Shown: positions 1-64,000 of the stretch, piece by piece
Layout of the letters: the number at the start of each line of letters is the position of its first letter
Numbering within the stretch: the stretch's first letter is position 1
IMG/VR virus record: IMGVR_UViG_3300027156_000002
DNA from: a virus
Taxonomy: Duplodnaviria > Heunggongvirae > Uroviricota > Caudoviricetes
Direction: 5' to 3' (one strand)
DNA length: 64,000 nt
The notes under the pieces: generated by a model
Database searches by the model: none
Told to the model about the DNA's origin: nothing
What the model saw: the letters and a program-made list of their open reading frames with translations, nothing else
Program-made: the position numbers and the translations under genes

Positions 1-328
1 CTTTAATTGCAAGAATCAATTTAGATTCGAATGGATGCAATCCTTCAAGGAGTTGAATGAACAATGATTCTCTGCGCACTTTATTTAAGTCTGCACGACA
101 GAATACATACAACTTCTTAGCTTCCATATGCAAGTTTGCTGGACTCATGCCGATGGGTGCAGCGTCTTCTTTGAAAGGAGGATCTCCCTCAGGTAGAAAG
201 AACTTCTTGTTGGGGTCAAACGCATGCTCAAAAATCAAACGCAGTGCACCATTATCTTTATATTTTGTAATATTAACTGGATTATCATTGATCTCAGTCA
301 ACATCTCAGTAACTAATTTTGTAGCCAT
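1..328 (-). CDS. hypothetical protein, N-terminal part only (gene continues past window start)
   Basis: Minus-strand ORF starting with ATG at 326-328 (MATKLVTEMLTEINDNP...). A GGAGGA SD lies upstream and the start overlaps the rnh stop as TAATG. Not in the supplied ORF track because it is truncated. Confidence 0.45.
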   Translation of the reverse strand, partial: MATKLVTEMLTEINDNPVNITKYKDNGALRLIFEHAFDPNKKFFLPEGDPPFKEDAAPIGMSPANLHMEAKKLYVFCRADLNKVRRESLFIQLLEGLHPFESKLILAIK

Positions 329-1218
329 TAAAAATCCTCCAATTCATCTAATAGTAAACGACATTTATTGGCGATTAAATAATTCATTATCGTCATCTTG
401 TCGGATGTCGTTTTATAATCCGCATAGGTATCTATAATTTGCTTTGACACATCGTCAGGAATAAATTCAAAATCAACCAGTGTTTGATTGCGATGCCAGT
501 TGCGACGTTCCTCATCTGTATTACATGCAACAAATCCATTTTCAATAAATTCCTGCAGACGTTTTGCAGAAACAGGTTTCTGTCTTTCGCCTTTGAGGAA
601 TACATCATCGTTGCTCAGAATGTTTGGAATACCATCGTCACCTGCTTTAACGATATGCGTAATGGTTTTCTCGTGCAACTCTTTCTTAGTTGCTTTAACA
701 TATTTCTTTTGGATAGGTGACCACTGAGTTACATTATCATATTTTTGCAGCTGGATAAAGTCACCATCTGAAGATACAATCAAAATTTTCTGTGGTTCTT
801 CCACTAATCCTTGCTGAACCAGTGCGTTAGTTTGACACCACTTAGCCATTACTGCGATAATGTCGTCAGCTTCTGCACGTTCCAGATGTAAAACTTTGTA
901 TGGGAAGTTTTGTGCGATCTCATCACGAATTTGCGACAGCGTATCAAAGATTAAAGTCCAATCCAGATCGCTATTGTCACGTGCTTTCTTACGATTACAC
1001 TTGTAGTTGGGAAAGAACTCCCTACGCCAATACTTGCGACCATCACAACAGATAACCAACTCACCATACTCTTTGCCATATTTCTTTTTGTATGACTTGA
1101 GTGTTGAGAGTGTTACGTGGCGAATCAGATTTTTAATCTCAGACTCGCTACCTTTCAACTCACGTTGGAATGATAAAATGTTACTCAGAGCTACCTGAGA
1201 ATAATCAACTAAAATCAT
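328..1218 (-). CDS. rnh: RNase H / 5'-3' exonuclease (flap endonuclease), T4 rnh homolog
   Basis: 296 aa. Recalled strong similarity to T4 RNase H throughout, e.g. CDG..YWRR.F..YK.NR and ILIVSSDGDF.QL..Y.NV.QWSP. Confidence 0.9.
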   Translation of the reverse strand: MILVDYSQVALSNILSFQRELKGSESEIKNLIRHVTLSTLKSYKKKYGKEYGELVICCDGRKYWRREFFPNYKCNRKKARDNSDLDWTLIFDTLSQIRDEIAQNFPYKVLHLERAEADDIIAVMAKWCQTNALVQQGLVEEPQKILIVSSDGDFIQLQKYDNVTQWSPIQKKYVKATKKELHEKTITHIVKAGDDGIPNILSNDDVFLKGERQKPVSAKRLQEFIENGFVACNTDEERRNWHRNQTLVDFEFIPDDVSKQIIDTYADYKTTSDKMTIMNYLIANKCRLLLDELEDF

Positions 1219-2318
1219 TAAAATGCTCCAAGTAAAATGCAGTCTTCATTGAATCGACCATTCGGTACTGCTGGTTTGGTCTTTAGTGTTTTGATTGCAC
1301 TGTTCAATGCACGTTTACCCAACGACAACCCTTTGAAGAATTCTTCGGGTTTGCGTAGAGTCATACGCTTTGATTCTTTAATATCGAAACCGATGATGGT
1401 AGTTCCCTTAACTGATAGAGTTCCACCATTCTCACCTTTGTATACACCAACATGTTTGTATTTGGTGTTGTAGTACCAGACTTCGGTTGAGCCGATGATA
1501 CTTGCTGGGTTCACAGACTTTAGATTAAGTTCTGCAAAATCTTTGAGATACTTCATCTTCGCTACCTGCTTACCTGCAGGTACTTCCTTACGTTTACGTG
1601 GAGCACGATTAGCCTTAGCAGTCTGAACCATCTGGTTACAGTCAGCAATAATATTATCAACAAACTCCAAGAACTTCTTGAGTTCACGCTTGGTAAAGTT
1701 TGAGTATCCTTCAACAAGTTGCTCGTCATCACCTGCGATTGCTTCACGCAATTCATCTGCTGTTGGCACGAACAACTCCCCGATACGTTTAGCAATCGGT
1801 GCTGCTACCTGTTGTGCAAGTAGATAGTTTTTAGCTGAGAAGTCAGACTTACAACCACCCAACACGAAGTCATCGATGGCACCTTCGATCTCACCAGCGA
1901 GATCGTGTGCTTTCTCATCCATTCTTTCCTGAATAGAAATTACATTGGTAGGGGTTTCTTCTTTTTTAACGATAACTTCTTTCTTGACTTCTTTCATCGC
2001 AGTCAGTTCTTTGATGCGATTCTCAAGAAATAGTAGATGATTTTCTGCTAGTTGACCACCACGATCGCTGATGCGTGCAAGGATGCCAGCATAACGAAAA
2101 TGTTTCTCGTCAATCTTCAGAAGTTGTGCTGCGAGTTTCTTGTTTGATTTTGCAACATGACTGATAAGCCACTTCTTCTTATCTTTGTCGTCGTTGTTGT
2201 AGTTGTAGTAGTTGAGTATCTCAAGAAAACTGCTGTTATACCTAGCAGAGTTTAACTCAGGTTCACTACCATTAACTTTTGCAATAAGTTCTTTACGTTT
2301 CGCTGTATTCATAGCCAT
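1218..2318 (-). CDS. hypothetical protein (366 aa, Lys-rich)
   Basis: Long ORF with SD GAGGAA upstream. Its stop overlaps the rnh start as TAATG. Driven by PeSL-1 promoter. Confidence 0.6.
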   Translation of the reverse strand: MAMNTAKRKELIAKVNGSEPELNSARYNSSFLEILNYYNYNNDDKDKKKWLISHVAKSNKKLAAQLLKIDEKHFRYAGILARISDRGGQLAENHLLFLENRIKELTAMKEVKKEVIVKKEETPTNVISIQERMDEKAHDLAGEIEGAIDDFVLGGCKSDFSAKNYLLAQQVAAPIAKRIGELFVPTADELREAIAGDDEQLVEGYSNFTKRELKKFLEFVDNIIADCNQMVQTAKANRAPRKRKEVPAGKQVAKMKYLKDFAELNLKSVNPASIIGSTEVWYYNTKYKHVGVYKGENGGTLSVKGTTIIGFDIKESKRMTLRKPEEFFKGLSLGKRALNSAIKTLKTKPAVPNGRFNEDCILLGAF

Positions 2319-2340
2319 AGGAATAATTCCTCACTTTCTA

Positions 2341-2412
2341 ATAACAATTATACCCTACTTTTGAATTATTGTAAAGCATTATTTTTAATAACCCTGCAAA
2401 GTGTAGGGTTAT
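2341..2412 (-). promoter_or_regulatory. PeSL-like cassette 1: sigma70 early promoter (-35 TTTACA rc at 2370-2375, 17-nt spacer, -10 TATAAT rc at 2347-2352) plus upstream stem-loop (2389-2410, AACCCTGCA/TGTAGGGTT)
   Basis: Consensus hexamers are read directly on the minus strand with exact 17-nt spacing. The hairpin overlaps the stop of the upstream gene. The same architecture repeats 6 times in the window. Confidence 0.7.
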
Positions 2413-3206
2413 TTCAAGACCCATTGGATCATTTCCAAGCGAGTTAGAGCCGATGAATTCTCCCACATAGAGAAATGGGTAGACTGAGGGATAATTACTT
2501 CCTTGGAGTCTGGAAACAGTCCCTTAAAGGTATCATATCCACCTGTGGTAGACTCATAGTCATACTCACCGATAATACTTAGGATCGGTGGAACCTTTGC
2601 AGGATCGAACCCAAGTTGACCAGTATCAACCCAATAATTGTTGATATCATAAACAGGTTGCGATGGAACTTTCCATGTTGTAGAGCCAACAACATCAAGA
2701 ATCTTTTGTTCCCATCCGTCAATTCTATTTGGTTTGCCAATCAACTTGTCACTAATCTTTTCGAGTCTTTCTTTTTTAAGTTTCTCGATGCCAGTTTCAA
2801 AATATTCTGTGTCAAACTCAACATAATATCTTTTATCCATGCGAACAGATGGACTGTGAATGATAATCTTATCGAATAAACCTCTTTCTCCAGCAATCAA
2901 CGCAGGAGCAGTTGATGTTGAGAAACCAAATATAGTTTTGGAAACGTATTCTTTCTTAAGTTCTTTAATAGCAGATTCAATCTGATCTGCATATCCAACT
3001 CTGTCATACTGATAATAGTCAGTACTCTCACCATAACCACATGGATCAAATAAGATTACATCGATACCAGCACCAAGAAAATAGTCTATGTGCGTGTGAC
3101 CATCTGAAAGTTTAAAGTCCCAGAAAGCACGTGGCGATAAACTCTGTCCAGGTAAAAGGAATAGTAGATGTTTATTTTGTTCTAAACTAATTTCTGTTGT
3201 AACCAT
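2409..3206 (-). CDS. alpha/beta-hydrolase fold protein
   Basis: 265 aa. GFSTS nucleophile-elbow (GxSxG) motif with a hydrolase-like length. Confidence 0.55.
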   Translation of the reverse strand: MVTTEISLEQNKHLLFLLPGQSLSPRAFWDFKLSDGHTHIDYFLGAGIDVILFDPCGYGESTDYYQYDRVGYADQIESAIKELKKEYVSKTIFGFSTSTAPALIAGERGLFDKIIIHSPSVRMDKRYYVEFDTEYFETGIEKLKKERLEKISDKLIGKPNRIDGWEQKILDVVGSTTWKVPSQPVYDINNYWVDTGQLGFDPAKVPPILSIIGEYDYESTTGGYDTFKGLFPDSKEVIIPQSTHFSMWENSSALTRLEMIQWVLK

Positions 3207-3207
3207 A

Positions 3208-3807
3208 TCAATTGTCGTTTTGGATTTTACTAAAGTCTAAATTTTCATAACCACGTAGAACTGAGAATGGGTTCATTGCACCAATCCCAGCTGTGATTGC
3301 ACTTCTCTTTCCTGTTATACCAACAACATCATGTATAACTAGAGCATTAAGAATCCACCATCTGTGAGTATCAACATGAACAGATTTCACTAAATCAAGT
3401 TTATCTTTATTTTCTGGTTTAGTTAGATGTGGACGAATTAGAGGGTTTGATTTTTCTCTATAAAAATTAGTTGAAGGATTTTCTCCTCCCCTCTCATAAA
3501 CATAATTTAAAACCCATTTCCTTGGGAATGAATCTGTATGGGCTAGATGTGTATTAGAGCCACCAATATAATGTGATATCTGAATACTAGGTAAAAATAA
3601 CTTATCAGAGATGTTATTAACAATCCAGTCGTTTAATTCTTTACTAGCATTATTTCTAGTGTAAAGAATGTTTGGTATATCTCCAGAAGAAGATTTCATT
3701 GTTCTCATCTCTGCAGTATAGTTACGCTTGTCATTAATATCAACTTCTGTTGGTATTAAATGCTCTGGAACTTTAGGTAAATTATCTAAATATTTAAACA
3801 ATAGCAT
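3208..3807 (-). CDS. hypothetical protein (possible PhyH-like Fe(II)/2OG dioxygenase)
   Basis: 199 aa. HTD (HxD) followed later by HVDTH. This is a weak motif-level call only. Confidence 0.35.
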   Translation of the reverse strand: MLLFKYLDNLPKVPEHLIPTEVDINDKRNYTAEMRTMKSSSGDIPNILYTRNNASKELNDWIVNNISDKLFLPSIQISHYIGGSNTHLAHTDSFPRKWVLNYVYERGGENPSTNFYREKSNPLIRPHLTKPENKDKLDLVKSVHVDTHRWWILNALVIHDVVGITGKRSAITAGIGAMNPFSVLRGYENLDFSKIQNDN

Positions 3808-3810
3808 AAA

Positions 3811-4629
3811 TTATGTAATCCTCTGTTGTAGATATTGTAAGGTATCATTATCATTAAAATACTTACCCTCAAAACACTTCACTGTAATTATATTTCCAGC
3901 TGTTGATGTCAGAAACATTGCATCAGATGTTTCAGCAAACCATGGTAGGATATTACCATACTCAAACCAAATACCATTTCTATCGCATAAGGATTTAACT
4001 AATTCCATCACAGTACCCTTAAGACAGTTCGTGGCAGGTGCGTACACCTTTCCACCTCGAATAAACCCAACATTAAATCCTGGACCCTCAGTAATAAGTC
4101 CACCATGGTCTAATAACACAGCAGTATCATATCCACGATCGATTGCTTCCCACTGTGCAAGGTTTAAATCATTCCAAGCAAAGTTCTTCATCGTTTGATC
4201 AATAGATGTATTTCTTTTTTGCTTCGCTAAGCAAACTGTAGCTGTATTTTCTTTATTGAACCCATAGTAGGGTTTGGTATAGATGAAGAGATTCGGTTTA
4301 CAGTTGGCTAAATCTCTTGGGTTACCAGAAGTAGGTATACCTCTAGTCAAACCGATCCAAACTAATAGATCGTCAGTCGGTGCCATAGCTACCAATGTTT
4401 GAATAACTATCTCGATGTCGTTATCAGAGTACTCAACAGGGATTCTCCATCCCTGAGAACTGCGGATGAATCTACTCAGGTGTGCATTTAGGTTTTCAAT
4501 TTCACCATTCCTCACTGCAAGCACATCATAAGTTGCATCACAATGAATTAAGCCAAGATCTAAAACAGAAACTGTTAGGTCTTTGACTTTACAATACTTA
4601 CCATTTTTCCAAGCAGGATAATCAAGCAC
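3811..4629 (-). CDS. class IV PLP-dependent aminotransferase (branched-chain/D-amino acid aminotransferase or ADC lyase family)
   Basis: 272 aa. ITEGPGFNVGF-type motif (E-G-x-x-x-N-x-F) and an overall BCAT-like pattern. Confidence 0.65.
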   Translation of the reverse strand: MLDYPAWKNGKYCKVKDLTVSVLDLGLIHCDATYDVLAVRNGEIENLNAHLSRFIRSSQGWRIPVEYSDNDIEIVIQTLVAMAPTDDLLVWIGLTRGIPTSGNPRDLANCKPNLFIYTKPYYGFNKENTATVCLAKQKRNTSIDQTMKNFAWNDLNLAQWEAIDRGYDTAVLLDHGGLITEGPGFNVGFIRGGKVYAPATNCLKGTVMELVKSLCDRNGIWFEYGNILPWFAETSDAMFLTSTAGNIITVKCFEGKYFNDNDTLQYLQQRIT

Positions 4630-5251
4630 GAATAAACTCCATTATTTCTTTGGCTAGAATATATCTAGCTGGTTCTAACATTACGTAATGTGAAGAATTC
4701 TTTATAACAACCTTTTTCTTCTCACCCAAAAATTTTAAATACATTCCATTTGTGCATAGAGAATTATTAGAATTACCCCACTCACTAAACAACAATAATG
4801 TTTTAGTTTTGTTTGGTGAAATAATCAATCTATCGACCACTCCAATATTTTTATTTTTAGTGGATAAATCCCTCTCAAAAAACCTATTGGCAGTTTCTAT
4901 ATCCTCAATATACTTCTTCTGATTATGATTTATTTCTGCATTAGGATCAAGTAAAATTATCCCTTTGGTATTTTCTGTTGATGATGCTATAGCAAGAAAA
5001 CACCCAAAACTATAACCCATTATATAATCTACATCAGTAGCGAGTTCTTTCAAATCTTCCACTAAACTCTCATATGTATCGCTGGGTTCATAATCTACTG
5101 CGATAGTTTCAACTCCAGCATCATACAACAAATCTTGTAGGTTTTGTTCTGTGAATGTGGAGTTGAACATGGTGTCATATTTCCATGTGACACCCATGAG
5201 ATATAAAAGACTGTGCTTATGGTTGGGTGGTGTTTTTCTGTGTACCAGCAC
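4622..5251 (-). CDS. alpha/beta-hydrolase fold protein
   Basis: 209 aa. GYSFG (GxSxG) nucleophile elbow. Confidence 0.5.
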   Translation of the reverse strand: MLVHRKTPPNHKHSLLYLMGVTWKYDTMFNSTFTEQNLQDLLYDAGVETIAVDYEPSDTYESLVEDLKELATDVDYIMGYSFGCFLAIASSTENTKGIILLDPNAEINHNQKKYIEDIETANRFFERDLSTKNKNIGVVDRLIISPNKTKTLLLFSEWGNSNNSLCTNGMYLKFLGEKKKVVIKNSSHYVMLEPARYILAKEIMEFIRA

Positions 5252-5501
5252 TGGTCACTTTCTCATACAATTCAACGAAGTCTTCATGGTCTGCAACTTC
5301 TTGGTGCAAACTCTGCTTATGAAAAGTTTTAGCAATCTTGTTGATAATTTTCTTTGGGATTTGCAACTGGTCAGATTGTTCTTTGACAATTTCTTTAATC
5401 AAATCACGTTCTGCTTCAGTTCGAATCATAGAGTTGCTGATTTCACGAATGGCTTTTTGTAGATCAGTTTTCTGTTCAGGTGTCAATACGTAATTCATCA
5501 T
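5217..5501 (-). CDS. hypothetical protein
   Basis: 94 aa ORF in the co-directional gene string. Confidence 0.4.
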   Translation of the reverse strand: MMNYVLTPEQKTDLQKAIREISNSMIRTEAERDLIKEIVKEQSDQLQIPKKIINKIAKTFHKQSLHQEVADHEDFVELYEKVTSAGTQKNTTQP

Positions 5502-5704
5502 TTATCCTTTTTAATTTCAATTGATTTTGAGAAGAAGATGTGCAACAAAACTGCTGCAGACCAAGTCTCTAATGTATAGGGGATTGCGAGCATAGGGAAT
5601 AAAGTGTTTAGTGCCCAGAGATATAAAATTGGCAGAAGAACTGCCAAACCAATAATAATGATGACACCAACAGTGACACCAAACATAGCAATAATTGTTT
5701 TCAC
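5498..5704 (-). CDS. small membrane protein (2 predicted TM)
   Basis: 68 aa, hydrophobic. Start overlaps the neighbouring gene. Confidence 0.4.
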   Translation of the reverse strand: MKTIIAMFGVTVGVIIIIGLAVLLPILYLWALNTLFPMLAIPYTLETWSAAVLLHIFFSKSIEIKKDK

Positions 5705-6009
5705 AGCGAGAACTCCACTTTAATTACGGAGTCCCAACGGAAGGATCTCCACTCTTGTTTTTCTGTATCGAAGACTCGTACTGCGGATCCAGAAGTCTGG
5801 CTACTCGCAGTTTCTTCCTTGGGCATCTTGTCTGCAGGTATTCTTCCCTCGCAGAGAGTACATAACATTTTTCTTTCTGTACCATCTTTTTTGGTAAAAG
5901 TAATGCACAGATCTTTTGTGTTTGCGTCTCGTAGTAGTCCATGTGTCCACTCTTTGAAAGTTTCGAACTCTTTATCATTCTTGAATACTGTTTGCATCGT
6001 CATTATCAA
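5701..6009 (-). CDS. hypothetical protein
   Basis: 102 aa ORF. Its 4-nt overlap with neighbours suggests translational coupling. Confidence 0.4.
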   Translation of the reverse strand: MIMTMQTVFKNDKEFETFKEWTHGLLRDANTKDLCITFTKKDGTERKMLCTLCEGRIPADKMPKEETASSQTSGSAVRVFDTEKQEWRSFRWDSVIKVEFSL

Positions 6010-6220
6010 ATCTCACTTTTAATTCATTAACTAATGGTTGGAAAAAATCTTTAAATTCTTTTGTGTTGTAAAAGGTAGTATGATAACTATTCGTCAGTTC
6101 CTTACCATCTTTATCGAAGGACACTTGTTTAACTGTAAATTCTACAAGGTCATATGCGTGCGACTTAACAATAACTGACTTATGTAAGTCTGGTTTGTTA
6201 AGTTCAATATTGATATTCAT
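5975..6220 (-). CDS. hypothetical protein
   Basis: 81 aa. AGGT SD lies 6 nt upstream of the ATG. Confidence 0.4.
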   Translation of the reverse strand: MNINIELNKPDLHKSVIVKSHAYDLVEFTVKQVSFDKDGKELTNSYHTTFYNTKEFKDFFQPLVNELKVRFDNDDANSIQE

Positions 6221-6328
6221 AGCTACCTTTCTTGTGCTTGGGTTGACGTGTGTACTGAACCTTAGACTCCACCTTTCTCATACGATACTTGGGAGTGCGC
6301 AAATCCTTTGCTATAGGATTTCTAGGTT

Positions 6329-6365
6329 TAATTGAATTATACACTACTTTCATTTTAATGTCAAC
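6329..6365 (-). promoter_or_regulatory. consensus sigma70 promoter (TTGACA-17-TATAAT with TG-extended -10) on minus strand
   Basis: rc of 6359-6364 = TTGACA and rc of 6336-6341 = TATAAT, separated by a 17-nt spacer and preceded by TG. It lies about 108 nt upstream of the ORF starting at 6220, and the leader contains an AAATCC..GGATTT hairpin. Confidence 0.5.
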
Positions 6366-6373
6366 TTATTTTA

Positions 6374-6589
6374 TTATTGCAGTCTGTAGATAACTCCAAA
6401 GATGTATACAGCCAACAACCCAGCATTGACTACAATAAGACTTTTCTCTTTCATCCTTATTGCAGCAGCAAGCCAAGTAATTGCACCAGCATTAAACAGA
6501 TACACGTTCAATGGATCCATAGCCAATGAAGTTGCAACTGCGCCAGCAATAGTCAACGCAGTTCCTAACCACTTCAAAAATTCTGTCAT
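6374..6589 (-). CDS. small membrane protein
   Basis: 71 aa, hydrophobic. Confidence 0.4.
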   Translation of the reverse strand: MTEFLKWLGTALTIAGAVATSLAMDPLNVYLFNAGAITWLAAAIRMKEKSLIVVNAGLLAVYIFGVIYRLQ

Positions 6590-6792
6590 TTAACTTCCTC
6601 TACTGTCACACGATACGCTTTACCATTTCTATCAATCACAGACATAGTCTTGCGAGTAGATAAAAACTTTCCTTGTGGATCTAAATCCCATTGCGTCTTT
6701 CCAACATTATCAATGTAAGAACTATACTTATCCGCATCTTTCTTCATTGCTTCGCTAATAACTTTAGCGATATAGTCACAATATGCTAACAT
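6586..6792 (-). CDS. hypothetical protein
   Basis: 68 aa. GGAG SD upstream. Confidence 0.4.
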   Translation of the reverse strand: MLAYCDYIAKVISEAMKKDADKYSSYIDNVGKTQWDLDPQGKFLSTRKTMSVIDRNGKAYRVTVEEVK

Positions 6793-6983
6793 AACAACTC
6801 CTTTTCAAAATTAGTACTACTTTCTTTGGCATAGTTGATAGTAGTAAACACTCAGATGCTGTTTTGGCTGTTTAAAGTCTACCAAGGATATTCCTCCACA
6901 AAGACTTTTCTTAAAAGAAACCTGAAACAAACACAACAATGGCGAAGATAATAATCGCAGGTTGTATAATGTAAAAAACCAAA

Positions 6984-7217
6984 TCACGCATAATCTTTTT
7001 TGCCACCAAACTGTTCATTATATTCATAACCCATAAAATAAGCACGCATCTCAGCAATACTCATGTCTTTAGGTTCAACTCGATCGCCACGATAGGATCC
7101 CTCAGGATACCAGTGCGGGTCTTGCGGACGACTATACCAGCTATCAGCAGCACCACGATCAAATGGGCTACCATGACTACGATCAAAAGTTTGACCACGA
7201 TATTCAATTGTATTCAT
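6984..7217 (-). CDS. hypothetical protein (start re-assigned to internal ATG)
   Basis: The track ORF 6984..7283 has a Met-rich N-extension. GGAGA SD supports ATG at 7215-7217 (MNTIEYRGQ...), which abuts the stop of a 44-aa upstream ORF (7219..7353). Confidence 0.4.
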   Translation of the reverse strand: MNTIEYRGQTFDRSHGSPFDRGAADSWYSRPQDPHWYPEGSYRGDRVEPKDMSIAEMRAYFMGYEYNEQFGGKKDYA

Positions 7218-7506
7218 ATTAATGTTCTCCATAATATTGCGCATCATCATTTGCACATTCATCTGCATAAGACATAAACTCATATTGCTTTTGCAGTTCC
7301 AAATTTTCCAGTTCTTCGATTTCTTCTGGGGTGAGTTTATTTAGATCAATCATTTTTTCGCTCCATTGATTGAGAACCGATAATCATCAGCAAAAATCCA
7401 CCAGCACAAGCCAGAAGTAGGTAAGGTAAATCAGCATCACTAGCATTGTCAAGACCACCAGAAACACCGAAAATAATTAAGAGACCAATAAAAAACCTAA
7501 TCATAA

Positions 7507-7778
7507 TTAAATCCTCGACAAGTTGATCACACGACCAGCATATTCCATGAAAGAAACTTCATGGGGTACGAAAACAATTTTGCCAACACGAGAGTGCTTA
7601 CCTTTCTTTTGAATCTCGCCACCGAACACATCTTTGGTAGCAGTAATTTTGTAAGCAAAGTAACCTTGCTCAGTGTTCTTAACTTGTTCAACAACACCTT
7701 CAACGAAACAGTCTTCACGACCAACCATCGGTTTGAAGTCATAAGCACGGATCACATCACCAACATTCACATTCAACA
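7507..7778 (-). CDS. hypothetical protein (start re-assigned)
   Basis: The track ORF extends into the PeSL-2 promoter. AGGAA SD lies 8 nt upstream of ATG at 7776-7778 (MLNVNVGD...). Confidence 0.45.
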
Positions 7779-7805
7779 TTTTGTTTCCTTTTTCAATCAT
7801 CATAA

Positions 7806-7918
7806 GACTATTATACAGCCATTTTGAATTATTGTAAACCCCCAGTTTTGCAAATTTACAACGCAAAAACCCCTCTACTAGAGAGGGGTTGGGAAGACCC
7901 TACAGTTTGTAGGGTTAT
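7806..7918 (-). promoter_or_regulatory. PeSL-like cassette 2: promoter (-35 rc 7833-7838 GTTTACA, -10 rc 7810-7815 TATAAT) plus two tandem stem-loops (7866-7886 CCCCTCT/AGAGGGG and 7898-7916 CCCTACA/TGTAGGG)
   Basis: Read directly from the sequence. Same architecture as the other 5 cassettes. Confidence 0.7.
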
Positions 7919-8017
7919 TTTGAAGTTAAATTTGAGGGTTTGCAGGCTGTATCAACGCTACCACCTGCTAGACGATATGGAAGAAACCATATTTGTAGAA
8001 AATACCAAACCCAAAGA

Positions 8018-8248
8018 TCAATTGGATTTATCATTGTCTTTTCTTGCGAATTTTTCAGAAGCTGTGAATCCCAGTCCTGCTATCACAAGATAAATCATTG
8101 AATCGAATAAAGCTGGCGTTACCTTATACCCTTGGATGTCAGCAACGAACCCATAAGCACATAACAAAAACGCTAATAGTGTTACAACTCGTTTGCTGCT
8201 GACAGTTCCATTATGGCCATCAGATACCATGCTTCTTAACCAATTCAT
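8018..8248 (-). CDS. small membrane protein
   Basis: 76 aa, two hydrophobic segments. Confidence 0.4.
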   Translation of the reverse strand: MNWLRSMVSDGHNGTVSSKRVVTLLAFLLCAYGFVADIQGYKVTPALFDSMIYLVIAGLGFTASEKFARKDNDKSN

Positions 8249-8252
8249 GATA

Positions 8253-8693
8253 TTAGTCGTTTCTTGTATTTCTTGCTACAGGATCTCCTGGCTCAAGATT
8301 ATATGATTGTGTAGACATTGGCATTGGTGGCATACCCATTGGTCTTGGTGGCATACCCATCGGTGAACTCATTGGAGTTGGTGCTGGAGTTGTTGGTTTA
8401 TTCCAGCCAGAAGTTGCTGCTTCGAGTGCTTTCTTCTGTGCATCTTTATCTCCACCTGCCAACATAATTCCTGATAGAGTACCAGTCAAGAATGTTGCGA
8501 TAGGAATAATTAACTCAAAGAACTTCTGGTCGATAGGACTAATAGCGTTCAATGGTTGAGTAACAAAGATAATTGAATAAAGAACAACGAAAACAATTCC
8601 AACAAGGGTAAATGATAAACAGATACCGATGAAGAACTTCAGACGAGCCATTAACTGCTCTTCTGTATACATAACTGGTTCGCTCATTTGCAT
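8253..8693 (-). CDS. membrane protein with Pro/Met-rich C-terminal tail (PMGMPPRPMGMPPMPM)
   Basis: 146 aa. N-terminal TM segments followed by a low-complexity tail. Confidence 0.45.
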   Translation of the reverse strand: MQMSEPVMYTEEQLMARLKFFIGICLSFTLVGIVFVVLYSIIFVTQPLNAISPIDQKFFELIIPIATFLTGTLSGIMLAGGDKDAQKKALEAATSGWNKPTTPAPTPMSSPMGMPPRPMGMPPMPMSTQSYNLEPGDPVARNTRND

Positions 8694-8953
8694 GCTCCTG
8701 TAGTTGTTGATGCAGCTGCTGGTCTAGCAACTTCACCATCTTTTGGTGGACCGAGTCTTGGATCTCTCTGCCCTTTAAAAATGTGTTCTGGACAAGTTCT
8801 GTTAACGTCGCATAGTGGCAACTTACAGATTTCCTTATCCCAATTAGATGGGTCTTGACATGGGTAACGGAATGATTCTTTACTTACTATTGCAAACGCA
8901 ATAGGGATCAGTAACAAAACTCCTATTAGCCACAGTAGATGTTTATCATTCAT
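8684..8953 (-). CDS. secreted/membrane-anchored Cys-rich small protein
   Basis: 89 aa. N-terminal hydrophobic signal-like segment and 6 Cys. Confidence 0.4.
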   Translation of the reverse strand: MNDKHLLWLIGVLLLIPIAFAIVSKESFRYPCQDPSNWDKEICKLPLCDVNRTCPEHIFKGQRDPRLGPPKDGEVARPAAASTTTGACK

Positions 8954-8974
8954 ACCATTACTCTCTTGTAGTTA

Positions 8975-9451
8975 TTATTTTCCAGCCAATGGGTTGTCCA
9001 ATGCTTTCTGTATCTTACTATCTATTTCTTTACGAATTTGGCGCATGTCTTGATCGACTTCACGATTAAGTTGCTTACCATCACGCTCGACAGTTTCAAC
9101 AACCTTTTCAAGTCTACGAATATCTTGCTTTAGGTCGTTCTTAATATCTTGAGTATATTGAACAGCTTTCTCACTATTTTGCATAGTGAGTTCCATCTTC
9201 TTATTCAATTCAGATAGATCAGGGGAAACATATTCCGCAATCTTTTTCTTCATGCCTTGATAATCTTTATAGACTTCAAATGCTCCATAAAGACCACCTA
9301 GTGTAGATGATACAATCGTAAACGCTACCATCAGTTTGGCTGGCGTAAACTCATATCCGCCGATAGAAATTACTGTATCTTTGCTGGCAAACTTTTTAGC
9401 TGCAGCTTCTAGGTCGTCTACTTTCTTATTTAGGTCCACTTTCTCTGTCAT
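8975..9451 (-). CDS. coiled-coil membrane protein, paralog A
   Basis: 158 aa. Shares the VISIGGYEFTPAKLMVAFT.VSS.LGGLYG.FEVYKDY..MKKKIAEYV.PDL.EL.KKME block with the adjacent gene. Confidence 0.5.
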   Translation of the reverse strand: MTEKVDLNKKVDDLEAAAKKFASKDTVISIGGYEFTPAKLMVAFTIVSSTLGGLYGAFEVYKDYQGMKKKIAEYVSPDLSELNKKMELTMQNSEKAVQYTQDIKNDLKQDIRRLEKVVETVERDGKQLNREVDQDMRQIRKEIDSKIQKALDNPLAGK

Positions 9452-9462
9452 TTCCTTTTCCC

Positions 9463-10059
9463 TTATTGAGACAGAGGATTATCCAATGCTTTCTTAATCT
9501 TCATGTCCACTTCGTTTCTCAACGCACGGATTTCCGCTGTTGTTTCTTTTTGATTTTTTACTAATTCTTGTGTCACTTCTTTTACGCTCTGGTCACTATA
9601 TCTACGAACTTCTTTCAATGTAGAATCAGAGTCTTTTTTAATTTCTTTAATAGCAATATCAGTATCTCTTAGACTAGCCTTTGTAGATCTCTCTAAGTTT
9701 TCAACAACACCCTCAACTCTACGAACATCGTTCTTTAAGTCGTTTTTAATGTTGTTTGTGTATTCAGTCATCTTGCTAGTATTTGCATCTAACACTTCCA
9801 TCTTTTTATAGAGTTCAGTTAAGTCAGGTGTTACGTACTCAGCAATTTTCTTTTTCATACTCATGTAGTCTTTATAGACTTCAAACGTACCATAAAGACC
9901 ACCAAGCAATGAAGACACTAATGTAAATGCAACCATCAGTTTGGCTGGTGTAAATTCATATCCACCAATACTGATAACCGTATCTTTACTAGCATACTTC
10001 TTTACTGCTGCTTCTGCTTCGTCAATCTTTTTATTGACATCTTTAATTTCTTCTGACAT
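9463..10059 (-). CDS. coiled-coil membrane protein, paralog B
   Basis: 198 aa. Tandem duplicate of 8975..9451 with a longer C-terminal coiled coil. Confidence 0.5.
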   Translation of the reverse strand: MSEEIKDVNKKIDEAEAAVKKYASKDTVISIGGYEFTPAKLMVAFTLVSSLLGGLYGTFEVYKDYMSMKKKIAEYVTPDLTELYKKMEVLDANTSKMTEYTNNIKNDLKNDVRRVEGVVENLERSTKASLRDTDIAIKEIKKDSDSTLKEVRRYSDQSVKEVTQELVKNQKETTAEIRALRNEVDMKIKKALDNPLSQ

Positions 10060-10102
10060 TTTAATATCCTTTAAATTTCCGTAGGTTCCGAGTTGATATT
10101 AA

Positions 10103-11899
10103 TTATTTTGCGTATTGACTCTCCACCATTTCATTGTGGACTCTATCTGATCCACCAAACATTCTTAAAGCACTACGATTATCCACAGTTCGTTGGTTCC
10201 CATAAACTGTATATGGTCTATAACCAACTCCATCTGGGATCATTGCTTTGCTATAAGAATCAAATCCAGGAGTAAATCCCATTGCTTGAATCACAACATT
10301 CTGAATCTGCTTTTGAGATTCCATGTCTGCTACTTTACCCATTTCATTTGCGAGGTTCTTACCTTTTTCTACAGCTTCTGCTCTTGCTGCTGCTTGTCTT
10401 CTTTCTTGTAATGCTTGTCTAGCATTTGGTGCTGCTGGTTTTTCATTACCACCTTGTGCTTGTTGAGTCTGTGGAGCAGCTGTCTTTTCTCCAGCTTCGG
10501 GTTTGTTTTCTGGTTTTCTTTCTTGCTGTGCTTGTTGTTGTGGAGCAGCTGGCGCAGGTGGAGGTGGTGCTAATTGTACTGGAGCACTCGGTGCAGCTGC
10601 AGAGTTTGTTGTTGGTGCGGGTGCAGCAATAACTCTATCCACGTTACTATCACCTGTTCTTGAAACACCAACTGCAACCGATCCATCTGAACTTACTGTA
10701 GCAGAAGCAGTTGTAGTTGATGGTTGTGTATTTGAAGGATCGTTTCTTGCTATAACACCAGCAGTAGCTACTGTTGATGCCATGTTTTGTTGTTCAAGTA
10801 ACATTTTTGTAGCATATGCAGTTGCGTAATTTGGACATTGCTGACTGTATAATCCATTCAATGAACATTGTTGATTAAAGTATGCTTGCTCATATCCAGG
10901 ACAAGTTGTAGAATACAGAGAGTTTATTGAACACTGATAGTTAAGATACGCTGATGCATAACCTGGACAGTTAACATCAAATAGTGGATTAGCAGTACAT
11001 TGTTGAGTAAAATATGCAGCTGCATAACCTGGACATGATGGATCGTACAAAGCACTTATTGAACACTGTTGAGTTAAATACGCAGCTGCATAACCTGGAC
11101 ATGATGGAGAAGATAGTGGGTTCGTTAAACACATATCAACAGCACCAGTGCCACTTAATGCTTGCCAACTAAAAATACCTGAACTCCCAGGAGTAATGTT
11201 TATACCTTGTCCATGATATGCTTGAAAATACTCACCCTTTGATAAATCGCCAGCCATACCAGATGTAACTCTGTTCCAACTCACCATAGCACCAGCAATT
11301 CTAGTGTCTATTAAACCAGATGAGTTAATTTTAATTTCAAAACTATTTCCACCAGCAGAAGAACAGCATTGACTTGAGTTATACCACCCATAAGTCATTT
11401 CGTTTGTGCCACGAAGATAATATTGATTATTAGTCCACGAATATAAATCAGTATGCAAACCATAGATGGTATAGTTGTATCTTGAATCTCTTGTGGTTCG
11501 TAAATCAACACCTTCGCAGCATGCGCCATAGAGACCAGATGTTGCTGGGTTTTGGAATGTAACTAAACCATTGGTCATCGCCCAAGAGTTGTTGAAGTTT
11601 TGTCCGTAGAATGGAAATGTGAATCCAAGTGGAACTTCATTATACCAGTCATCCCATGTTGAGATATTTACAGCATTGGGATTGTTTTTAATATCTTGTA
11701 ATGGAAGTGCTGCTGACCCAGTTCCAACTGTAACTGACAAACCAGCACCACCTGGAATTGGTACTGATACTAAACCACCTGTTCCACCATTAACTGGTGT
11801 TAAGGTAAAATCTGTTCCAGGGATTTGAACTTGTGCTTTAGCTCTTGGCGCAAATAGAGCCAAGCAAAAAACTAAAATCACTAAACCCCAAAATCTCAT
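10103..11899 (-). CDS. secreted repeat protein (5 tandem CPGYxxAYxxQQCSxNxLY repeats, Pro/Ala/Gln linker, C-terminal domain)
   Basis: 598 aa. The N-terminal signal peptide is MRFWGLVILVFCLALFAPRAKAQ. Five roughly 22-aa Cys-containing repeats are read directly, followed by a low-complexity APAPT...PPPPAPAAPQQQ linker. Confidence 0.55.
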   Translation of the reverse strand: MRFWGLVILVFCLALFAPRAKAQVQIPGTDFTLTPVNGGTGGLVSVPIPGGAGLSVTVGTGSAALPLQDIKNNPNAVNISTWDDWYNEVPLGFTFPFYGQNFNNSWAMTNGLVTFQNPATSGLYGACCEGVDLRTTRDSRYNYTIYGLHTDLYSWTNNQYYLRGTNEMTYGWYNSSQCCSSAGGNSFEIKINSSGLIDTRIAGAMVSWNRVTSGMAGDLSKGEYFQAYHGQGINITPGSSGIFSWQALSGTGAVDMCLTNPLSSPSCPGYAAAYLTQQCSISALYDPSCPGYAAAYFTQQCTANPLFDVNCPGYASAYLNYQCSINSLYSTTCPGYEQAYFNQQCSLNGLYSQQCPNYATAYATKMLLEQQNMASTVATAGVIARNDPSNTQPSTTTASATVSSDGSVAVGVSRTGDSNVDRVIAAPAPTTNSAAAPSAPVQLAPPPPAPAAPQQQAQQERKPENKPEAGEKTAAPQTQQAQGGNEKPAAPNARQALQERRQAAARAEAVEKGKNLANEMGKVADMESQKQIQNVVIQAMGFTPGFDSYSKAMIPDGVGYRPYTVYGNQRTVDNRSALRMFGGSDRVHNEMVESQYAK

Positions 11900-12372
11900 T
11901 AGTCTTTACTCTTGACTTTTTGTGGAACTCTGTCTGGATTATCTTCCCAGATTTTCTTAGCTTGCTCGCCAATTTTCCCATCAACAGGACATGGAGTTCC
12001 TGCATTCATCATTGCTGTAAATACTCGCTCATCTTGGCATAGTGTAGAAACTGCTGCTACCTTCATACCCATATCATACATGGAACGAGCTAATTTTAAT
12101 CTTTCGCAATTCTTGTCAACCATAGTTGCTCCAAAGGAGATACCAAGAATTTGTGTTTGTGCTGCGCCAGATACACCTACTGCGCAAACGTCTGAATTGA
12201 TAACTGTGACTGCTGGAGCCACCGCTGTTGGAGGTGGTGATTTTACTGTTGTGGTGCTATTTGAAGTTGAATCTGTGGTAGATCTACTTGTCGAATCAGT
12301 GACGATGGGATCAGCCATCGCTGGGGACAAAACCATGACAAAAAGCACCGCTGTAGCGATCTTTTTAGTCAT
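11899..12372 (-). CDS. secreted Ser/Thr-rich protein
   Basis: 157 aa. Signal peptide followed by TDSTSRSTTDSTSNSTTT low complexity. Confidence 0.45.
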   Translation of the reverse strand: MTKKIATAVLFVMVLSPAMADPIVTDSTSRSTTDSTSNSTTTVKSPPPTAVAPAVTVINSDVCAVGVSGAAQTQILGISFGATMVDKNCERLKLARSMYDMGMKVAAVSTLCQDERVFTAMMNAGTPCPVDGKIGEQAKKIWEDNPDRVPQKVKSKD

Positions 12373-12464
12373 TTTAAACCTTTATTTTAATTGTTTTATG
12401 ATCTCAACAACTACTCATGGTAACCTATTATTTAGGCATTTGAGGGGTTTTCGCAATAAGAAAT

Positions 12465-13604
12465 TTATCTTAATGGCATTCTCGGTGGTTTTTCTGGTGG
12501 AAGTTGTATAGAAATATTATCAGTTGTCTCAACATTAGATTCTAATGTTATACGTTTTTCACGTTGTCCAAAAGTTCCATACTCTTCTACTTTTGGAGTA
12601 GTTTCTGGAATAATAACATCTACTTCTTTATTCATCTCAGCCATTTGTTCTGGCTCTAGTTCTTCAGGTTTCTTTTTACCAAAGAAATCTTCGATAATCT
12701 TCTTAGATTCCATTGGCAATGGACTCTTTTTAAAGAACATATCTGACCACTTAGGTTTATCTGGTTCGGGTTCTAATTCATCATTATCTTTAAGAACTAT
12801 AGACTGAATTACATCATTACCTTCTGAATCAGTTTTAATTACTACTGACTTTACACTCTCATCTTTTCGCATTTGCCAGTTGGCAGCAACTAGCATTAGA
12901 ACTGCAAGTGGATCAAATACAATAACAATCATGATAATAACCCAGCGGACTGCTTTCTCAAGCAAATCCGTTTCTGGATTATCACCGTAAAGTAATGCTG
13001 CTATGTATTTTATTGGACCGACTTCGGCTTCGACTTTACGGACTTCGCTGGCGATTGGCGCACGCTCTTCGTTGAGTTTTGCGATCTTGGTTTGCGAGGT
13101 GCCGATTTCTTGGAGGATTCTGGCTCTGTCTTTTTGCTGGTTTCTACGGATGGAGATGGCTCGCTCTGCTCCGCTGGCTTCTGTGGTTCTGGCGATGGTT
13201 TGATCAACTTGAGAATCGAGTTGAGAAAGTTCTTTACGATTTGCATTTATGTTTTCCTTTTCTGTTTTAATTTTTTCATCTATTAGTGCAAGTTTTGCTT
13301 GCACATCACCTGATGGGATTGCTTGGTCCAAGTGTGCTTTACTTAGGTAACCAAAAATTCCCATAGAAGTTAATAGCATCAATACAACCAAAGCGAATGT
13401 AAAGTATGTCTTCATCAACACTGGAATTTCTTTCCAAGTTCGATAAAGCCATGATGCTACTACAAGTTTCGATGCTTCTAGCAACGAACCCATAATTAAA
13501 ATAGGAATAACAGCTGCTGCGAAAATTGCCACCAGACCCATAATTGAGTAGTAAGCTGCGCAAGCTGATAATGCCAATGCTGTTATGAATAATAGGTATT
13601 TCAT
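12465..13604 (-). CDS. membrane protein with coiled-coil region
   Basis: 379 aa. Multiple N-terminal TM helices, a central coiled coil and a C-terminal Pro-rich tail. Confidence 0.5.
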   Translation of the reverse strand: MKYLLFITALALSACAAYYSIMGLVAIFAAAVIPILIMGSLLEASKLVVASWLYRTWKEIPVLMKTYFTFALVVLMLLTSMGIFGYLSKAHLDQAIPSGDVQAKLALIDEKIKTEKENINANRKELSQLDSQVDQTIARTTEASGAERAISIRRNQQKDRARILQEIGTSQTKIAKLNEERAPIASEVRKVEAEVGPIKYIAALLYGDNPETDLLEKAVRWVIIMIVIVFDPLAVLMLVAANWQMRKDESVKSVVIKTDSEGNDVIQSIVLKDNDELEPEPDKPKWSDMFFKKSPLPMESKKIIEDFFGKKKPEELEPEQMAEMNKEVDVIIPETTPKVEEYGTFGQREKRITLESNVETTDNISIQLPPEKPPRMPLR

Positions 13605-14026
13605 AGTTTGTGTAGTATGTGTGATTTGTGGACTCTAACAGAGATTTGTCCGTTGTAATATTCTTCTGTTTCTAATACTTTCCTTAAAAACTGCTCTCGT
13701 GCTTCGATGTATGAACACTCTGCTTTTGATTTGCAGTAGTACAAAATTTCTCGTGTGAATGACTCCTCACCCAATCTCTCAACGTCTTTATTTAATTCAA
13801 TGCTAGAACCATAGTAAGTTAGCCAATCAGATTCAATCTTACCTCGAATCTTCTTTTTCTTTTTTGTTCCATTTTTCAACTTAACTGTTTTGTAAGTTGT
13901 CTTGGAAAATTTTGCTAACTTCTTACCTATGTATTTTCTATCGTTGGTTTTATTTGTGATCAAATAAACGAACCCAACACAATCCTCAGGTAATGATTCT
14001 ACTGTTTTGTTTTGATAATGCCACAT
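13601..14026 (-). CDS. GIY-YIG homing endonuclease (Seg-like), short form
   Basis: 141 aa. GFVYLITNKTNDRKYIGKK matches the GIY-YIG motif. Its start overlaps the upstream stop as TAATG. Confidence 0.65.
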   Translation of the reverse strand: MWHYQNKTVESLPEDCVGFVYLITNKTNDRKYIGKKLAKFSKTTYKTVKLKNGTKKKKKIRGKIESDWLTYYGSSIELNKDVERLGEESFTREILYYCKSKAECSYIEAREQFLRKVLETEEYYNGQISVRVHKSHILHKL

Positions 14027-14175
14027 TATTCTTCATCGTCTAGATCCTCTTCTTCGTAGATGTCAGCAGAACAAACTGGGCAATATACCACATCTTCTGT
14101 TGAATGGTCATCTCCTTTGAGAACGATCTTTCCTCGTGCTCCACATGATTCACATTCAAAATATTTAGTCGACAT
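14027..14175 (-). CDS. small zinc-ribbon protein (49 aa; CxxC...CxxC), not in ORF track
   Basis: Hand-translated MSTKYFECESCGARGKIVLKGDDHSTEDVVYCPVCSADIYEEEDLDDEE. Exact ends are within 3 nt. Confidence 0.35.
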
Positions 14176-14890
14176 TTTTTACCCTTGCTAATCCTAATGT
14201 ATTAAAAATCCTATACCACATCCAACCGATATCAAACTCCAATGATTTTCTACTTAATTTTGGGTTTGCTGGCTCGCCATGGTGATTGTTATGCAGTTCT
14301 TCACCACCAATAATAATCCCCCATGGAACTATATTAGTTGATTTATCCTTACTATCATAGTTTCTATAACCATAATAGTGCCCCAAACCATTTATAACAC
14401 CTGCAGCCCAGAATGGAATCCAGATCATCTGAACACCCCAAACCCAGAGACCCCACCAGCCAAAGAATAAACAATCAAGAATTAACATTACCACAATTCC
14501 AGCATATGGAAATTTAGAGTAGACATTTTTCTCGACCCAATCGTCTGGCGTACCGACACCATATTTAGCAATCATTTCTTTGTCTTTGGAGGATTCAACA
14601 TAACAGAAAACACCAGCGAATAAAATATACCAAATACCGAAAATATGTGGGGTATGTGGGTCACCTTCTTTGTCAGAGTTCTGATGGTGTTTGCGATGTA
14701 TGGCAACCCATTCTTTAGTTACCATACCAGTTGTCAACCACAACCAGAATCTCATAAAGTGGGAAAGACCTGGATGAAAGTCAATACCTCTGTGAGTTTG
14801 CCCTCGATGTAAAAACAAAGTAACACAAATGATGGTGATGTGGGTCATCACCAATAGGTACAAGAATGCCATCAAGCAGCCTTGCCCCAA
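14165..14890 (-). CDS. membrane fatty-acid (acyl-lipid) desaturase
   Basis: 241 aa. Histidine boxes HRGQTH, HRKHH and HNNHH within TM segments. Confidence 0.75.
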   Translation of the reverse strand: MGQGCLMAFLYLLVMTHITIICVTLFLHRGQTHRGIDFHPGLSHFMRFWLWLTTGMVTKEWVAIHRKHHQNSDKEGDPHTPHIFGIWYILFAGVFCYVESSKDKEMIAKYGVGTPDDWVEKNVYSKFPYAGIVVMLILDCLFFGWWGLWVWGVQMIWIPFWAAGVINGLGHYYGYRNYDSKDKSTNIVPWGIIIGGEELHNNHHGEPANPKLSRKSLEFDIGWMWYRIFNTLGLARVKNVD

Positions 14891-15864
14891 ACATCATCCC
14901 AGCTGCCAGACAATGCACCTTTGGCATAGTCAGTAACACGATTCTCAAAGAAGTTTCCGTGCACTGGTGCGTTAATCATTTCTTCTACCCATGGCAAAGG
15001 ATTCTTCTTAACTTTGAAAATACCTTTCATACCTAGCGAGATAAGGCGACGATCTGCGATGTAACGGATGTACTGTTTAACATCTTCAGCTTTTAGATCA
15101 CGCATCTCGCCATTCTGGTAGCAGAGATCGATAAACTTATCTTCCAATGCAACCATCTTTTCAGCGATAGTATAAATCTTAGATTTAAGTTCATCATTCC
15201 AGATCTCTGGGTTCTCCTTGATAAACTCTTTAAATAATTTGATCATATTCTCAGCATGCATCGTTTCATCAACAATACTCCAAGTAACGATCTGACCCAT
15301 ACCCTTCATCAAACCATGGCGAGGGAAGTTCAACAACATAATGAATGAAGAGAACAACTGCATCCCTTCAGTGAATGCAGAGAACACCGCAATGTGTGTT
15401 GCTGTTGATGCCAATGTACCATTCTTCGAAGATAACTCAAGAACATAATCGTGCTTGTCACGCATCTCTTGATACTCAAGGAACTCATTGTAAGTTGATT
15501 CTGGCATACCCAGTGTTTCAATCAAGTGCGAGTACGCAGCAATATGCAGTGCTTCACGTGCAGCGAAACCAGAAAGCATCATGCGAATCTCTGGTTGTGG
15601 GAAGTATGGTAGATAGTTCTTAACGTAACCACCTGCCACATCGATGTCACCTTGTGTGAAAAAACGAAAGATGTTTGTCAAGAATGTTTTTTCTTCTTGC
15701 GTTAAACTTTTCTTCCATTGCTTAACGTCTTCTGCCATTGGAACTTCAGTGTGTAACCAATGTGCTTGTTCATGTTTTAGCCACGCTTCATATGCCCATG
15801 GATAATTGAAAGGTTTGAAATAATTCCTTTCATCAGTCATTTTACTCGTTTTATTCTTTACCAT
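14872..15864 (-). CDS. nrdB: ribonucleotide reductase small subunit (class Ia R2)
   Basis: 330 aa. The di-iron/tyrosyl-radical ferritin-like pattern is recognisable, and nrdA lies adjacent. Confidence 0.9.
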   Translation of the reverse strand: MVKNKTSKMTDERNYFKPFNYPWAYEAWLKHEQAHWLHTEVPMAEDVKQWKKSLTQEEKTFLTNIFRFFTQGDIDVAGGYVKNYLPYFPQPEIRMMLSGFAAREALHIAAYSHLIETLGMPESTYNEFLEYQEMRDKHDYVLELSSKNGTLASTATHIAVFSAFTEGMQLFSSFIMLLNFPRHGLMKGMGQIVTWSIVDETMHAENMIKLFKEFIKENPEIWNDELKSKIYTIAEKMVALEDKFIDLCYQNGEMRDLKAEDVKQYIRYIADRRLISLGMKGIFKVKKNPLPWVEEMINAPVHGNFFENRVTDYAKGALSGSWDDVWGKAA

Positions 15865-15865
15865 C

Positions 15866-16060
15866 TTATTCCTCGTCTGTAATTAGTTCTATTGCTTTTA
15901 TTTCTGAATTCCATTTAGCTCCAATCACCTCACGATAACCATCTCTAGTCATTATCATCGTCGCCATATGTTGTGTATGTTTTGGTCCTGATCCGCTCTG
16001 TTTATCCGTATTATCCATCCAAATAGTTTTTATTTTCCAGAATAATTCGTATGCGTCCAT
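15866..16060 (-). CDS. hypothetical small protein between nrdA and nrdB
   Basis: 64 aa ORF abutting both nrd genes. Confidence 0.35.
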   Translation of the reverse strand: MDAYELFWKIKTIWMDNTDKQSGSGPKHTQHMATMIMTRDGYREVIGAKWNSEIKAIELITDEE

Positions 16061-16061
16061 G

Positions 16062-17864
16062 TTATCCCTCGCAGGCTAAGCAAGCACCATCGTCAGCTGA
16101 TGCCAGTGCTGTTAAATCGATCTCTTTAATAACTTCTCTCTCAATTCGCTTAGCAACTTTATCTGCTTTAGCAATCTTATCTGAGCGACAATAATACATT
16201 GTTTTCAATCCTTGTTTCCATGCTTGAAAGTGAACAGCATGAATATATTTGATATGAGAATCTGGTCTAAAGAAAACATTCAGAGATTGTGCTTGGTCGA
16301 TATACTCTTGACGATCTGCTGCATGTTGAATAACCCAACGCTGATCAATCTCCATCGAAGTTTTAAATACTTCTTTAGTCCAGTCGTCCATCCACTCTAA
16401 GTGCTGCACAGAACCATCGTTGGCGATAATACTTGACCACACCTCATCCGCCCAACCTTCTTTATGATTCTCGGATTCTTTCTGAATGATTTTATCCAGA
16501 TAACGATTTTTATTTAGGTGAGAACCCGATAGAGTGTCTTGGCGATAAGCATTGGCACGATAAGGTTCAATAGAAGGACTAGTGTTGCCCATAAGAATGG
16601 AAGAAGAAGCATTGGGAGCAATAGCCATAAGATGACTAAAGCGATTCCCAGTGCCCACTGCGTCAGGTGCTTCACCTCGCTCAGTCCCCAACTTCTGATT
16701 CGCTTCATCTAACTTCTCTCTAACGTGTTTGAATATTTTTTTGTTTCTTCCAACTGCCATTGGGTTTTCCCATGGGAGATTATTTTTTTGCAGGTAGGCA
16801 TGCCAACCCAACGCACCGATGCCGATACTTCTCTCTCGCATGGCGGAATATTTCGCTCGTTTGATTGCGGAAGGTGCATGATCAATAAAATACTGAAGAA
16901 CATTATCAAGCATTTCTGCAATATCAGCAAGGAAAAGAGGATCGTCTTTCCACTCATCATAGTACTCCAAGTTTAATGAAGATAAACAACAGACAGCTGT
17001 TCGCTTCTCGTTAGTTGGTAAAATAATTTCTGAACAAAGATTTGATTGATTAACTTTTAAACCTTTATCTTTTAACCATTGTGGTAGCTTACGATTAGAT
17101 TCATCAATAAAATGTAAGTATGGTTCACCTGTCGTCATACGTAATTCTAAAATCTTCTGCCACAATTCTTTTGCTGAAACAGTTTCACGAACTTCTCCGC
17201 TATGCGGGTCTTTCAATTCCCAAGAATCATCAAAGTTTGGATCGAGCATTGACTGTTCGATAATATGCATAAATGCATCAGGGATGTTTACACCATGATG
17301 CATGTTTAGGGTTCTCAAATTCTGATCCCCTGTTGGTTTACGCATCTCTAAAAATGGGATAAGGTCTGGATGATCAATAGACAGGTAAGCAGCATAGCTA
17401 CCCCTGCGAGTACGACCCTGCCTGTATGCCAAAGAACTGGAGTCATAGATCTTGAGGTGAGGCATGACACCAGTAGATTTATCGTCTGCTGAACGAATAC
17501 CAAAGCCAATACCAACACCACCCCCGAGCATAGAAAGCCAATTAGTTTCTGATAGGTTATCAACTAGTCCCTCCGCTGTATCTTCAATATAGTTAAGAAA
17601 ACATGATATAGGCAACCCACGCTTACTGCGACCAAAAGAAAGAATGGGAGTAGAATAAGAAAGCCAATGCTTGCTGCTGTACTCGTATAACCTCTGCGCA
17701 TGTTCTTCATTAGAGCCGAATTGTTTTGATACATAAGCGAACCTTTCTTGTGGAGATTGTTCATCATCTTTCATGTAGGATTCTTTTAATCTCATTAATC
17801 CCAATGCATCGAATAAATTATCTCGGCTGTAGTCAACCTTAATGCCATGCACGACACTTTCCAT
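16062..17864 (-). CDS. nrdA: ribonucleotide reductase large subunit, cone-less (start re-assigned to ATG 17862-17864)
   Basis: RNR R1 catalytic-core motifs with the C-terminal redox Cys pair CLACEG. The track ORF overlaps the thyX 3' end by 58 nt. TGGAG SD lies 8 nt upstream of MESVVHG..., which removes the overlap. Confidence 0.85.
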   Translation of the reverse strand: MESVVHGIKVDYSRDNLFDALGLMRLKESYMKDDEQSPQERFAYVSKQFGSNEEHAQRLYEYSSKHWLSYSTPILSFGRSKRGLPISCFLNYIEDTAEGLVDNLSETNWLSMLGGGVGIGFGIRSADDKSTGVMPHLKIYDSSSLAYRQGRTRRGSYAAYLSIDHPDLIPFLEMRKPTGDQNLRTLNMHHGVNIPDAFMHIIEQSMLDPNFDDSWELKDPHSGEVRETVSAKELWQKILELRMTTGEPYLHFIDESNRKLPQWLKDKGLKVNQSNLCSEIILPTNEKRTAVCCLSSLNLEYYDEWKDDPLFLADIAEMLDNVLQYFIDHAPSAIKRAKYSAMRERSIGIGALGWHAYLQKNNLPWENPMAVGRNKKIFKHVREKLDEANQKLGTERGEAPDAVGTGNRFSHLMAIAPNASSSILMGNTSPSIEPYRANAYRQDTLSGSHLNKNRYLDKIIQKESENHKEGWADEVWSSIIANDGSVQHLEWMDDWTKEVFKTSMEIDQRWVIQHAADRQEYIDQAQSLNVFFRPDSHIKYIHAVHFQAWKQGLKTMYYCRSDKIAKADKVAKRIEREVIKEIDLTALASADDGACLACEG

Positions 17865-17884
17865 ATATTGCTCCAATTTTATTA

Positions 17885-18580
17885 TTATTTGTTTACGAAT
17901 TCTTCCACCATTGGGAAGATACTTGCTATTACTTTCGCACACTCACGTGCAACTAACATGTGTTCTTTCTGTGTACCATTTGCGCTACGCAGTTCAATAA
18001 AATGAACCCAACTACGCAAAGTGCCATTCATGTATAAACGTGAGACAGTTAAACCTTCTGGTAAAACTGCTCTTGCTTGCTCTTTGGCGATCCCATTTTT
18101 GATAGCCCAATCATATGCATGGTTCGCAGCAGAAATAACTTCTTCTTGCTTCCATCTCCACTGATCTATTAGATTTTGTTCAGTTAGTGTTAGTCCTTTA
18201 ACTTCAACTGAGTTTTGTCTGTTCTTTGTATCTTGAAGTCGTGCTTCACGAAGTACAAAGTCAAGTTCTTTTGTGGGGTCAGCATATCGTTGACTAAACT
18301 CCTGGAAGGAAAAAGAGCGATGGCGTAAAATTTGTCTTGCGATATCACGTGTAGTTTCAATTTCTAAACATGCACTCACCATCTCTAGTGGTGACCAGTG
18401 TTTATTTTTAATTAGATATCGAATCAACTTTTCTGCTGTATCTGTGTTGTATTGATTACTGGGGTTTGAAACTCTGGCACAGTAAGCAATTAAATCTTGA
18501 ACATTATCTAGACCTTCTTCAATAACTTCAGGTGTTCCCTGCGAATAATTTATTAATTTAACTTTCAAATCTTTCTCCAT
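17885..18580 (-). CDS. thyX: flavin-dependent thymidylate synthase
   Basis: 231 aa. ThyX signature RHRSFSFQEFSQRY. Confidence 0.9.
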   Translation of the reverse strand: MEKDLKVKLINYSQGTPEVIEEGLDNVQDLIAYCARVSNPSNQYNTDTAEKLIRYLIKNKHWSPLEMVSACLEIETTRDIARQILRHRSFSFQEFSQRYADPTKELDFVLREARLQDTKNRQNSVEVKGLTLTEQNLIDQWRWKQEEVISAANHAYDWAIKNGIAKEQARAVLPEGLTVSRLYMNGTLRSWVHFIELRSANGTQKEHMLVARECAKVIASIFPMVEEFVNK

Positions 18581-19596
18581 GTACTAAATTTTAATTTTGC
18601 TTCAACACCTGAAAAGGTATTCGTATTTATCAATTGAACAATTTCGTCAGTAGTCATTTTACCATCTAAAATCATTTCATTGATATCTTTTTGCATTACG
18701 GTGTCGGGGAACATACAAACATTATAGCCTAAACTAATATATTTGTCAAGTTGTTTCACTATGTCTTTATTACGTGGCTCATTATCCATTACAATCGTTG
18801 CGTTAGTAAGTAGCTGCCGAATAGTAGGGGTATCAAAACTTGCTCCTGACACAGCGATTGCATTTGGTAAGAATAGCGAATCAATTGGTCCTTCAACAAC
18901 ATATATGCGTTTGCTATAATCCAAGCGATCGAGTCCATAAATTTTCTCCTGCGTTTCATCTACTTTAATTGTATAATACTTAGGCTCTTCTTTACCAAAT
19001 GCTCTGGCTTGATATGCAAAACATTTACCAGCAGCAGTGAAGTAAGGAATGATAAGTCTTGGGTGCTCATCTACTATTGGCTCTTGAAATTTTGGCGTAA
19101 CGGTATTGGTATATGCTTTAAATTTTGGAGCAAAGTAGAGTAAGTTCCGTTTATCCTTTGGTATCTGTCGGTTGTTTATATATTGAAGAACTGGATGACC
19201 ATCTGGTAATTTATCGATGCGTGTAAGACTCTCGAGGATATCATCCTCAAGTAAATCTTCTTGTGGAGTTTCTAAGACGACACTGGTATCAGCAATGTCT
19301 TTGTGGTCATTATATCTTGTAGCACCACCTTTGTAGCGTTCCAAGACATACTCATCATAAAGTTTTGTATCGACATACTTGATTAAGTTGCCGAGATTGG
19401 TTCCATATCCGCAGTTGTGACACTTACAGAATAAATCTGATTTTGCACGATAGATGTATCCACGTGCTTTAAGTTTGTTTGTGGTACTATCACCACAGAC
19501 TGGACAGGAATAATTCCAAAGGTAATCTTTTTTCTGTTTGAAATTTCTTAGACGTGATCCAAGAATACTTGCAAACTTAACATCAATGTATAACAT
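18565..19596 (-). CDS. 61: DNA primase (T4 gp61-like)
   Basis: 343 aa. N-terminal zinc finger CPVC...CHNC and a C-terminal toprim-like region. Positioned as in T4, where 41-61 are co-transcribed. Confidence 0.8.
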   Translation of the reverse strand: MLYIDVKFASILGSRLRNFKQKKDYLWNYSCPVCGDSTTNKLKARGYIYRAKSDLFCKCHNCGYGTNLGNLIKYVDTKLYDEYVLERYKGGATRYNDHKDIADTSVVLETPQEDLLEDDILESLTRIDKLPDGHPVLQYINNRQIPKDKRNLLYFAPKFKAYTNTVTPKFQEPIVDEHPRLIIPYFTAAGKCFAYQARAFGKEEPKYYTIKVDETQEKIYGLDRLDYSKRIYVVEGPIDSLFLPNAIAVSGASFDTPTIRQLLTNATIVMDNEPRNKDIVKQLDKYISLGYNVCMFPDTVMQKDINEMILDGKMTTDEIVQLINTNTFSGVEAKLKFSTWRKI

Positions 19597-19648
19597 AATA
19601 ACTCCACTAGAGTAACTATTTTACCCCAGTTCACAATTAAAAGCAAAT

Positions 19649-20002
19649 TTATTTTATAAACTTTTGTAAAACGTCAATATGACCCAATGCATATCCAAGA
19701 ACTATTGCACCGCCTACAATCATCCATCTCCAACGCTCGAGAATATCAACACGTTCTTTAACTTTATCCATTGAAGACTTCAGAGATAAGTGCTGTTCTG
19801 AATCGGATTTTGCAAGTGCATCGATTTTTTCATCGAGCTTATCCATAATCTCACGATTACCTGTGGTAATTCTAGAATGCAATTCTTTGATGTCATTCTT
19901 TACTTCGCCGACATCTTCTTTGATGGCTTCGACCTGTGTTTCCAATTTGGCTACTCTTTCTTGATCTAACATAGTAGGAAAATTTTCGTTATTAGTTATC
20001 AT
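19649..20002 (-). CDS. coiled-coil protein with C-terminal TM anchor
   Basis: 117 aa. C-terminal hydrophobic WRWMIVGGAIVLGYALG. Confidence 0.4.
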   Translation of the reverse strand: MITNNENFPTMLDQERVAKLETQVEAIKEDVGEVKNDIKELHSRITTGNREIMDKLDEKIDALAKSDSEQHLSLKSSMDKVKERVDILERWRWMIVGGAIVLGYALGHIDVLQKFIK

Positions 20003-20012
20003 TACACAAGAC

Positions 20013-20279
20013 TCATTTCACACTATCAAAAATGTCTTTTTGTGTCTTGTACCACTCTATCCAAGTTTCTACTGCAATGCGACATTCATGGTACATACCA
20101 TAATTGTCAGAGACAACTTTGATAACCTCAGAAAGTTTATCAGTTGTTTCTATCTGTTTTAAGTCAGGACATGATACCAAAAGTGCTTGTGGAACTTCTG
20201 GGAACTTACGCTTGACTGGTGTGGTTAAACAACCAGATAGCAAAAATACTATTGGTATAATAATGAGTAACTTTCTCAT
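20013..20279 (-). CDS. small lipoprotein (o-spanin-like candidate)
   Basis: 88 aa. Lipobox LLSGC. Overlaps the upstream membrane protein by 4 nt. Confidence 0.4.
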   Translation of the reverse strand: MRKLLIIIPIVFLLSGCLTTPVKRKFPEVPQALLVSCPDLKQIETTDKLSEVIKVVSDNYGMYHECRIAVETWIEWYKTQKDIFDSVK

Positions 20280-20737
20280 TTCTTGACCTCAGGTCTTTTC
20301 GCTGCTTCATTAAGAATGTCAATTGTTTCTGATGACACTTTACATTGAGAATCAATCTTAACTTCTACATTCTTAATCTTTTCTTGTATTACTATTTGTG
20401 TATCTTTAACAACTTTAACTTTGTCAATATAAACCTTTTCGATTTTAACATTGGCTGTTTTAGCTTGCTCTTCAGATAATGCAACTTTGGCTTCAAGTTC
20501 TCTAACTCTTGCTCTCCATTCTTGCTCGATTGCCAAACCACCTTTGAAGTAAACACCTGCCAGAAGTAACACTATACTTACTACCTGCAATAGAGTACGA
20601 TAAGGTATAATCCAAGGTATCCAACGAATAGCAAGTTTAAATAAAACTGAAACTGTTGTACCTACTATACCAGCTAGTAATACACCATTAATTATCCAAA
20701 CGAGTAATGCGTCTGGAAGGAAACTTAACAACCACAT
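20276..20737 (-). CDS. membrane protein with periplasmic coiled coil (i-spanin-like candidate, but has more than 1 TM)
   Basis: 153 aa. A hydrophobic N-terminal roughly 75 aa is followed by a coiled coil. The gene is paired and overlapping with the lipoprotein gene. Confidence 0.35.
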   Translation of the reverse strand: MWLLSFLPDALLVWIINGVLLAGIVGTTVSVLFKLAIRWIPWIIPYRTLLQVVSIVLLLAGVYFKGGLAIEQEWRARVRELEAKVALSEEQAKTANVKIEKVYIDKVKVVKDTQIVIQEKIKNVEVKIDSQCKVSSETIDILNEAAKRPEVKK

Positions 20738-21252
20738 TATGCTGCCTCAAGAGGTGGTTTACGTCTAGCCATTTGTTTATGTTTAGCAATATCTTTCTTT
20801 AATGGAGCAGGAGTATCGGTGGCTACACCAGCACCAGCAACATTGGCTACTGCATCTTCACTTAAAAACTTACTGACTAAAATCTCTTCTTCTACCAAAT
20901 AAACATTATCTTCTAACATCTCTAAGATCTGAATATATCTTTGTTCCATTAAAGATGTAGTTCTATCATTACTTTGATAATATTCTTTAACTAAAAACAA
21001 TGCAGCTACAAGACTTTTTAACTTACTTTCTCCACCTGGAAGTTTGTTAATAATCTTTTTCATATTGAAAACAAGACGATTTAAATAAGTATAAGCATCT
21101 TTTTCTGCAGAAGTTTTTAATGTGCTGGACTTCTTAAGGTTTTTACCTTTAGCGTCAATGATACCTAACTTATATGCTTGCGTATCATCAAATGGCTTGA
21201 TAAGCATAGTTAAAATTCTATATGCTATCAAGTTGTCTATTAGTCTGCTCAT
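20737..21252 (-). CDS. hypothetical protein
   Basis: 171 aa ORF. Confidence 0.45.
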   Translation of the reverse strand: MSRLIDNLIAYRILTMLIKPFDDTQAYKLGIIDAKGKNLKKSSTLKTSAEKDAYTYLNRLVFNMKKIINKLPGGESKLKSLVAALFLVKEYYQSNDRTTSLMEQRYIQILEMLEDNVYLVEEEILVSKFLSEDAVANVAGAGVATDTPAPLKKDIAKHKQMARRKPPLEAA

Positions 21253-21686
21253 ATCTTCCTTAATACTGCGATAATCGTTTCGTCCAATTTAATATCAGTA
21301 AGATTAATTCCATATTCTGGAATAGTCTCTGGCATCCTATTAAGATAAACTAAGAAAGTGATTAGTTGTGGCCACAAGTCTTCTTCAATTTTATGAAACA
21401 ACATCTTAGTTGTTGATTCACCAAAGATATTGTATAAAACAATAATGTGGTTTAATATTAATCGCTCTCTTAATTCACCTGAATTTTTATACCTGTATAT
21501 TAATTTTTTCAAGTATATAAATTTTTTCAGGTCATCTTCAAATTCAGCTATGCTATGACATTGCGGATTATCATAATGTCGCATGGCATAAACTAAAAAA
21601 TTAGCATCATTTAATTTTTCGAGCATCATCATTCTTTTCAGTTGCTGCCGAAACCATAAATTTTTCACACATTGCCATCGCACCAT
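21249..21686 (-). CDS. hypothetical protein
   Basis: 145 aa ORF. The true start may be an internal Met. Confidence 0.4.
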   Translation of the reverse strand: MVRWQCVKNLWFRQQLKRMMMLEKLNDANFLVYAMRHYDNPQCHSIAEFEDDLKKFIYLKKLIYRYKNSGELRERLILNHIIVLYNIFGESTTKMLFHKIEEDLWPQLITFLVYLNRMPETIPEYGINLTDIKLDETIIAVLRKI

Positions 21687-21859
21687 TAATCTGATGAATC
21701 TCTGCTTCAGTCTGCATCATTGTGTTGCGTAACTGCGTAAGAAAATCCATCTTTTCTTTGTGCGCTGCTCTCAGTGTTTCAAGTTCGCTTTTAATATTCT
21801 CTAACATACTAACCCATTCTAAAAGGAGGGGAGGAATCTCCCCTCAACCAATTTATTTA

Positions 21860-22129
21860 TTAGGCATCAGCACCGATAGTTGTATCATCAGTGTTGTCAT
21901 CACCAGTGATTGATGACATAGCAACTAGAACTTCAGTCTTGTTGCGTGTTACACCTTGTGCATCAGTGTATGTATTAGTTGTTACCCAGCCTGCATGAGC
22001 AACACCTTTAGCCTTGTTTGCTGCGACTGCTGCTTCTGCTGCAGAGATACCCTCAACAGCTGCTTTACCAGCAGTGTTTAGATATTGTGGCTTGCTGCCA
22101 GCTGCGTCTGTTTTTCCCCATAGTGCCAT
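21860..22129 (-). CDS. small Ala-rich protein
   Basis: 89 aa. GGAG SD upstream. Confidence 0.4.
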   Translation of the reverse strand: MALWGKTDAAGSKPQYLNTAGKAAVEGISAAEAAVAANKAKGVAHAGWVTTNTYTDAQGVTRNKTEVLVAMSSITGDDNTDDTTIGADA

Positions 22130-22139
22130 TTTATTCTCC

Positions 22140-24569
22140 TTATTTGAAATTAGGCAAGTGTACTGGATAGCCTGTCATTTCGACACCACTACCTTTTCTC
22201 TTAGCAATAGTTCCCTTCTGACGTGCGCCAGATGTAGAACCTGCTGGACGACCACGACCACGTTTCTCTGCAGCTGGTTTAGCTGGCTTGTCTTCATCGT
22301 CGTAACCTTTTTTGTCTGCTTCGGCTTCACCCTTATAATACTCAGTACCATAACCACGACCACTCACTTTACGTACTGGTAAGTCAGCCATTTTAACCTC
22401 ATCAAGAGATTCTACAAACTCTTTATATGTTTTCATGTTAGTTATTACCTCTCCGTTATCGTCAAATTGTTCCACTTCTTCTTTATGACTCTTCATACCC
22501 TTATTCTTCATATACCATGCAAGAGCAAAAGGATTATCAATTTCTTTATGCTTCTTCATTGCTTTAACAGTACCCTCAAATCCTGGAGGTGCTTTCTCGT
22601 CAACTTGTTCGACTTCTTCAGTTCTAGTTCTGCGACCTGCGAAATGATGAATACCTCTGTTCTTCAATTCAGAACGAGATGCTTCATATTCATATCGGTT
22701 TTTCACTTCACTAGGTCTTGTCTGACCAAGGGTTTTAACTTTTTTATCGAGAGTTGATGTTGCTTGTTTTTTGGCAATCTTATTGGTTGCCGTGTACAAC
22801 CCCGCATCTCTTTTATCACTAGTATCGCCAGACTTTAAATTCTTTCTAACATATGACTTTAAAGTTTTCTGATCTAATTCATCGATCTGTTCAACTTCTT
22901 CGCAGGACACCTTATTAGTTGGATGACCATTGATTGGTTTCTTAGTTGCTTTGTATGCTTTATTCTCAGGTGTTCCTTTGATATACTTCTTATCTGGAAC
23001 TGGAGCAACTGGAGCTTGTTCATCAACAACGTCTTCTTTGATTTTACTCTTTGCAGCAATAGCTTGTTTAGCAAGTTCACGTGCACGACTCATTGGTGAT
23101 TGAGTAGTGCCATCTGAGTTTTTAACAGGTTTAGTCTTTGTATATGGACCATCAAATGGAACACTATTCTTAGAAGAACCACCACCAATCTCGTCACCTT
23201 TACGACGATAAGCAGATGCTGGCTTTTGGTAGTAACCTTCTTCCATTTCAACTTCTTCTTTGTAGATAGTTCCAATATGTTTTGCTTTAATCTTTTGTAG
23301 AGAGTTGCGACCACTAGCGTTCATAGTGTGGTTAACATCAAAGCCACCACTATGAGCATAAATCTCAATACCATCAAGATTGTCACGATGGGTTTTAACT
23401 TTTTCTTTAGCATACTTCACAGCATCTTCTTTAGTTTTGAATGGTGCTGCTTCCACCACTTGTTCAACTGACTCATCAACATAAACTGCACGAGTTCTTT
23501 CTCCAGGATGATACGCTTTAGTGCGTTTACCAGTAATACTCTTTCCGTGATCGTCAGCTTCTTTAGAAGTTTTGAAACCTTTTTTATGCGCAGTCATATT
23601 ACCATAAACATCCATTGAAGATGAATGATATGTACCGTGAACTGTATTCTTTTTGACCTTAGCATGATTCCAAGTTTGACTAGCTTCTTCTATTTCAACT
23701 TCTTCGTTGGTTTCTTTCTTACCTGTCAAGAAGTTCTTAAAGTTTTTCAAATCTGATTTGATAGATGGTTTCTTACCCATATCTTTTAAATAACTCTTAT
23801 CGGCAATGTCAGTGTTCTTTGCTGGAACTGATTCATCAAAGTGTTTGTAATCAACAGTAGTTTTCTTACTGCCTGATGTTCTGTGAGAAACAAAATGAAC
23901 TTTGTCATCTTCACGTGTTACATGAACTTGATTACCAGTTTCATCTTTATACATAGCCTTCGAATGTTCACCACTTGGTCGTAAACCCTTAACAATCTTT
24001 TGGTGTTCTGGATGTAGAGGATAAGAAATATCTTTGCCGTGATGAACAGTCATCATCTTACCCCAAGAATAATCTTTCTTGCTTACTGTGGCTTCTTCTA
24101 ACTCAACTTCTTCTTTTAATTTCGCTGAGATTTTATGAACTTTATATCCTTTGTCAGAGAAATGTTTTCTTGCAGCACGCTCTGCATGCTTTGGAGTTGC
24201 TGCCAATATAGATAGTGCTTTCTTTATAACTTCACGCTTCTCACCATCAGCAGGAGTTCCAGTATTATCAGAAACATGAGCAACTACAGTATGACGTCTA
24301 GAGTAATCATCTTCTTCGTCAATAGTTTCTTCAGAAACTAAAATATACTTGTTATTTGATGGGTTCAACTTAGGTTTTTGTCCAGGTGCTGCAGCAGCTT
24401 TCGCATCTTGATAAGTTGCAAACACTCTAGCTTCGATAATATCGTCAGCTACTTCTGTTTCTTCAGGAACACAGTTAGGAACTTTTCTTCCATTCTTATC
24501 CTTTAAACCAACTGCTTTATAGCCTTTCCAGCAAGCACTGGCTAAATCTGCAAATTTCTTTTTTGCCAT
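22140..24569 (-). CDS. large basic Lys-rich protein with six EEVE(x)EE repeats and C-terminal AT-hook (GRGRPAG)
   Basis: 809 aa. The repeats NEEVEIEEA, KEEVEMEEG, CEEVEQIDE, TEEVEQVDE, KEEVEQFDD and KEEVELEEA are read directly. RGRP is an AT-hook core. Confidence 0.55.
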   Translation of the reverse strand: MAKKKFADLASACWKGYKAVGLKDKNGRKVPNCVPEETEVADDIIEARVFATYQDAKAAAAPGQKPKLNPSNNKYILVSEETIDEEDDYSRRHTVVAHVSDNTGTPADGEKREVIKKALSILAATPKHAERAARKHFSDKGYKVHKISAKLKEEVELEEATVSKKDYSWGKMMTVHHGKDISYPLHPEHQKIVKGLRPSGEHSKAMYKDETGNQVHVTREDDKVHFVSHRTSGSKKTTVDYKHFDESVPAKNTDIADKSYLKDMGKKPSIKSDLKNFKNFLTGKKETNEEVEIEEASQTWNHAKVKKNTVHGTYHSSSMDVYGNMTAHKKGFKTSKEADDHGKSITGKRTKAYHPGERTRAVYVDESVEQVVEAAPFKTKEDAVKYAKEKVKTHRDNLDGIEIYAHSGGFDVNHTMNASGRNSLQKIKAKHIGTIYKEEVEMEEGYYQKPASAYRRKGDEIGGGSSKNSVPFDGPYTKTKPVKNSDGTTQSPMSRARELAKQAIAAKSKIKEDVVDEQAPVAPVPDKKYIKGTPENKAYKATKKPINGHPTNKVSCEEVEQIDELDQKTLKSYVRKNLKSGDTSDKRDAGLYTATNKIAKKQATSTLDKKVKTLGQTRPSEVKNRYEYEASRSELKNRGIHHFAGRRTRTEEVEQVDEKAPPGFEGTVKAMKKHKEIDNPFALAWYMKNKGMKSHKEEVEQFDDNGEVITNMKTYKEFVESLDEVKMADLPVRKVSGRGYGTEYYKGEAEADKKGYDDEDKPAKPAAEKRGRGRPAGSTSGARQKGTIAKRKGSGVEMTGYPVHLPNFK

Positions 24570-24572
24570 TTA

Positions 24573-25019
24573 TTATTCTCCAATTTTCTTTAAGCTGGAA
24601 CGTATCATCCAACCATGTTTCTTGTGAGCATCCAATCTTCCAGCAATAAAATCAGCAAAACCCTGCTCTTTGTCTTTCGATAATAGATCGAACAGTTTAT
24701 TTAGGCTCTCGATGGTTTTATTGTTGGCTTCTTGTAAATCTTGCAGCATTTCAGTTACATTACTAGCGTTATTATCATTATCGATAGTTGTAACTTTATA
24801 CATTTCTTCTATATTCTTTGGAGCATACTCATCAAGCGCACGCATCTCTTCTGCCATTGGATCAACTGCTCCATAAATTTCTTCATAAAGATTGCCAAAA
24901 AATTCATGATACTGTGGAAAGAACATCCCTTCCAAGTTCCAATGATAAGATTGTGCCTTAAAATACATTAAGAATGTATTTGCTAAGCAAATTTTCGCAG
25001 TAACTAAAGTTTCATTCAT
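24573..25019 (-). CDS. Dps/ferritin-like four-helix-bundle protein
   Basis: 148 aa. The pattern resembles Dps (YHWN...F..H.........E..D..AER). Confidence 0.5.
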   Translation of the reverse strand: MNETLVTAKICLANTFLMYFKAQSYHWNLEGMFFPQYHEFFGNLYEEIYGAVDPMAEEMRALDEYAPKNIEEMYKVTTIDNDNNASNVTEMLQDLQEANNKTIESLNKLFDLLSKDKEQGFADFIAGRLDAHKKHGWMIRSSLKKIGE

Positions 25020-25020
25020 A

Positions 25021-25518
25021 TTAACAATTCCATTTTCTTAATGCCAATGCTTTACGAGTTGGCTCGCCATTTGGCTTCTTCATTGGTCCTTCTACGCCAG
25101 ACATTCTGGCACAGAAAGACTTGCGACGATTGGCAGCTTTGCTACCAGCTTTTAATTTTGATGGTGGTGTTGTTACAGGTGCTTTAAGATTGCCACCCTC
25201 TGTTCTGTTATAATGATCTCGACCCTTTTGTGTCAAGCCACCAGTTGAAGATTTAAATCCTTTTGCATCAACAGCTGCTTCTTTAACAGTTAAAGATTTT
25301 TCATGGTGTTCATCTGCCTTTTCAGCATGCTTGTCTGCTGATGCCGAACGACCCTTCGACTCATGCCACTCGGACATAGCATCATGATGATCCGCCATGT
25401 GTGCATGAAATGACTTCATATCACCTTTAGATTCAGCGTCATTGGCTTTTGATAAATGCTCTTCTGCCTCATCATGTTTGGCATTATCTTCTGTAAGGTA
25501 ATCTTTAAAACGCAACAT
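25021..25518 (-). CDS. His-rich acidic internal-head-protein candidate with capsid-targeting-sequence-like N-terminus (MLRFKDYLTE)
   Basis: Start re-assigned to ATG 25516-25518, overlapping the upstream stop by 11 nt. The N-terminus matches the paralog family and the T4 capsid-targeting sequence MKTYQEFIAE, and ends in a L-T-E gp21-type cleavage site. His-rich (HAHMADHHDAMSEWHE, KHAEKADEHHEK). Confidence 0.5.
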   Translation of the reverse strand: MLRFKDYLTEDNAKHDEAEEHLSKANDAESKGDMKSFHAHMADHHDAMSEWHESKGRSASADKHAEKADEHHEKSLTVKEAAVDAKGFKSSTGGLTQKGRDHYNRTEGGNLKAPVTTPPSKLKAGSKAANRRKSFCARMSGVEGPMKKPNGEPTRKALALRKWNC

Positions 25519-27385
25519 TTCCAGATCCTTTAGTATATTTTGTATGTGATAATCTTGCTTTCTCAACAGCACGAATACGTGGAACAAGTTTCATTGCTAC
25601 ACGACCGATAACTTGTTTGCGTCTTTGAATAACTCTTTCTACACGCTCTTTCTCTCCAACTGAAAGTTTGTTATAGTCACGACCACGGAGTAGACGTTTC
25701 TTCATTAACTTAATTGCAAGACGACGTGCACGTTTGTTTGTAGTCTTAGTGGTGGCACGAGTTCTTAATGCGATGGATGCTTTACGTTCACGCTTAGCCT
25801 TAGATTTTGCAAAACGAACTCTTGCACGCATACGTTCTGTTCTTGAAAGAACTTCCAGAATTGCTTGCTCTTGCATTGTGCAAGCACATTCTTCATCGTC
25901 ATATTCTTCGCCAGTATCTGGATCGATAATACCAAACTCATCATCTTCATACTCATCGATGAATTCATCATCTGGTGTAGTATTAATAATGTGATCGATT
26001 TCTTCATCAGTAAGATCTAATTCTTTTTCTAACACATCTCTAGTGTGTTCACATCCTTCTTCGCCATGCTTTACGTTGTGTACTGGACAAATACCAGTAT
26101 CTTCCCATTCTTCATCATGTGGTTCATCGCCAGCATGATTAACTTTGCTCACATCAACTGGAGCTACTTCACCCAATTGTTGTTTAATTTTTTGTTTGCG
26201 TAAAGTTTCAGATGCTCCTGGTTCAACTAAACTATGTCCAGGTTTGCAGTGATTCTCTTTTACATCTTTCTTCTGTTCTTTTTCTTTTTTCTCACGTTCC
26301 TGTCTTTCTTGTTTCGCCATGCGAGACATTCTCTTGATGAAAGAAGGTTTATTATAATATGGAGTTGCTTCATCCAAAGAAGTTTCTTCTTGAGTAAGTT
26401 TCTGTGGAATTAAATTTGTGTCATATTGAATACCAACTTGGTTAGCCAGTTGTAACATCTTATTAACAATGTTCAATGCTTCTGGATTCAAAGTCTTGGA
26501 TTTGATTCTGCGTAGTGCAGTATTAACAAGCAACTCAGCGTTTGCAGTTGCCTCAACTTTATCCACACCAAGCATAGTTGCGATTACTCGAGCAACTTTA
26601 ATCTTATCGTTGGTTTTTAAAGTCTTATCTGTTAAGTCTTCGTTCATTTCTTTTTCTTCCGTTGGTATTACGTCTTGTATCCATTTAGAAACTAATTTGC
26701 CACTAGCTTCTTTAAGTAGTAAATGGTTTGAGCCACGTTTAACTACTGCTAATTTTTCTCCACTACATTCAACGATATCTCCGACATTAAAAATTTCACC
26801 ACGGAAATATTGTTCACGTACAGTATCTTTGACCAAATTAAGCTGCTCTTTAATTGGTTCTAAACCCATCGTAATACGGACATCGTTCATCAAACGACGA
26901 CCATCTAACTCACGAACAGAACTTGGCAACTTTTTCTTAAACTCTTCAAAAATTCCTTTAGTAGCAAAAGATTTCATCTTTGAAGAATTTACATCTGGGT
27001 CTTTATCTAAAGTAGAAATAATCTGAATGGAACTTGATTCTTTAACAATTTTTTTCAAGCTGGCTGATTGTTCGCTGCCGACAACCAATACAACATGTTT
27101 ATACTTCTGCGACAAATCTTTAATCGTTTCCGATAAAGATGTGATACTTTTAAAAGAAGTATTTGGGAACATTAAATTTAGATAATGTTCTTTCTTATCT
27201 TCTTGGATAATACTGTTCTTAGATGGGGATGTATAGATTACGTGGTCAGAATTTTTTTGTTCTGCCAGTTTTTTGACTGTCTTGACTAGTAGTTCGTGAC
27301 CGATTGTAGGAGGGTTAAACTCGCTAACTGCACAAACAATAGTACTGGACGGTAGTTCTTTGATTAGTTGTCTGTAATCTTTCAT
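25505..27385 (-). CDS. capsid-targeting-sequence-bearing protein with N-terminal HxGH nucleotidyltransferase-like domain and charged C-terminal region
   Basis: 626 aa. N-terminus MKDYRQLIKE followed by LPS. VCAVSEFNPPTIGHELL is a (H/T)xGH Rossmann nucleotidyltransferase motif. The C-terminus is Arg/Lys-rich. Confidence 0.55.
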   Translation of the reverse strand: MKDYRQLIKELPSSTIVCAVSEFNPPTIGHELLVKTVKKLAEQKNSDHVIYTSPSKNSIIQEDKKEHYLNLMFPNTSFKSITSLSETIKDLSQKYKHVVLVVGSEQSASLKKIVKESSSIQIISTLDKDPDVNSSKMKSFATKGIFEEFKKKLPSSVRELDGRRLMNDVRITMGLEPIKEQLNLVKDTVREQYFRGEIFNVGDIVECSGEKLAVVKRGSNHLLLKEASGKLVSKWIQDVIPTEEKEMNEDLTDKTLKTNDKIKVARVIATMLGVDKVEATANAELLVNTALRRIKSKTLNPEALNIVNKMLQLANQVGIQYDTNLIPQKLTQEETSLDEATPYYNKPSFIKRMSRMAKQERQEREKKEKEQKKDVKENHCKPGHSLVEPGASETLRKQKIKQQLGEVAPVDVSKVNHAGDEPHDEEWEDTGICPVHNVKHGEEGCEHTRDVLEKELDLTDEEIDHIINTTPDDEFIDEYEDDEFGIIDPDTGEEYDDEECACTMQEQAILEVLSRTERMRARVRFAKSKAKRERKASIALRTRATTKTTNKRARRLAIKLMKKRLLRGRDYNKLSVGEKERVERVIQRRKQVIGRVAMKLVPRIRAVEKARLSHTKYTKGSGNVAF

Positions 27386-27428
27386 TTAATCCATCTATAA
27401 AGTAATTTCTATTCATTTATTTAGGCAA

Positions 27429-27659
27429 TTATGCCACGCTAATTAACGCTTTTGCTGCTGCAACGATCCAACGACAGGCTACCTCGTCTGTGGCTAACTC
27501 CTGTTGGGCACGAATTTCAGCGATTTCATTGACCAAATACTCATATTCTTCTTTGGATAGCTGTCCCTGTTCATAATTTTCACGAATAACCAATAACTCG
27601 TTCGCCAATGCTGCTGCTGGACCACCCATTCCTGCTGCTTCTCTTAATTGTTCTAGCAT
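27429..27659 (-). CDS. hypothetical small protein
   Basis: 76 aa. Confidence 0.35.
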   Translation of the reverse strand: MLEQLREAAGMGGPAAALANELLVIRENYEQGQLSKEEYEYLVNEIAEIRAQQELATDEVACRWIVAAAKALISVA

Positions 27660-27856
27660 CTTGGACCCCTTAAAAATTCAACAATACCTTTGGCAGTTTT
27701 CATATGTCGTGCTTTATATGCACGATATTCATTTACCTCATCCATAATTGGATTCTTAATTTCTTCTAATCCTATAGATTCATATCCTGGATGATAAGGT
27801 GCTTCTGCTACTAATCTATCTTCAGTTGTAAATGTAGTCATTATCTTCCTTTCCAA
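27653..27856 (-). CDS. hypothetical small protein
   Basis: 67 aa. Confidence 0.35.
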   Translation of the reverse strand: MERKIMTTFTTEDRLVAEAPYHPGYESIGLEEIKNPIMDEVNEYRAYKARHMKTAKGIVEFLRGPRC

Positions 27857-28188
27857 GCATCTACTATTACATCGATTCTAACTTTATTTGTTTTAACAAC
27901 AGATTCGCAGAATACTTTGTTCTTGGATTCTCCTGCTTTCTTGATAGCTTCTTGCAATTTTCCAATAGCTTCTGCTTGTGGGTCAGATCTTAAAACAGCA
28001 TAAACTTTTAATCTCTCGATATACTCGTCTGCGTTTTGGAACATTAACTGATTACCACATTCTAATTTATCAACTGCTATTTTGGTATCAACTAAACGAC
28101 CAAACATTTCTGGGTCGTGTGGTCTTGGTAGGATAACAGAACATGCAGATAAAGAAACTACGGCAAGAATCAGTATTAACTTTTTCAT
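27841..28188 (-). CDS. lipoprotein
   Basis: 115 aa. Signal peptide plus lipobox LSAC. Confidence 0.45.
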   Translation of the reverse strand: MKKLILILAVVSLSACSVILPRPHDPEMFGRLVDTKIAVDKLECGNQLMFQNADEYIERLKVYAVLRSDPQAEAIGKLQEAIKKAGESKNKVFCESVVKTNKVRIDVIVDAWKGR

Positions 28189-29231
28189 ACAGCTTTACCT
28201 GCACTCTTTAATGAACTTAATGGATCAGATTGAGAGTCGAACTTATGGGCTTGAGAAGCAAACTTCTTACCATTGTGATAGAAGTGAACAGAGCCACCAC
28301 TGGATTTAACTGTAATATTCTTATGGTCTTTAAGGATATGTTCGTGGTCTTCGCTTGGCTTACTTGTATGGTGTTGAACACCCTTAGCAGTTTGATATGT
28401 TGTATGCTTAATAAAACTGTGCCCCTTTTCTTCTGCAGGAGTCTTATGTGCATGTAGAACTTCACGAATATGTTTAACTACATGGTCGTGGTTATTGTTG
28501 TCTAAGTGGTGCTGCAACTCAGCAGCATGATCGTGAGCAACTTTATGTAAAAGTTCTTTGTTGCGTTTCTTAATATCATCATGCAACTTAGGATCTGCTT
28601 TTGCAATTTCTTTACGCTGGTCTTTATTCTTACCTTTTAATTTAGGATGAGCAGCAAGTATTGCGTCTTGATGATCTTTATAATGCTGTCTGGCTTTTGA
28701 ACCACCAGATTCCATACCAAGACTTGAAGACGGAATGTTTTTACTGGACTTATCGCTGACTTTTAAACTTACGCCATGATGATGTTCTTTACCTGTCTTT
28801 GGATGCTTGGTAGTTACATAAACGTCAGAAGAATCTTCTTTCTGTGTTGCTTTGTGACCAGTTACCTTTTCTGTATCTCCAGGTTTTGAAGTCCAATGCA
28901 CTGCTGAAATCTTATGCCCTTTGTGAGTAGAATCGATATGTGCCTTAATATGATTGGCAGCACTCTCTGCATTTTTAGCGATCTTATCATAATCTTTAGG
29001 GTGAATTTGTTTCTTTAATCTCTCGTGTGCTTGCTCAGGTGTTTCATCGTTTTCATTCTTGTGTTTCTCTAGATGCTTACCACCATTTAAATGTTTGCCG
29101 ACTAATAGTTCGTGCAACACACCTTTAGTGTTATTGGAAACACCACCCTCTTTGGAAGCATCATCAGCTGCTTCGATAAGCAATTCTTCGTAGTATTGTT
29201 CTTCTGCTAAGAACGATTTAAAATTTTTCAT
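28185..29231 (-). CDS. His/Lys-rich capsid-targeting-sequence-bearing internal-head-protein candidate
   Basis: 348 aa. N-terminus MKNFKSFLAE followed by EQ. Extreme His and Lys content (HHHG, HDHAAELQHHLDNNNHDH). Confidence 0.5.
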   Translation of the reverse strand: MKNFKSFLAEEQYYEELLIEAADDASKEGGVSNNTKGVLHELLVGKHLNGGKHLEKHKNENDETPEQAHERLKKQIHPKDYDKIAKNAESAANHIKAHIDSTHKGHKISAVHWTSKPGDTEKVTGHKATQKEDSSDVYVTTKHPKTGKEHHHGVSLKVSDKSSKNIPSSSLGMESGGSKARQHYKDHQDAILAAHPKLKGKNKDQRKEIAKADPKLHDDIKKRNKELLHKVAHDHAAELQHHLDNNNHDHVVKHIREVLHAHKTPAEEKGHSFIKHTTYQTAKGVQHHTSKPSEDHEHILKDHKNITVKSSGGSVHFYHNGKKFASQAHKFDSQSDPLSSLKSAGKAV

Positions 29232-29845
29232 TACTTTACACCCATATGTTTACGTAAGTCGTGATACAATTCTGTTTTATGTTCTGGTTTCATCTGTGAC
29301 GATAGATGAGATTCAAACTTTTTCTGTTCACCAGCTGCAGCGTGACCACGAAGTTTAGTTCCAGAAATACCTTCAGTTCCTTTTGCATTTGGATCACGTT
29401 TACCTGCATTGTGGAACTTTATACTCTTGAAATTGTAATGTCCATGTGGACCTTCTTTTCCATTATACTTTTTAATCAATTCATGCATTGGTTTACGATC
29501 ATCGCCACCAGCAAAGTGTAAATGAGTAACACCTTTTTTGTGCAACTCAGCAGCATGATGAAGAACAGTAGGATGTTCTTTATCAGCTACCTTAACATTG
29601 GTTCCAGGAAATGCTCTCTCTGCATGTTTCTTTTTAACATCAGGTGGTAATGGATTAGATCCGTCTTTAGTTGCATGCGAACCTGATAATACCAATGTAT
29701 GTTCTGCATTATGTTTCTTGGCAGTATCATGCATATGGGTTACGAGTTTCTCATGACCAGCAGTTGGAGGATTCATTCGACCAAAAGCAAGAACATGATG
29801 AACGTCTTTTTCTGATTCTACAATATAAGATTTAAATGTCTTCAT
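29231..29845 (-). CDS. capsid-targeting-sequence-bearing HxGH nucleotidyltransferase-like protein (paralog of 25505..27385 N-domain)
   Basis: 204 aa. N-terminus MKTFKSYIVE followed by SE. AFGRMNPPTAGHEKLV motif. His-rich. Confidence 0.5.
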   Translation of the reverse strand: MKTFKSYIVESEKDVHHVLAFGRMNPPTAGHEKLVTHMHDTAKKHNAEHTLVLSGSHATKDGSNPLPPDVKKKHAERAFPGTNVKVADKEHPTVLHHAAELHKKGVTHLHFAGGDDRKPMHELIKKYNGKEGPHGHYNFKSIKFHNAGKRDPNAKGTEGISGTKLRGHAAAGEQKKFESHLSSQMKPEHKTELYHDLRKHMGVK

Positions 29846-31035
29846 TTTCTTGGCTTTAATAAGTTGGCTTTACTGAATTCTGCACGATTAACAATTTTAG
29901 ATGGTTCTTGTTTACCTTTGTGCGTATAATTTATAACATATCCCTCAGGATCTGTTTTCTTATCTCCAATATGATGCTCAAGACCGCCAGTATGCTGGTT
30001 TAAATTCTTAACTAAAAGGTTTTTACCTTGCTGTAAATGCTGATGCATTTTAAATAGATTCTCATAATGCTCTTTATTTTTCTCAACATGCGCAGCGTGA
30101 CCAGAACCAAGATTACGCTGAGCAGTTTGTCCCTTCTCAGACTTTAGTTTAGACGCTTTCTTTTCATAAACATCCTGAATATGTTTAATGAATCCTTTTG
30201 CGTTTGGTTTTGTATCTTTGCGAACTGTTTGATTGATGTAAGTTCCCAAATGTCCAGCATCACCTTTGTGTTCTGGATGGATCGCACCATACATCTTATC
30301 GCCGTGTTTATCATGAATATCTTTTGCAGCATTCATGTGGCTTTGGAATCTTTTCTGATCTGCTTGAGTATATTTAACTTTGCTAGTATCATGCTCGGCA
30401 CCAGCAAGATGCACATCTTTGTGTTGACCAAAACTTTTCATATCAGGATGAGGAGTTGCTTTCATCGAAGCAAAATCTTTACCCTCATATTTTTGGTGAA
30501 CAACTAACCCAAATTTAGATTGGGCTGTTTTCTTGGCTTCATCGCCATGCGCAGTATACTTAATTGTATTTGGTGTATAAGAAGCAGTTCCCTTCTTCTC
30601 ATCATATTTAACATCACCCTCAGAGTGCATAACGTCACCCTGATATACACCTTGCTTAGGTGCAACCTTTGGTAGATGTTTTAGAGCATGCTTTAATTTT
30701 TCTGCGAGACCTGGAGCATGACCATGGTTCTTGTCAATGTCCTTAGCAGTATAGTTGATTTTTGGGTTTTTATTGAACGCTGACTTGGAAGCAACAAAGA
30801 ATTTTCCAGTTTCTGGATGCTTTCCAAAAACCAATGATGGCGATCCGTCATATTTCATGGTCAGATCGCTGGATTGTTTCCCAGCTTTAATGTGTTCATG
30901 TCCATGGTTTAGTGCACCAAGAGCATGTTCGAACCCTGAAGAACCATGGAATAGAGGGCGATCCTCTACATGATGGATGTGCTTCAGTTTCTCTTCTTCG
31001 GTTTCTTCTTTAAGGAATGTTTGGAACGACTTCAT
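29842..31035 (-). CDS. capsid-targeting-sequence-bearing protein with KxDG nucleotidyltransferase (ligase/capping-type) motif
   Basis: Start re-assigned to the 2nd ATG (MKSFQTFLKE followed by ETEE), which aligns residue-by-residue with T4 MKTYQEFIAE. TMKYDGSPSLVF resembles ligase motif I. Confidence 0.5.
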   Translation of the reverse strand: MKSFQTFLKEETEEEKLKHIHHVEDRPLFHGSSGFEHALGALNHGHEHIKAGKQSSDLTMKYDGSPSLVFGKHPETGKFFVASKSAFNKNPKINYTAKDIDKNHGHAPGLAEKLKHALKHLPKVAPKQGVYQGDVMHSEGDVKYDEKKGTASYTPNTIKYTAHGDEAKKTAQSKFGLVVHQKYEGKDFASMKATPHPDMKSFGQHKDVHLAGAEHDTSKVKYTQADQKRFQSHMNAAKDIHDKHGDKMYGAIHPEHKGDAGHLGTYINQTVRKDTKPNAKGFIKHIQDVYEKKASKLKSEKGQTAQRNLGSGHAAHVEKNKEHYENLFKMHQHLQQGKNLLVKNLNQHTGGLEHHIGDKKTDPEGYVINYTHKGKQEPSKIVNRAEFSKANLLKPRK

Positions 31036-31049
31036 TTTACCCATCTATA

Positions 31050-31120
31050 CAGTTATTATACCCTACTTTTACAATAAAGTAAAGCATTATTTTAGTAACC
31101 CTACGTTCTGAAGGGTTATT
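31050..31120 (-). promoter_or_regulatory. PeSL-like cassette 3: promoter (-35 rc 31078-31083 TTTACT, -10 rc 31055-31060 TATAAT) plus stem-loop 31098-31118
   Basis: Read directly. Sits immediately upstream of the capsid-targeting-sequence gene cluster. Confidence 0.65.
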
Positions 31121-31152
31121 TTAATCCATTGAAAACAATGACTTACAGAGGT

Positions 31153-31160
31153 ATTTATAA
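31153..31160 (-). promoter_or_regulatory. T4-type late promoter core TATAAATA (minus strand)
   Basis: Plus-strand TATTTATA at 31153-31160 is the only exact occurrence found in the window. It lies upstream of PeSL-3 and the internal-protein block. Confidence 0.4.
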
Positions 31161-31164
31161 AAGT

Positions 31165-31983
31165 CTATGAAGCGAATGCTTTAAGTAGAGACTGATTGTC
31201 AGTTAAGCTGTAAGCTGTTCTATTAATAGTGACGTTATTTTGGGATGTAATGGGTGCTAGGTTATAGAGAGATTTTCTTAGGTTTGAAAATTCTAAAGTC
31301 ATAACGAACTGGTAATCGCCACCACCCTTTGGCTGGCATCTAGTTCTGATTCTAGCTGATGTGCAGTTTGAGAAATCTTCGATCTTCTTGGTTAGCTTGG
31401 CATTCAATTTTAACGGATCGAATTTATTCATTAAATAGAACCCATGAGTACCTACATTGATGTAGTAGGTTTTCTTCTTATTGTAGTAGTCACAGATAGC
31501 CTTAGCTGGGACTGTTATGTGGACCTCGTTCTCACCCTTATAACTTTGTATATCAATTTCATACGCTTTGCGTTTGTCTTTAATACCACCAGTAAGTATT
31601 TTTCTACCAGCTTGGTCATTCTGTAGAATAGGAACTTTACTTCTCCACTTCTCACCAGCAGTACCCGATACATTCATTTCTTGGAGAAGGTTGTATTGAG
31701 TTGCGATATCTCGCATCATGATTTTCTCAGGATCGCCTTTAAGGTCTTCAGCGAATGCCCACTTACCGTTGTAGTATTTTAATACTAGAGATCCTGCTGC
31801 AGTTGGGGATATCTTTAACTCACATCCTGTTGATGTTGATATACTTTTAGTGACGATAGAAAGATCTGGTTTATCGTGCGATGCGCCAGCTGGATCACCT
31901 ACAGTGATTTTGTATTCTTTCAATACGTTATGTGCGTTTCTCTCGTAATCGAAACCTTTTTGTGCCATGGGAACCCCGTACAA
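31165..31983 (-). CDS. hypothetical protein (possible PD-(D/E)xK-like fold)
   Basis: 272 aa. Weak D...EIDIQSYK motif only. Confidence 0.4.
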   Translation of the reverse strand: MYGVPMAQKGFDYERNAHNVLKEYKITVGDPAGASHDKPDLSIVTKSISTSTGCELKISPTAAGSLVLKYYNGKWAFAEDLKGDPEKIMMRDIATQYNLLQEMNVSGTAGEKWRSKVPILQNDQAGRKILTGGIKDKRKAYEIDIQSYKGENEVHITVPAKAICDYYNKKKTYYINVGTHGFYLMNKFDPLKLNAKLTKKIEDFSNCTSARIRTRCQPKGGGDYQFVMTLEFSNLRKSLYNLAPITSQNNVTINRTAYSLTDNQSLLKAFAS

Positions 31984-31994
31984 TAATTATTGTA

Positions 31995-32762
31995 CTATTT
32001 AGGTCTGCGCTGTCTACGAATAACTTTCTCGTATTTGCGATCCCACTTACCGATCTGGTCAATGATCTTTCTTGGAGATTCATTGTTTCGGAAGTCGTAG
32101 TCGAATGTCTTGAGGAAATAGTGGAGGGTTTTTGAATCGCGAGATTTCTTGCAGCGATTTAGTAGCGTATTAATATCTACGTTTGGTCTTAGTACTTTGA
32201 AGTCTAGGTATACACAATGAGCATATGCTTGTATCTCATCGAACTCAGAAAGGTACTTTCTTTCTGCGTCTTTTTTGGCTATACCAACTTTCTTATAAGG
32301 AACAACATAATTGCTCCATGTATCATCACGTCTATCATATTGCATGAAGTGAATTATCTCATGCATCAAAGTTTGCAATAAACGAAACTTAAACTTTTCC
32401 CAAACTTGGTCATTGAAATTAAATGTATCAAATTTGGTTGTATGTATTATTAAAAGTGACTGTCTATTTTCTGGATCATACTCACCACCAATACAAACAT
32501 ACTTCTCAGTCCAACTAGCCTTAGACTTCTCTTCTCTCCATACAACTTTAGTTCGCCACTTTTTAAGATAGTTGGCTAAACCTTTTGAATCGTTTCTATA
32601 CTTGTCTAGATCCTTGAGGACTTTTGCTGGAACAAGTTTAGCCCTAAATGGACGCTCATAAAAATTGAGCATGTCCATCCAGTCGGAGTTATAATTTTCC
32701 AGGAACTTCATATTCAGCCCTATTTGATAAAAGGAACTGGCTCCTGCATACCCCTTTCCCAA
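31995..32762 (-). CDS. HExxH zinc-metallopeptidase-like protein
   Basis: 255 aa. HEIIHFMQYD motif. Confidence 0.45.
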   Translation of the reverse strand: MGKGYAGASSFYQIGLNMKFLENYNSDWMDMLNFYERPFRAKLVPAKVLKDLDKYRNDSKGLANYLKKWRTKVVWREEKSKASWTEKYVCIGGEYDPENRQSLLIIHTTKFDTFNFNDQVWEKFKFRLLQTLMHEIIHFMQYDRRDDTWSNYVVPYKKVGIAKKDAERKYLSEFDEIQAYAHCVYLDFKVLRPNVDINTLLNRCKKSRDSKTLHYFLKTFDYDFRNNESPRKIIDQIGKWDRKYEKVIRRQRRPK

Positions 32763-33172
32763 AAATACAACTCAACAGTTTGGGGTAACAGTTTGCGCAT
32801 CCCTCTCAGTACTTTTTTGTTGTCTTCATAATGTCGTTGTATACCCAATTCAAGCACCCTTTCGGACTTAAATCGGACTACATTTTCAACAGTTCTGGTA
32901 TTATCTAGAAGATGGAAGGAAATTACTCTTCCACCATAATATTTATTCAGCCAGTCTTTTGTGATTGTATGTATTCTTGGCTCTCGTTTTCTTGCAGAAA
33001 TGGCGTAAAATTGGGTCTCAACTGGCTCTATAAGTTTCTCGGCATTCTCGTACCAATCGTACAAAAAGTCCTTCCTAGCCTTTCTTTGAACCCCATTCAT
33101 TTTACCCCACTTCATTTCGGATGGCGGTGGCTGAGCAGCCAGAACCCCATCGATGTCATAAGAAACTATCAT
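32720..33172 (-). CDS. HAD-superfamily 5'(3')-deoxyribonucleotidase-like protein
   Basis: 150 aa. N-terminal DIDGVL motif (DxDG[TV]) of HAD phosphatases. Confidence 0.5.
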   Translation of the reverse strand: MIVSYDIDGVLAAQPPPSEMKWGKMNGVQRKARKDFLYDWYENAEKLIEPVETQFYAISARKREPRIHTITKDWLNKYYGGRVISFHLLDNTRTVENVVRFKSERVLELGIQRHYEDNKKVLRGMRKLLPQTVELYFWERGMQEPVPFIK

Positions 33173-34176
33173 AGGATTAATGGATCAACCTTTCCAGTCT
33201 TTTCTACAACAGCTTTCTGCTTTTCCCAGATATTTCTACGGACTTCCTCTGGGAATGACGCAAACTTATCCAACTCCATTTTGGTATCTGTAGGGAAACA
33301 CCAATTCAAACCATTGTTACCTTTCGGTGCGCAGACAGGAATACCTGCATAAAGAGCATGATATGCACGACCAGTTCTCCAACCAGACTTCTTATGTTTA
33401 TCGTCATAGACAGCTAGACAGCCATAGAACTGTTGATAGAACTTTCTACGATCTCTTTGCTGTGGGTTTGGTAGAATCTCAAGTGCTTCAAAATCATCCC
33501 ATTCAGCTTCTTTACCTGCAACTTGAAGACAACGTGAAGAAGTAAACTCTTTGAAGTATTTGGTTCTGCCATTTGGTCTACCAATGTAAACCACCTTCTC
33601 AATATTACCTGGATGAAATTCAGCAAACTCCATACCAGATGCCATGGGTAAATCAACAGTTGTAGTTCCGATAGGACACTTCAGGATAGTTGCAACTTCA
33701 TTACACTCAGTCGCATTGGCTGCAATAGTCCAACGTGACCAATCTTCATCAGGTAACAACTCCCAAAGGAATGGAAGATCTGGATCGTCATTCAAAAAGA
33801 TGATGCGACCCTTATGTGCTTTAATCATCTCAACAGTTTTATCCCAGTACTTCTGATAGAACTGCAAATTAGTTCCACCAAACTCAAGCATGAGAACATC
33901 ACAATCTTGATATGTGTCAAATGTTTCAAACCCATCATCTTTGGTTGCATCAGTTGCTTCTGATAGTGGAATGATTCGATGACCAAAATCAAGCATGTTC
34001 TTGAACAGAGCAACACGTTTCTCTACCCATGCTCCACGAACACCATTCTCTTTGTTGGTCAAACCAATCTTACCAGAAACTCTGCGATAACCAATTTTAG
34101 TTCCAGTATTGCTAGAGTTCTTTGAATAGAACCACTCTAACAACCTTTCTTCACCTAGAAACTCATGTAGTGACAT
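33169..34176 (-). CDS. glycosyltransferase-like protein with recalled similarity to T4 DNA beta-glucosyltransferase C-terminal half
   Basis: 335 aa. The VVYIGRPNGRTKYFKEF...YGCLAVYDDKHKKSGWRTGRAYHALYAGIPV blocks resemble BGT DVIYGGSFRSGQRE...IGDKNY..TLRVWETMASD. This is recall-based and not computed. Confidence 0.4.
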   Translation of the reverse strand: MSLHEFLGEERLLEWFYSKNSSNTGTKIGYRRVSGKIGLTNKENGVRGAWVEKRVALFKNMLDFGHRIIPLSEATDATKDDGFETFDTYQDCDVLMLEFGGTNLQFYQKYWDKTVEMIKAHKGRIIFLNDDPDLPFLWELLPDEDWSRWTIAANATECNEVATILKCPIGTTTVDLPMASGMEFAEFHPGNIEKVVYIGRPNGRTKYFKEFTSSRCLQVAGKEAEWDDFEALEILPNPQQRDRRKFYQQFYGCLAVYDDKHKKSGWRTGRAYHALYAGIPVCAPKGNNGLNWCFPTDTKMELDKFASFPEEVRRNIWEKQKAVVEKTGKVDPLIL

Positions 34177-34184
34177 AATAAACC

Positions 34185-35486
34185 TTACGCAAAAAATTCA
34201 TCAAGTGATCCAGACTTCATTGATTCTGGATGATATTTAATTAGGATTTCATCTCCAAGTTTTTCACGACAATAGTCGTACCACTCGTCAGAAGTCCACA
34301 TACCTTCGGAAACACCATTCCAAAGTTTACGTTGCATCGGATGTTCAGGATTCTTGCGACGTTGTTCAACGAAGTCATAACGACAGTTCTCATATTCCCA
34401 AGAACCCAACTCAAGCATCTTCTCACGGAAGTAGCAAACCAAACTGATACGCTCAGAACCTTCTTCACAAACGATAGGAGTGTTGCCATGCATAACATCA
34501 TGGTTGTTAATCAATAGCAAGTCGCCTGGACGTGGATTAACAGCAACACGATACTCAGGTGCAATCAAATAACCACCACTGTAACGTCCATCATTTGACA
34601 AAGTTAGTAGATTTGAAAGACCACTATTTAAATCGCCAACGTCATAGTGAGCAGCAGTTCTGAATGTTTTATTCACAGTAACAGTTGTGAATGGAGTTCC
34701 AGGAACTAGGAAACGAGGATCAACTTGTCTCGCTGCTTTCATCTGTGCTTCATAACGCTGTGGTAGTAGATCCCTAAAACCATTTGACAATGTTTGTAGG
34801 AATGGGTAAGCAAGTGCAAACTTCTCAGGATTCTTGGCAGTGTAAGATGTTGCACGACCATAAGGAATGCGAGGATAACGATCGAACCAACCTGCGATGC
34901 CAGAATAAACTGAGTTAGCGTAAGTGGTTGCACAAATCAATTCATCAGCAACAAAGTTTGCTTCTTTAATTTGTTCTTGTCGTGGAAGTGTACGCACTTT
35001 CTCAACCCACTGATCGAAATTAAAATTGGTTGACTTAGTTCTTTCAATCGACCAAACATTATTGCGATTAGATGGAGTAGGTGGTTTACCCTTATAGCGT
35101 TTGATAATATCTTCTACAGGATCTCCTGCAAGACCAGAGTATGGGTCAAGGAAGTATTCAACCATCTCAGATTCATACTCAGTAACCCATTCACGATTAC
35201 CCAACTTCTCACCACGTGGACCTGCTGCTGCGCCACGATTCTGTGTTTCAGTTGCAGCTTCACGAAGACCTGCATACGCTTGGTCTTGTTGTTCTTTGGT
35301 GAAGAAGTTCTTACGGAACTTCAATACAATCCTGTCTTCATTGATAGGATCTTCACCATAAGGTGCTGGCATATAAACATCAGTATCTTCTTCGATAAGA
35401 TGGTCGTAATGATTCTCGTCAACGAATTGACCAATCAAATGTTTACAATCAATCTTTTTATCAGCGACAATAACTTTAACTGTCAT
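34185..35486 (-). CDS. Fe(II)/2-oxoglutarate dioxygenase (P4H/AlkB-type 2OG-FeII_Oxy C-terminal domain) with large N-terminal domain
   Basis: 433 aa. HYDVGD (HxD)...LTLSNDG..GGYL...PRPGDLLLINNHDVMHGNTP (distal His)...ERISLVCYF (RxS) read directly. Confidence 0.65.
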   Translation of the reverse strand: MTVKVIVADKKIDCKHLIGQFVDENHYDHLIEEDTDVYMPAPYGEDPINEDRIVLKFRKNFFTKEQQDQAYAGLREAATETQNRGAAAGPRGEKLGNREWVTEYESEMVEYFLDPYSGLAGDPVEDIIKRYKGKPPTPSNRNNVWSIERTKSTNFNFDQWVEKVRTLPRQEQIKEANFVADELICATTYANSVYSGIAGWFDRYPRIPYGRATSYTAKNPEKFALAYPFLQTLSNGFRDLLPQRYEAQMKAARQVDPRFLVPGTPFTTVTVNKTFRTAAHYDVGDLNSGLSNLLTLSNDGRYSGGYLIAPEYRVAVNPRPGDLLLINNHDVMHGNTPIVCEEGSERISLVCYFREKMLELGSWEYENCRYDFVEQRRKNPEHPMQRKLWNGVSEGMWTSDEWYDYCREKLGDEILIKYHPESMKSGSLDEFFA

Positions 35487-35495
35487 TTCTCTCTC

Positions 35496-36902
35496 CTAAA
35501 ACTTAAATCCACTAAACTCGTTCTCACTATGTAGTCGTTTACCAAAATCTGATTTATCAAACAATGGTTCGTCTTTTTCTTTAGTTCCAACATCTGATAG
35601 CCCTGCTTGCGCAGAAACTTCAACATCATATAACTTCATTTTAGATCTATCGATACCAACGACAAACCTCTTGTAGAAATTTGGGTCGTTGTAACGATTC
35701 TTCAACTGCTTAACGATAATCTGATTCAACTGCTCAAGTTCTTCATTACTCACAAGTGCGAACATGAAATCAGCTGTCGCAGGGAGTCCAAAAGATTCTG
35801 AAGTGTCCTCAAGTCCTGGGTCTGAGTTTGTAAATCCAGATCGAGTTGTTTGAGTTGCACTAACAATAGGTACGTTGTATTCAACTGCCAGTCCCCTTAG
35901 TTCTTCAGCGATAGCCTTAATATATGTATAAGAGTTTACACCATGGGTTTGTTTCATTCTAGATGAAGCACAGATATTCAGATAGTCAATAAAGATAATA
36001 TCTGGAGCAAACTCTCTCTTAAGTTTTAACTCTTCCAACAAAGCACGGAAGTGACCAGCATGAGCACCTGCAGTTGGATACTCTTTGACAATCAGTGTTC
36101 CCTGTGTTTTTGTAGCAATCTTCTGTAGACGTGAATCAAAGATATCCCGATCAACAACTTTCAATTCATCCATGGTTAGGTTAAGTAAGTTTGCATCGAT
36201 ACGTTCAGCGATACGTTCTTCAGCCATCTCCATTGTTATGTATAAAACATTTTTACCCTGCATAAGAACACTGGCTCCAACGTGACACATAAACAACGAT
36301 TTACCAACACCTGTTCCTGCCAAAGCAATGTTCAAAGTTTTCTTACTGAGTCCACCTTTGGTGATTTTGTTGAACATCTCAAGATCGAAAGCAATTTTCT
36401 CTTCCACCCTGTGATAAAAATCATACCTATCATTAGCATCCTGAATGTAATCATGACCAACATGATTATCAAAGCAAACACCAAGTGCTTCACTAAGAAT
36501 AGTAGGTATCGCATCTTGTTGATGCACTTTGTCCCTACCATCGATAATTTGAATTGATTTAAGAATCGCATTATAAACTGCCCTGTCTTTACAAAACTTT
36601 TCAGTCTGACCAATCAACCATTCTTCATTAGGTTCTTTATTAGTCAACTGTTTGGCATATTCTTGGAACTCAGGAACTTCTTTGTCAGTTAGCCCTTTGA
36701 TATTGCCAATCTCAATAGCCAGAATCTCAGGTGATGCTGGCTTATTATACTGCTCAAAAAACTCAACTAAGATTTTAGCGATAGCACTTTCTTTACGATC
36801 TGCAAAATACTCAGTCTTTAAATGAGGAACTGCCTTACGACAGAACTCCTCATTGTGAATCAGGTTCGATAGGATCGCCTGTTCTATTCTCATCAACACC
36901 AC
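35496..36902 (-). CDS. 41: replicative DNA helicase (DnaB family, T4 gp41)
   Basis: 468 aa. Walker A GTGVGKS and collinear similarity to T4 gp41 recalled. Confidence 0.9.
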   Translation of the reverse strand: MVLMRIEQAILSNLIHNEEFCRKAVPHLKTEYFADRKESAIAKILVEFFEQYNKPASPEILAIEIGNIKGLTDKEVPEFQEYAKQLTNKEPNEEWLIGQTEKFCKDRAVYNAILKSIQIIDGRDKVHQQDAIPTILSEALGVCFDNHVGHDYIQDANDRYDFYHRVEEKIAFDLEMFNKITKGGLSKKTLNIALAGTGVGKSLFMCHVGASVLMQGKNVLYITMEMAEERIAERIDANLLNLTMDELKVVDRDIFDSRLQKIATKTQGTLIVKEYPTAGAHAGHFRALLEELKLKREFAPDIIFIDYLNICASSRMKQTHGVNSYTYIKAIAEELRGLAVEYNVPIVSATQTTRSGFTNSDPGLEDTSESFGLPATADFMFALVSNEELEQLNQIIVKQLKNRYNDPNFYKRFVVGIDRSKMKLYDVEVSAQAGLSDVGTKEKDEPLFDKSDFGKRLHSENEFSGFKF

Positions 36903-37191
36903 CTGTGTACGTTAAATTATTATTCGCAATACCTTCATGAATAAGATCTTGAAGGATATCACCTATGTATTTCTCAAAGGGTTTCATGTCAGTGATAACC
37001 TTATCGTTGTAGTCAAGAATCTCATATTCAAAACTAATCTTCAAGGAATCGTTGGCTTCATCTTCTTCGAAACCAACTTTACCATAAGAATAAATTATAC
37101 CTTCATATGCACCATCTGTCAACTTTATCGCATCATGTCCATTACTGCGATTTTGCACAGTAACATAATTGCGCATATTATTCTTCATCAT
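36850..37191 (-). CDS. hypothetical protein at the T4 gene-40 position (between uvsX and 41)
   Basis: About 112-124 aa. Start ambiguous (several Met). Overlaps the 41 start by about 50 nt. Confidence 0.35.
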   Translation of the reverse strand: MMKNNMRNYVTVQNRSNGHDAIKLTDGAYEGIIYSYGKVGFEEDEANDSLKISFEYEILDYNDKVITDMKPFEKYIGDILQDLIHEGIANNNLTYTGGVDENRTGDPIEPDSQ

Positions 37192-38245
37192 CAATCGCAG
37201 CAAGTTCTGCATCGATATCTTCATCTTTAAGGATATCTGTTGAACCTACCTGATATTTGTTTTTAACAAACTCAATGAAAGACTTTTGCATAAGTACTGG
37301 CATCCAGAAGTCTTTAGTATCTGTATCTTTCAGGCGATACTTCTTATCTTCAATAACACCATCTGCATCTACTTTACTATACCAACCATTACTTGGCTTG
37401 ACAACATGCCCAGACTCGAGTGCGATATCAAGTAAGCCAGACCAACGGCTAATACCCCCATCATGATATACAGTAACAGGAATCTTAGATTTTTCACGCA
37501 CATAACGAGATTTCTCCACATTGATAATAAAATTATATCCAACAACTTCAGTCCCTTCTTTTTCTTGTTGACGACCAAGAATGTATACATTATCGGCAGA
37601 GTACATGGCACCAGTTCCACCACCGACAATAGGTTTGGGGAACATACCGATCTCCATATATGTATGATTAACAACAACCAATGGAATATCTTTAAGGTTC
37701 AGGTGTGGTGTAATCATACGGAACAATGACTTCATCTGTTTGGCACGACTCATATCAGCAACAGATTTGCCATCAAGTGCATCTTCTACTTCCTTCTTAG
37801 ACGCAAGATTACCAATAGAATCAATAACAATAATAAGATGGTCGCCACGTTCAACTCCTTGTAGCTGTTGCATGATGTCAAACTTCAACTGCTCTACGTC
37901 AGTAAGTGGTGTATGGATAACACGCTCGGTATCAATACCGAAAGAATCAAAGTATGCTTGAGGTGTGCCGAACTCTGAGTCGTAGAAAAGCAACGCAGCA
38001 TCGGGGTACTTGTCCATATAAGACTTAGCCATTAGCAAACTGAATGCTGTCTTGAAGTGTTTACTTGGTCCAGCCCACATTGTGATACCTGGAGTCAAAC
38101 CACCATCAAGACGACCAGACAATGCAATATTGATTGCTGGGACAGTGGTAGGAATCATATCCTTCTTTGTGAAGAACTTTGATTGTGATAGAATAGCAGA
38201 ATCTTTAATCGTACTATTCTTGCGAATTTTATCTAGTATACTCAT
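37178..38245 (-). CDS. uvsX: RecA-like recombinase UvsX
   Basis: 355 aa. RecA core with Walker A GPSKHFKT and synteny with 41. Confidence 0.9.
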   Translation of the reverse strand: MSILDKIRKNSTIKDSAILSQSKFFTKKDMIPTTVPAINIALSGRLDGGLTPGITMWAGPSKHFKTAFSLLMAKSYMDKYPDAALLFYDSEFGTPQAYFDSFGIDTERVIHTPLTDVEQLKFDIMQQLQGVERGDHLIIVIDSIGNLASKKEVEDALDGKSVADMSRAKQMKSLFRMITPHLNLKDIPLVVVNHTYMEIGMFPKPIVGGGTGAMYSADNVYILGRQQEKEGTEVVGYNFIINVEKSRYVREKSKIPVTVYHDGGISRWSGLLDIALESGHVVKPSNGWYSKVDADGVIEDKKYRLKDTDTKDFWMPVLMQKSFIEFVKNKYQVGSTDILKDEDIDAELAAIDDEE

Positions 38246-38297
38246 TTTTCAACTCCTAAAATTTTATTATACACGAAGTATGGTTATTTGTAAAGTT

Positions 38298-38894
38298 TTA
38301 TTTTGGGTTAGATTTGTGATGTGGCACATCGAATACAAAGGTTACACGAACTTCATTGCCAACATTTTCAGTTCCATGTTGCAATTTATTATTGAACCAC
38401 AACAAAGTTCCTGGCTCTACTATGTATTCCTCATCTCCAACCATATATTTGTATCTACCTGCGATGGAGAGATGGTAACGATCTCTGGTCTGATAATAAC
38501 TACCGATGTCTATATGTTTGCCGACAGAACCACCAACTGGCAATGACAAGAATCCACAACGTGAATGGTCGTGGAAGTTTCGTTTCATAAATCTAACAAT
38601 TTCTGTGTGTCTGTTATACGCAGGTGTTTTAATGCAATACTCAGTGTCACCAACATATTGCGTTTCATTCTCAACACCACCAATAACTAATTGCAAAACA
38701 CCTGCATTAATTTGTGGGAAGTCAAATTCTTTCTGGACTGTTGAAGCACCTTTCATCTGACCTTCAGAGTTCCAATCATCTTTGTAAAGTTTTAATTGAG
38801 CAAGAATCTTTGATACGTTGATTCCTGTTTTAATCACTTTAATATTATCCAAAGAAATCCTCCAATGATGACTTGGCTTCAACATTCCAACCAA
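38298..38894 (-). CDS. cupin-fold Asp/Asn beta-hydroxylase-like oxygenase
   Basis: 198 aa. HIDIG...H motifs of a double-stranded beta-helix. Confidence 0.4.
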   Translation of the reverse strand: MVGMLKPSHHWRISLDNIKVIKTGINVSKILAQLKLYKDDWNSEGQMKGASTVQKEFDFPQINAGVLQLVIGGVENETQYVGDTEYCIKTPAYNRHTEIVRFMKRNFHDHSRCGFLSLPVGGSVGKHIDIGSYYQTRDRYHLSIAGRYKYMVGDEEYIVEPGTLLWFNNKLQHGTENVGNEVRVTFVFDVPHHKSNPK

Positions 38895-41334
38895 TCGGCT
38901 GGATTACAGTTTGCATTGCATCGAGGAATGTCTTTTCAAACTGTGTTTCATAATCAATAAAGTCATGCAAACCAAACTCTTTCGGTAGATTTTGCGGGAA
39001 TGCGATAACGTCTTCCTGGAATGGATTTGGTTTTCTCACATATACAAACTTAACCTTCTCACCCTCTTTAATCAACTGATACTTCTTTTCAAGTCCAAGT
39101 TTCTTGACATAATGATTGTAAAGTAGTGAACCCCTTACATGGATAGGTGTTCCCTTGGTATAGATCGGAGAACCAGCATATGTTCTCAAACCATTTACGC
39201 CACGTGGGAAAGCAATATCCTCTACTGGCATTTGGTTGAATTCTTCACGGAACTTTTCGATATACGAGTGTAAGTCCGCTTGACTGCCCTTGAGAATAAC
39301 TTCGATCGAATCTTTAAGTTTGTCACGAATAACAGCAGGTGTACTTGACTTGACCATTTCAAGCCCCATAACTTTGAGTTTCGGTTTAGCATACTGCACT
39401 CCTTCAGAATTGTGTACGTTCAATATGTATCTTTTCTTGGCAGTCCAGATACCCTTATCGGCAAGAACCTCACGTTTCATAATCATCTTCTGAGAGTATG
39501 CGTTCATATACTCACCCAACTTTTGATACGTTTGGTCAATGAATGGTTGGAAGATCTCTTCGCAAACCTTATCCATATATTTAATTTTCTGGTCGTCAGT
39601 TTTACCTTCGCAAACTTTCTCGATCAGTTCTTCCAATGTTAGATAGATTGAATCTGTGTCAATGGCGATAACAAAGTCTTTACCTTCTGTCTTCATGACC
39701 TTGTTGAGATAACGATTAAACTCATTTGCCATCCAACGAATCGATAGTTGACCACTGGTAGTAATACCTTCTGCCATGCGAATATCAAAGTAACGGAAAT
39801 ACTGATTACCCATCGCACCATAAGCAGAGTTGAGAGCAATCTTCATTGCCATCTGCAGGTTGTTCAGTCGACTAATCTCTTTCAGTAGTTCTTTCTTGGA
39901 CTTGTCGTTCTGATATTCCTGTTCAACTTTCAGCATCTGCTTCTTGAACTTACTGCGGTCTGAATACATCTTCTCCATCAACTCAGGCATGAACCCTTTG
40001 ATATCTCTGCGGTAAGTCCAGCCATTGGCAGTCAACGCAAGATCCCTACGCTTACAATATTCAGTATCAACTTCTTGATTGAGCAGACGTTCAACGTTGC
40101 ATGAGATCTTCTCACCACTCAATGTTTCTGGTGAGATGTTATACTGCATAATCAAGTGAGGATATAGACTGTTCAAGTCAAAAGAAGCAACCCACTTATG
40201 CATACCCAGCAATGGGTCTTTAACGAAAGCACCTTCAAATGCTTCATTCTTACTGGAACCAACCTTGGTAGGAATGGCGATATGTTTCTTACGCAGGTGA
40301 TTATAGATGATGGCGTCCCACATTCTTACCTGAGAGAATACATCTTCATAGTTAATCTTTGCATTGTATGCCATGGTAAGACACAACTCAATCAGTCGCA
40401 TCTTATCTTCAAGTTTGTCAACCAACTCTACGTCGTGAATGTTATACTCAACGAAGTCTTGCCAGTAATTTGTATAGAAGTCTTTAAATGTATCTCCAGG
40501 GTTTTCTTTCTTGGCATCACCAAGTTCTTCACCTGCGATATAATCTAGACGATAGGACTCTTGCTTTTGATAAGTGAACTTCTTATACAAGTCAAGATAG
40601 TCAAGTTGGCTTACACCATGGATGTCAAATGAAATTTCTTCGTTACCTTTAACAAAGATCTTTCGTTCATTGATATATCCCCATGGTGAAAGTTTGGCTG
40701 CGATTGCTTCGCCAAGTTCACGCTGAATACGTTTAGTCAAATATGGTACGTCAAAGAATCCAATGTTCCATCCAGTTAGAACATCAGGATAATTCTGTTG
40801 CCAGAAAATCATAAACTCTTTGAGAAGTTGTTGCTCGTCTTTGCAACGGAAGTAAGTAACATCCTTGCGAGTATTTTCAAACTCACGTGTGCCGAAAGTG
40901 ATAATACTCTTAGATTGAAAGTCTTTGATTGTGATTAGTAAGATCTCTTCATTCGCCTGTTTGACATCAGGGAATCCATCTTCAACTGCAGTTTCAATGT
41001 CGATGGTGAACACTTTAATTTGTTCCATATCCCAACGAACATCACTCTCATAAGTGTCGCTGATATATTGGTGAACATAGTTAGTGTTTCCGTAGACGTT
41101 GAAACCCTGCACTTCTTTGTAACGATCAAAGAACTCACGTGTTTCTTTTACAGTTCCAGGTTTAACTTCATCGATAACTTGACCATCGAGTGTGCGCCAC
41201 TGGCTCTCTGCTTTATTTGATGTTACATAAAGTGTTGGGTAAAAGTCGATCTTACGTTGAAACGCTCTGCCGTTTTCATAACCTCTGACACACATTTTGT
41301 TACCAAAGGGAAATACGTGCGTATAAAAAATCAT
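38845..41334 (-). CDS. 43: family B DNA polymerase (T4 gp43)
   Basis: 829 aa. DTDS (IAIDTDSIY) and KIALNSAYGAMG motifs. The N-terminus YISDTY resembles T4 gp43. Confidence 0.9.
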   Translation of the reverse strand: MIFYTHVFPFGNKMCVRGYENGRAFQRKIDFYPTLYVTSNKAESQWRTLDGQVIDEVKPGTVKETREFFDRYKEVQGFNVYGNTNYVHQYISDTYESDVRWDMEQIKVFTIDIETAVEDGFPDVKQANEEILLITIKDFQSKSIITFGTREFENTRKDVTYFRCKDEQQLLKEFMIFWQQNYPDVLTGWNIGFFDVPYLTKRIQRELGEAIAAKLSPWGYINERKIFVKGNEEISFDIHGVSQLDYLDLYKKFTYQKQESYRLDYIAGEELGDAKKENPGDTFKDFYTNYWQDFVEYNIHDVELVDKLEDKMRLIELCLTMAYNAKINYEDVFSQVRMWDAIIYNHLRKKHIAIPTKVGSSKNEAFEGAFVKDPLLGMHKWVASFDLNSLYPHLIMQYNISPETLSGEKISCNVERLLNQEVDTEYCKRRDLALTANGWTYRRDIKGFMPELMEKMYSDRSKFKKQMLKVEQEYQNDKSKKELLKEISRLNNLQMAMKIALNSAYGAMGNQYFRYFDIRMAEGITTSGQLSIRWMANEFNRYLNKVMKTEGKDFVIAIDTDSIYLTLEELIEKVCEGKTDDQKIKYMDKVCEEIFQPFIDQTYQKLGEYMNAYSQKMIMKREVLADKGIWTAKKRYILNVHNSEGVQYAKPKLKVMGLEMVKSSTPAVIRDKLKDSIEVILKGSQADLHSYIEKFREEFNQMPVEDIAFPRGVNGLRTYAGSPIYTKGTPIHVRGSLLYNHYVKKLGLEKKYQLIKEGEKVKFVYVRKPNPFQEDVIAFPQNLPKEFGLHDFIDYETQFEKTFLDAMQTVIQPIGWNVEAKSSLEDFFG

Positions 41335-41645
41335 ATTTTGTTTGCTAATCTTAAAATTTTAACTTGATCATTGGGTGCAAGATATGCTCTTACAGTTAAG
41401 CATCGTCTCATTGTAATTGGATCATCGTAGTAAGTAAACTCAACCAGTCTATTCTCGAGCATATGTTTTATCATATCTCGAGTTAGTTTTTCTTTCACCT
41501 GCATGATTGCTGTTTCATCACCATCTTGTAATAGAGTTGAAAACGATTCATCCATCTCTGCTTTACCCACTACCATCTTACCACCGATGGCATAGTCGTG
41601 CGAATGAAATATTGGTACGTTTAATATTTTGATTTTATTTACCAT
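41331..41645 (-). CDS. hypothetical protein
   Basis: The track ORF overlaps the exonuclease gene. A shorter start at MVNKIK is likely. Confidence 0.35.
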   Translation of the reverse strand: MVNKIKILNVPIFHSHDYAIGGKMVVGKAEMDESFSTLLQDGDETAIMQVKEKLTRDMIKHMLENRLVEFTYYDDPITMRRCLTVRAYLAPNDQVKILRLANKI

Positions 41646-42201
41646 ACATAAGTTGCATAGCATCCAATGCACAATCATGTACTGGATGATGTTTGATTAC
41701 ACTGTGTCGTTTAAATGTTGGGTGATTGACTTCACAATAACCATTCGTGGAACCAGTAAAACAATCAACAGCAGTTCTCACGTCCCTCCACATATTATAC
41801 GTGGTAATCGGATTAATGTCAAGTTTAACGCACAAACTATCTATTGCAACTTGGTCAAGAGAACCACGTGCCCACATAGTTTGCTTACTTGCGTTAGGAT
41901 ACTTCGCCATATAATCTTTTAGAATTTTAATCGCATCTTCTGCAATTAAATCATCTGGACTTGCATCAAAAGAAACCTTGCGAACATATTCGTGTTGATT
42001 CTTCCACCAATCAATTGTGTCTTTTGAAATGGTGCGACCAAGTCTTTCAACTTGGTCTTTTGATTTTAACTTAACGAAACATGCATCGTCAAGAAGTTTC
42101 TGATAGTCAGGTTGTTCCTCTGGATCGAAATAAATTAAACCTGCAGATAAAATCACGCAGGTTGATTCGATACCCAAAGTTTCTACATCAAATACAAACA
42201 T
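41635..42201 (-). CDS. DnaQ-like 3'-5' exonuclease (DEDDh; dexA-like)
   Basis: 188 aa. FDVETLG (Exo I) and HHPVHDCALDA (Exo III with His). Confidence 0.65.
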   Translation of the reverse strand: MFVFDVETLGIESTCVILSAGLIYFDPEEQPDYQKLLDDACFVKLKSKDQVERLGRTISKDTIDWWKNQHEYVRKVSFDASPDDLIAEDAIKILKDYMAKYPNASKQTMWARGSLDQVAIDSLCVKLDINPITTYNMWRDVRTAVDCFTGSTNGYCEVNHPTFKRHSVIKHHPVHDCALDAMQLMYGK

Positions 42202-42512
42202 TACCAGTCTCTCTTATATCCAATTGGTGTGACGAATGCATTCATCTTTTGTTCATCTGTCCAGTCTTTAGTGTAGTCATTATCTTTATCAGCCAATGGA
42301 ATAATTTCTTCTTTGGCAATCTCTCGAGTGCTTAGAATTGTTTCTCCTACCCACAACTGCGAGAACTCATTCATCTCTTCAGATGTAACTGTATCAGCTG
42401 CCCATTGTTCAGCTGTGCAAGGATATTCACCATCATTGTGGTTATCAGGAACTTCAATAACATAACGCATACGATATTGAGAAATAGTTTCAACCAAAAC
42501 AAACTTACTCAT
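42201..42512 (-). CDS. hypothetical protein
   Basis: 103 aa. Confidence 0.4.
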   Translation of the reverse strand: MSKFVLVETISQYRMRYVIEVPDNHNDGEYPCTAEQWAADTVTSEEMNEFSQLWVGETILSTREIAKEEIIPLADKDNDYTKDWTDEQKMNAFVTPIGYKRDW

Positions 42513-42873
42513 CGATCATCTCCTTAGTAATAGCAAGTGACTTCTCCAATGCTTTTCCTGCGACACGCAGACCATATTCCATCTCACGCTTTTGCCTTCT
42601 CGCAAGCAACAACTCACGATTAAGTTTCAGATTTTCCTCATACAACTTTGTAGTATTTTTCTGAAGCACATCAACATATGTAGTTAGTTTATGAATAGTC
42701 ACCCACGATCCATCAGCGAGTTTAGTGTGACCATCACGAATACGAAATTCGTCAGTCCATCTCTCACCTTCTTTGTACTTGGGCATCGGCTCAAATAAAA
42801 ACAATTCTTGTTCTTGAAATTTCTTCACAAGTGGAGCGAATTGACGTTCAACATCGTCTTTACCATAAAACAT
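42505..42873 (-). CDS. hypothetical protein
   Basis: 122 aa. Confidence 0.4.
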   Translation of the reverse strand: MFYGKDDVERQFAPLVKKFQEQELFLFEPMPKYKEGERWTDEFRIRDGHTKLADGSWVTIHKLTTYVDVLQKNTTKLYEENLKLNRELLLARRQKREMEYGLRVAGKALEKSLAITKEMIDE

Positions 42874-43400
42874 TATTCATTCTCCTCATACTCATATTCT
42901 TCAGTACGACCTTCCATTGCTGCGTGGATATCACACATAGTACGATGCCAACCATCGGTATAAGTTTTACCTGGAGCACCACACTCTTCACATGTACGAT
43001 AACTCATACTCTCAGCAAAAGAGATGTAGTTATAGTGTTTATCAGTTGCAGCCTGAACATAGAAACGAAGACCACCGAACTTTTCTTTGACTTGAACAGC
43101 AACTGGAACCCTTAGAGTTTCTTCATCCAGTTTTGCTTTGGCTTCATCAATTGCTTCTTGCGTTACTGTTTTTGTTCCATAAAGAACATTACCAACACCT
43201 GTTTCCATAAGATAATCATATCGACTTTTTGCGCTACGATATTCCGAAGTCAACAAACCACAAAGAATATCGATGATGTTATACCAACCATCACCACATT
43301 CGAAACCCCAGCACATGGCTGTGTGTCGCATATCCGCATTACGATCTTTAAAGATAAGCGGATACTTTGCACATAGTGCTTCGTCTAATTCTTTTCTCAT
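42873..43400 (-). CDS. hypothetical Cys-rich protein
   Basis: 175 aa. Several CxxC-like pairs (CWGFECGDG, CEEC). Confidence 0.4.
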   Translation of the reverse strand: MRKELDEALCAKYPLIFKDRNADMRHTAMCWGFECGDGWYNIIDILCGLLTSEYRSAKSRYDYLMETGVGNVLYGTKTVTQEAIDEAKAKLDEETLRVPVAVQVKEKFGGLRFYVQAATDKHYNYISFAESMSYRTCEECGAPGKTYTDGWHRTMCDIHAAMEGRTEEYEYEENE

Positions 43401-43553
43401 GATAATTCTCTACTCATTTGATATTGCCAAAACCTATACAACTCTTCATACGCTCTAAGAACTTCATCAGGAAGTTTATTACCTTTACGTATTTCTTCTT
43501 CAATCACTCTTCCGAGTGTACGAGCTAATCTAATTTCTTCTAAATCCACCATA

Positions 43554-43922
43554 TCAACTCCATGTTCTGTGGTTTTCTGCCACATGCTCAATACCATCAT
43601 ACTCATGAATGTGCCACTCAACACCATCGGGAATATCTACAATAGCAATCTCTGCTGCGAAACCATTGGCAGCACTACCCATCTCTTCAATCACAGCAAT
43701 CAAGTCTGGGTCTGAACGATCTTCACAGAACTCATAGTAACTGAGATAACCATCATCTTTGCCACACATACCGTCTTTCCAATATGTAACACCAAAGATT
43801 TTTCCTTTGGTTGGATCTTCTTCCTTCTCAAATGCAATACCTTTACGTTCAAGCAACTTCTCGAACGCTGTATCACTCAAACCAAACCCACCGAAGCAAC
43901 GATTAATAGCTACTCTTGTCAT
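43554..43922 (-). CDS. hypothetical protein
   Basis: 122 aa. Confidence 0.4.
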   Translation of the reverse strand: MTRVAINRCFGGFGLSDTAFEKLLERKGIAFEKEEDPTKGKIFGVTYWKDGMCGKDDGYLSYYEFCEDRSDPDLIAVIEEMGSAANGFAAEIAIVDIPDGVEWHIHEYDGIEHVAENHRTWS

Positions 43923-44118
43923 TTTTAACTCCTAATACTCTATGTATAATTTTATCCTGAATCATATGTGGGATTGTCATATATGGAAACACAAGAAAGA
44001 AAGGACAACCACTAGAACCCCAACCACCAGTTTTCAAAAACTTTCTATATGAGTCAAGATCTTGTTTACTCTTTGGGTTGAAAAATCTTTTCTGCCCTAG
44101 TTTACTTTCTAGTATCAT
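43903..44118 (-). CDS. hypothetical small protein
   Basis: 71 aa. Confidence 0.35.
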   Translation of the reverse strand: MILESKLGQKRFFNPKSKQDLDSYRKFLKTGGWGSSGCPFFLVFPYMTIPHMIQDKIIHRVLGVKNDKSSY

Positions 44119-45410
44119 TTAATCACCTTGCTGGTATCTGCAACAGTTTTATCATCACGAAGTTCAATAAACACTGGAAGGAACAAACTATCCTCACCTT
44201 GTTTATTCTTTATTCTCATATTATACTTGATAGCTACAATTTTGTCAACTAAATTTTCTTTCCAATAATTCTTGCGATGTTCCTCAGTAAAGCCAGAGCC
44301 AACATTAACTTTTACAACACCATCGGCAGATTCGCAAACAATCGCACCAAGCATTCCTGCAGCTTTACCCTTACCCTCTTCCACTGCAACAATCTTCAAG
44401 TCGCACTCGAGTTCGCCTTTGAATTTAATCTGAGTCTTGCTACGTTTATCTTCCCAGATACCTTTGCGACATTTCAGGATGATACCTTCTTGGCCATCAG
44501 CAAGCAATTTCTCGAACAACGTATTTGCTTCTTCGATAGCATCAACTTCCCAGCTATCAACAAGACCAACTTTCTTTGGCTGATATGTATCCAGCATTAC
44601 ACAAAGAGAATCAAATCGTTGTCCGTAAGGAACAAGACATTCACCTTTAGTAAACGCATCATACGGAATCAAATCCCATACTGTGGCATGAACCTTGCGT
44701 GCTTCATCAGTTTTGATAGTACCCTTGTTGGCTTTATTCAAAATACCATTACCAGTCTGACGATCTAGGATGATACCTTTATCTTTGACGAGCAACTCGC
44801 CATCAAACACGCAATCTTGTCCGTTAGCCATGACAATGAAATCTTCTTCGAGATTACCCAACAAGTCAATCTCTTTACCATTGCGTGAACGAAACTCACA
44901 CTTACCAGAACGAACGATAGCATTGAATCGCATACCATCCATTTTAGTTTGCACGAAAGCAGGGAATTTAATTTTATCAACCAGCTTCTGTTCGAATGGT
45001 GAACAGAGCATAACAGGATATTCAAAAATCAAATTCTTCCATACCTTGTTTGCTGTTGACACATCAACACCACACTTCAAGTCTTTAGCGATGATACGCT
45101 CAAGTACTTTAGCATCGTCTGCGTTTAGTGCTTCAAGATTCGCACGCAGATGGTCGATACCAGCATTACCAGTGACCAATCGTTTAGTCAAATCACCGAT
45201 TGAATCCATGGCAAACTTGAGAGAGATTCCATCACCAGTATTTGGTGTATACTCAGGAATCTTACGGATGTAAAACTGAGTGAACGGGTCGAGAGTCTTG
45301 CGAACAACCTCACGTAGCACTTCGTTATCGCTATGTGCGTTTAGTTGCTCGATCTTGAAGTTGCGTGAGTTATTACTCGCAAGACTCTCGAAAAACTTAT
45401 TCAGATTCAT
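44115..45410 (-). CDS. 30: ATP-dependent DNA ligase (T4 gp30-like)
   Basis: 431 aa. Motif I KMDGMR, DGELL and an OB domain. Confidence 0.85.
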   Translation of the reverse strand: MNLNKFFESLASNNSRNFKIEQLNAHSDNEVLREVVRKTLDPFTQFYIRKIPEYTPNTGDGISLKFAMDSIGDLTKRLVTGNAGIDHLRANLEALNADDAKVLERIIAKDLKCGVDVSTANKVWKNLIFEYPVMLCSPFEQKLVDKIKFPAFVQTKMDGMRFNAIVRSGKCEFRSRNGKEIDLLGNLEEDFIVMANGQDCVFDGELLVKDKGIILDRQTGNGILNKANKGTIKTDEARKVHATVWDLIPYDAFTKGECLVPYGQRFDSLCVMLDTYQPKKVGLVDSWEVDAIEEANTLFEKLLADGQEGIILKCRKGIWEDKRSKTQIKFKGELECDLKIVAVEEGKGKAAGMLGAIVCESADGVVKVNVGSGFTEEHRKNYWKENLVDKIVAIKYNMRIKNKQGEDSLFLPVFIELRDDKTVADTSKVIK

Positions 45411-45743
45411 TTATGCTGCCACCTTAATGTTTGACCACTTAGCAAGTTTCTCTTTCTTTTTAATTCCTGCTTGAGCCACTGCATTACCATCAATAATTTG
45501 TTCTTCAATCATCATCTCGATCATACAAAGCAAATCACCGATCTCTTCTTCAAGACGTTCACGATTAGTTGCACCATTGTGTTCGCCATCAATCCCGAAA
45601 CGAAACACCTTACTGATTGCTTGTGTAACTTCTGCACATTCCTCTTGGCAGATAAGCATAATTTCTTTTTGCTTCTCCGAAGTAATTTTATTCATTGCAA
45701 ATTTATTCACTTTTAATTCCTTCAATATGTTTACATTTTCCAT
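45411..45743 (-). CDS. MazG-like all-alpha NTP pyrophosphohydrolase
   Basis: 110 aa. EEcaEvtqA...rERLeEEigDLL pattern. Confidence 0.55.
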   Translation of the reverse strand: MENVNILKELKVNKFAMNKITSEKQKEIMLICQEECAEVTQAISKVFRFGIDGEHNGATNRERLEEEIGDLLCMIEMMIEEQIIDGNAVAQAGIKKKEKLAKWSNIKVAA

Positions 45744-46047
45744 GATATTTGTAACCGATGCAAGTACAAGACATACCAGACTCAGTTTCTTCTACATAAT
45801 ACACATGGTCTTTACTACCAAGAATTTTCCATCGTTTATTAGATGTCTTCTCTTCATAGCGTTTAATTATTTGAAACTTCCGATACCGAGTATCGAATCC
45901 CAAAGGTTTCTTGAACTTCATAAAATCTTTTGGATTGTTCCACTTAAAGTACCCAATGATTTTATCCATTGAATTATTCATGAGGTATGTATGGTTTGGT
46001 TGACGATACTCAACATCCCATACGGTAATCTCTTTAGCGAGAATCAT
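45703..46047 (-). CDS. SWIM zinc-finger protein
   Basis: 114 aa. CTCIGYKYHGKCKH (CxC...CxH). Confidence 0.4.
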   Translation of the reverse strand: MILAKEITVWDVEYRQPNHTYLMNNSMDKIIGYFKWNNPKDFMKFKKPLGFDTRYRKFQIIKRYEEKTSNKRWKILGSKDHVYYVEETESGMSCTCIGYKYHGKCKHIEGIKSE

Positions 46048-46367
46048 GCTGCCACCAATTCATTGTAATCAATGCGTGGCTCAGGACAAGCAACTTTACC
46101 ATCATACTCCAACTGCGACTTCTCGAACCATGACATATAGTCATCACTCTCCAAAGACCAGTCGAGGATATACTCACGACAATACTCGTTATTCTTTTCC
46201 ACATCTGCAGCAGCAACAACTTCTGCGTAGTCGATGTTTAGTGGCACACCTTCAATCATATACTCAGAGCCACCTTTCATCTTCCAATACTGGGGACACT
46301 CACCCTCGCCATCCCAATCGTGGGCACCATAATTTTCCATATACTGAGTGCGAATAACAAGTTTCAT
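46044..46367 (-). CDS. hypothetical acidic protein
   Basis: 107 aa. Confidence 0.4.
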   Translation of the reverse strand: MKLVIRTQYMENYGAHDWDGEGECPQYWKMKGGSEYMIEGVPLNIDYAEVVAAADVEKNNEYCREYILDWSLESDDYMSWFEKSQLEYDGKVACPEPRIDYNELVAA

Positions 46368-46386
46368 AATATAGATCTCCTAAAAA

Positions 46387-46641
46387 TTAAACCAAACTAA
46401 AAGTTGTCTTACGTGGCATTCCCGAAGCAAACCCACTGGTACCACCACAAAAGCCACGTGAATTTTTGCCAGTCATCTTGGCTTTGGGTTCACGACGTTT
46501 ACGTGAGTCAACTTGAATCACGCCACCAGAGCGAAGGAATGCTGCAATCGCTTTTTCAGATTCAGCACGAGATTCAGCTTTGGTACGAACAGGGACATTG
46601 TAGATAGTAGCAACGATTTGCTTTTTGACAGACTTTTTCAT
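46387..46641 (-). CDS. small basic protein (start re-assigned to MKKSVKK)
   Basis: AGGAAA SD lies 9 nt upstream of ATG 46639-46641. Driven by PeSL-4. Confidence 0.4.
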   Translation of the reverse strand: MKKSVKKQIVATIYNVPVRTKAESRAESEKAIAAFLRSGGVIQVDSRKRREPKAKMTGKNSRGFCGGTSGFASGMPRKTTFSLV

Positions 46642-46669
46642 AATCAGGTTTCCTTTTTCATTCATCATA

Positions 46670-46840
46670 AGACTATTATACACCAAACCTGAATTATTGT
46701 AAAGTATTTTTTTTGGATAACCCTTTGGGTTGTAGGGGATTGTAACTCCTTGATTTTACTGGAGTTTTTATGTGTGTCGACCCTCTATCAGAGAGGGTCT
46801 TGGGCTGTAAATACCCCTACAGAACGTAGGGTTTTATTTG
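46670..46840 (-). promoter_or_regulatory. PeSL-like cassette 4: promoter (-35 rc 46698-46703 TTTACA, -10 rc 46675-46680 TATAAT) plus three stem-loops (46719-46731, 46778-46799, 46814-46833)
   Basis: Read directly. The last hairpin, CCCTACAGAACGTAGGG, is identical to the PeSL-6 hairpin. Confidence 0.7.
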
Positions 46841-47118
46841 AAGGAAGATGCGATCTGAATACCAGAGCCGAAGATTCGGTTGTATTCATTCTCCATAGCT
46901 ACTGTTGGAGAACCTTCTGTTCCTATTGACGATGAGTATAGGGTGATATCACCATTAGCATATGGCATATAAGGAGCAAGAGCAACACCAACTCCTTGTG
47001 CTGTTTGTTGTATAACAATTGCTGCTGGATCTTTCATAGAATATCCAACACCAGACGCTTCTACTTTTGCAATTATTTCTTCGCCATTCAATAACTTAAA
47101 CACTTTAATCATTTTCAC
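46834..47118 (-). CDS. hypothetical protein
   Basis: 94 aa. Confidence 0.4.
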   Translation of the reverse strand: MKMIKVFKLLNGEEIIAKVEASGVGYSMKDPAAIVIQQTAQGVGVALAPYMPYANGDITLYSSSIGTEGSPTVAMENEYNRIFGSGIQIASSFK

Positions 47119-47317
47119 TCTCCGCTAAAAAATCAATAAACGATGCTGCTTGGTCATGATCTGGAAATTCTTGAATAATAAATCTTTCCTTATCATAATA
47201 ATGTTGTGCAACTAATAACACATATCTGGTTTTATACACAGATATTTTCATAACCCAATTGCCACGACGGATCGTGACGAAGGATATTAGATTTGGTGAG
47301 ATTTTTGCTTTCATCAT
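47105..47317 (-). CDS. hypothetical small protein
   Basis: 70 aa. Its start codon lies inside the long hairpin at 47313-47360. Confidence 0.35.
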   Translation of the reverse strand: MMKAKISPNLISFVTIRRGNWVMKISVYKTRYVLLVAQHYYDKERFIIQEFPDHDQAASFIDFLAESEND

Positions 47318-47562
47318 AGAAATTATTTAGGGAATCCGAAGATTCCCTAGTTTCTATGATTTAACTGGTTGTGGCGTTTTACCGTTTACCCAATCCCAAT
47401 CTTCATCGGTCATGGGAATCCAATTGTTTACTTGCATTTCCCATACTCCTGCATCAACTTAGTTGCTCGCTCACGATTACCATTGCGAGCAGCATCTGCA
47501 GCAGCACGAGCATAGCCAATTCCCTTTAAAACAACATAGACATGTCGGAAAAATGATTTCAT

Positions 47563-48039
47563 TTATTTCTCCTCATTCAATAATTGTTTCTCACCTTTAG
47601 ACTTAATAGCAACTTTCTTTGGTTTACTTTCTTCAGGTGTTAGACGCTCTAAAGCAATCTTCAACATACCATTAAAAAGTTCTGCGTCTTTAACTTCTAC
47701 ATTATCTTCAAGAGCAAACCAACGAGTGAACGCACGATTAGCAATACCCTTAAATACAAAGTTTTCATCATCAGATACGCTATTAACATTACCTTTGATT
47801 ACTAACTTGCCACCATCAATCTCGATATCGATGTCTTGCTTAGAGAAACCAGCTACAGCCAATTCGATTGTATATGAGTTCTCACTGTTCTTACGAATGT
47901 TGTATGGAGGATAGTTAGGAATATTTTTGGTGATCTGATCATGCATCTCTTTATATTGAGAAAGAGTCTTATCAAATCCAATAAAGAATTTTTCTAGTTC
48001 TTTATCATTCCACAAGTTTGGGATAAATTGACGATTCAT
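47563..48039 (-). CDS. small heat-shock protein (Hsp20/alpha-crystallin)
   Basis: Start re-assigned to MNRQF. AGGAG SD lies 7 nt upstream. Alpha-crystallin-domain pattern present. Confidence 0.6.
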   Translation of the reverse strand: MNRQFIPNLWNDKELEKFFIGFDKTLSQYKEMHDQITKNIPNYPPYNIRKNSENSYTIELAVAGFSKQDIDIEIDGGKLVIKGNVNSVSDDENFVFKGIANRAFTRWFALEDNVEVKDAELFNGMLKIALERLTPEESKPKKVAIKSKGEKQLLNEEK

Positions 48040-48049
48040 AATGTTCTCC

Positions 48050-48274
48050 TTACTTAGTTCCGAATACTTTCTTAGCATCAAATGAAGTTGCTGCTGTACC
48101 TACTGTAGTGAAAAAATCTACAGTTGATTTAGCGACAGTCTTAGCAAATGATTGCTGAGCATCGATGTAAGTTTGGAGGGATTTTGCTACTTCTTCGTTT
48201 TGAACGAAAGTCTTAACGAATTGAGTTTTGATACCTGATACAGTATCGATAGATGTGTTTAATGCTGATAACAT
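48050..48274 (-). CDS. hypothetical small protein
   Basis: 74 aa. AAGGAG SD. Confidence 0.4.
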   Translation of the reverse strand: MLSALNTSIDTVSGIKTQFVKTFVQNEEVAKSLQTYIDAQQSFAKTVAKSTVDFFTTVGTAATSFDAKKVFGTK

Positions 48275-48662
48275 ATTGTTCTCCTTTTCAGCGAGTTTAA
48301 AATTGCTACCCCGAAGGCATAGCGTTAATGCTGGTTACTGGTTCCAGCGACAGCTTAACGTACTGACAGCTTTACCAACGATTCGTAACTTAGCGGTCCT
48401 AAGGTGAATTCTTGGTAGTGTTTTACATGGTTACTACCACCATGTCCCATCCCGAGGGATGCGTACTTGCATGGGTAAATCTATTTAGGCAGCAGGAAGT
48501 TCTGTAGCAGCAGCTTCTTGTTGCTTAATAATTTCTTCTACCTGTGGTTCACCCTGTTGCTTGATTTTGCTGATTAGGGTTACAACTTCCTCAAATGGAT
48601 GTTTACCAAGTACACGCAGAATCAAATTGCATTCGTCAACTGTTAGTTCAAGTTTAATCATG

Positions 48663-49082
48663 TTATTTTACCTTCTTACCAATGTTATATTTAGGGACTA
48701 ATTCCCATTCATCTTTCTCTTTATAAGAGACCACTTTAATTTGAGATAGAGATGCTTTAGGGTCAGCACGTTTAGAATCAAGAATCTTCAACAGTTCCCA
48801 GTCTTCCAACAATGTTGCAATAGCATTTCTTCTCTCAATATCACCAGAAGTGATATTCGATTCTTTACCATCCAAAGCAAATAGTTCTTTGAAGTGAACG
48901 ATAAAGTATCTACCCTGCTTATGTAAAATATGGCAGGATTGATATAATTTCTTTTCTTTTCTGGATGCGATCCCGATGCGGGTAAGTGTCTCACGAACCT
49001 TCAGAAAGTTGTCAGGTTCAGGTAAAGTCACTTCAAGCATGGACTCTGGCGTCCAGTCGTAGTAAATCATTTCAACAGTCAT
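48663..49082 (-). CDS. regA: translational repressor RegA
   Basis: 139 aa. Recalled near-collinear similarity to T4 RegA (FLKV.ETLTR.GIA...K.LYQSCHIL.K.G.Y.IVHFKE.....G..LVPKY.IG). Confidence 0.85.
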   Translation of the reverse strand: MTVEMIYYDWTPESMLEVTLPEPDNFLKVRETLTRIGIASRKEKKLYQSCHILHKQGRYFIVHFKELFALDGKESNITSGDIERRNAIATLLEDWELLKILDSKRADPKASLSQIKVVSYKEKDEWELVPKYNIGKKVK

Positions 49083-49084
49083 GA

Positions 49085-49462
49085 TTATTTTCCACCTTTA
49101 TATAATTTTTGTTCTATCATAGCCAACTGCTCATCAGACAATACACTCAATGCCTGTTTAGCCTTTTCGTTAGAATACCCATAGTATTCTTTCACTAAAC
49201 GTAAAGACTCAGAAATGGCATCCTTCTTAGACCATTTACTGAATCTTTTCTTTTTAGTAATACTATTTAGCAAAAACGAAAATTGCCAGTTCTTTGGAAT
49301 CCCATAATGGCGATTCATCTCGTTGGCGTACAATAGGGTATCTGGAAAATAAGACAACCCTTTATTCACGATCCAAGCATTATAATCCTTATGTGCTTGG
49401 GGATCTTCGAATAGGTTTTGTTTGGTGAAATTTATTGCATTAATATAATCAAATGGACTCAT
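49085..49462 (-). CDS. 62: clamp-loader small subunit (T4 gp62-like)
   Basis: 125 aa. Synteny regA-62-44 as in T4. Confidence 0.6.
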   Translation of the reverse strand: MSPFDYINAINFTKQNLFEDPQAHKDYNAWIVNKGLSYFPDTLLYANEMNRHYGIPKNWQFSFLLNSITKKKRFSKWSKKDAISESLRLVKEYYGYSNEKAKQALSVLSDEQLAMIEQKLYKGGK

Positions 49463-49794
49463 GAATCAAACCCGACTTCTTTCAAATTATCAGGAGTCGC
49501 TGCGAACTTTTTACCTGGATATCTTTTATCCAAGTTTTCTTCTAGTTCTTTGCGATTAGTTCCCTGAGCCATAAATGTATTATCGGGAAGTGAATATACA
49601 AAATATCCATGATCTACCTTCTCAATTTTAATTGGCAGGTATTTCTTTTTTATTTCATCAATGTGTTCTTGTAATACCTCAAGAGTTTCTTCTTGCTGCA
49701 TTTTTCTAACTTCAGCAATCGCTTTAAATTCTCTGAGATACCAACCAAGACGAACAAGCATAAAGGCGACCAAAATGTATATGAGTAGTTCCAT
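49459..49794 (-). CDS. hypothetical protein with N-terminal TM, inserted between 44 and 62
   Basis: 111 aa. Confidence 0.4.
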   Translation of the reverse strand: MELLIYILVAFMLVRLGWYLREFKAIAEVRKMQQEETLEVLQEHIDEIKKKYLPIKIEKVDHGYFVYSLPDNTFMAQGTNRKELEENLDKRYPGKKFAATPDNLKEVGFDS

Positions 49795-49803
49795 ATCATA
49801 TCC

Positions 49804-50757
49804 TTATTTGAATTTACACTGAGCCATAACTTCAGTCAGTGCTGCCATAATATTTATCTCTTGGTCTGCTACGAATGCTGCTTTATATTGATAGTCTGCA
49901 AGAATAAGAATCAACTGAGGAATGCTCACTTCTTGCATGTTGCCAACTGCATTATCATACAACTCACGAAACAATGGAGCAGTACCCAACTCGCTATTCT
50001 TTCCAACCCACTTGCGAACTTCACCGAAGTTCTTTTCCTTCATATCTTTGACAAGTTGTTTGTAAGATTCTGCACTGGCATTGATAAGGATACCAGAATC
50101 AATCTTACCAGAAACAGAGTAACGCTGAAGTTCGTTCAGGATACGACGATAGTCAGGGAAGTGTTTAATGATGAGTTCAGAAACCACCTTTGGATCAAAC
50201 TCAATATTCTCTTGTTTGAGAATCTGCGCTGCACGCTTGAAGAATGTTGCAGCAATTTCCTGCTTGTCTTTAGATTCAATCTTGAATTCAATCACAGCAC
50301 AACGACTATGCAATGGTTCAATGATTCGGTTCTTAAAGTTACAGGTGAAGATAAAAGAACAGTTGCCAGAGAACTGCTCAATAAAGTTACGAAGAGCAGG
50401 TTGCACTGACTCTGCATTCATATAGTCTGCTTCGTCAACGATAACTACTTTCTTGGCGTCAGTCAGGGATACAGTAGAAGCAAAGTTCTTGATTGTAGTT
50501 CGCAGAGTGTCAATTGAACGACCTTCATCAGATCCGTTAATCATAATAAAGTCTGCTCCGACTTCATTGCAAAGTGCTTTGGCAATAGTAGTCTTACCAA
50601 CACCAGCTGTTCCGCAGAACAAAAATGTTGGTAGCTGTCCTTTAGATACATATTCCCTGAATGTCTGTTTCAACGATTCAGGGAGAACACAATCATCAAT
50701 TTTCTGTGGGCGATATTTCTCTACCCAAAGAAACAAATCATCACGTGATTCAATCAT
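49804..50757 (-). CDS. 44: clamp-loader AAA+ ATPase (T4 gp44-like)
   Basis: 317 aa. Walker A GTAGVGKTT and an RFC-like layout. Confidence 0.85.
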   Translation of the reverse strand: MIESRDDLFLWVEKYRPQKIDDCVLPESLKQTFREYVSKGQLPTFLFCGTAGVGKTTIAKALCNEVGADFIMINGSDEGRSIDTLRTTIKNFASTVSLTDAKKVVIVDEADYMNAESVQPALRNFIEQFSGNCSFIFTCNFKNRIIEPLHSRCAVIEFKIESKDKQEIAATFFKRAAQILKQENIEFDPKVVSELIIKHFPDYRRILNELQRYSVSGKIDSGILINASAESYKQLVKDMKEKNFGEVRKWVGKNSELGTAPLFRELYDNAVGNMQEVSIPQLILILADYQYKAAFVADQEINIMAALTEVMAQCKFK

Positions 50758-50784
50758 AACAAATTCCTTATAACAAATTAAATA

Positions 50785-51438
50785 TCAAAAATACCTATCA
50801 TTGGGTGTATAGGTATCTACATCAACAACCCCAAAATTAAACGAAAAAGAAATCCTATCACCTTCAGATTTATTTTCTCTTACGGCATGCATAATATTTG
50901 CAGGTGCTAAAACTAACGCACCTTCAACTGGTGTAACGTAATGTTTAACTGCAGTTATATTATTTCTGTTATGGAAATATTTGGCTGCATAATTAAAATA
51001 TGTACTAATATCTGGATGCAAATAAACCAGATCGCCAGATTCTAAAGGTACTTTAGGGTAGTATGATCCAGCTAATACATTCCCTGGATGTGGATGGCTT
51101 TCTAGATTAGATCCTGGAGGATATATATTGAACCAACAAGAATCCAAAACCAAATTAACTGTTGGTCTTGGATTTAACTCATTAAAACAAGTCTTTGCAT
51201 TTTCAAAAATTAAACCAATTAACTTTTTAGTTTCTGGGAATGCTAAAAAGTCTTTTTTAGTTAAATTATAACTCTTCCACTTTAAAGAATATTTACTATG
51301 TCCCTCTGGGTTTCTATGCTCAGGATCTTTACTTCTTAGTGTATAAGCATGGCTAGATATTTTTTCATTATCTATTGGCAGATCTTTCCACTGCCAAATA
51401 GGATAGGTGAATATATCTGTTCGAGTCATTGATCTCAC
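50785..51438 (-). CDS. hypothetical protein (possible 2OG-Fe(II) oxygenase-like) between 44 and 45
   Basis: 217 aa. SHPHPG...IMHAV motif-level hint only. Confidence 0.35.
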   Translation of the reverse strand: MRSMTRTDIFTYPIWQWKDLPIDNEKISSHAYTLRSKDPEHRNPEGHSKYSLKWKSYNLTKKDFLAFPETKKLIGLIFENAKTCFNELNPRPTVNLVLDSCWFNIYPPGSNLESHPHPGNVLAGSYYPKVPLESGDLVYLHPDISTYFNYAAKYFHNRNNITAVKHYVTPVEGALVLAPANIMHAVRENKSEGDRISFSFNFGVVDVDTYTPNDRYF

Positions 51439-52088
51439 TCAAATGTAGAGTCAGCTTCAACGGCTACATAATAAACCAAATCACCAGCACCTTTGAAGCG
51501 AGAGATCTTCTTGGAAGAAATGCTAACATCATAATCTCCAGGAAGCATCTTTAGGTTCTCAACCTTCAAGTTTGCTTTGAAAGTTTTGTTTGTGGTACCA
51601 ACAGTTTCATTGAAACTATTTGCGGTAGCATTCTTCTTATCGCCAACGACAGCAATGATAGTTGAACCATCACCGATGATTGATAGGTCTTCACTGCGAA
51701 GAACACCTGCAGTCTTACGAAGCATATCCAACTGAGTAGCAGTTAGTTTGAAGTTAATCTCTGCTTCAGGGAATGTGATTGCTTTCTGCGGAGCAGTCAA
51801 TACTTCAGGTGATGCAGCGAAGTATTTAATCGTACTCTTACCTTGTTTGATTGTAACGAACTTCTCACCGAACTCAAGTTCAGGATCTTCGAACAAAGAC
51901 ATGGCACCCAAGAACTCATTGAGATCGTAGATGCCAAAGTCGGGAAATGTTTCTGCCACTGTAGTGTCAGCCATCACATTTTTCTGTGATGAGATGGTTG
52001 CAAGTTTATTACCTTGCTTCAACAACAGATTGCTATTAATACCAGCAAAGTTTTTAATTACTGCAACTGTTTCTTTAGATAACTTCAT
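51435..52088 (-). CDS. 45: sliding clamp (T4 gp45)
   Basis: 217 aa. N-terminus MKLSKETVAVIKNFAGINS resembles T4 gp45 MKLSKDTTALLKNFATINS. Confidence 0.85.
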   Translation of the reverse strand: MKLSKETVAVIKNFAGINSNLLLKQGNKLATISSQKNVMADTTVAETFPDFGIYDLNEFLGAMSLFEDPELEFGEKFVTIKQGKSTIKYFAASPEVLTAPQKAITFPEAEINFKLTATQLDMLRKTAGVLRSEDLSIIGDGSTIIAVVGDKKNATANSFNETVGTTNKTFKANLKVENLKMLPGDYDVSISSKKISRFKGAGDLVYYVAVEADSTFE

Positions 52089-52159
52089 TTACTTCTCCTA
52101 TTCATATGTAACATAACTATGTATTCTCATTTTACCTTCAAACTGATTAAAAGTAAAAT

Positions 52160-52951
52160 TTATTTTCCAATCATCAAACCAGTCATATTGCTTGGAACAA
52201 CAATAGTCTGAACCTTGCCATTCTTAATACCTTCAGAGATATTCAATGCAGCTTGAGCATTCATAAACGCAATGGAACTCGCAGAGTTATTTGCAAGAGC
52301 AGCCATCCGCTCAGCTTCTTTACGAGCAGTCTGTACTTCTACTTCTTTCTGTTTGAATTCATTCTTTGCACGAACCAATTCATTGGCAGATGCTACAACC
52401 GAATCAGCAGGAACGATGTTACGAATAAGAACCTGTCCGATAATTAGACTTCCATCAAGTTTCTCATCAGCAAGACTCTTTTGAATCTGCTCTCTGATTG
52501 CTTGTTCCATTGCTTGACGATTGTCCGCCATATCCAGTGCTTCGTACTTACGTGCTTCTTTGTAAATAGCATTACGTGCAGTTTGAACAATGTAATTATA
52601 CATCAGGTAAATATCGCCATTGTGTTTAGCGTGGAATGCTTGACTCTTTTGACTATAGAGTTCAGCAACTTGTGCTTGATTAATGTTATAGATAACCACA
52701 GCATCAAAGTCTTTCATAGTGCTGTTGTCTTTGGCAACAGGGGTCATGTCGTCAAGTTTAACATTAACATCTTTGATAGGGAATGTAAGAACATCACCGA
52801 TCAACACTTGATTAAAAGATCCAGGAAGCAACTCTCCTTGCTGGACTTGCTTGTCAAATCCAACACGAACACCGACTTCACCTGTTTCAATACGAGTGCA
52901 ACCAGTGGCAAAAACAGCCAGCATGGCAATAGCAAGAACACTTTTCTTCAT
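52160..52951 (-). CDS. SPFH/band-7 (prohibitin/stomatin-like) lipoprotein
   Basis: Start re-assigned to MKKSV (AGGAA SD). Lipobox ATGC followed by SPFH-domain and coiled-coil features. Confidence 0.6.
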   Translation of the reverse strand: MKKSVLAIAMLAVFATGCTRIETGEVGVRVGFDKQVQQGELLPGSFNQVLIGDVLTFPIKDVNVKLDDMTPVAKDNSTMKDFDAVVIYNINQAQVAELYSQKSQAFHAKHNGDIYLMYNYIVQTARNAIYKEARKYEALDMADNRQAMEQAIREQIQKSLADEKLDGSLIIGQVLIRNIVPADSVVASANELVRAKNEFKQKEVEVQTARKEAERMAALANNSASSIAFMNAQAALNISEGIKNGKVQTIVVPSNMTGLMIGK

Positions 52952-52962
52952 AATAATTTCCT

Positions 52963-53138
52963 TAAAATAAAACAACGATACCGACCAAAAATAAACCAGT
53001 CAGAACTGCACACACTAAACTGTATGATAAAAGTTTAGAAACATGCCACTTCTGTTTACCAGTCAACGCACAAAATGCTTGAATGCCAAAATAAAAGATA
53101 GCAAAAATAATAGCGAATGATGTAACGATCTTCATCAT
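52963..53138 (-). CDS. small 2-TM membrane protein (58 aa), not in ORF track
   Basis: Hand-translated MMKIVTSFAIIFAIFYFGIQAFCALTGKQKWHVSKLLSYSLVCAVLTGLFLVGIVVLF. The ATGA overlap with the upstream stop means it is translationally coupled and sits immediately 5' of the SPFH gene. Confidence 0.35.
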
Positions 53139-53473
53139 TTCTCATCCTTTGAATATTTCACATCGTGTTCGTACAAGAACATTAGACAGCACATTGCGTG
53201 TGCCAAATGATTCTTGCTGGTTTCAGGATCGTTTTGTTCTCCCTCTTTCCATGCCCACAGATGTCTTTGCATTGCATCAAAGTATCTACGCTTTGAATCT
53301 GGAACATGTTTCCAATTATCTGGTTCGTATTTCTCCGCACCAAATGTTAGAATTTCTACAGTTGCTTTCAATGCAAGTGGAGGTAACAAACCATATTGTA
53401 GTTTGTTACCATCAAATTTACGACCACCTGTAGTGGCGTTTTGGGATTTTTTAATTTCTTCTTTAGTTGCCAT
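53135..53473 (-). CDS. hypothetical protein (conserved phage family; LLPP.AL..V..VLTFGA.KY..NW pattern)
   Basis: 112 aa. GGAGA SD. Confidence 0.4.
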   Translation of the reverse strand: MATKEEIKKSQNATTGGRKFDGNKLQYGLLPPLALKATVEILTFGAEKYEPDNWKHVPDSKRRYFDAMQRHLWAWKEGEQNDPETSKNHLAHAMCCLMFLYEHDVKYSKDEK

Positions 53474-53614
53474 TATTTCTCCACTACAAAAATTAGTACT
53501 GGTTTTTCTTTATAGTCTGTAACCAGCAAAAATAGACTGCATCTGTTTATCGCTCTTTAGTTTAAAGTCTGCTCAGCGAAAGGACGCAGTTGTCCTGTAG
53601 AGATACGACTCAAA

Positions 53615-53866
53615 TTATGCAAACAGACGTGAACCTGCGATCTTGGCTGCAAGACCAACGATACGACGTGATGGTTGACCCATACGATACTTAACAACTT
53701 CAGTACCATTTACTACTGCTGGGTTTGAATAAACACAGTAGCCTTGCTCACGCAAGTTACGAATGGTAGAAGCTGGGTGGGCGATACCGAAAGATGCAGA
53801 GATCTGCTTGGCAGTAAACTGCTTACCTGCTTGTAGGTGCTTCAATAAAAGATTTTGCTTGGACAT
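53615..53866 (-). CDS. small winged-helix-like DNA-binding protein
   Basis: 83 aa. HTH-like KQISASFGIAHPASTIRNLREQGY. Confidence 0.35.
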   Translation of the reverse strand: MSKQNLLLKHLQAGKQFTAKQISASFGIAHPASTIRNLREQGYCVYSNPAVVNGTEVVKYRMGQPSRRIVGLAAKIAGSRLFA

Positions 53867-53952
53867 TATATAATATCTCCATAATAAACAGCCATCAAAA
53901 AAAAGATCGGGAGAAGTGATGGCATTCCCTCTCCCGACTAGAAAATAGAAGA

Positions 53953-54408
53953 TTAAACTTCGATGCCATTCTCACGAAGGATTGCGTTGAAATCTTCAAC
54001 ATCAGCATCGTGAACATTAGACTCATCAACAATTTTCTCAAGACGAGTTTTCTTGGGAGCAACTGCTTTAGGAGTCTTAACCTTAATGGCTTTGGGTTGT
54101 TTCACTTTAACTGCTTTGGGAGCAGACTTGGCAGCGACGAAGTCAGAAAGTTCTTTCTCCGATGGCCATGGCATTTGATAAGTACCACGACCTACGATGT
54201 TAGTTTTCTGGAGCCACATGGGGAAACCAAGTTTCTCACCAGTAGAGCCACGCTGTTCTTTCAGAAGAAAGTAACCAGCAAGCAACTCTTTCCAAGTAAG
54301 ATCTTTCTTAGTCTTATACTGTGGACATACGTCAAGAATACGCACGCAAAATGCTTTTTGTGCTTTAGACAGATCAGCAAAGTTTTTCATAATATATACA
54401 CCTTTCAA
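53953..54408 (-). CDS. hypothetical protein with Lys/Pro/Ala repeat (PKAVKVKQPKAIKVKTPKAVAPKK)
   Basis: 151 aa. Histone H1-like basic repeat. Confidence 0.4.
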   Translation of the reverse strand: MKGVYIMKNFADLSKAQKAFCVRILDVCPQYKTKKDLTWKELLAGYFLLKEQRGSTGEKLGFPMWLQKTNIVGRGTYQMPWPSEKELSDFVAAKSAPKAVKVKQPKAIKVKTPKAVAPKKTRLEKIVDESNVHDADVEDFNAILRENGIEV

Positions 54409-54463
54409 AGTTAATAATCAACTACAATAACAATTCTACCTTAAACCTGATTATTTGTCAAGT

Positions 54464-55636
54464 TTAAAATGGGATTTCCTGAGCAGGTTCTTGCACAACA
54501 GGTGCTTCCACTGCTACAGGTTCTGGTTGCGGGTTTGCAACTTTATCATACAGGTCAATAAATGCAGCTTTCGTTGCAGCATCAAAACGATTGCAACAAA
54601 GTTGGACTGCTTTCTCCCTGTTCTTGAAGATTGCAAATGCACGAACGATATGGATCATACGACGAGTCGTAATTGTTTCATCCACACCACCATCCTCGAA
54701 AGTGCGACGGATAGCATCAGCCCACTTTACAAGGGTCTCTGCAAACTCTTCGTCAATACACGAATAAGTTTCCATGAGATTCTTGATAATCTTAATCTCA
54801 ACTTTTGCAGCTGGGTATTCCTGTTCAAACGTAACAGCGAATCGCTCCAAGAATGCTTCGTTCAATACGTTGGTACCGATATAACGACCATCGTCACTAC
54901 CCTTACCCTTAGTGTTCGCAGTTGCAATAACATTGAATCCAGGAGCAGGAACAATCATCTCATTCTTGAGTTTGAAATAGTAAGGTTTACCCTCGAGAAT
55001 CGGTTGCAAGCACAACAGAGTGTTGGCAGAGCCAGCATCAATTTCGTCAAGCAACAGAGTAGTACCAGTACGCATAGCGATTAGAACTGGTCCTTCAACA
55101 ATTTCTACGTTACCATTCTCCAATGTTTTGGAGCCGATAAGTTGTTCTTCGTCAGTCATCATGTTTAGGTTAACACGAATGAGTGGCTTTTTGTATTTCG
55201 CACAGATCTGCTCAACCATGGTAGACTTACCGTTACCAGTTGGACCAGAAATATATGCAGGGTAGAAAATACCAGACTTGATAATAACTTCCAAGTCGGA
55301 GTAGCTACCGAAAGGGACGAAGTTTGAATCCTTCTTAGGAATCAATGATGCAGTGTTTGTGTAATCAACCACGAAAGACTCTACAGGTTCAGATTTAGTT
55401 TTTACCACAGTATTTCCAACTACAACAGTAGAAGGTTTACCACCATTAATTGAATATAAACCACGACCAACAACATCTTGCATTAGCCACAATGGGTGGT
55501 AGTCGATTTTGTTTTTGGCACGAACTTCCAGCAATTGCTTGCGTGTAACTGTACCAGTAGTTTTTGTATCAGGGAACATCTCAAAGAGTTTATCTTCGAA
55601 GAATGCTTTTTGTTGCTCAGTAATTTTTGCCATCAC
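54464..55636 (-). CDS. MoxR/CbbQ-type AAA+ ATPase (CobS-like)
   Basis: 390 aa. Walker A GPTGNGKST and Walker B LLLDEIDAG. Paired with the vWA protein upstream. Confidence 0.7.
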   Translation of the reverse strand: MMAKITEQQKAFFEDKLFEMFPDTKTTGTVTRKQLLEVRAKNKIDYHPLWLMQDVVGRGLYSINGGKPSTVVVGNTVVKTKSEPVESFVVDYTNTASLIPKKDSNFVPFGSYSDLEVIIKSGIFYPAYISGPTGNGKSTMVEQICAKYKKPLIRVNLNMMTDEEQLIGSKTLENGNVEIVEGPVLIAMRTGTTLLLDEIDAGSANTLLCLQPILEGKPYYFKLKNEMIVPAPGFNVIATANTKGKGSDDGRYIGTNVLNEAFLERFAVTFEQEYPAAKVEIKIIKNLMETYSCIDEEFAETLVKWADAIRRTFEDGGVDETITTRRMIHIVRAFAIFKNREKAVQLCCNRFDAATKAAFIDLYDKVANPQPEPVAVEAPVVQEPAQEIPF

Positions 55637-55663
55637 TCACTCACTTTCATAATAAAAAATTCA

Positions 55664-55810
55664 AACACTAGACCAAATTTCAAGAACCCCACCATCAGGA
55701 TAATCAGCAGGTAACACAACAGACCGAAGGTAATCATAAGCCAGACCGAAATTAGCGAAACCTTCAGAAACAACAATTTTATTCACAGTATCAATAACAA
55801 AGAACTTCAT
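55664..55810 (-). CDS. small ORF (49 aa) immediately downstream of PeSL-5 promoter, not in track
   Basis: AAAGGA SD plus ATG at 55808-55810 (MKFFVIDTVNKIVVSEGF...). Confidence 0.3.
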
Positions 55811-55833
55811 AACAATCCTTTCACTCTATACAA

Positions 55834-55921
55834 TAATTATACGTCTTTTTTGAATTATTGTAAAGCAATATTTTCACCCTCTATTCCAGAGGGTTTGCAA
55901 TCCCCTACAATCCGTAGGGTT
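55834..55921 (-). promoter_or_regulatory. PeSL-like cassette 5: promoter (-35 rc 55859-55864 TTTACA, -10 rc 55836-55841 TATAAT) plus two stem-loops (55876-55894, 55903-55921)
   Basis: Read directly. Confidence 0.7.
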
Positions 55922-58145
55922 ATGCAACATAGCCAATAAAGTTATTCAGAAGGACTCGGCTAGTCTTCTTGACATTCAAAAACTTACCAAAGTTTCTTGC
56001 GATCGCCTTTGCATTCGCATCTGCTTTCACATCCAACTCACCCTCTTGAATTCTTGTAGAAGATTGGGGAATCAGGAACAAGTCATCACGACCAGTATTC
56101 TTGATTGATGCAAATCCTTTGACACGGAAATCTTTTCTCCATTCTTCGATTAACATAGCATCGCTACCTCTATACTCGGGTAGATTTGCTTGCATTGCAC
56201 CACGCAAGTCACGACGATGATTCTGACAGATATGAAAGCCCAGTACTGAAATGTTGTAACGATCTTTCATCATTTGCAGAATAGTTTTCGATTGATGGTT
56301 ACCATACTTATTAAACTCATAAGTCTTTTGAGTAATTTCATCACGGATATAATGTTTCTGTTTGATACGTTTGTATTCAGCACCAACAATTTCAGTTCGC
56401 ACATCATCCAAACCACGATGATATCCAACAGGAGCCAAAGAATGACCTTCGCCATCGGTAAGAGTAATGAACGTCATCTTCTCGATATTGTTGTTTTTAA
56501 CAAACGAACCAACGTTATTGTAGCACCATACCAATGCTTCGTTAAGTGGAGTGCCACTGGTTTCATATCCTTTGTTCCACTGAAATTTCCAATGCAACAA
56601 ACGACGTGCCATTGAATTGAATTCGCTGGTAGTCATTTTGTTACTGAACAATTCAAGAAGATTGAAACAATTATTGGCAGCACCGATTAATTTTTCGGTT
56701 TCAGCTTTAGCACGTTTCGCTGTTTCAAATTCACGCTCATATGTATATCGTTGTGAACGTGCTTCGTCAGAAGTACAAGCATTCTCACGAACGTAATCAT
56801 AGTACGCAGATGTAAAAGCATAAACACGATAAGGAATCTGAACACGATTGCAGAACATAGCCAAATTAACAACCTGCTTAATTGTATCTTGCAAAACTTC
56901 ATTCATAGAACCAGACCAGTCAACCAGCATAATCATACCATGGTTTTTACCCTCTGGTATAGTGGTCACACGTTTAAAGATATCGTCTTTGAGTTTGTAT
57001 GCATAAACTTTCTTCATATCCAATGAACCGATCTTGGATACTTGAGCACGTTTATACATAGTTGCACTCTTGCGCATCTCGAATTCTTTGACCAAATAGT
57101 TTACTGCACGACTGGAGTCAATCTTAAATTGTTCGAAGTCTTTCTTCTCGGCAAGTTCTTTCTTTGTCAAATAATCTGGCTCAGCATAACGTGTGTATCT
57201 TTCTGCACGACCATCTGTATCATCTAGCCACTGCTCTGGAGATTTTGTTTCAGAAAGAATCTTTTTAAATGGAACAACAACTTCATCCATATAATCAGTA
57301 TCAAACTTCCAGTAGTTATACTCAGTGGTATCGTCAGCGAGATCGCTTAGTTTACTGGAAAAAATACGTTCAGTTTTAGACTCAAGATCTTCATCATCAT
57401 TATTGTTTGCTTGTTCGTCAGTTTCTTTGGACTTTGTGCTCTTGACAGTTTTTTCAATCTCTTCCATATCGTCAAGTTCTTCTTCGTCAAAGTCTTCGTC
57501 ATAATCGATGTCAAAGTCAGATTCAATCGGATCTTCTTCGTCTTCATCGTTTGATTGCAAACCCAATTCCTGCATTTGTTTCTTGCGCTCTTCCAGTTGT
57601 TTTCTGGAGAATGCGTATACATCATTGGCTAGTGTGATAACATCGTCAATAGTTTCGGTGCGTTCAGCACGTTCAACAAAAATCTTTTCTTCAGATGTAA
57701 ATTTTACACCACAAAATACACCTGCTTTAAAGTAGAGATTAATTTTGTCGATAAGGTTCAATTCAGCGAATGATTGAATCTGACCAACACCAAAAAAGTC
57801 ACGATCGTTGAGTTGTTTGTAGCCATCACTCATACGCTTACGTAGACCTGGATATTTACGTTTGATTAGTTTCTCGATACGCACGTCTTCGATGACGTTT
57901 AGATAACTACGAATCTTTGGGTTATCTTCGATCGGTTTCATATATGCGTCAGTCGTGTATAGCGCATGACCAACTTCATGACCGATCAACATATCTTCAA
58001 TTTCGGGGGACATTTCTTTCCACATAGGAAGAGTCAATACACGACTCTTAATATCGAAAGATGCAGTGCGAGTTCTTGCACGAACAACAGAAAGATTTTC
58101 TGTAGCAAGAAGTCTTGCGGATAGATCAGATGCTTTCATTTCCAT
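55920..58145 (-). CDS. von Willebrand factor A (MIDAS) protein with N-terminal HExxH motif (CobT-like partner of the MoxR ATPase)
   Basis: 741 aa. HEVGH near the N-terminus. An acidic low-complexity middle region. vWA motif LVDWSGSM. Confidence 0.6.
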   Translation of the reverse strand: MEMKASDLSARLLATENLSVVRARTRTASFDIKSRVLTLPMWKEMSPEIEDMLIGHEVGHALYTTDAYMKPIEDNPKIRSYLNVIEDVRIEKLIKRKYPGLRKRMSDGYKQLNDRDFFGVGQIQSFAELNLIDKINLYFKAGVFCGVKFTSEEKIFVERAERTETIDDVITLANDVYAFSRKQLEERKKQMQELGLQSNDEDEEDPIESDFDIDYDEDFDEEELDDMEEIEKTVKSTKSKETDEQANNNDDEDLESKTERIFSSKLSDLADDTTEYNYWKFDTDYMDEVVVPFKKILSETKSPEQWLDDTDGRAERYTRYAEPDYLTKKELAEKKDFEQFKIDSSRAVNYLVKEFEMRKSATMYKRAQVSKIGSLDMKKVYAYKLKDDIFKRVTTIPEGKNHGMIMLVDWSGSMNEVLQDTIKQVVNLAMFCNRVQIPYRVYAFTSAYYDYVRENACTSDEARSQRYTYEREFETAKRAKAETEKLIGAANNCFNLLELFSNKMTTSEFNSMARRLLHWKFQWNKGYETSGTPLNEALVWCYNNVGSFVKNNNIEKMTFITLTDGEGHSLAPVGYHRGLDDVRTEIVGAEYKRIKQKHYIRDEITQKTYEFNKYGNHQSKTILQMMKDRYNISVLGFHICQNHRRDLRGAMQANLPEYRGSDAMLIEEWRKDFRVKGFASIKNTGRDDLFLIPQSSTRIQEGELDVKADANAKAIARNFGKFLNVKKTSRVLLNNFIGYVA

Positions 58146-58151
58146 AATATA

Positions 58152-58325
58152 TTATTCTCCAAATGCCATATCAAATTCAAACTCAGTCAATGCTTGCTCA
58201 ACCACATCACGATTTGCCAACTTTATCGGTAGGATGTGTTCAAACTCACACACATTACCAATATCATACTTGTGGCAAAGACTTGCCAATTCAAAGTCAT
58301 CAAAACTACTCCACTGGTTTTGCAT
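58152..58325 (-). CDS. hypothetical small protein
   Basis: GGAGA SD before the 2nd ATG (MQNQW...). Confidence 0.35.
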   Translation of the reverse strand: MQNQWSSFDDFELASLCHKYDIGNVCEFEHILPIKLANRDVVEQALTEFEFDMAFGE

Positions 58326-58346
58326 AATTTTCTCCATTCTATAGTA

Positions 58347-58435
58347 GAATTATGCCCGAGTTTTGATTATTTGTAAAGCACTATCGTAAGTCGTTGATTT
58401 TATTGGAAAAAATAACCCTACAGAACGTAGGGTTT
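58347..58435 (-). promoter_or_regulatory. PeSL-like cassette 6: promoter (-35 rc 58372-58377 TTTACA, -10 rc 58349-58354 CATAAT) plus stem-loop 58413-58433
   Basis: Read directly. One mismatch in the -10. Confidence 0.6.
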
Positions 58436-60147
58436 TAGGCTATAACGCTGAAGTCGTTACGTTTCTCAAACTTAATGACAGACCTAAACTTCTCAAAGAG
58501 CTGGTCTCCTTTGTGAGAGATAACAAAGATATTTGACTTTTCACCAAACTGGTTCATCAGGTTAAGGAAATAATCAGTTCCAGCTGTGTCTAATGAAGAA
58601 TCAAAAATCTCGTCAAGCAACAATAGGTTTGTATTGACTGAGTTCTTCATTTTTGCAATTTGTCGCCAAGTGAAAAGTATTGCAAGGTCAATCCTCATTT
58701 TTTCACCTTCCGAAAAACTTGCGTAAGTAAAGTCATCACGATAACGTGATTTAATAACTTCGTTAAATGCTTCGTCAAGTTCAAAGTGAATGTAAGTATC
58801 CATCGCATTTAGATACTTGTTGATCAACTTATTCATGGCAGGTAGATACTCACGAATAATCGCTGTCTTGATACCAGTGTCCTTCAATAAAGCAGAAGCA
58901 ACTTCTTCAATGTTACGCTGTTCTTGTAAAGATGTTTTAGTATTAATCTTAACAATGGCTTCAGTGGCAAGTTCTTTTAACTTGGCTTTCTCTTCATCGA
59001 TGTTAGTTGTGTCAGATTTAGACCCCTCAATCTCAGCTTGGAGTTCACCGATTTGTTTGTTGAGTAGGGTGATCGTACTGTTTCTTGTAGATAACTCAAT
59101 GTTCTTATCGGTAATCGCTTCTGCCACTTCATTAATCTTTTTGAGTTTTTCATTAAGTCCAGAGAGGATCGTGTCGAGTTCATCAATCTTTGAGTTGTTG
59201 TCCATGAGTTTCGCATTAAGATCTTTGACAATGGTCTCTTTGTATTCTTCAGCGATATCTTGGTTACACGACGGACATACATCATGTTCATTAAAAAACT
59301 CTGTATGGTGTTCGCAAGTTTCGACTTTCTGGAGCAACTTGGATTTAATTGATTTTGCTTTTTCAAACTCTTGGTTGATTGTTTCCTTCTCAGAGATCTT
59401 CCCTTTAAGTGTTGATATTTCTCCGAGAATGACATCAATCTCCGACTGGATTCTGCTAATTTCTCCAGAATGGGATTCGACTTTGGCTTGGAAATTTTTA
59501 ATCGTTTCTGTCTTCGCATCGCTAATAGTTTTAATAATACTCGTTTGGCTTTCAACTTTCGTCTTAGCGTTAGCAATCTCCGATTCAATCTTTGCGATCG
59601 CATCTTTAGTCTCCTGTGCTTTTTCTTTTAATAATGTATTCATGGTAGAGAAAATGCGAATGTCAAGAATGTCTTCGATAACTTCTCTACGTTGTCCCGA
59701 TGGTAGTTGCATGAATGGAACAAAAGAAGCACTACCAAGAATAACTACTTGTGTAAAAGTTTTATAATTTAATTTAAGGATTTGCTGTTCGAGACTTTTT
59801 TGATAATCACGTGAAGCAGCATCCTGATTAATCAAAGTTCCATTCTGCCAGATCTCAAAGATGTTTGGTTTGATACCACGAACAACTTTATATTCAGCTG
59901 GACCAATATTAAACTCGATAGTAACTAAACAGTTCTTACCATTGATGCTGTTAATCAACTGATTCTTATTGATGTTACGAAATGGTTTGCCAAACAACGA
60001 AAAGCACAATGCATCTAAGATTGTGCTTTTTCCTTCACCATTCTTACCAATGATTAAAGTAGTTGGTGATTTATTCAATAATACTTTGTTTGCTGCGTTA
60101 CCTGTTGAAAGAAAGTTCTTCCACTCTACACTTTTAAATACAATCAT
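58435..60147 (-). CDS. 46: recombination endonuclease subunit (SbcC/Rad50-like, T4 gp46)
   Basis: 570 aa. Walker A GKNGEGKST, a long coiled coil with a CPSC zinc hook, and a C-terminal signature/D-loop. Confidence 0.85.
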   Translation of the reverse strand: MIVFKSVEWKNFLSTGNAANKVLLNKSPTTLIIGKNGEGKSTILDALCFSLFGKPFRNINKNQLINSINGKNCLVTIEFNIGPAEYKVVRGIKPNIFEIWQNGTLINQDAASRDYQKSLEQQILKLNYKTFTQVVILGSASFVPFMQLPSGQRREVIEDILDIRIFSTMNTLLKEKAQETKDAIAKIESEIANAKTKVESQTSIIKTISDAKTETIKNFQAKVESHSGEISRIQSEIDVILGEISTLKGKISEKETINQEFEKAKSIKSKLLQKVETCEHHTEFFNEHDVCPSCNQDIAEEYKETIVKDLNAKLMDNNSKIDELDTILSGLNEKLKKINEVAEAITDKNIELSTRNSTITLLNKQIGELQAEIEGSKSDTTNIDEEKAKLKELATEAIVKINTKTSLQEQRNIEEVASALLKDTGIKTAIIREYLPAMNKLINKYLNAMDTYIHFELDEAFNEVIKSRYRDDFTYASFSEGEKMRIDLAILFTWRQIAKMKNSVNTNLLLLDEIFDSSLDTAGTDYFLNLMNQFGEKSNIFVISHKGDQLFEKFRSVIKFEKRNDFSVIA

Positions 60148-60452
60148 TCACTCTTCCATTTCATACCCATAGACTTATAAATGAATCTCATTATGAAGTT
60201 GGGTTTCTTTTTAGAAATAACAGTAATTGGCATAGCATCTACATTAATAGTAAAAGATGGCGAGCCAAGATTATTTGAGATAGTGGTCCAACCTACAGTA
60301 CCACCATTACCAATAGACAAACATAATCCAGAACCAGAAATAACGGATCCAACATTTTTGCTAGCAGCATATTCAACACATGGTGTAAAATCTAAATCAA
60401 GTGGAATCTGTTCTGTTAATGGAAAGAAATACTGGATCTCAAGTTGTTGCAT
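60144..60452 (-). CDS. hypothetical protein between 46 and 47
   Basis: 102 aa. Confidence 0.4.
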   Translation of the reverse strand: MQQLEIQYFFPLTEQIPLDLDFTPCVEYAASKNVGSVISGSGLCLSIGNGGTVGWTTISNNLGSPSFTINVDAMPITVISKKKPNFIMRFIYKSMGMKWKSE

Positions 60453-61507
60453 TAGACCACCTCTACGTTAATGGCTTCCGTATATAATGTTTTCATAAAT
60501 GTTTTAACATGCTCTTTATCAACGTCAGTTTCAACGCTGTCAATATAATTAGATAAAACACTTAGCGTATCTTCAAGATTGATATCTTCACCAACCTCTC
60601 CGTCTTCAAACTCAGACATGTCCTCAATAATTTTAATTTCATGACATCCTTTATTATACAGCTTTTGAATAAATTTGTCAAATTTATAAAAGTCAGTTTT
60701 ATTTACAACAACTAACTTAACAAACTTATCGGCTAGATCGAGAGAGTCGAGGTCGATGGGGTCGGATCCTTTGTCGGAATACTCAACTCTGGTGAACATT
60801 GTATAAGGATTTGGGATAAACTCGAGTTCTCGATTATCAAGGCAGAACAAATGGAACCCTCTTGGATCATTATAATCTTGCCAAGTAAGTTCATAGGGAT
60901 TACCGAGGTAATGAATGTGACCATTGCCACTGCGGTGATGATAATGCCCACTAAACACGAGGTCAAACTTATCAAACAAACTTGCTTCCAATCCTTCATG
61001 AGATTGCATACCTTTATACATAGCAAAGCCAGCAATTTCAAAATGCCCCATACAGAGGTCTGCTTGCGTTTGCTTTAATTGATCGAGTGACTCTTGATAG
61101 TTATCTGGACAAATCCATGGCATCATACATATCGGGATACCACCAACAAAGATTGTTTGCGGATCATCAATAACTTCGATGTTGGAGTATTCACGCAAAA
61201 GTAAATCTGGTGAATTGACTTCATTGGTATTTTTATAGTATGTGTCGTGATTACCTGCTAACATATAAACTCTTATACCACGTTCTTGTAATTTATCAAA
61301 GAACATTTCCTTTGCTCTTTGTAGAGCATAGAAGTTTACATATTTGCGTCTATCAAATGTATCACCAAGAATAAGAACAGTGTCAATACCAGATGAATCA
61401 ATAGTAGGAAAGAAAGTATTGTCATAGAATTTTTGAAAGAAGTCTAGGAAAGCAATACTGTCATTACGAGCACCAAAGTGTTGGTCAGTAATAATTGCTA
61501 CTCGCAT
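60452..61507 (-). CDS. 47: recombination nuclease subunit (SbcD/Mre11-like, T4 gp47)
   Basis: 351 aa. Calcineurin-like phosphoesterase motifs D.H, GDTFD, GNHD and GHYH. Confidence 0.85.
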   Translation of the reverse strand: MRVAIITDQHFGARNDSIAFLDFFQKFYDNTFFPTIDSSGIDTVLILGDTFDRRKYVNFYALQRAKEMFFDKLQERGIRVYMLAGNHDTYYKNTNEVNSPDLLLREYSNIEVIDDPQTIFVGGIPICMMPWICPDNYQESLDQLKQTQADLCMGHFEIAGFAMYKGMQSHEGLEASLFDKFDLVFSGHYHHRSGNGHIHYLGNPYELTWQDYNDPRGFHLFCLDNRELEFIPNPYTMFTRVEYSDKGSDPIDLDSLDLADKFVKLVVVNKTDFYKFDKFIQKLYNKGCHEIKIIEDMSEFEDGEVGEDINLEDTLSVLSNYIDSVETDVDKEHVKTFMKTLYTEAINVEVV

Positions 61508-61643
61508 TTTTCTCCATTCGCATTAATTTGCATAGTAGCAATATATTTTTCATGTTCAACCACAAAAGAAAGCATCTGTTCAAATGTTTCAAATGTGTTT
61601 TGAATTTCTTCACCACTATCTAAAGTTAATTTGACTTCATACA

Positions 61644-62849
61644 TCAGACAAACCCTACCTTTCTTTCAGGTGTTTTATGTTGTTGTTCATTAAATACTTC
61701 AGCGATAGAATACTTATTAGTTTCTTTACCACGTGGACGTGCAGGAAGGTTTACTCCAAGTCGTTTGGCAAGTTTGTTAGCATGCTCAACATTCAATTCA
61801 TCGAATGTAAGAATATCGAAGCAACGTCCTGGACGAATCAATGCAGAGTCGATATCACGGATGCTTGGTAGGTTAGTGGAGAAAATCATCTTCTTACCTT
61901 TAGTGGTTACGAGACCATCACCTACGTTAAGAAAACGATGCATCATTGTATTACCATCACTACGTGACTTTAGGAATGCGTCGCTATCTTCAAGTACCAT
62001 CACTTCAGTATCATCCTCAATAAAACGAGCAAAGAAACCATCTTTCTCGAGGATACCTGCATCATACGTTACGATTGCAGATGCGTTACGATAAGCCAAT
62101 AAGCCACGGATAAATGTAGTCTTACCAGTTCCTGGGGGACCAATCAACAATAAGATGTTCGCAGAAGATTCCATGTAACGATCATAGTAGTCACCAAGAG
62201 TTTCATCTCCAAGGAATGGATACATTTCTTCAACAGGAAGACGATCACGATTCAAAGGTACATTGACTGAGTTACCATCACTACCATAGATCCACTCAAC
62301 ATAAGATGTAACAACATCAAAATTTGTTGCTACCTCAGCAATGATACAATCTGCGAATTCAGCGTCACCGTATGCACGAACAGTAGTTGAGTTGGAGTTT
62401 ACATCAAACTTGATAAAGTTTTCAGTTTCTTCTGCGATAATAAACCCAGAAGAAGAATTGCTTTGAACATAAAGCATATCGCTATAATGTTCTTCTGCCC
62501 AATTAGCCCAGCGTTCACGATTACATAGAACAGTAGTCTCTCTTTGAACAGTCGTCTCACCAGCTTCGATGCGACGTTTCATAATTTCTGATACGATTAG
62601 GTCTTCAACATCTGAAACACCTAAGAAAATTTTGTTGTCACTATTACTCATAATTTCTTTCAAATTAAATTGATTATCTGTCGCATCCCAAATGTGACCA
62701 CGCAATAATCTATCTTTGCGTTTTCTTGCTCTAACTTTTGAACGACCTTTTCTGACTAGTGCTGGAGCTGGTCTAAACTCAACGTTACCATCACCCAACT
62801 GACGGATCAAATCTCTAATACTTCTGTGCGCTGTCATCTTCATTATCAC
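61644..62849 (-). CDS. classic-clade AAA ATPase with basic N-terminal region
   Basis: 401 aa. Walker A GPPGTGKTT, Walker B VLEDSD and SRH ...IRPGRCFD. N-terminus RKGRSKVRARKRKDR. Confidence 0.6.
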   Translation of the reverse strand: MIMKMTAHRSIRDLIRQLGDGNVEFRPAPALVRKGRSKVRARKRKDRLLRGHIWDATDNQFNLKEIMSNSDNKIFLGVSDVEDLIVSEIMKRRIEAGETTVQRETTVLCNRERWANWAEEHYSDMLYVQSNSSSGFIIAEETENFIKFDVNSNSTTVRAYGDAEFADCIIAEVATNFDVVTSYVEWIYGSDGNSVNVPLNRDRLPVEEMYPFLGDETLGDYYDRYMESSANILLLIGPPGTGKTTFIRGLLAYRNASAIVTYDAGILEKDGFFARFIEDDTEVMVLEDSDAFLKSRSDGNTMMHRFLNVGDGLVTTKGKKMIFSTNLPSIRDIDSALIRPGRCFDILTFDELNVEHANKLAKRLGVNLPARPRGKETNKYSIAEVFNEQQHKTPERKVGFV

Positions 62850-63369
62850 CTATAAAATCATCAAGTGTTTGTTTCTTCTTTTTATTTTTTTCTTTTTTCT
62901 TTGTTATAAACGAATCATCGAAGTTGCTATTACTTTGCATAAAATCAAGATATGCATTATGATAATGTCCGTCTTCATCTTGCTCTTGTAATTCAAATGC
63001 ATCAAAAGCCATATCTTGAATCAATTTATTTTTGATATACGAATGTTTCTTCTCCTTCCCTATGCGACGTAGGAAAGCGAAGTAAATAATTTGTGTGAAA
63101 TATGCGAACGGATTGCTCGACTTCTCTGGATCAAAATTATCAAAGTAATTGATACAATTCTCAATACCATCGAGAATCATATCATCTTTGTAAGTATAAT
63201 TAATAAAGTTTGGTTTATATGATAAATGCGTTGCAATTTTAAGAATGCACTCACCAAGATATTTTGGGATAATCGGTTTCGGTAAACCCTTCTCCTCAGC
63301 TTCCTTCACACTTTTCTTATATTCTTTGATTGCTGCTAAGAAGTCAGCATTGTTTATGTAGTTTGCCAC
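62815..63369 (-). CDS. 55: late-transcription sigma factor (T4 gp55)
   Basis: 184 aa. NPFAYFTQIIYFAFLRRIGKEKK resembles T4 gp55 [23 protein letters not shown]. Start codon is GTG. Confidence 0.8.
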   Translation of the reverse strand: MANYINNADFLAAIKEYKKSVKEAEEKGLPKPIIPKYLGECILKIATHLSYKPNFINYTYKDDMILDGIENCINYFDNFDPEKSSNPFAYFTQIIYFAFLRRIGKEKKHSYIKNKLIQDMAFDAFELQEQDEDGHYHNAYLDFMQSNSNFDDSFITKKKEKNKKKKQTLDDFIGDNEDDSAQKY

Positions 63370-63383
63370 AAGTCAAAATCTCC

Positions 63384-63490
63384 AGTTATTTTCATTCAAT
63401 AATATAAAGTATACTACAATTTGTCATAAATGTAAAGTTTTATTTCATTGCAATTTCTGCAATATAAAAATTATTTTACATTTATTTTGA
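63384..63490 (-). promoter_or_regulatory. two tandem sigma70-like promoters upstream of gene 55 (TTTACA-17-TATACT and TTTACA-17-TAAAAT)
   Basis: Read on the minus strand of the 63370-63530 intergenic region. Confidence 0.4.
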
Positions 63491-63529
63491 AAACATGTAA
63501 ACTTTCGGTGTGGGGTTTGAAAGAAAGGA

Positions 63530-63997
63530 TCAATGGATTGTATCGTTACCTTCAATAAAGGTTCTCGCTTCTTCCTCTTCCTTCTCAGCAATAGCTTCTA
63601 GTAGTTTGATTCTTTTCTGAATTTCTTCATTACTAAGCTGCTCTACTTCTTCGTCTTCCCAATGCAGTTTTCTTACACTTCCGTCTTGCTTTTGTTTGAT
63701 TGGAACGTGCTCTTCTGCTTCAGATGCTAATCTTATATAATGTGGAATTAACATACTGTGAAGATTTTTGACAAAAAGAATATTTCTTTTATTGAGAGTT
63801 AAATTTGAATCGTCTGCAAACTTGCACCATGGTGTTGCTGTTACGTGTTCAGAACCTTGCTCTGCTCCTAGTACTGGAAATAAACGTAGCAATAATGGTG
63901 TCGAGATTTGAATATTCTCATCAGTTTCTTTTTCGAGCACAGCCATAACTTGTTCACCAGAAACAAGTTTAATAATGATAAAATGCTCATTACCCAT
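63530..63997 (-). CDS. hypothetical protein
   Basis: 155 aa. Complete ORF ending near the window edge. Confidence 0.45.
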   Translation of the reverse strand: MGNEHFIIIKLVSGEQVMAVLEKETDENIQISTPLLLRLFPVLGAEQGSEHVTATPWCKFADDSNLTLNKRNILFVKNLHSMLIPHYIRLASEAEEHVPIKQKQDGSVRKLHWEDEEVEQLSNEEIQKRIKLLEAIAEKEEEEARTFIEGNDTIH

Positions 63998-64000
63998 TAG

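Follow-up and report, generated by a model that had tools for sequence, protein, structure and literature searches.

A putative internal-head-protein locus of a marine T4-like phage, encoding a candidate ligase-fold and NMNAT-like enzyme pair

A 64,000-nt stretch of caudoviricete DNA (IMG/VR record IMGVR_UViG_3300027156_000002; hereafter the window) contains a T4-like replication module with gp43, gp41, gp46, NrdA and a gp30-like ligase, and raises the question of what three proteins that combine nucleotidyltransferase-like motifs with an apparent capsid targeting sequence (CTS) would do, and where. The first-pass annotation had described them as two packaged HxGH nucleotidyltransferases and a KxDG ligase- or capping-like protein. 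All three ORFs were confirmed, all on the minus strand, and the motifs lie in real genes where they had been placed: KYDG at residues 61–64 of the DUF6267 ORF (nt 30844–30855), FGRMNPPTAGH at residues 21–31 of the 204-aa ORF (nt 29753–29785) and VSEFNPPTIGH at residues 20–30 of the 626-aa ORF (nt 27296–27328). The first in-frame ATG of the DUF6267 ORF is at 31044, and the start codon used by homologues corresponds to the ATG at 31035. From there a chain of 11 tightly overlapping minus-strand genes runs to 21860, with five products that begin with a T4-type CTS (Table 1). The locus is read here as encoding the internal head proteins of a marine T4-like (Kyanoviridae-type) myovirus, whose enzyme pair would adenylylate or seal nucleic-acid ends; our confidence in this reading as a whole is slightly better than even.

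Table 1. Features of the gene chain and its flanks, in minus-strand order
Feature	Position (strand)	Length	Description
Conserved upstream neighbour	31165..31968 (-)	267 aa	phrog_26930; putative PD-(D/E)xK-like signature D35...E50-x-K52
T4-type late-promoter motif	31152..31159 (-)		TATAAATA; 117 nt upstream of the DUF6267 start codon
DUF6267 protein	29842..31035 (-)	397 aa	CTS MKSFQTFLKE (nt 31006–31035), then predicted ligase-fold lysine nucleotidyltransferase with ~120-aa helical insert
HIGH-motif adenylyltransferase-like protein	29231..29845 (-)	204 aa	CTS MKTFKSYIVE, then NMNAT-like Rossmann domain
Basic histidine-rich protein	28185..29231 (-)	348 aa	CTS MKNFKSFLAE (CTS regex match)
Lipoprotein-like ORF	27841..28188 (-)	115 aa	Within chain; N-terminus MKKLILILAVVSLSAC resembles signal peptide plus lipobox
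Two overlapping small ORFs	27429..27856 (-)	67 and 76 aa	Within chain (ORF list)
Degenerate transferase copy	25505..27385 (-)	626 aa	CTS MKDYRQLIKE, degenerate NTase domain, small SH3-like domain, basic C-terminus
DUF6321 protein	25021..25518 (-)	165 aa	CTS-like start MLRFKDYLTE; C-terminal DUF6321 (Pfam, E 1.6e-25)
Dps/ferritin-like protein	24573..25019 (-)	148 aa	Same chain, without CTS (Pfam Ferritin, E 8e-20; phrog_3636)
Basic protein	22140..24569 (-)	809 aa	N-terminal CWKGYK...NCVP motif (phrog_9737)
Last gene of chain	21860..22129 (-)	89 aa	Homologue of cyanophage 'virion structural protein' (blastp vs S-SZBM1_136, E 2e-12)
Terminator-like hairpin and T-run	21831..21845 (-)		End of gene chain (terminator scan)

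The proposal that these N-termini are capsid-targeting is borne out for all three proteins. The T4 CTS is MKTYQEFIAE (PMC8442874); its residues 4 and 7 are needed for targeting and 8 and 10 for processing, and gp21 cleaves after L/I-x-E (PMC9026906). A six-frame search of the window with M-[KL]-x-[FY]-x-x-[FYL]-[IL]-x-E matched exactly 5 of 558 M-starts, and all 5 are gene starts between 25518 and 31035 (the start of the 165-aa protein being set by a relaxed CTS regex). The five proteins agree with T4 at exactly positions 4, 7, 8 and 10, and the chance of at least four strict matches among 71 gene starts is 3e-10. The CTS proteins have pI values of 8.9–9.7, against a window median of 6.5, and representatives of the DUF6267 family have a median pI of 9.3 with a CTS versus 7.2 without.

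Virion data from relatives bear on the transferase. S-SZBM1_140, a homologue of the 204-aa protein (35% identity) that starts MRFRQFIIE and adjoins a DUF6267 gene, was found in CsCl-purified virions, and the S-CREM2 ORF154 'cytidylyltransferase', likened here by that annotation and its virion detection, is also in a virion proteome (PMC9146016, PMC10665884); DUF6267 is not among the S-SZBM1 virion proteins in excerpts of the published table. An S-CRM01 kinase that is reported to be virion-associated starts MISFDQFLSE, the CWKGYK...NCVP motif of the 809-aa protein is shared with S-SZBM1_139, which was found in virions (PMC9146016), and Kyanoviridae genomes carry an annotated gp21-type protease. 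Packaging in this phage, as the first-pass annotation had supposed, is thus a well-supported inference from the tags and from virion-associated homologues, and the DUF6267–transferase pair probably enters the host along with the DNA, since it is tagged with a T4-type head-loading signal.

Much of the chain recurs elsewhere. CTS-bearing homologues of the 348-aa protein (pI 9.25, 11.5% His), themselves 405–423 aa, lie directly upstream of DUF6267 in ~25 related loci, and the protein matched no family in Pfam, PHROGs, NCBIfam or PDB. The 115-aa ORF (no match in a family search) and the 76-aa ORF are kept in related loci, as is the position of the Dps/ferritin-like gene, and the phrog_26930 gene also precedes DUF6267 in related phages, its residues D35, E50 and K52 being invariant in 30 homologues.

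The late-promoter motif is present as a single copy in the window (both strands scanned), and ATAAATA is depleted (5 observed vs 20 expected), every copy lying on the coding strand. The late promoter of cyanomyoviruses is NATAAATA (PMC2984593). Such a motif lies within 200 nt in just 3 of 40 related loci, so its position is not conserved. The DUF6267 versions of S-PM2, S-CRM01 and S-SZBM1 have no CTS but are downstream of a late-promoter motif, and may therefore act late within the producing cell. A rival suggestion makes DUF6267 the nick-sealing DNA ligase 'missing' from Kyanoviridae, serving replication or the phage DNA before packaging, with its own packaging secondary. Cyanomyoviruses lack a gp30 homologue, and the possibility of a distant one that escaped recognition has been raised (PMC2984593). 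Among their signature genes is DUF6267 (S-PM2_138), which always lies beside gp41, UvsX and gp43, and tblastn found no gp30-like gene in Melnitz. We nevertheless regard this explanation as decidedly unlikely.

The ligase assignment draws on a predicted structure, and conservation sets both its motif and those of the 204-aa protein apart from chance matches. The sequence K-Y-D-G is invariant in 40 DUF6267 homologues, and the K and G of KxDG also in 43 divergent long members, across which QGD, EG-V and K-x-V-x-R are conserved as well. The predicted fold is closest to RNA and DNA ligases, the top matches being RNA ligases that include the tRNA-repair enzymes T4 Rnl1 and Trl1; capping enzymes, the other possibility raised at first, are not among the best 60 fold matches. 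Foldseek against PDB and sequence and profile searches of PDB were all non-significant, as was hhalign against T4 Rnl2 or the gp30-like ligase of the window. DUF6267, a family with no earlier assignment, is put forward as a predicted ligase-fold lysine nucleotidyltransferase with Lys61 as putative catalytic residue (397-aa numbering).

Modelled matches of this kind could point to a tRNA/RNA repair kit, one of the roles proposed in the first-pass annotation, in which an injected ligase reseals tRNAs cut by host anticodon nucleases with the transferase assisting, all the more as HTVC008M has a Zeta-toxin/AAA_33 P-loop kinase (Pfam 3e-13) between DUF6267 and the transferase and a ligase with a kinase would be akin to Pnkp/Rnl repair logic. 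That kinase is lineage-specific, however, and the window cluster has no end-healing kinase, phosphatase or 2H/cyclic-phosphodiesterase. An NMNAT-like partner occurs in no known RNA repair system, and the CTS-free cyanophage versions are apparently late genes, which would be poor timing against early RNA cleavage. A repair kit is thus judged unlikely.

The start codon of the 204-aa ORF overlaps the DUF6267 stop (ATGA); the two are true single-polypeptide fusions in many relatives, such as S-PM2_138, and 38 of 150 family representatives carry the transferase domain. Where the transferase is fused behind DUF6267, its own CTS is gone. Because of these fusions the two proteins very likely cooperate, acting as a unit.

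The 204-aa protein matches NMN adenylyltransferases of the NadM/NadR type in both fold and motifs, its GRMNPxTxGH and GxSxxKxR being invariant in 32 homologues, while its Pfam and NCBIfam scores fall under the family cut-offs. Resynthesis of NAD+ (or another dinucleotide) from enzymes delivered at injection, against NAD-depleting abortive-infection systems, the other role proposed at first, would suit a transferase whose nearest fold matches are NMN/NaMN adenylyltransferases and which shares GRxxPxHxGH, S...NP(F/L) and ISGTxxR-like motifs with archaeal-type NMNAT and NadM/NadR, and salvage through NadM/NadR-NadV is an established counter-defence of phages (PMC9503650). But no NadV is present in the cluster, the family scores are below cut-offs, and why the transferase is obligatorily tied to a protein of ligase fold is left unexplained; we find this quite improbable.

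For the longer of the two HxGH proteins the first-pass assignment does not hold. The 626-aa protein (phrog_3041/395, E 8e-33; SH3-like domain at nt 26669–26797) is the orthologue of a Melnitz 650-aa and an HTVC008M 596-aa protein; relative to canonical orthologues it keeps TxGH but has lost GR, the SxxxxxxNPL segment, GSDR and the whole ISxTxxR loop, and its sister lineages have lost GH too. From its sequence it is probably inactive, and it is read as the ancestral transferase copy, decayed and kept for its other domains. The long copy is degenerate in 29 of 29 related loci with a DUF6267-linked NTase and retains canonical motifs in 14 of 16 loci without one, leaving one canonical transferase per locus. 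This rule implies purifying selection on catalysis and weighs against the view that the proteins are non-enzymatic cargo with relic folds, merely basic DNA-condensing or scaffold proteins like T4 IPII and IPIII, as does the retention of invariant catalytic residues by DUF6267 and one transferase per genome in lineages only ~27–57% identical overall. Their very basic, histidine-rich character and the retention of the 626-aa copy despite lost catalytic motifs would fit that view, which we consider very improbable.

The preferred reading, a capsid-delivered enzyme pair, suggests the following sequence of events. The 10-residue N-terminal peptides would dock the proteins on the prohead core and be cleaved after Glu10 by a gp21-type prohead protease; the basic mature enzymes would remain with the packed DNA and reach the next host by ejection. 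In that cell the ligase domain, perhaps already in its Lys-AMP form, would adenylylate or seal nucleic-acid 5'-phosphate ends, and the transferase would make or recycle an adenylyl donor (an A5'pp5'N compound, e.g. NAD+) or act on the same ends. Action on such ends early in infection is our best guess at the role.

Cargo of T4 internal proteins enters with the DNA (PMC9026906, PMC8442874), and the present proteins resemble IPI, IPII, IPIII and Alt in their 10-residue N-terminal peptide, hydrophobic at 4 and 7 with L/I-x-E at 8–10, in their basic mature forms, and in being clustered, unrelated cargo with only the tag in common. Unlike T4 internal proteins, they have enzyme folds (ligase-like, adenylyltransferase-like and, in relatives, protein kinase) and lie within the replication module, adjoining gp41; they are homologous to none of the T4 cargo, and we infer their packaging.

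Like ATP-dependent RNA ligases (Rnl5 NgrRnl of Naegleria, 5cot; T4 Rnl2, 1s68; REL1; the Trl1 ligase domain; T4 Rnl1), DUF6267 places the KxDG lysine between two beta-strands and has candidate motifs III (QGD), IV (PEGFV) and V (K-x-V-x-R) in canonical order. It differs from them in its lack of significant sequence or profile similarity, in a ~120-residue helical bundle inserted before motif IV, in an extra invariant N-terminal H-x-x-H-x-E-D-x-P element, and in missing the second Lys of motif V, the usual Rnl appendage domains, and any known nucleic-acid-binding domain, OB included. The 204-aa protein shares GRxxPx(H/T)xGH, S..S......NP(L/F) and G-x-S-x-x-K-x-R with NadM, NadR, archaeal NMN adenylyltransferases (1f9a, 2qjt) and PPAT; unlike these it has a CTS, sub-cut-off family scores and a fused or adjacent ligase-fold protein; it lacks a Nudix or kinase partner domain, and NadV is absent from its surroundings.

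A further counterpart is the cyanomyovirus virion 'cytidylyltransferase' S-SZBM1_140, with its CTS-like start and a DUF6267 gene beside it. Excerpts of the published accounts describe it and S-CREM2 ORF154 either as a TagD-like enzyme or as an auxiliary metabolic gene whose function is unclear (PMC9146016, PMC10665884), and those excerpts make no mention of fusions, of a targeting peptide or of a partner that resembles a ligase. In T4 Pnkp-Rnl1 and bacterial Pnkp/Hen1, as here, an enzyme of ligase fold is paired with another that handles nucleotides, and the HTVC008M cluster adds a P-loop kinase; in contrast to both, the transferase partner here is NMNAT-like, the window encodes neither a phosphatase nor a kinase for end healing, and the proteins are probably delivered by the capsid rather than expressed early.

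Every gene in the window lies on the minus strand, and because a T4-type gp43 polymerase, gp41 helicase, gp46, NrdA and a gp30-like ATP-dependent DNA ligase are all encoded there, the window can be identified as the replication module from an uncultured T4-like myovirus of marine origin. At the protein level its nearest cultured relatives are Kyanoviridae (Methylophilales phage Melnitz, Pelagibacter phage HTVC008M and the cyanomyoviruses), and no near-identical DNA was found in the phage collection. For comparison 51 related viral loci (L029-L079) were fetched, in which the order of genes is conserved as p255, p267, (348-aa type), DUF6267 with or without the transferase, lipoprotein, small ORF and long transferase, followed by DUF6321 and the Dps-like, 809-aa and 89-aa types. 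The three ORFs singled out in the first-pass annotation, and their motifs, are present where that annotation had placed them; homologues place the start of the DUF6267 gene at the 31035 ATG and not at 31044.

Features of the gene chain and its surroundings in the window (CTS, T4-type capsid targeting sequence)
Feature	Coordinates	Strand	Remarks
Terminator-like hairpin	21845-21831	-	closes the gene chain
Dps/ferritin-like protein	24573-25019	-	Pfam Ferritin, E 8e-20; without a CTS of its own; inside the chain of CTS-tagged genes
626-aa protein (long transferase copy)	25505-27385	-	
Intergenic DNA before the 626-aa gene	27386-27405	-	
115-aa ORF	27841-28188	-	lipoprotein-type signal (MKKLILILAVVSLSAC); mid-chain among genes of putatively packaged proteins; kept in relatives
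348-aa protein	28185-29231	-	
204-aa protein (transferase)	29231-29845	-	
DUF6267 protein	29842-31035	-	
Intergenic DNA before the DUF6267 gene	31036-31055	-	
267-aa protein, phrog_26930	31165-31968	-	invariant D35...E50-x-K52, a PD-(D/E)xK nuclease-like signature (sequence only)
Three genes behind the Tet/JBP gene	31995-34176		
Tet/JBP-family 2OG-Fe(II) dioxygenase	34185-35486	-	Pfam Tet_JBP, E 3e-24
gp30-like DNA ligase	44115-45410		

The protein credited earlier with a KxDG motif belongs over its full length to Pfam DUF6267 (E 2e-96), a family for which no paper was found by name in the literature searched. Its proposed identity as ligase motif I is borne out: K, Y, D and G of KYDG (residues 61-64) are invariant across 40 homologues, and in the AlphaFold model made from 40 homologues (pLDDT 89, pTM 0.85; residues 1-20, comprising CTS and linker, disordered) the motif closes a strand, after which come a loop and another strand, as in ligases. 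Among 43 divergent members (27-57% identity) no variation is seen at K or G of KxDG, at G of QGD, at one His, at G or V of PEGFV or at K of K-x-V-x-R, and the adjoining D, Q, D, E and R show conservation of at least 90%. The conserved YQGD, PNTIxY/VVVH, PEGFV and K-x-V-N-R are candidate later motifs in the correct order, and when a helical insert of ~120 residues (227-348) is discounted, the series agrees in order and spacing with motifs I, III, IIIa, IV and V. Comparison of DUF6267 profiles by hhalign with T4 Rnl2 and the gp30-like ligase of the window gave non-significant values (E 0.2-0.4), at which PEGYV nonetheless aligned with motif IV of the template in both runs (EGYVLK in Rnl2). Foldseek against the PDB and PDB sequence and profile searches returned nothing significant, and no Pfam ligase family matched; RNA ligases give the best fold matches, and the modelled structure has the nucleotidyltransferase-domain fold of the covalent nucleotidyltransferase superfamily. 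On these grounds DUF6267 is filed here as a new, very divergent family with a predicted ligase nucleotidyltransferase fold, for which we infer catalysis.

The cyanomyoviruses and Melnitz have no gp30, and DUF6267 always lies beside gp41 and gp43, so that DUF6267 could be taken for the "missing DNA ligase" of the cyanomyoviruses. We think this improbable, however, as the window also has gp30 (its true gp30-like ligase is a separate gene), half of the DUF6267 family is CTS-tagged, and DUF6267 has no OB domain. Assignment as a gp30/LigD-type DNA ligase was rejected on this last ground, strands 355-384 of the model belonging to the nucleotidyltransferase core with no domain beyond, and for want of any Pfam ligase match. 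Cellular, non-phage contexts for DUF6267 were likewise sought and rejected: all 21 genome-collection matches are MAG or phage-like contigs, and the sole "isolate" contig is probably a T4-like phage. In a 188-kb contig of the 'Nonlabens xiamenensis 1Q3' isolate assembly (NZ_RMVE01000006.1), the ~14 kb examined carry a T4-like phage replication module (gp43, UvsX, gp41, MazG, DUF6267, transferase, head protein, primase), and the contig is probably a phage genome and not a bacterial chromosome.

The 204-aa protein encoded next to DUF6267 matches the PHROGs "cytidyltransferase" (E 1e-48); its Pfam and NCBIfam scores fall under the family cut-offs, and PDB sequence and profile searches gave nothing significant. 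GRMNPxTxGH, S-x-S...NPL and G-x-S-x-x-K-x-R are invariant among 32 homologues, and the protein combines the Rossmann fold, the (H/T)xGH motif and the ISxTxxR-type second motif of HIGH-motif nucleotidyltransferases. Its top structural matches are NMNATs, and in our reading its GR..P.T.GH and S..NPL elements resemble the signatures of archaeal NMNAT and NadM/NadR. The DUF6267 and 204-aa genes overlap by ATGA, and metagenomic homologues are genuine single polypeptides in which KLVNRAEF is followed by a linker and FGRMNPPTAGH, the transferase in such fusions having no CTS of its own. A DUF6267 profile search yielded 2,466 clusters at 50% identity, and a transferase domain is found in 38 of the best 150 of these; S-PM2_138, a cyanophage "signature gene", is itself a DUF6267-transferase fusion. 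One metagenomic fusion of 1145 aa (P0281) carries a Pol-beta-type domain near its C-terminus (Pfam NTP_transf_2, E 7e-6).

The 626-aa protein had been described together with the 204-aa protein as a pair of nucleotidyltransferase paralogs. The two are indeed homologous (phrog_3041 for the 626-aa protein, E 8e-33), but loss of motifs in the longer one leaves only the 204-aa protein as a likely catalyst. The 626-aa protein, orthologous to the long Melnitz and HTVC008M transferases, keeps PPTIGH, has SE in place of GR, and has lost the S..QDAKKNPL segment, GSDR and the GMSASKMR (ISxTxxR) loop; it thus lacks the full catalytic motif set of HIGH-motif nucleotidyltransferases, and in sister lineages GH is lost as well. 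The canonical motifs are absent from the long protein at every locus with a transferase fused to DUF6267 or next to it (29 of 29), whereas at 14 of 16 loci with a solitary DUF6267 the long protein retains FGRFNPPTxGH...SxxxxKKNPL...GSDR...GMSASKMR. This pattern thus points to a single predicted active transferase per genome, with selection appearing to have shifted the active copy beside the ligase-like enzyme. On these sequence grounds DUF6267 and the transferase very likely constitute one functional unit. Supply of NAD+ by the transferase would suit its NMNAT-like fold but leaves the link to the ligase unexplained, and with no NadV nearby we regard it as very unlikely.

The T4 CTS is MKTYQEFIAE (PMC8442874); mutants show residues 4 and 7 to be the determinants of targeting and residues 8 and 10 those of processing, and the prohead protease gp21 cleaves after L/I-x-E (PMC9026906). 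The capsid-targeting sequences claimed in the first-pass annotation hold up and number five: the T4 pattern occurs at 5 of 558 M-starts in six frames, all of them the starts of adjacent genes within 25518-31035 (MKSFQTFLKE, MKTFKSYIVE, MKNFKSFLAE, MKDYRQLIKE and MLRFKDYLTE), and the chance of four strict matches among 71 gene starts is ~3e-10. In all five, positions 4 and 7 are each occupied by an aromatic residue or Leu, position 8 by Ile or Leu and position 10 by Glu, and they are alike as a peptide pattern, not as DNA (14-21 of 30 nt identical). Conservation of at least 90% is found for M1, F4, L8 and E10 among DUF6267 homologues and for M1, F4 and E10 among homologues of the 204-aa protein. 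The pI of the window's CTS proteins is 8.9-9.7 (window median 6.5), and among DUF6267 representatives the median pI is 9.3 with and 7.2 without a CTS. Histidine makes up 9-12% of three adjacent CTS proteins (DUF6267, 204-aa and 348-aa; 28185-31035, minus strand) against a window median of 1.8%.

Virion data exist for relatives. The virion protein table for S-SZBM1 includes the "cytidylyltransferase" S-SZBM1_140 and its neighbour _139 (PMC9146016), the former a homologue of the window transferase that begins MRFRQFIIE, and in S-CREM2 virions the "cytidylyltransferase" ORF154 was detected with ORFs 155 and 156; the Ser/Thr kinase g130 of S-CRM01 is cited as virion-associated (PMC10665884). At the S-CRM01 locus CTS-like starts are found on g131, g130, g129 and the transferase g127, and gp21-type proteases are annotated in related Kyanoviridae genomes. 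We consider it likely that the tagged proteins of the window, a stretch without a head module, are packaged. Cyanophage DUF6267 proteins (S-SZBM1_141, S-CRM01 g132, S-PM2_138) begin at a conserved HLEHLED element without a CTS, and S-SZBM1_141 is not among the virion proteins in excerpts of the published table. Restriction of the CTS on DUF6267 to gp30-bearing phages was rejected, since in Melnitz, which lacks gp30, the DUF6267 protein begins with a CTS-like peptide. Other enzymes at this locus also have CTS-like starts, namely the Zeta-toxin/AAA_33 P-loop kinase of HTVC008M (MIPFILKE, L005 7709-8371) and S-CRM01 g130 (MISFDQFLSE, L007 6658-9123); such different enzymes at one locus across Kyanoviridae suggest a hypervariable cargo locus.

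The motif TATAAATA occurs once in the window, 117 nt upstream of DUF6267, and AATAAATA lies ~20 nt upstream of DUF6267 in S-PM2 and S-CRM01; the cyanomyovirus late promoter is NATAAATA (PMC2984593). A conserved late promoter before the operon was rejected, as the motif is found within 200 nt in only 3 of 40 related loci. In most close relatives, moreover, the gene chain continues from p267 without a gap, and late timing of the DUF6267 operon is therefore suggestive only. ATAAATA is avoided in the window (5 copies, 20 expected) and nearly confined to the coding strand across the 51 related loci (101 versus 6), consistent with use as a late-promoter core. Among the CTS genes only those of DUF6267 and the 626-aa protein follow intergenic DNA, and a near-identical TATAGATGG(G/A)T(A/T)AA stands immediately 5' of both ATGs, possibly as an element that the two genes share for translation initiation or as a promoter.

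Of the neighbouring genes, that for the Dps/ferritin-like protein keeps its position in ~40 related viral loci, and that for the 267-aa protein lies upstream of DUF6267 in many related phages, its stop overlapping the next CTS gene in some. The 348-aa CTS protein has no PHROGs match, and neither it nor the 267-aa protein has a significant PDB sequence or profile match; that the two are paralogues found no support from phmmer or hhalign. Directly downstream of the gp41 helicase gene, the Tet/JBP dioxygenase gene is followed by those for an unassigned 335-aa protein, a 150-aa HAD-like protein starting MIVSYDIDGVLA and a 255-aa protein with an HEIIH motif, and these four genes may form a DNA base-hypermodification module.

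Both enzyme classes build A5'pp5'N linkages. The DUF6267-transferase pair probably acts on 5'-phosphate ends by adenylylating or sealing them, with the adenylyl donor made or recycled by the transferase, and the CTS tags would let many lineages deliver the pair with the genome, possibly pre-charged. RNA repair by the pair would accord with RNA ligases being the best fold matches and with the Zeta/AAA_33 kinase in the HTVC008M cluster, but the window cluster is without an end-healing enzyme (no such kinase or phosphatase was found there, nor any homologue of the HTVC008M kinase), and we judge RNA repair rather unlikely. Returning to adenylylation or sealing of 5'-phosphate ends, a bolder form, doubtful yet conceivable, is that DUF6267 and its NMNAT-like partner are a self-contained, capsid-delivered machine for the sealing or 5'-adenylylation of nucleic-acid ends, with an adenylyl donor of its own making: an A5'pp5'N cofactor, e.g. 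NAD+, would be synthesized by the fused transferase and consumed by the ligase domain, or the ligase would arrive pre-charged as Lys-AMP. If so, Kyanoviridae, otherwise without a DNA ligase, would gain one acting at genome entry, e.g. in resealing nicks where sunlight or nucleases have damaged the DNA of the virion. The Dps-like and PD-(D/E)xK-like genes nearby could belong to such a genome-integrity kit as well.

T4-like phages infecting marine cyanobacteria, SAR11 and methylotrophs are among the ocean's most abundant viruses, and DUF6267 and the transferase are signature genes in them. Placement of DUF6267 in the ligase fold on the basis of its model, its evolutionary tie to one predicted active adenylyltransferase, and the T4-type CTS on the pair in many lineages together turn two hypothetical proteins into a concrete, testable biochemical hypothesis; they correct the usual annotation as "cytidylyltransferase / auxiliary metabolic gene" and bear on the old puzzle of cyanomyoviruses seemingly without a ligase. 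In the literature searched we found no ligase-fold assignment of DUF6267 or fusion with one predicted active transferase, no complementary decay of a second copy, and no mention that Kyanoviridae-like phages share a conserved T4-type CTS on these enzymes. Internal proteins targeted by a CTS are already known, as are enzymes of the ligase fold and NMNAT-like enzymes, and a virion-associated "cytidylyltransferase" had been reported as an oddity. The T4 CTS system appears to be conserved far beyond the T-even phages and to deliver enzymes, not just small anti-restriction proteins.

Follow-up and report, generated by a model that had tools for sequence, protein, structure and literature searches.

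A three-gene cassette of a freshwater T4-like phage probably directs a post-replicative, base-J-like modification of its DNA, in which thymine would be converted to 5-hydroxymethyluracil (5hmU) and then to glycosyl-5hmU; the base, the sugar and the enzymatic activity are what we infer. The cassette encodes a TET/JBP-family dioxygenase, a glycosyltransferase (GT) of GT-B fold and a HAD-superfamily phosphatase. Family membership, gene context and the published enzymology of relatives suggest that the dioxygenase hydroxylates the C5-methyl group of thymine in phage DNA, giving 5hmU. The fold of the GT and its near-obligate gene linkage suggest that this enzyme would then move a sugar from a host nucleotide-sugar onto the hydroxyl of 5hmU. 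Protection of the DNA from host nucleases is the likely benefit for the phage. The original prediction, that an oxygenase followed by a sugar transferase amounts to DNA hypermodification of the TET/JBP style, is strengthened by the Tet_JBP match of the oxygenase, by the T4 DNA beta-glucosyltransferase (BGT) fold of the GT and by the linkage of the two genes.

Organization of the Locus

The module adjoins replication genes on the minus strand of the window, the 64,000-nucleotide stretch of phage DNA analysed here. The four ORFs named in the original prediction are all present on this strand, and the same four were called by independent gene callers on metagenome contigs of 100% identity:

34185..35486, minus strand: TET/JBP-family Fe(II)/2OG 5-methylpyrimidine dioxygenase, long stand-alone form, 433 aa (Pfam, phrog and ligand alignment)
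33169..34176, minus strand: GT-B-fold glycosyltransferase with T4 beta-glucosyltransferase-like fold, 335 aa
32720..33172, minus strand: capless HAD-superfamily phosphatase, 150 aa
31995..32711, minus strand: HExxH (zincin-motif) protein, weakly SprT-like, 238 aa

The genes are packed in an operon-like manner, with gaps of 8–11 nt or, where the HAD start overlaps the GT stop codon, an overlap of 4 nt. A perfect sigma70 consensus precedes gene 41; between it and position 30834, no terminator-like site was found on the minus strand. The cassette thus appears to be cotranscribed with the replication genes. It had been placed between an internal-protein block and gene 41. Gene 41 (DnaB_C) does lie directly upstream, but the internal-protein block is unsupported: the genes at that position encode a DUF6267 protein, an HxGH nucleotidyltransferase-like protein and one unknown protein. 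The DUF6267 protein found no relatives in the PDB, and the label "internal protein" is neither upheld nor replaced for it. When the region was compared with 50,697 phage records by megablast, no match was obtained. The GT, HAD and HExxH proteins likewise gave no tblastn match in these records and are therefore known from metagenomes only.

The TET/JBP Dioxygenase

The oxygenase is a member of the TET/JBP family by sequence. It matches Pfam PF12851 (Tet_JBP) over residues 211–355 (E=3e-24, 85.5 bits against a cutoff of 34.9) and phrog_24024 (E=3e-159). The sequence strings that first drew attention to it are present (HYDVGD with H280 and D282, MHGNTP with H333, ERISLVCYF with R346), and these four residues correspond in alignment to the residues of human TET2 that bind iron and 2OG (segments HRD, LHATTP, and RISLVFY). 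The enzyme had been described as a P4H-type oxygenase, which might hydroxylate virion or host proteins for subsequent glycosylation. This proposal, which draws solely on the generic HxD...H...RxS signature of 2OG oxygenases, is scarcely credible and finds no support in the family assignment or in the relatives, all of which occur in DNA-modification contexts. The P4H label itself proved wrong, because the Pfam scan (E≤0.1) returned solely Tet_JBP and a sub-cutoff TauD match, while prolyl-hydroxylase families, including the P4H and 2OG-FeII_Oxy profiles, were unmatched.

The N-terminal region of roughly 260 residues, formerly regarded as an unrecognised fused domain, is not a separate unit. Residues 1–90 are homologous to the N-terminus of a ParB-linked phage TET/JBP protein (309 aa), whose core is 46% identical to the window oxygenase. 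The long form consists of the core, an insert (about residues 95–185) and a C-terminal extension (about 360–433). The enzyme is predicted to turn thymine in DNA into 5hmU, and indirect evidence suggests that it resembles clade-C1-type enzymes. For the oxidase on its own, clustering at 90% leaves more than 2,800 relatives. Orthologs exist in the phages Cr30, DLP6, and C48C1; the GenBank label "SNF2 DNA repair protein" on them looks mis-transferred, since there is neither a J-binding nor an SNF2 domain. A sugar theme recurs around these orthologs: in C48C1, a UDP-galactopyranose mutase is encoded two genes downstream of the TET gene, and in DLP6 a nucleotidyltransferase gene lies directly upstream of it.

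The Glycosyltransferase

The GT adopts a two-Rossmann GT-B fold that is closest to T4 BGT (CAZy GT63), with 282 of its 335 residues aligned and a lead of more than 5 Z units over other fold matches. The resemblance to BGT noticed in the original prediction is thus real, but it spans the whole protein and not the C-terminal half alone. The link is at the level of fold only, because a profile search against the PDB gave nothing other than chance interleukin-2 matches and hhalign against BGT returned a probability of 5.8%. The catalytic residue of BGT is D100, and its UDP-phosphate is bound by R191, R195, and R269. In the GT, the residues D130/D131, R200/R204, and R270 are invariant and situated in colinear motifs. 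An Asp-rich loop (FLNDDPDLPF) follows the strand 124–129 and is set against YLFTD100IRLPF of BGT in the pairwise alignment, where D131 pairs with D100. That these residues are equivalent to the catalytic ones of BGT is a tentative reading from motif inspection.

The family is small and restricted to phages (114 representatives among 1.84 billion proteins), and the window GT has no match in Pfam, PHROGs, or NCBIfam. It does not match the TET-associated glycosyltransferase family (Pfam TAGT, PF20691); another protein of Cr30 matches TAGT weakly. The 344-aa protein beside the TET of C48C1 was considered as a homolog and rejected (hhalign probability 0.4%, not significant). This protein and the window GT have a [ST]GW[RW]x[GA]R-like motif in common. 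The GT would place a sugar on the hydroxymethyl group that the dioxygenase is predicted to create, and its gene linkage to TET/JBP is what points to DNA as the acceptor.

The HAD Phosphatase and Its Linkage to the Other Genes

All four HAD motifs (DxD, S/T, K, and an acidic pair) are present in the 150-aa protein on a Rossmannoid fold. The DIDGV motif (D6, D8) noted in the original prediction is invariant, but the proposed family is not borne out: 5'(3')-deoxyribonucleotidases (NT5C) are neither a profile match nor the closest structural neighbor. The protein has no match in Pfam, PHROGs, or NCBIfam. Its closest folds are DNA/RNA 3'-phosphatases, and the C-terminal 3'-phosphatase domain of T4 polynucleotide kinase/phosphatase counts among the closest known systems.

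The three genes are tightly linked. The TET/JBP gene is situated within 3 kb of the GT gene in 77 of 80 metavirome loci, and a HAD gene follows downstream in 67 of 71. This linkage goes beyond chance: it is seen in 55 loci of the T4-like kind and 14 of the ParB type, at identities as low as about 45%, and it spans three gene orders and two phage backbones; the ParB-type backbone belongs to unrelated phages in which the oxidase is short and ParB-linked. The GT family almost never occurs without a TET/JBP neighbor, but one locus (L079) has none in the 8 kb upstream or the 6 kb downstream. Freshwater metagenomes commonly contain the cassette. The HAD protein can thus be regarded as a tightly coupled third component, a putative phosphatase.

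The oxidase alone might act on DNA, with the GT-B enzyme and the HAD protein serving a non-DNA molecule, for example as a synthase/phosphatase pair of the trehalose-6-P or sucrose-P type or in glycosylation of a host or virion component. We consider this quite improbable. The best fold match of the GT, by its wide margin, is a DNA enzyme; its near-constant position beside a DNA-base dioxygenase on unrelated backbones would be hard to explain if the two were independent; and the enzymes nearest in fold to the HAD protein work on nucleotides or the ends of polynucleotides rather than on sugar phosphates.

The preferred scheme of hydroxylation followed by glycosylation assigns no step to the HAD protein. 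It may dephosphorylate a phosphorylated sugar or another intermediate on DNA, it may repair 3'-phosphate ends left when host repair enzymes attack oxidised thymine, or it may be a nucleotidase. The near-obligate presence of this partner with a polynucleotide 3'-phosphatase-like fold has led us to consider a phosphorylated intermediate. In this three-step chemistry, which we hold to be rather unlikely, a phospho-sugar would be attached to 5hmU and then dephosphorylated on the polymer, and the insert and C-terminal extension of the oxidase would replace the ParB activator. If true, it would represent a new thymidine hypermodification, common in abundant freshwater T4-like phages. The HAD partner is the part of the cassette most likely to hide new chemistry.

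Thymine or Cytosine as Substrate

The cassette could instead act on cytosine: a C5-methyltransferase (C5-MT) elsewhere in the phage or host would provide 5mC, which the TET/JBP enzyme would oxidise to 5hmC for glycosylation by the GT. Phage TETs of clades A and B and their GTs do so (PMC8256090; bioRxiv 10.1101/2023.12.21.572611), and the nearest fold, that of T4 BGT, belongs to an enzyme acting on 5hmC. A regular-expression search for the PCQ motif of C5-methyltransferases found no ORF carrying it in the 64 kb of the window or in the 1.03 Mb drawn from 87 related loci, and the genes called over 10 kb on either side of the window are listed with no methylase Pfam family; this inspection took in about 84 kb of a genome of roughly 166 kb, which leaves room for the cytosine route. 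On the other hand, published TETs of the 5mC type have an adjacent C5-MT and those of the thymine type do not (PMC13229309). Two of the genomic contexts are, moreover, those of thymidine modification. The same GT and HAD pair is found beside ParB and a short TET/JBP, an arrangement for which thymine oxidation has been shown experimentally (PMC13229309), and the Cr30 ortholog is situated 1.7 kb from an amino-acid:DNA transferase (AADT; PF18724, E=1e-52), which belongs to thymine hypermodification machinery. A literature search on Cr30 with JBP found nothing relevant. On balance, cytosine is an unlikely substrate.

The nucleotide metabolism of the phage also speaks for thymine. Its genes include ThyX, RNR, and dCMP deaminase, so that the phage makes canonical dTTP. 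Among the window ORFs scanned, there was no gp42-type (thymidylate-synthase-family) match, and the thymidylate synthase found was ThyX.

One point against the preferred reading concerns the ParB partner. Phage thymine dioxygenases fall into a ParB-dependent clade C1 and a ParB-independent clade C2 (O'Toole 2026, PMC13229309), and some C1 members without a ParB partner were inactive on thymine and 5mC in E. coli (PMC13229309). When nine ParB proteins linked to such cassettes were run against the window by tblastn, none matched significantly (best E 0.46), and the T4-like loci likewise had no ParB within 10 kb.

Comparison with Known Systems

The cassette is a new member of the published class of phage clusters that combine a 5mYOX dioxygenase with a GT (Burke 2021, PMC8256090; Pyle 2023, bioRxiv 10.1101/2023.12.21.572611). 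In these clusters, a DNA GT likewise acts after a post-replicative dioxygenase, GT-B enzymes with predicted similarity to T4 beta-GT are among the GTs, and one contig (contig 53) carries a HAD-like domain. Mining of 5mYOX genes noted helicase, polymerase, and clamp contexts, and most 5mYOX contigs had no methyltransferase (bioRxiv 10.1101/2023.12.21.572611). In contrast to the window cassette, the characterised clusters obtain 5mC from an adjacent C5-MT, none of which was found near it. The window GT family also differs in having no Pfam/HMM annotation, and the HAD protein is stand-alone and capless, whereas the published one is a HAD/APH fusion for heptose-nucleotide synthesis.

The window oxidase resembles the thymine dioxygenases of O'Toole in its TET/JBP family, in the absence of a neighboring C5-MT, and in that GTs are frequent neighbors there. 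However, it has 433 residues as opposed to roughly 270–330, the difference being due to the insert and the C-terminal extension, and unlike the ParB-dependent enzymes it has no ParB in reach; for C1 members that lack ParB, activity was not demonstrated in that study (PMC13229309).

In T4, hmC is made before replication through the nucleotide pool by gp42 dCMP hydroxymethylase, and alpha- and beta-glucosyltransferases act on it. By contrast, the hydroxyl in the window phage would be formed on the polymer by the TET/JBP enzyme, and sequence comparison detects no relation of the GT to GT63. The chemistry predicted here is the same as that of trypanosomatid base J, where JBP1/2 convert thymine to 5hmU and JGT glycosylates it. 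However, JGT is of GT-A type and the window enzyme of GT-B type, and base J synthesis has no HAD component.

Decoration of DNA by hydroxylation of thymine and attachment of a sugar is of a kind recognised only recently. If the scheme is confirmed, some T4-like phages modify thymine after replication by the TET/JBP route, as opposed to the classic pre-replicative hmC. Of the proteins encountered in this work, the window GT comes closest to T4 BGT in structure, a finding with a bearing on the origin of the T4 glucosyltransferases. Given how common the cassette is in freshwater metagenomes and how many relatives the oxidase has, the resulting DNA modification would occur often in nature, which matters for restriction, for evasion of CRISPR, and when environmental phage DNA is sequenced. 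T4 beta-GT is reported to glucosylate 5hmU within a DNA duplex solely where the base is mispaired with G (PMC4111573). Should the window enzyme accept 5hmU in its proper pairing in a duplex, it would be a useful reagent.

The HExxH Protein

The fourth gene had been counted as a member of the module, which is not sustained by its distribution. It occurs in close relatives only, is missing where GT identity falls below about 65%, and is thus probably not part of the core. SprT-like PF10263 matches are sub-threshold in 7 of 11 homologs (best E 0.008), and the window protein reaches 12.6 bits where the cutoff is 25.6. It is probably a lineage-specific accessory neighbor.

This weak SprT-like similarity would fit a different use of the oxidase, in which the functional mark is 5hmU or its oxidation products 5fU/5caU, the GT either lacks activity or uses a different acceptor, and two neighbors mend the damage: the HAD protein would treat 3'-phosphate ends from base excision, to which its likeness to DNA/RNA 3'-phosphatases would be suited, and the HExxH protein would act on formyl-uracil DNA–protein crosslinks. 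Phage thymine dioxygenases do oxidise iteratively, and E. coli MUG excises the products (PMC13229309). We nevertheless judge this very unlikely, because the invariant Asp and Arg motifs of the GT argue for an active enzyme, most cassettes have no HExxH gene, the SprT-like score lies below its cutoff and the damage-control roles are purely conjectural.

The HExxH motif itself (MHEIIH, H117..H121) stands as predicted and is invariant in homologs; MHExxHxxQ and EIQAYAxC are invariant among the 11. The ORF had been given as 31995..32762, but the gene callers and all homologs place its start at the ATG at 32711 (238 aa). This ATG is most likely the start of the gene, and the TTG at 32762 is an unlikely one.

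A conserved TET/JBP-GT-HAD cassette

The TET/JBP-GT-HAD cassette is real and conserved, and the window in which it lies belongs to a freshwater T4-like phage. Every real gene of the window is on the minus strand; among them are those for gp41 helicase, UvsX, gp43 polymerase, DNA ligase, gp45 clamp and RNase H, as well as both RNR subunits and ThyX. Contigs from JGI and ENA freshwater metagenomes, including one of 166 kb, are 100% identical across the cassette locus; no isolated phage among 50,697 phage records is close to it at the DNA level. The four ORFs of the original prediction are present as described and are also called by independent gene finders, with one start codon revised:

34185-35486, minus strand, TET/JBP oxygenase
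33169-34176, minus strand, glycosyltransferase-like protein (GT)
32720-33172, minus strand, HAD protein
31995-32711, minus strand, HExxH protein

Gaps of 8-11 nt separate gp41 from the oxygenase, the oxygenase from GT, HAD from HExxH, and HExxH from the next gene, and the stop of GT and the start of HAD share 4 nt. A perfect TTGACA-17-TATAAT, a consensus match only, is found at 37122-37094 (minus strand), inside the end of uvsX and upstream of a small ORF (36850-37224) and gp41. It is a plausible candidate early promoter for the gp41-TET-GT-HAD run, and no minus-strand terminator-like site occurs downstream of it until about 30834.

All cassette proteins were mapped onto 80 IMG/VR loci encoding a GT homolog. 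A TET/JBP gene lies within 3 kb of GT in 77 of the 80, two of the three exceptions having no upstream sequence, and of the 71 loci whose downstream sequence is long enough, 67 have HAD. The short TETs (Tet_JBP, E = 2e-26 to 2e-6) and ParB (ParB_N, E = 3e-10 to 6e-6) were confirmed by Pfam.

Table. Gene orders around GT homologs in 80 loci
Long TET > GT > HAD (T4-like): 55 loci
ParB > short TET > GT > HAD: 9 loci
ParB > GT > HAD > short TET: 4 loci
ParB > GT > short TET: 1 locus
Long TET > GT: 7 loci, most ending soon after GT
Short TET > GT > HAD: 1 locus, ParB not detected
GT > HAD: 1 locus, without upstream sequence
GT alone: 2 loci

In three near-identical phages (loci L006, L012 and L021), which elsewhere share about 94-100% identity with the window, GT and HAD are split by an insertion of ~1.1 kb, so the pair tolerates separation. 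The insertion resembles a recently acquired moron inside the cassette; in L006 (12315-13430) it consists of a 371-aa gene that matches Sulfate_transp (PF00916). Two GT homologs of 47-55% identity (L079 8032-9045 and L066 107-1150) are situated in a different phage backbone with neither HAD nor a detectable TET/JBP gene nearby, and could reveal the action of GT by itself.

The oxygenase

Residues 211-355 match Tet_JBP (PF12851; E = 3e-24, 85.5 bits against a cutoff of 34.9), and the only other Pfam match is a sub-cutoff one to TauD; the P4H-type label originally given to this protein is thus wrong. The predicted active-site strings were all located (H280-Y-D282, H333 and R346), and phmmer against the PDB pairs FRTAAHYD, MHGNTP and RISLVCY with FCAHAHRD, LHATTP and RISLVFY of TET2. 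The match to phrog_24024 spans the entire protein, and a 90%-clustered protein collection contains over 2,800 relatives. Orthologs with 42-49% identity over at least 96% coverage are encoded by the T4-like phages DLP6 (Stenotrophomonas), Cr30 (Caulobacter) and C48C1; those of DLP6 and Cr30 are annotated as "SNF2 DNA repair protein", a label apparently carried over from JBP2 by mistake. BLASTP with a 309-aa ParB-linked phage TET/JBP protein gave 46% identity across core residues 190-366, and residues 1-175 formed another significant segment (E = 1e-6). The N-domain described as unrecognised is therefore largely family-typical, and the long form consists of the core, an insert and a ~70-aa C-terminal extension.

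The glycosyltransferase-like, HAD and HExxH proteins

GT has no match in Pfam, PHROG or NCBIfam and no relative among the 50,697 phage records. None of its 185 metagenomic homologs has a Pfam domain, and an exhaustive profile search of 1.84 billion proteins found only 114 representatives, two of the most remote of which have near-threshold Glyco_trans_1_2 matches. The AlphaFold model, from a 62-sequence alignment, has a pLDDT of 94.3 and a pTM of 0.90. Sequence-based comparison detected no relation to T4 DNA beta-glucosyltransferase (BGT), the resemblance originally proposed, and because sequence methods miss BGT, GT63 membership is not established. The invariant motifs FLNDDPDLPF, YIGRPNGR and TGRAYH are colinear with the catalytic Asp100 loop and the UDP-binding Arg motifs of BGT (sequence confirmed against PDB 1bgt), and pairwise alignment places D131 opposite BGT D100. 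By inference, the motif residues may be equivalent to the catalytic and UDP-binding residues of BGT.

The 150-aa HAD protein is a predicted capless HAD phosphatase. Its 121 homologs share invariant D6xD8GVL, S59-A-R, K102 and E116-D117-N118, corresponding to HAD motifs I-IV, and its AlphaFold model has a pLDDT of 96.9. The earlier HAD assignment was right, although deoxyribonucleotidases are not the closest subfamily.

As a neighbour of the cassette, the HExxH gene is lineage-specific, with homologs confined to the closer T4-like relatives. The TTG start at 32762 first assumed is unlikely; ATG 32711 (238 aa) is favoured because gene callers and all eleven homologs begin there, at MKF/MKY. MHExxHxxQ is invariant, as is EIQAYAxC further downstream. 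Seven of the eleven homologs have Pfam SprT-like matches, all below threshold (best E = 0.008), and a PDB profile search found similarity to botulinum toxin light chain at the level of the zincin motif alone.

Target base and downstream chemistry

The PCQ motif of C5-methyltransferases is absent from the real ORFs of the window and from all 1.03 Mb of loci, and no methylase or ParB family was found in the 10 kb past each window end. One of these flanks encodes dCMP deaminase, another 2OG oxygenase and Fe-S assembly genes, and the other the structural module. Phage TET/JBP 5-methylpyrimidine dioxygenases (5mYOXs) without a neighbouring C5-methyltransferase are thymine dioxygenases, one subclass of which requires a ParB-like activator; GTs are their commonest co-occurring domain (31%), HAD is also listed among such domains, and some clade-C1 members without a ParB partner were inactive on T and 5mC in E. 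coli (O'Toole et al., PMC13229309). The oxidase is tentatively and indirectly assigned to the C1-like enzymes. No ParB lies within reach of the T4-like cassette in the window or the T4-like loci.

The neighbours of the oxidase orthologs in isolates differ. In Cr30 (L002 10024-12161) an amino-acid:DNA transferase (PF18724, E = 1e-52) and a weak TAGT hit follow 1.7 kb downstream of the ortholog; in C48C1 (L003 8317-10349) a UDP-galactopyranose mutase lies two genes downstream and a 344-aa protein without known identity nearby; and in DLP6 (L001 5271-6962) a 563-aa NTP-transferase-domain (nucleotidyltransferase) protein is directly upstream. This suggests that the chemistry downstream of the T4-like oxidase varies among phages, and the culturable Cr30, C48C1 and DLP6 probably carry distinct thymidine hypermodifications. 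Taken together, the lack of a C5-methyltransferase, the flank content, the findings of O'Toole et al. and the isolate neighbours make conversion of T to 5hmU the favoured first step. Thymine in phage DNA would be oxidized to 5hmU and then glycosylated post-replicatively, and we lean towards a base-J-like glycosyl-5hmU as the product.

Pyle et al. (bioRxiv 10.1101/2023.12.21.572611) already described 5mYOX-dependent GTs, including GT-B enzymes with a predicted T4 beta-GT-like structure, and neighbourhoods containing helicases, polymerases, ParB and clamps, so the cassette belongs to a published class. They also reported that most 5mYOX contigs have no methyltransferase and are probably 5hmU-forming, and that an HAD/APH fusion and a cytidylyltransferase build heptose on 5hmC in one cluster. 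The published 5mYOX work that we found describes neither the present unannotated GT family, nor a near-obligate stand-alone HAD partner of GT, nor a long ParB-less oxidase in T4-like phages, nor a chemical identification of glycosylated 5hmU in phage DNA. The HAD phosphatase is the best lead toward something new.

Other genes

The supposed internal-protein block consists of three Lys/His-rich genes:

Within 28185-31044, minus strand, DUF6267 protein (E = 2e-96) containing a ligase-like K-Y-D-G string
Within 28185-31044, minus strand, 204-aa HxGH nucleotidyltransferase/cytidyltransferase-like protein (phrog_3041)
Within 28185-31044, minus strand, 348-aa protein without assigned identity

The first two are fused in other phages (phrog_455, 764 aa). 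A PDB search with the DUF6267 protein yielded no relative.

A conserved 265-320-aa protein beginning ...LFVATPMYGG..., absent from the window, is encoded after the cassette in T4-like phages that are more distantly related (L050 7798-8760, L052 11506-12303, L059 11708-12556, L067 11938-12801) and is also present in DLP6 (L001 9559-10416) and Cr30 (L002 960-1808). Its weak matches are of GT-A type (Anp1, Glycos_transf_2), and a second glycosyltransferase is a possible identity for it.

The window and its immediate surroundings contain three further cupin/2OG-type oxygenase genes:

38298-38894, minus strand, Asp_Arg_Hydrox/Cupin_2-like, between gp43 and UvsX
50785-51438, minus strand, 2OG-FeII_Oxy_5, adjoining gp45
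L088 13759-14319, past the window end, 2OG-FeII_Oxy_5

An unusual auxiliary set in the window (3811-4629, 14165-14890, 12465-13604 and 54464-55636, all minus strand) comprises a class IV aminotransferase, a fatty-acid desaturase, a tetraspanin-like membrane protein, a CbbQ/NirQ-type AAA ATPase and ferritin. A short distance past the window (L088 12167-17743), the phage encodes dCMP deaminase, peroxiredoxin, a GARS_A-domain (ATP-grasp) protein and NifU/Fe-S assembly proteins. A possible role of the iron-handling genes is to support its several Fe(II)/2OG enzymes.
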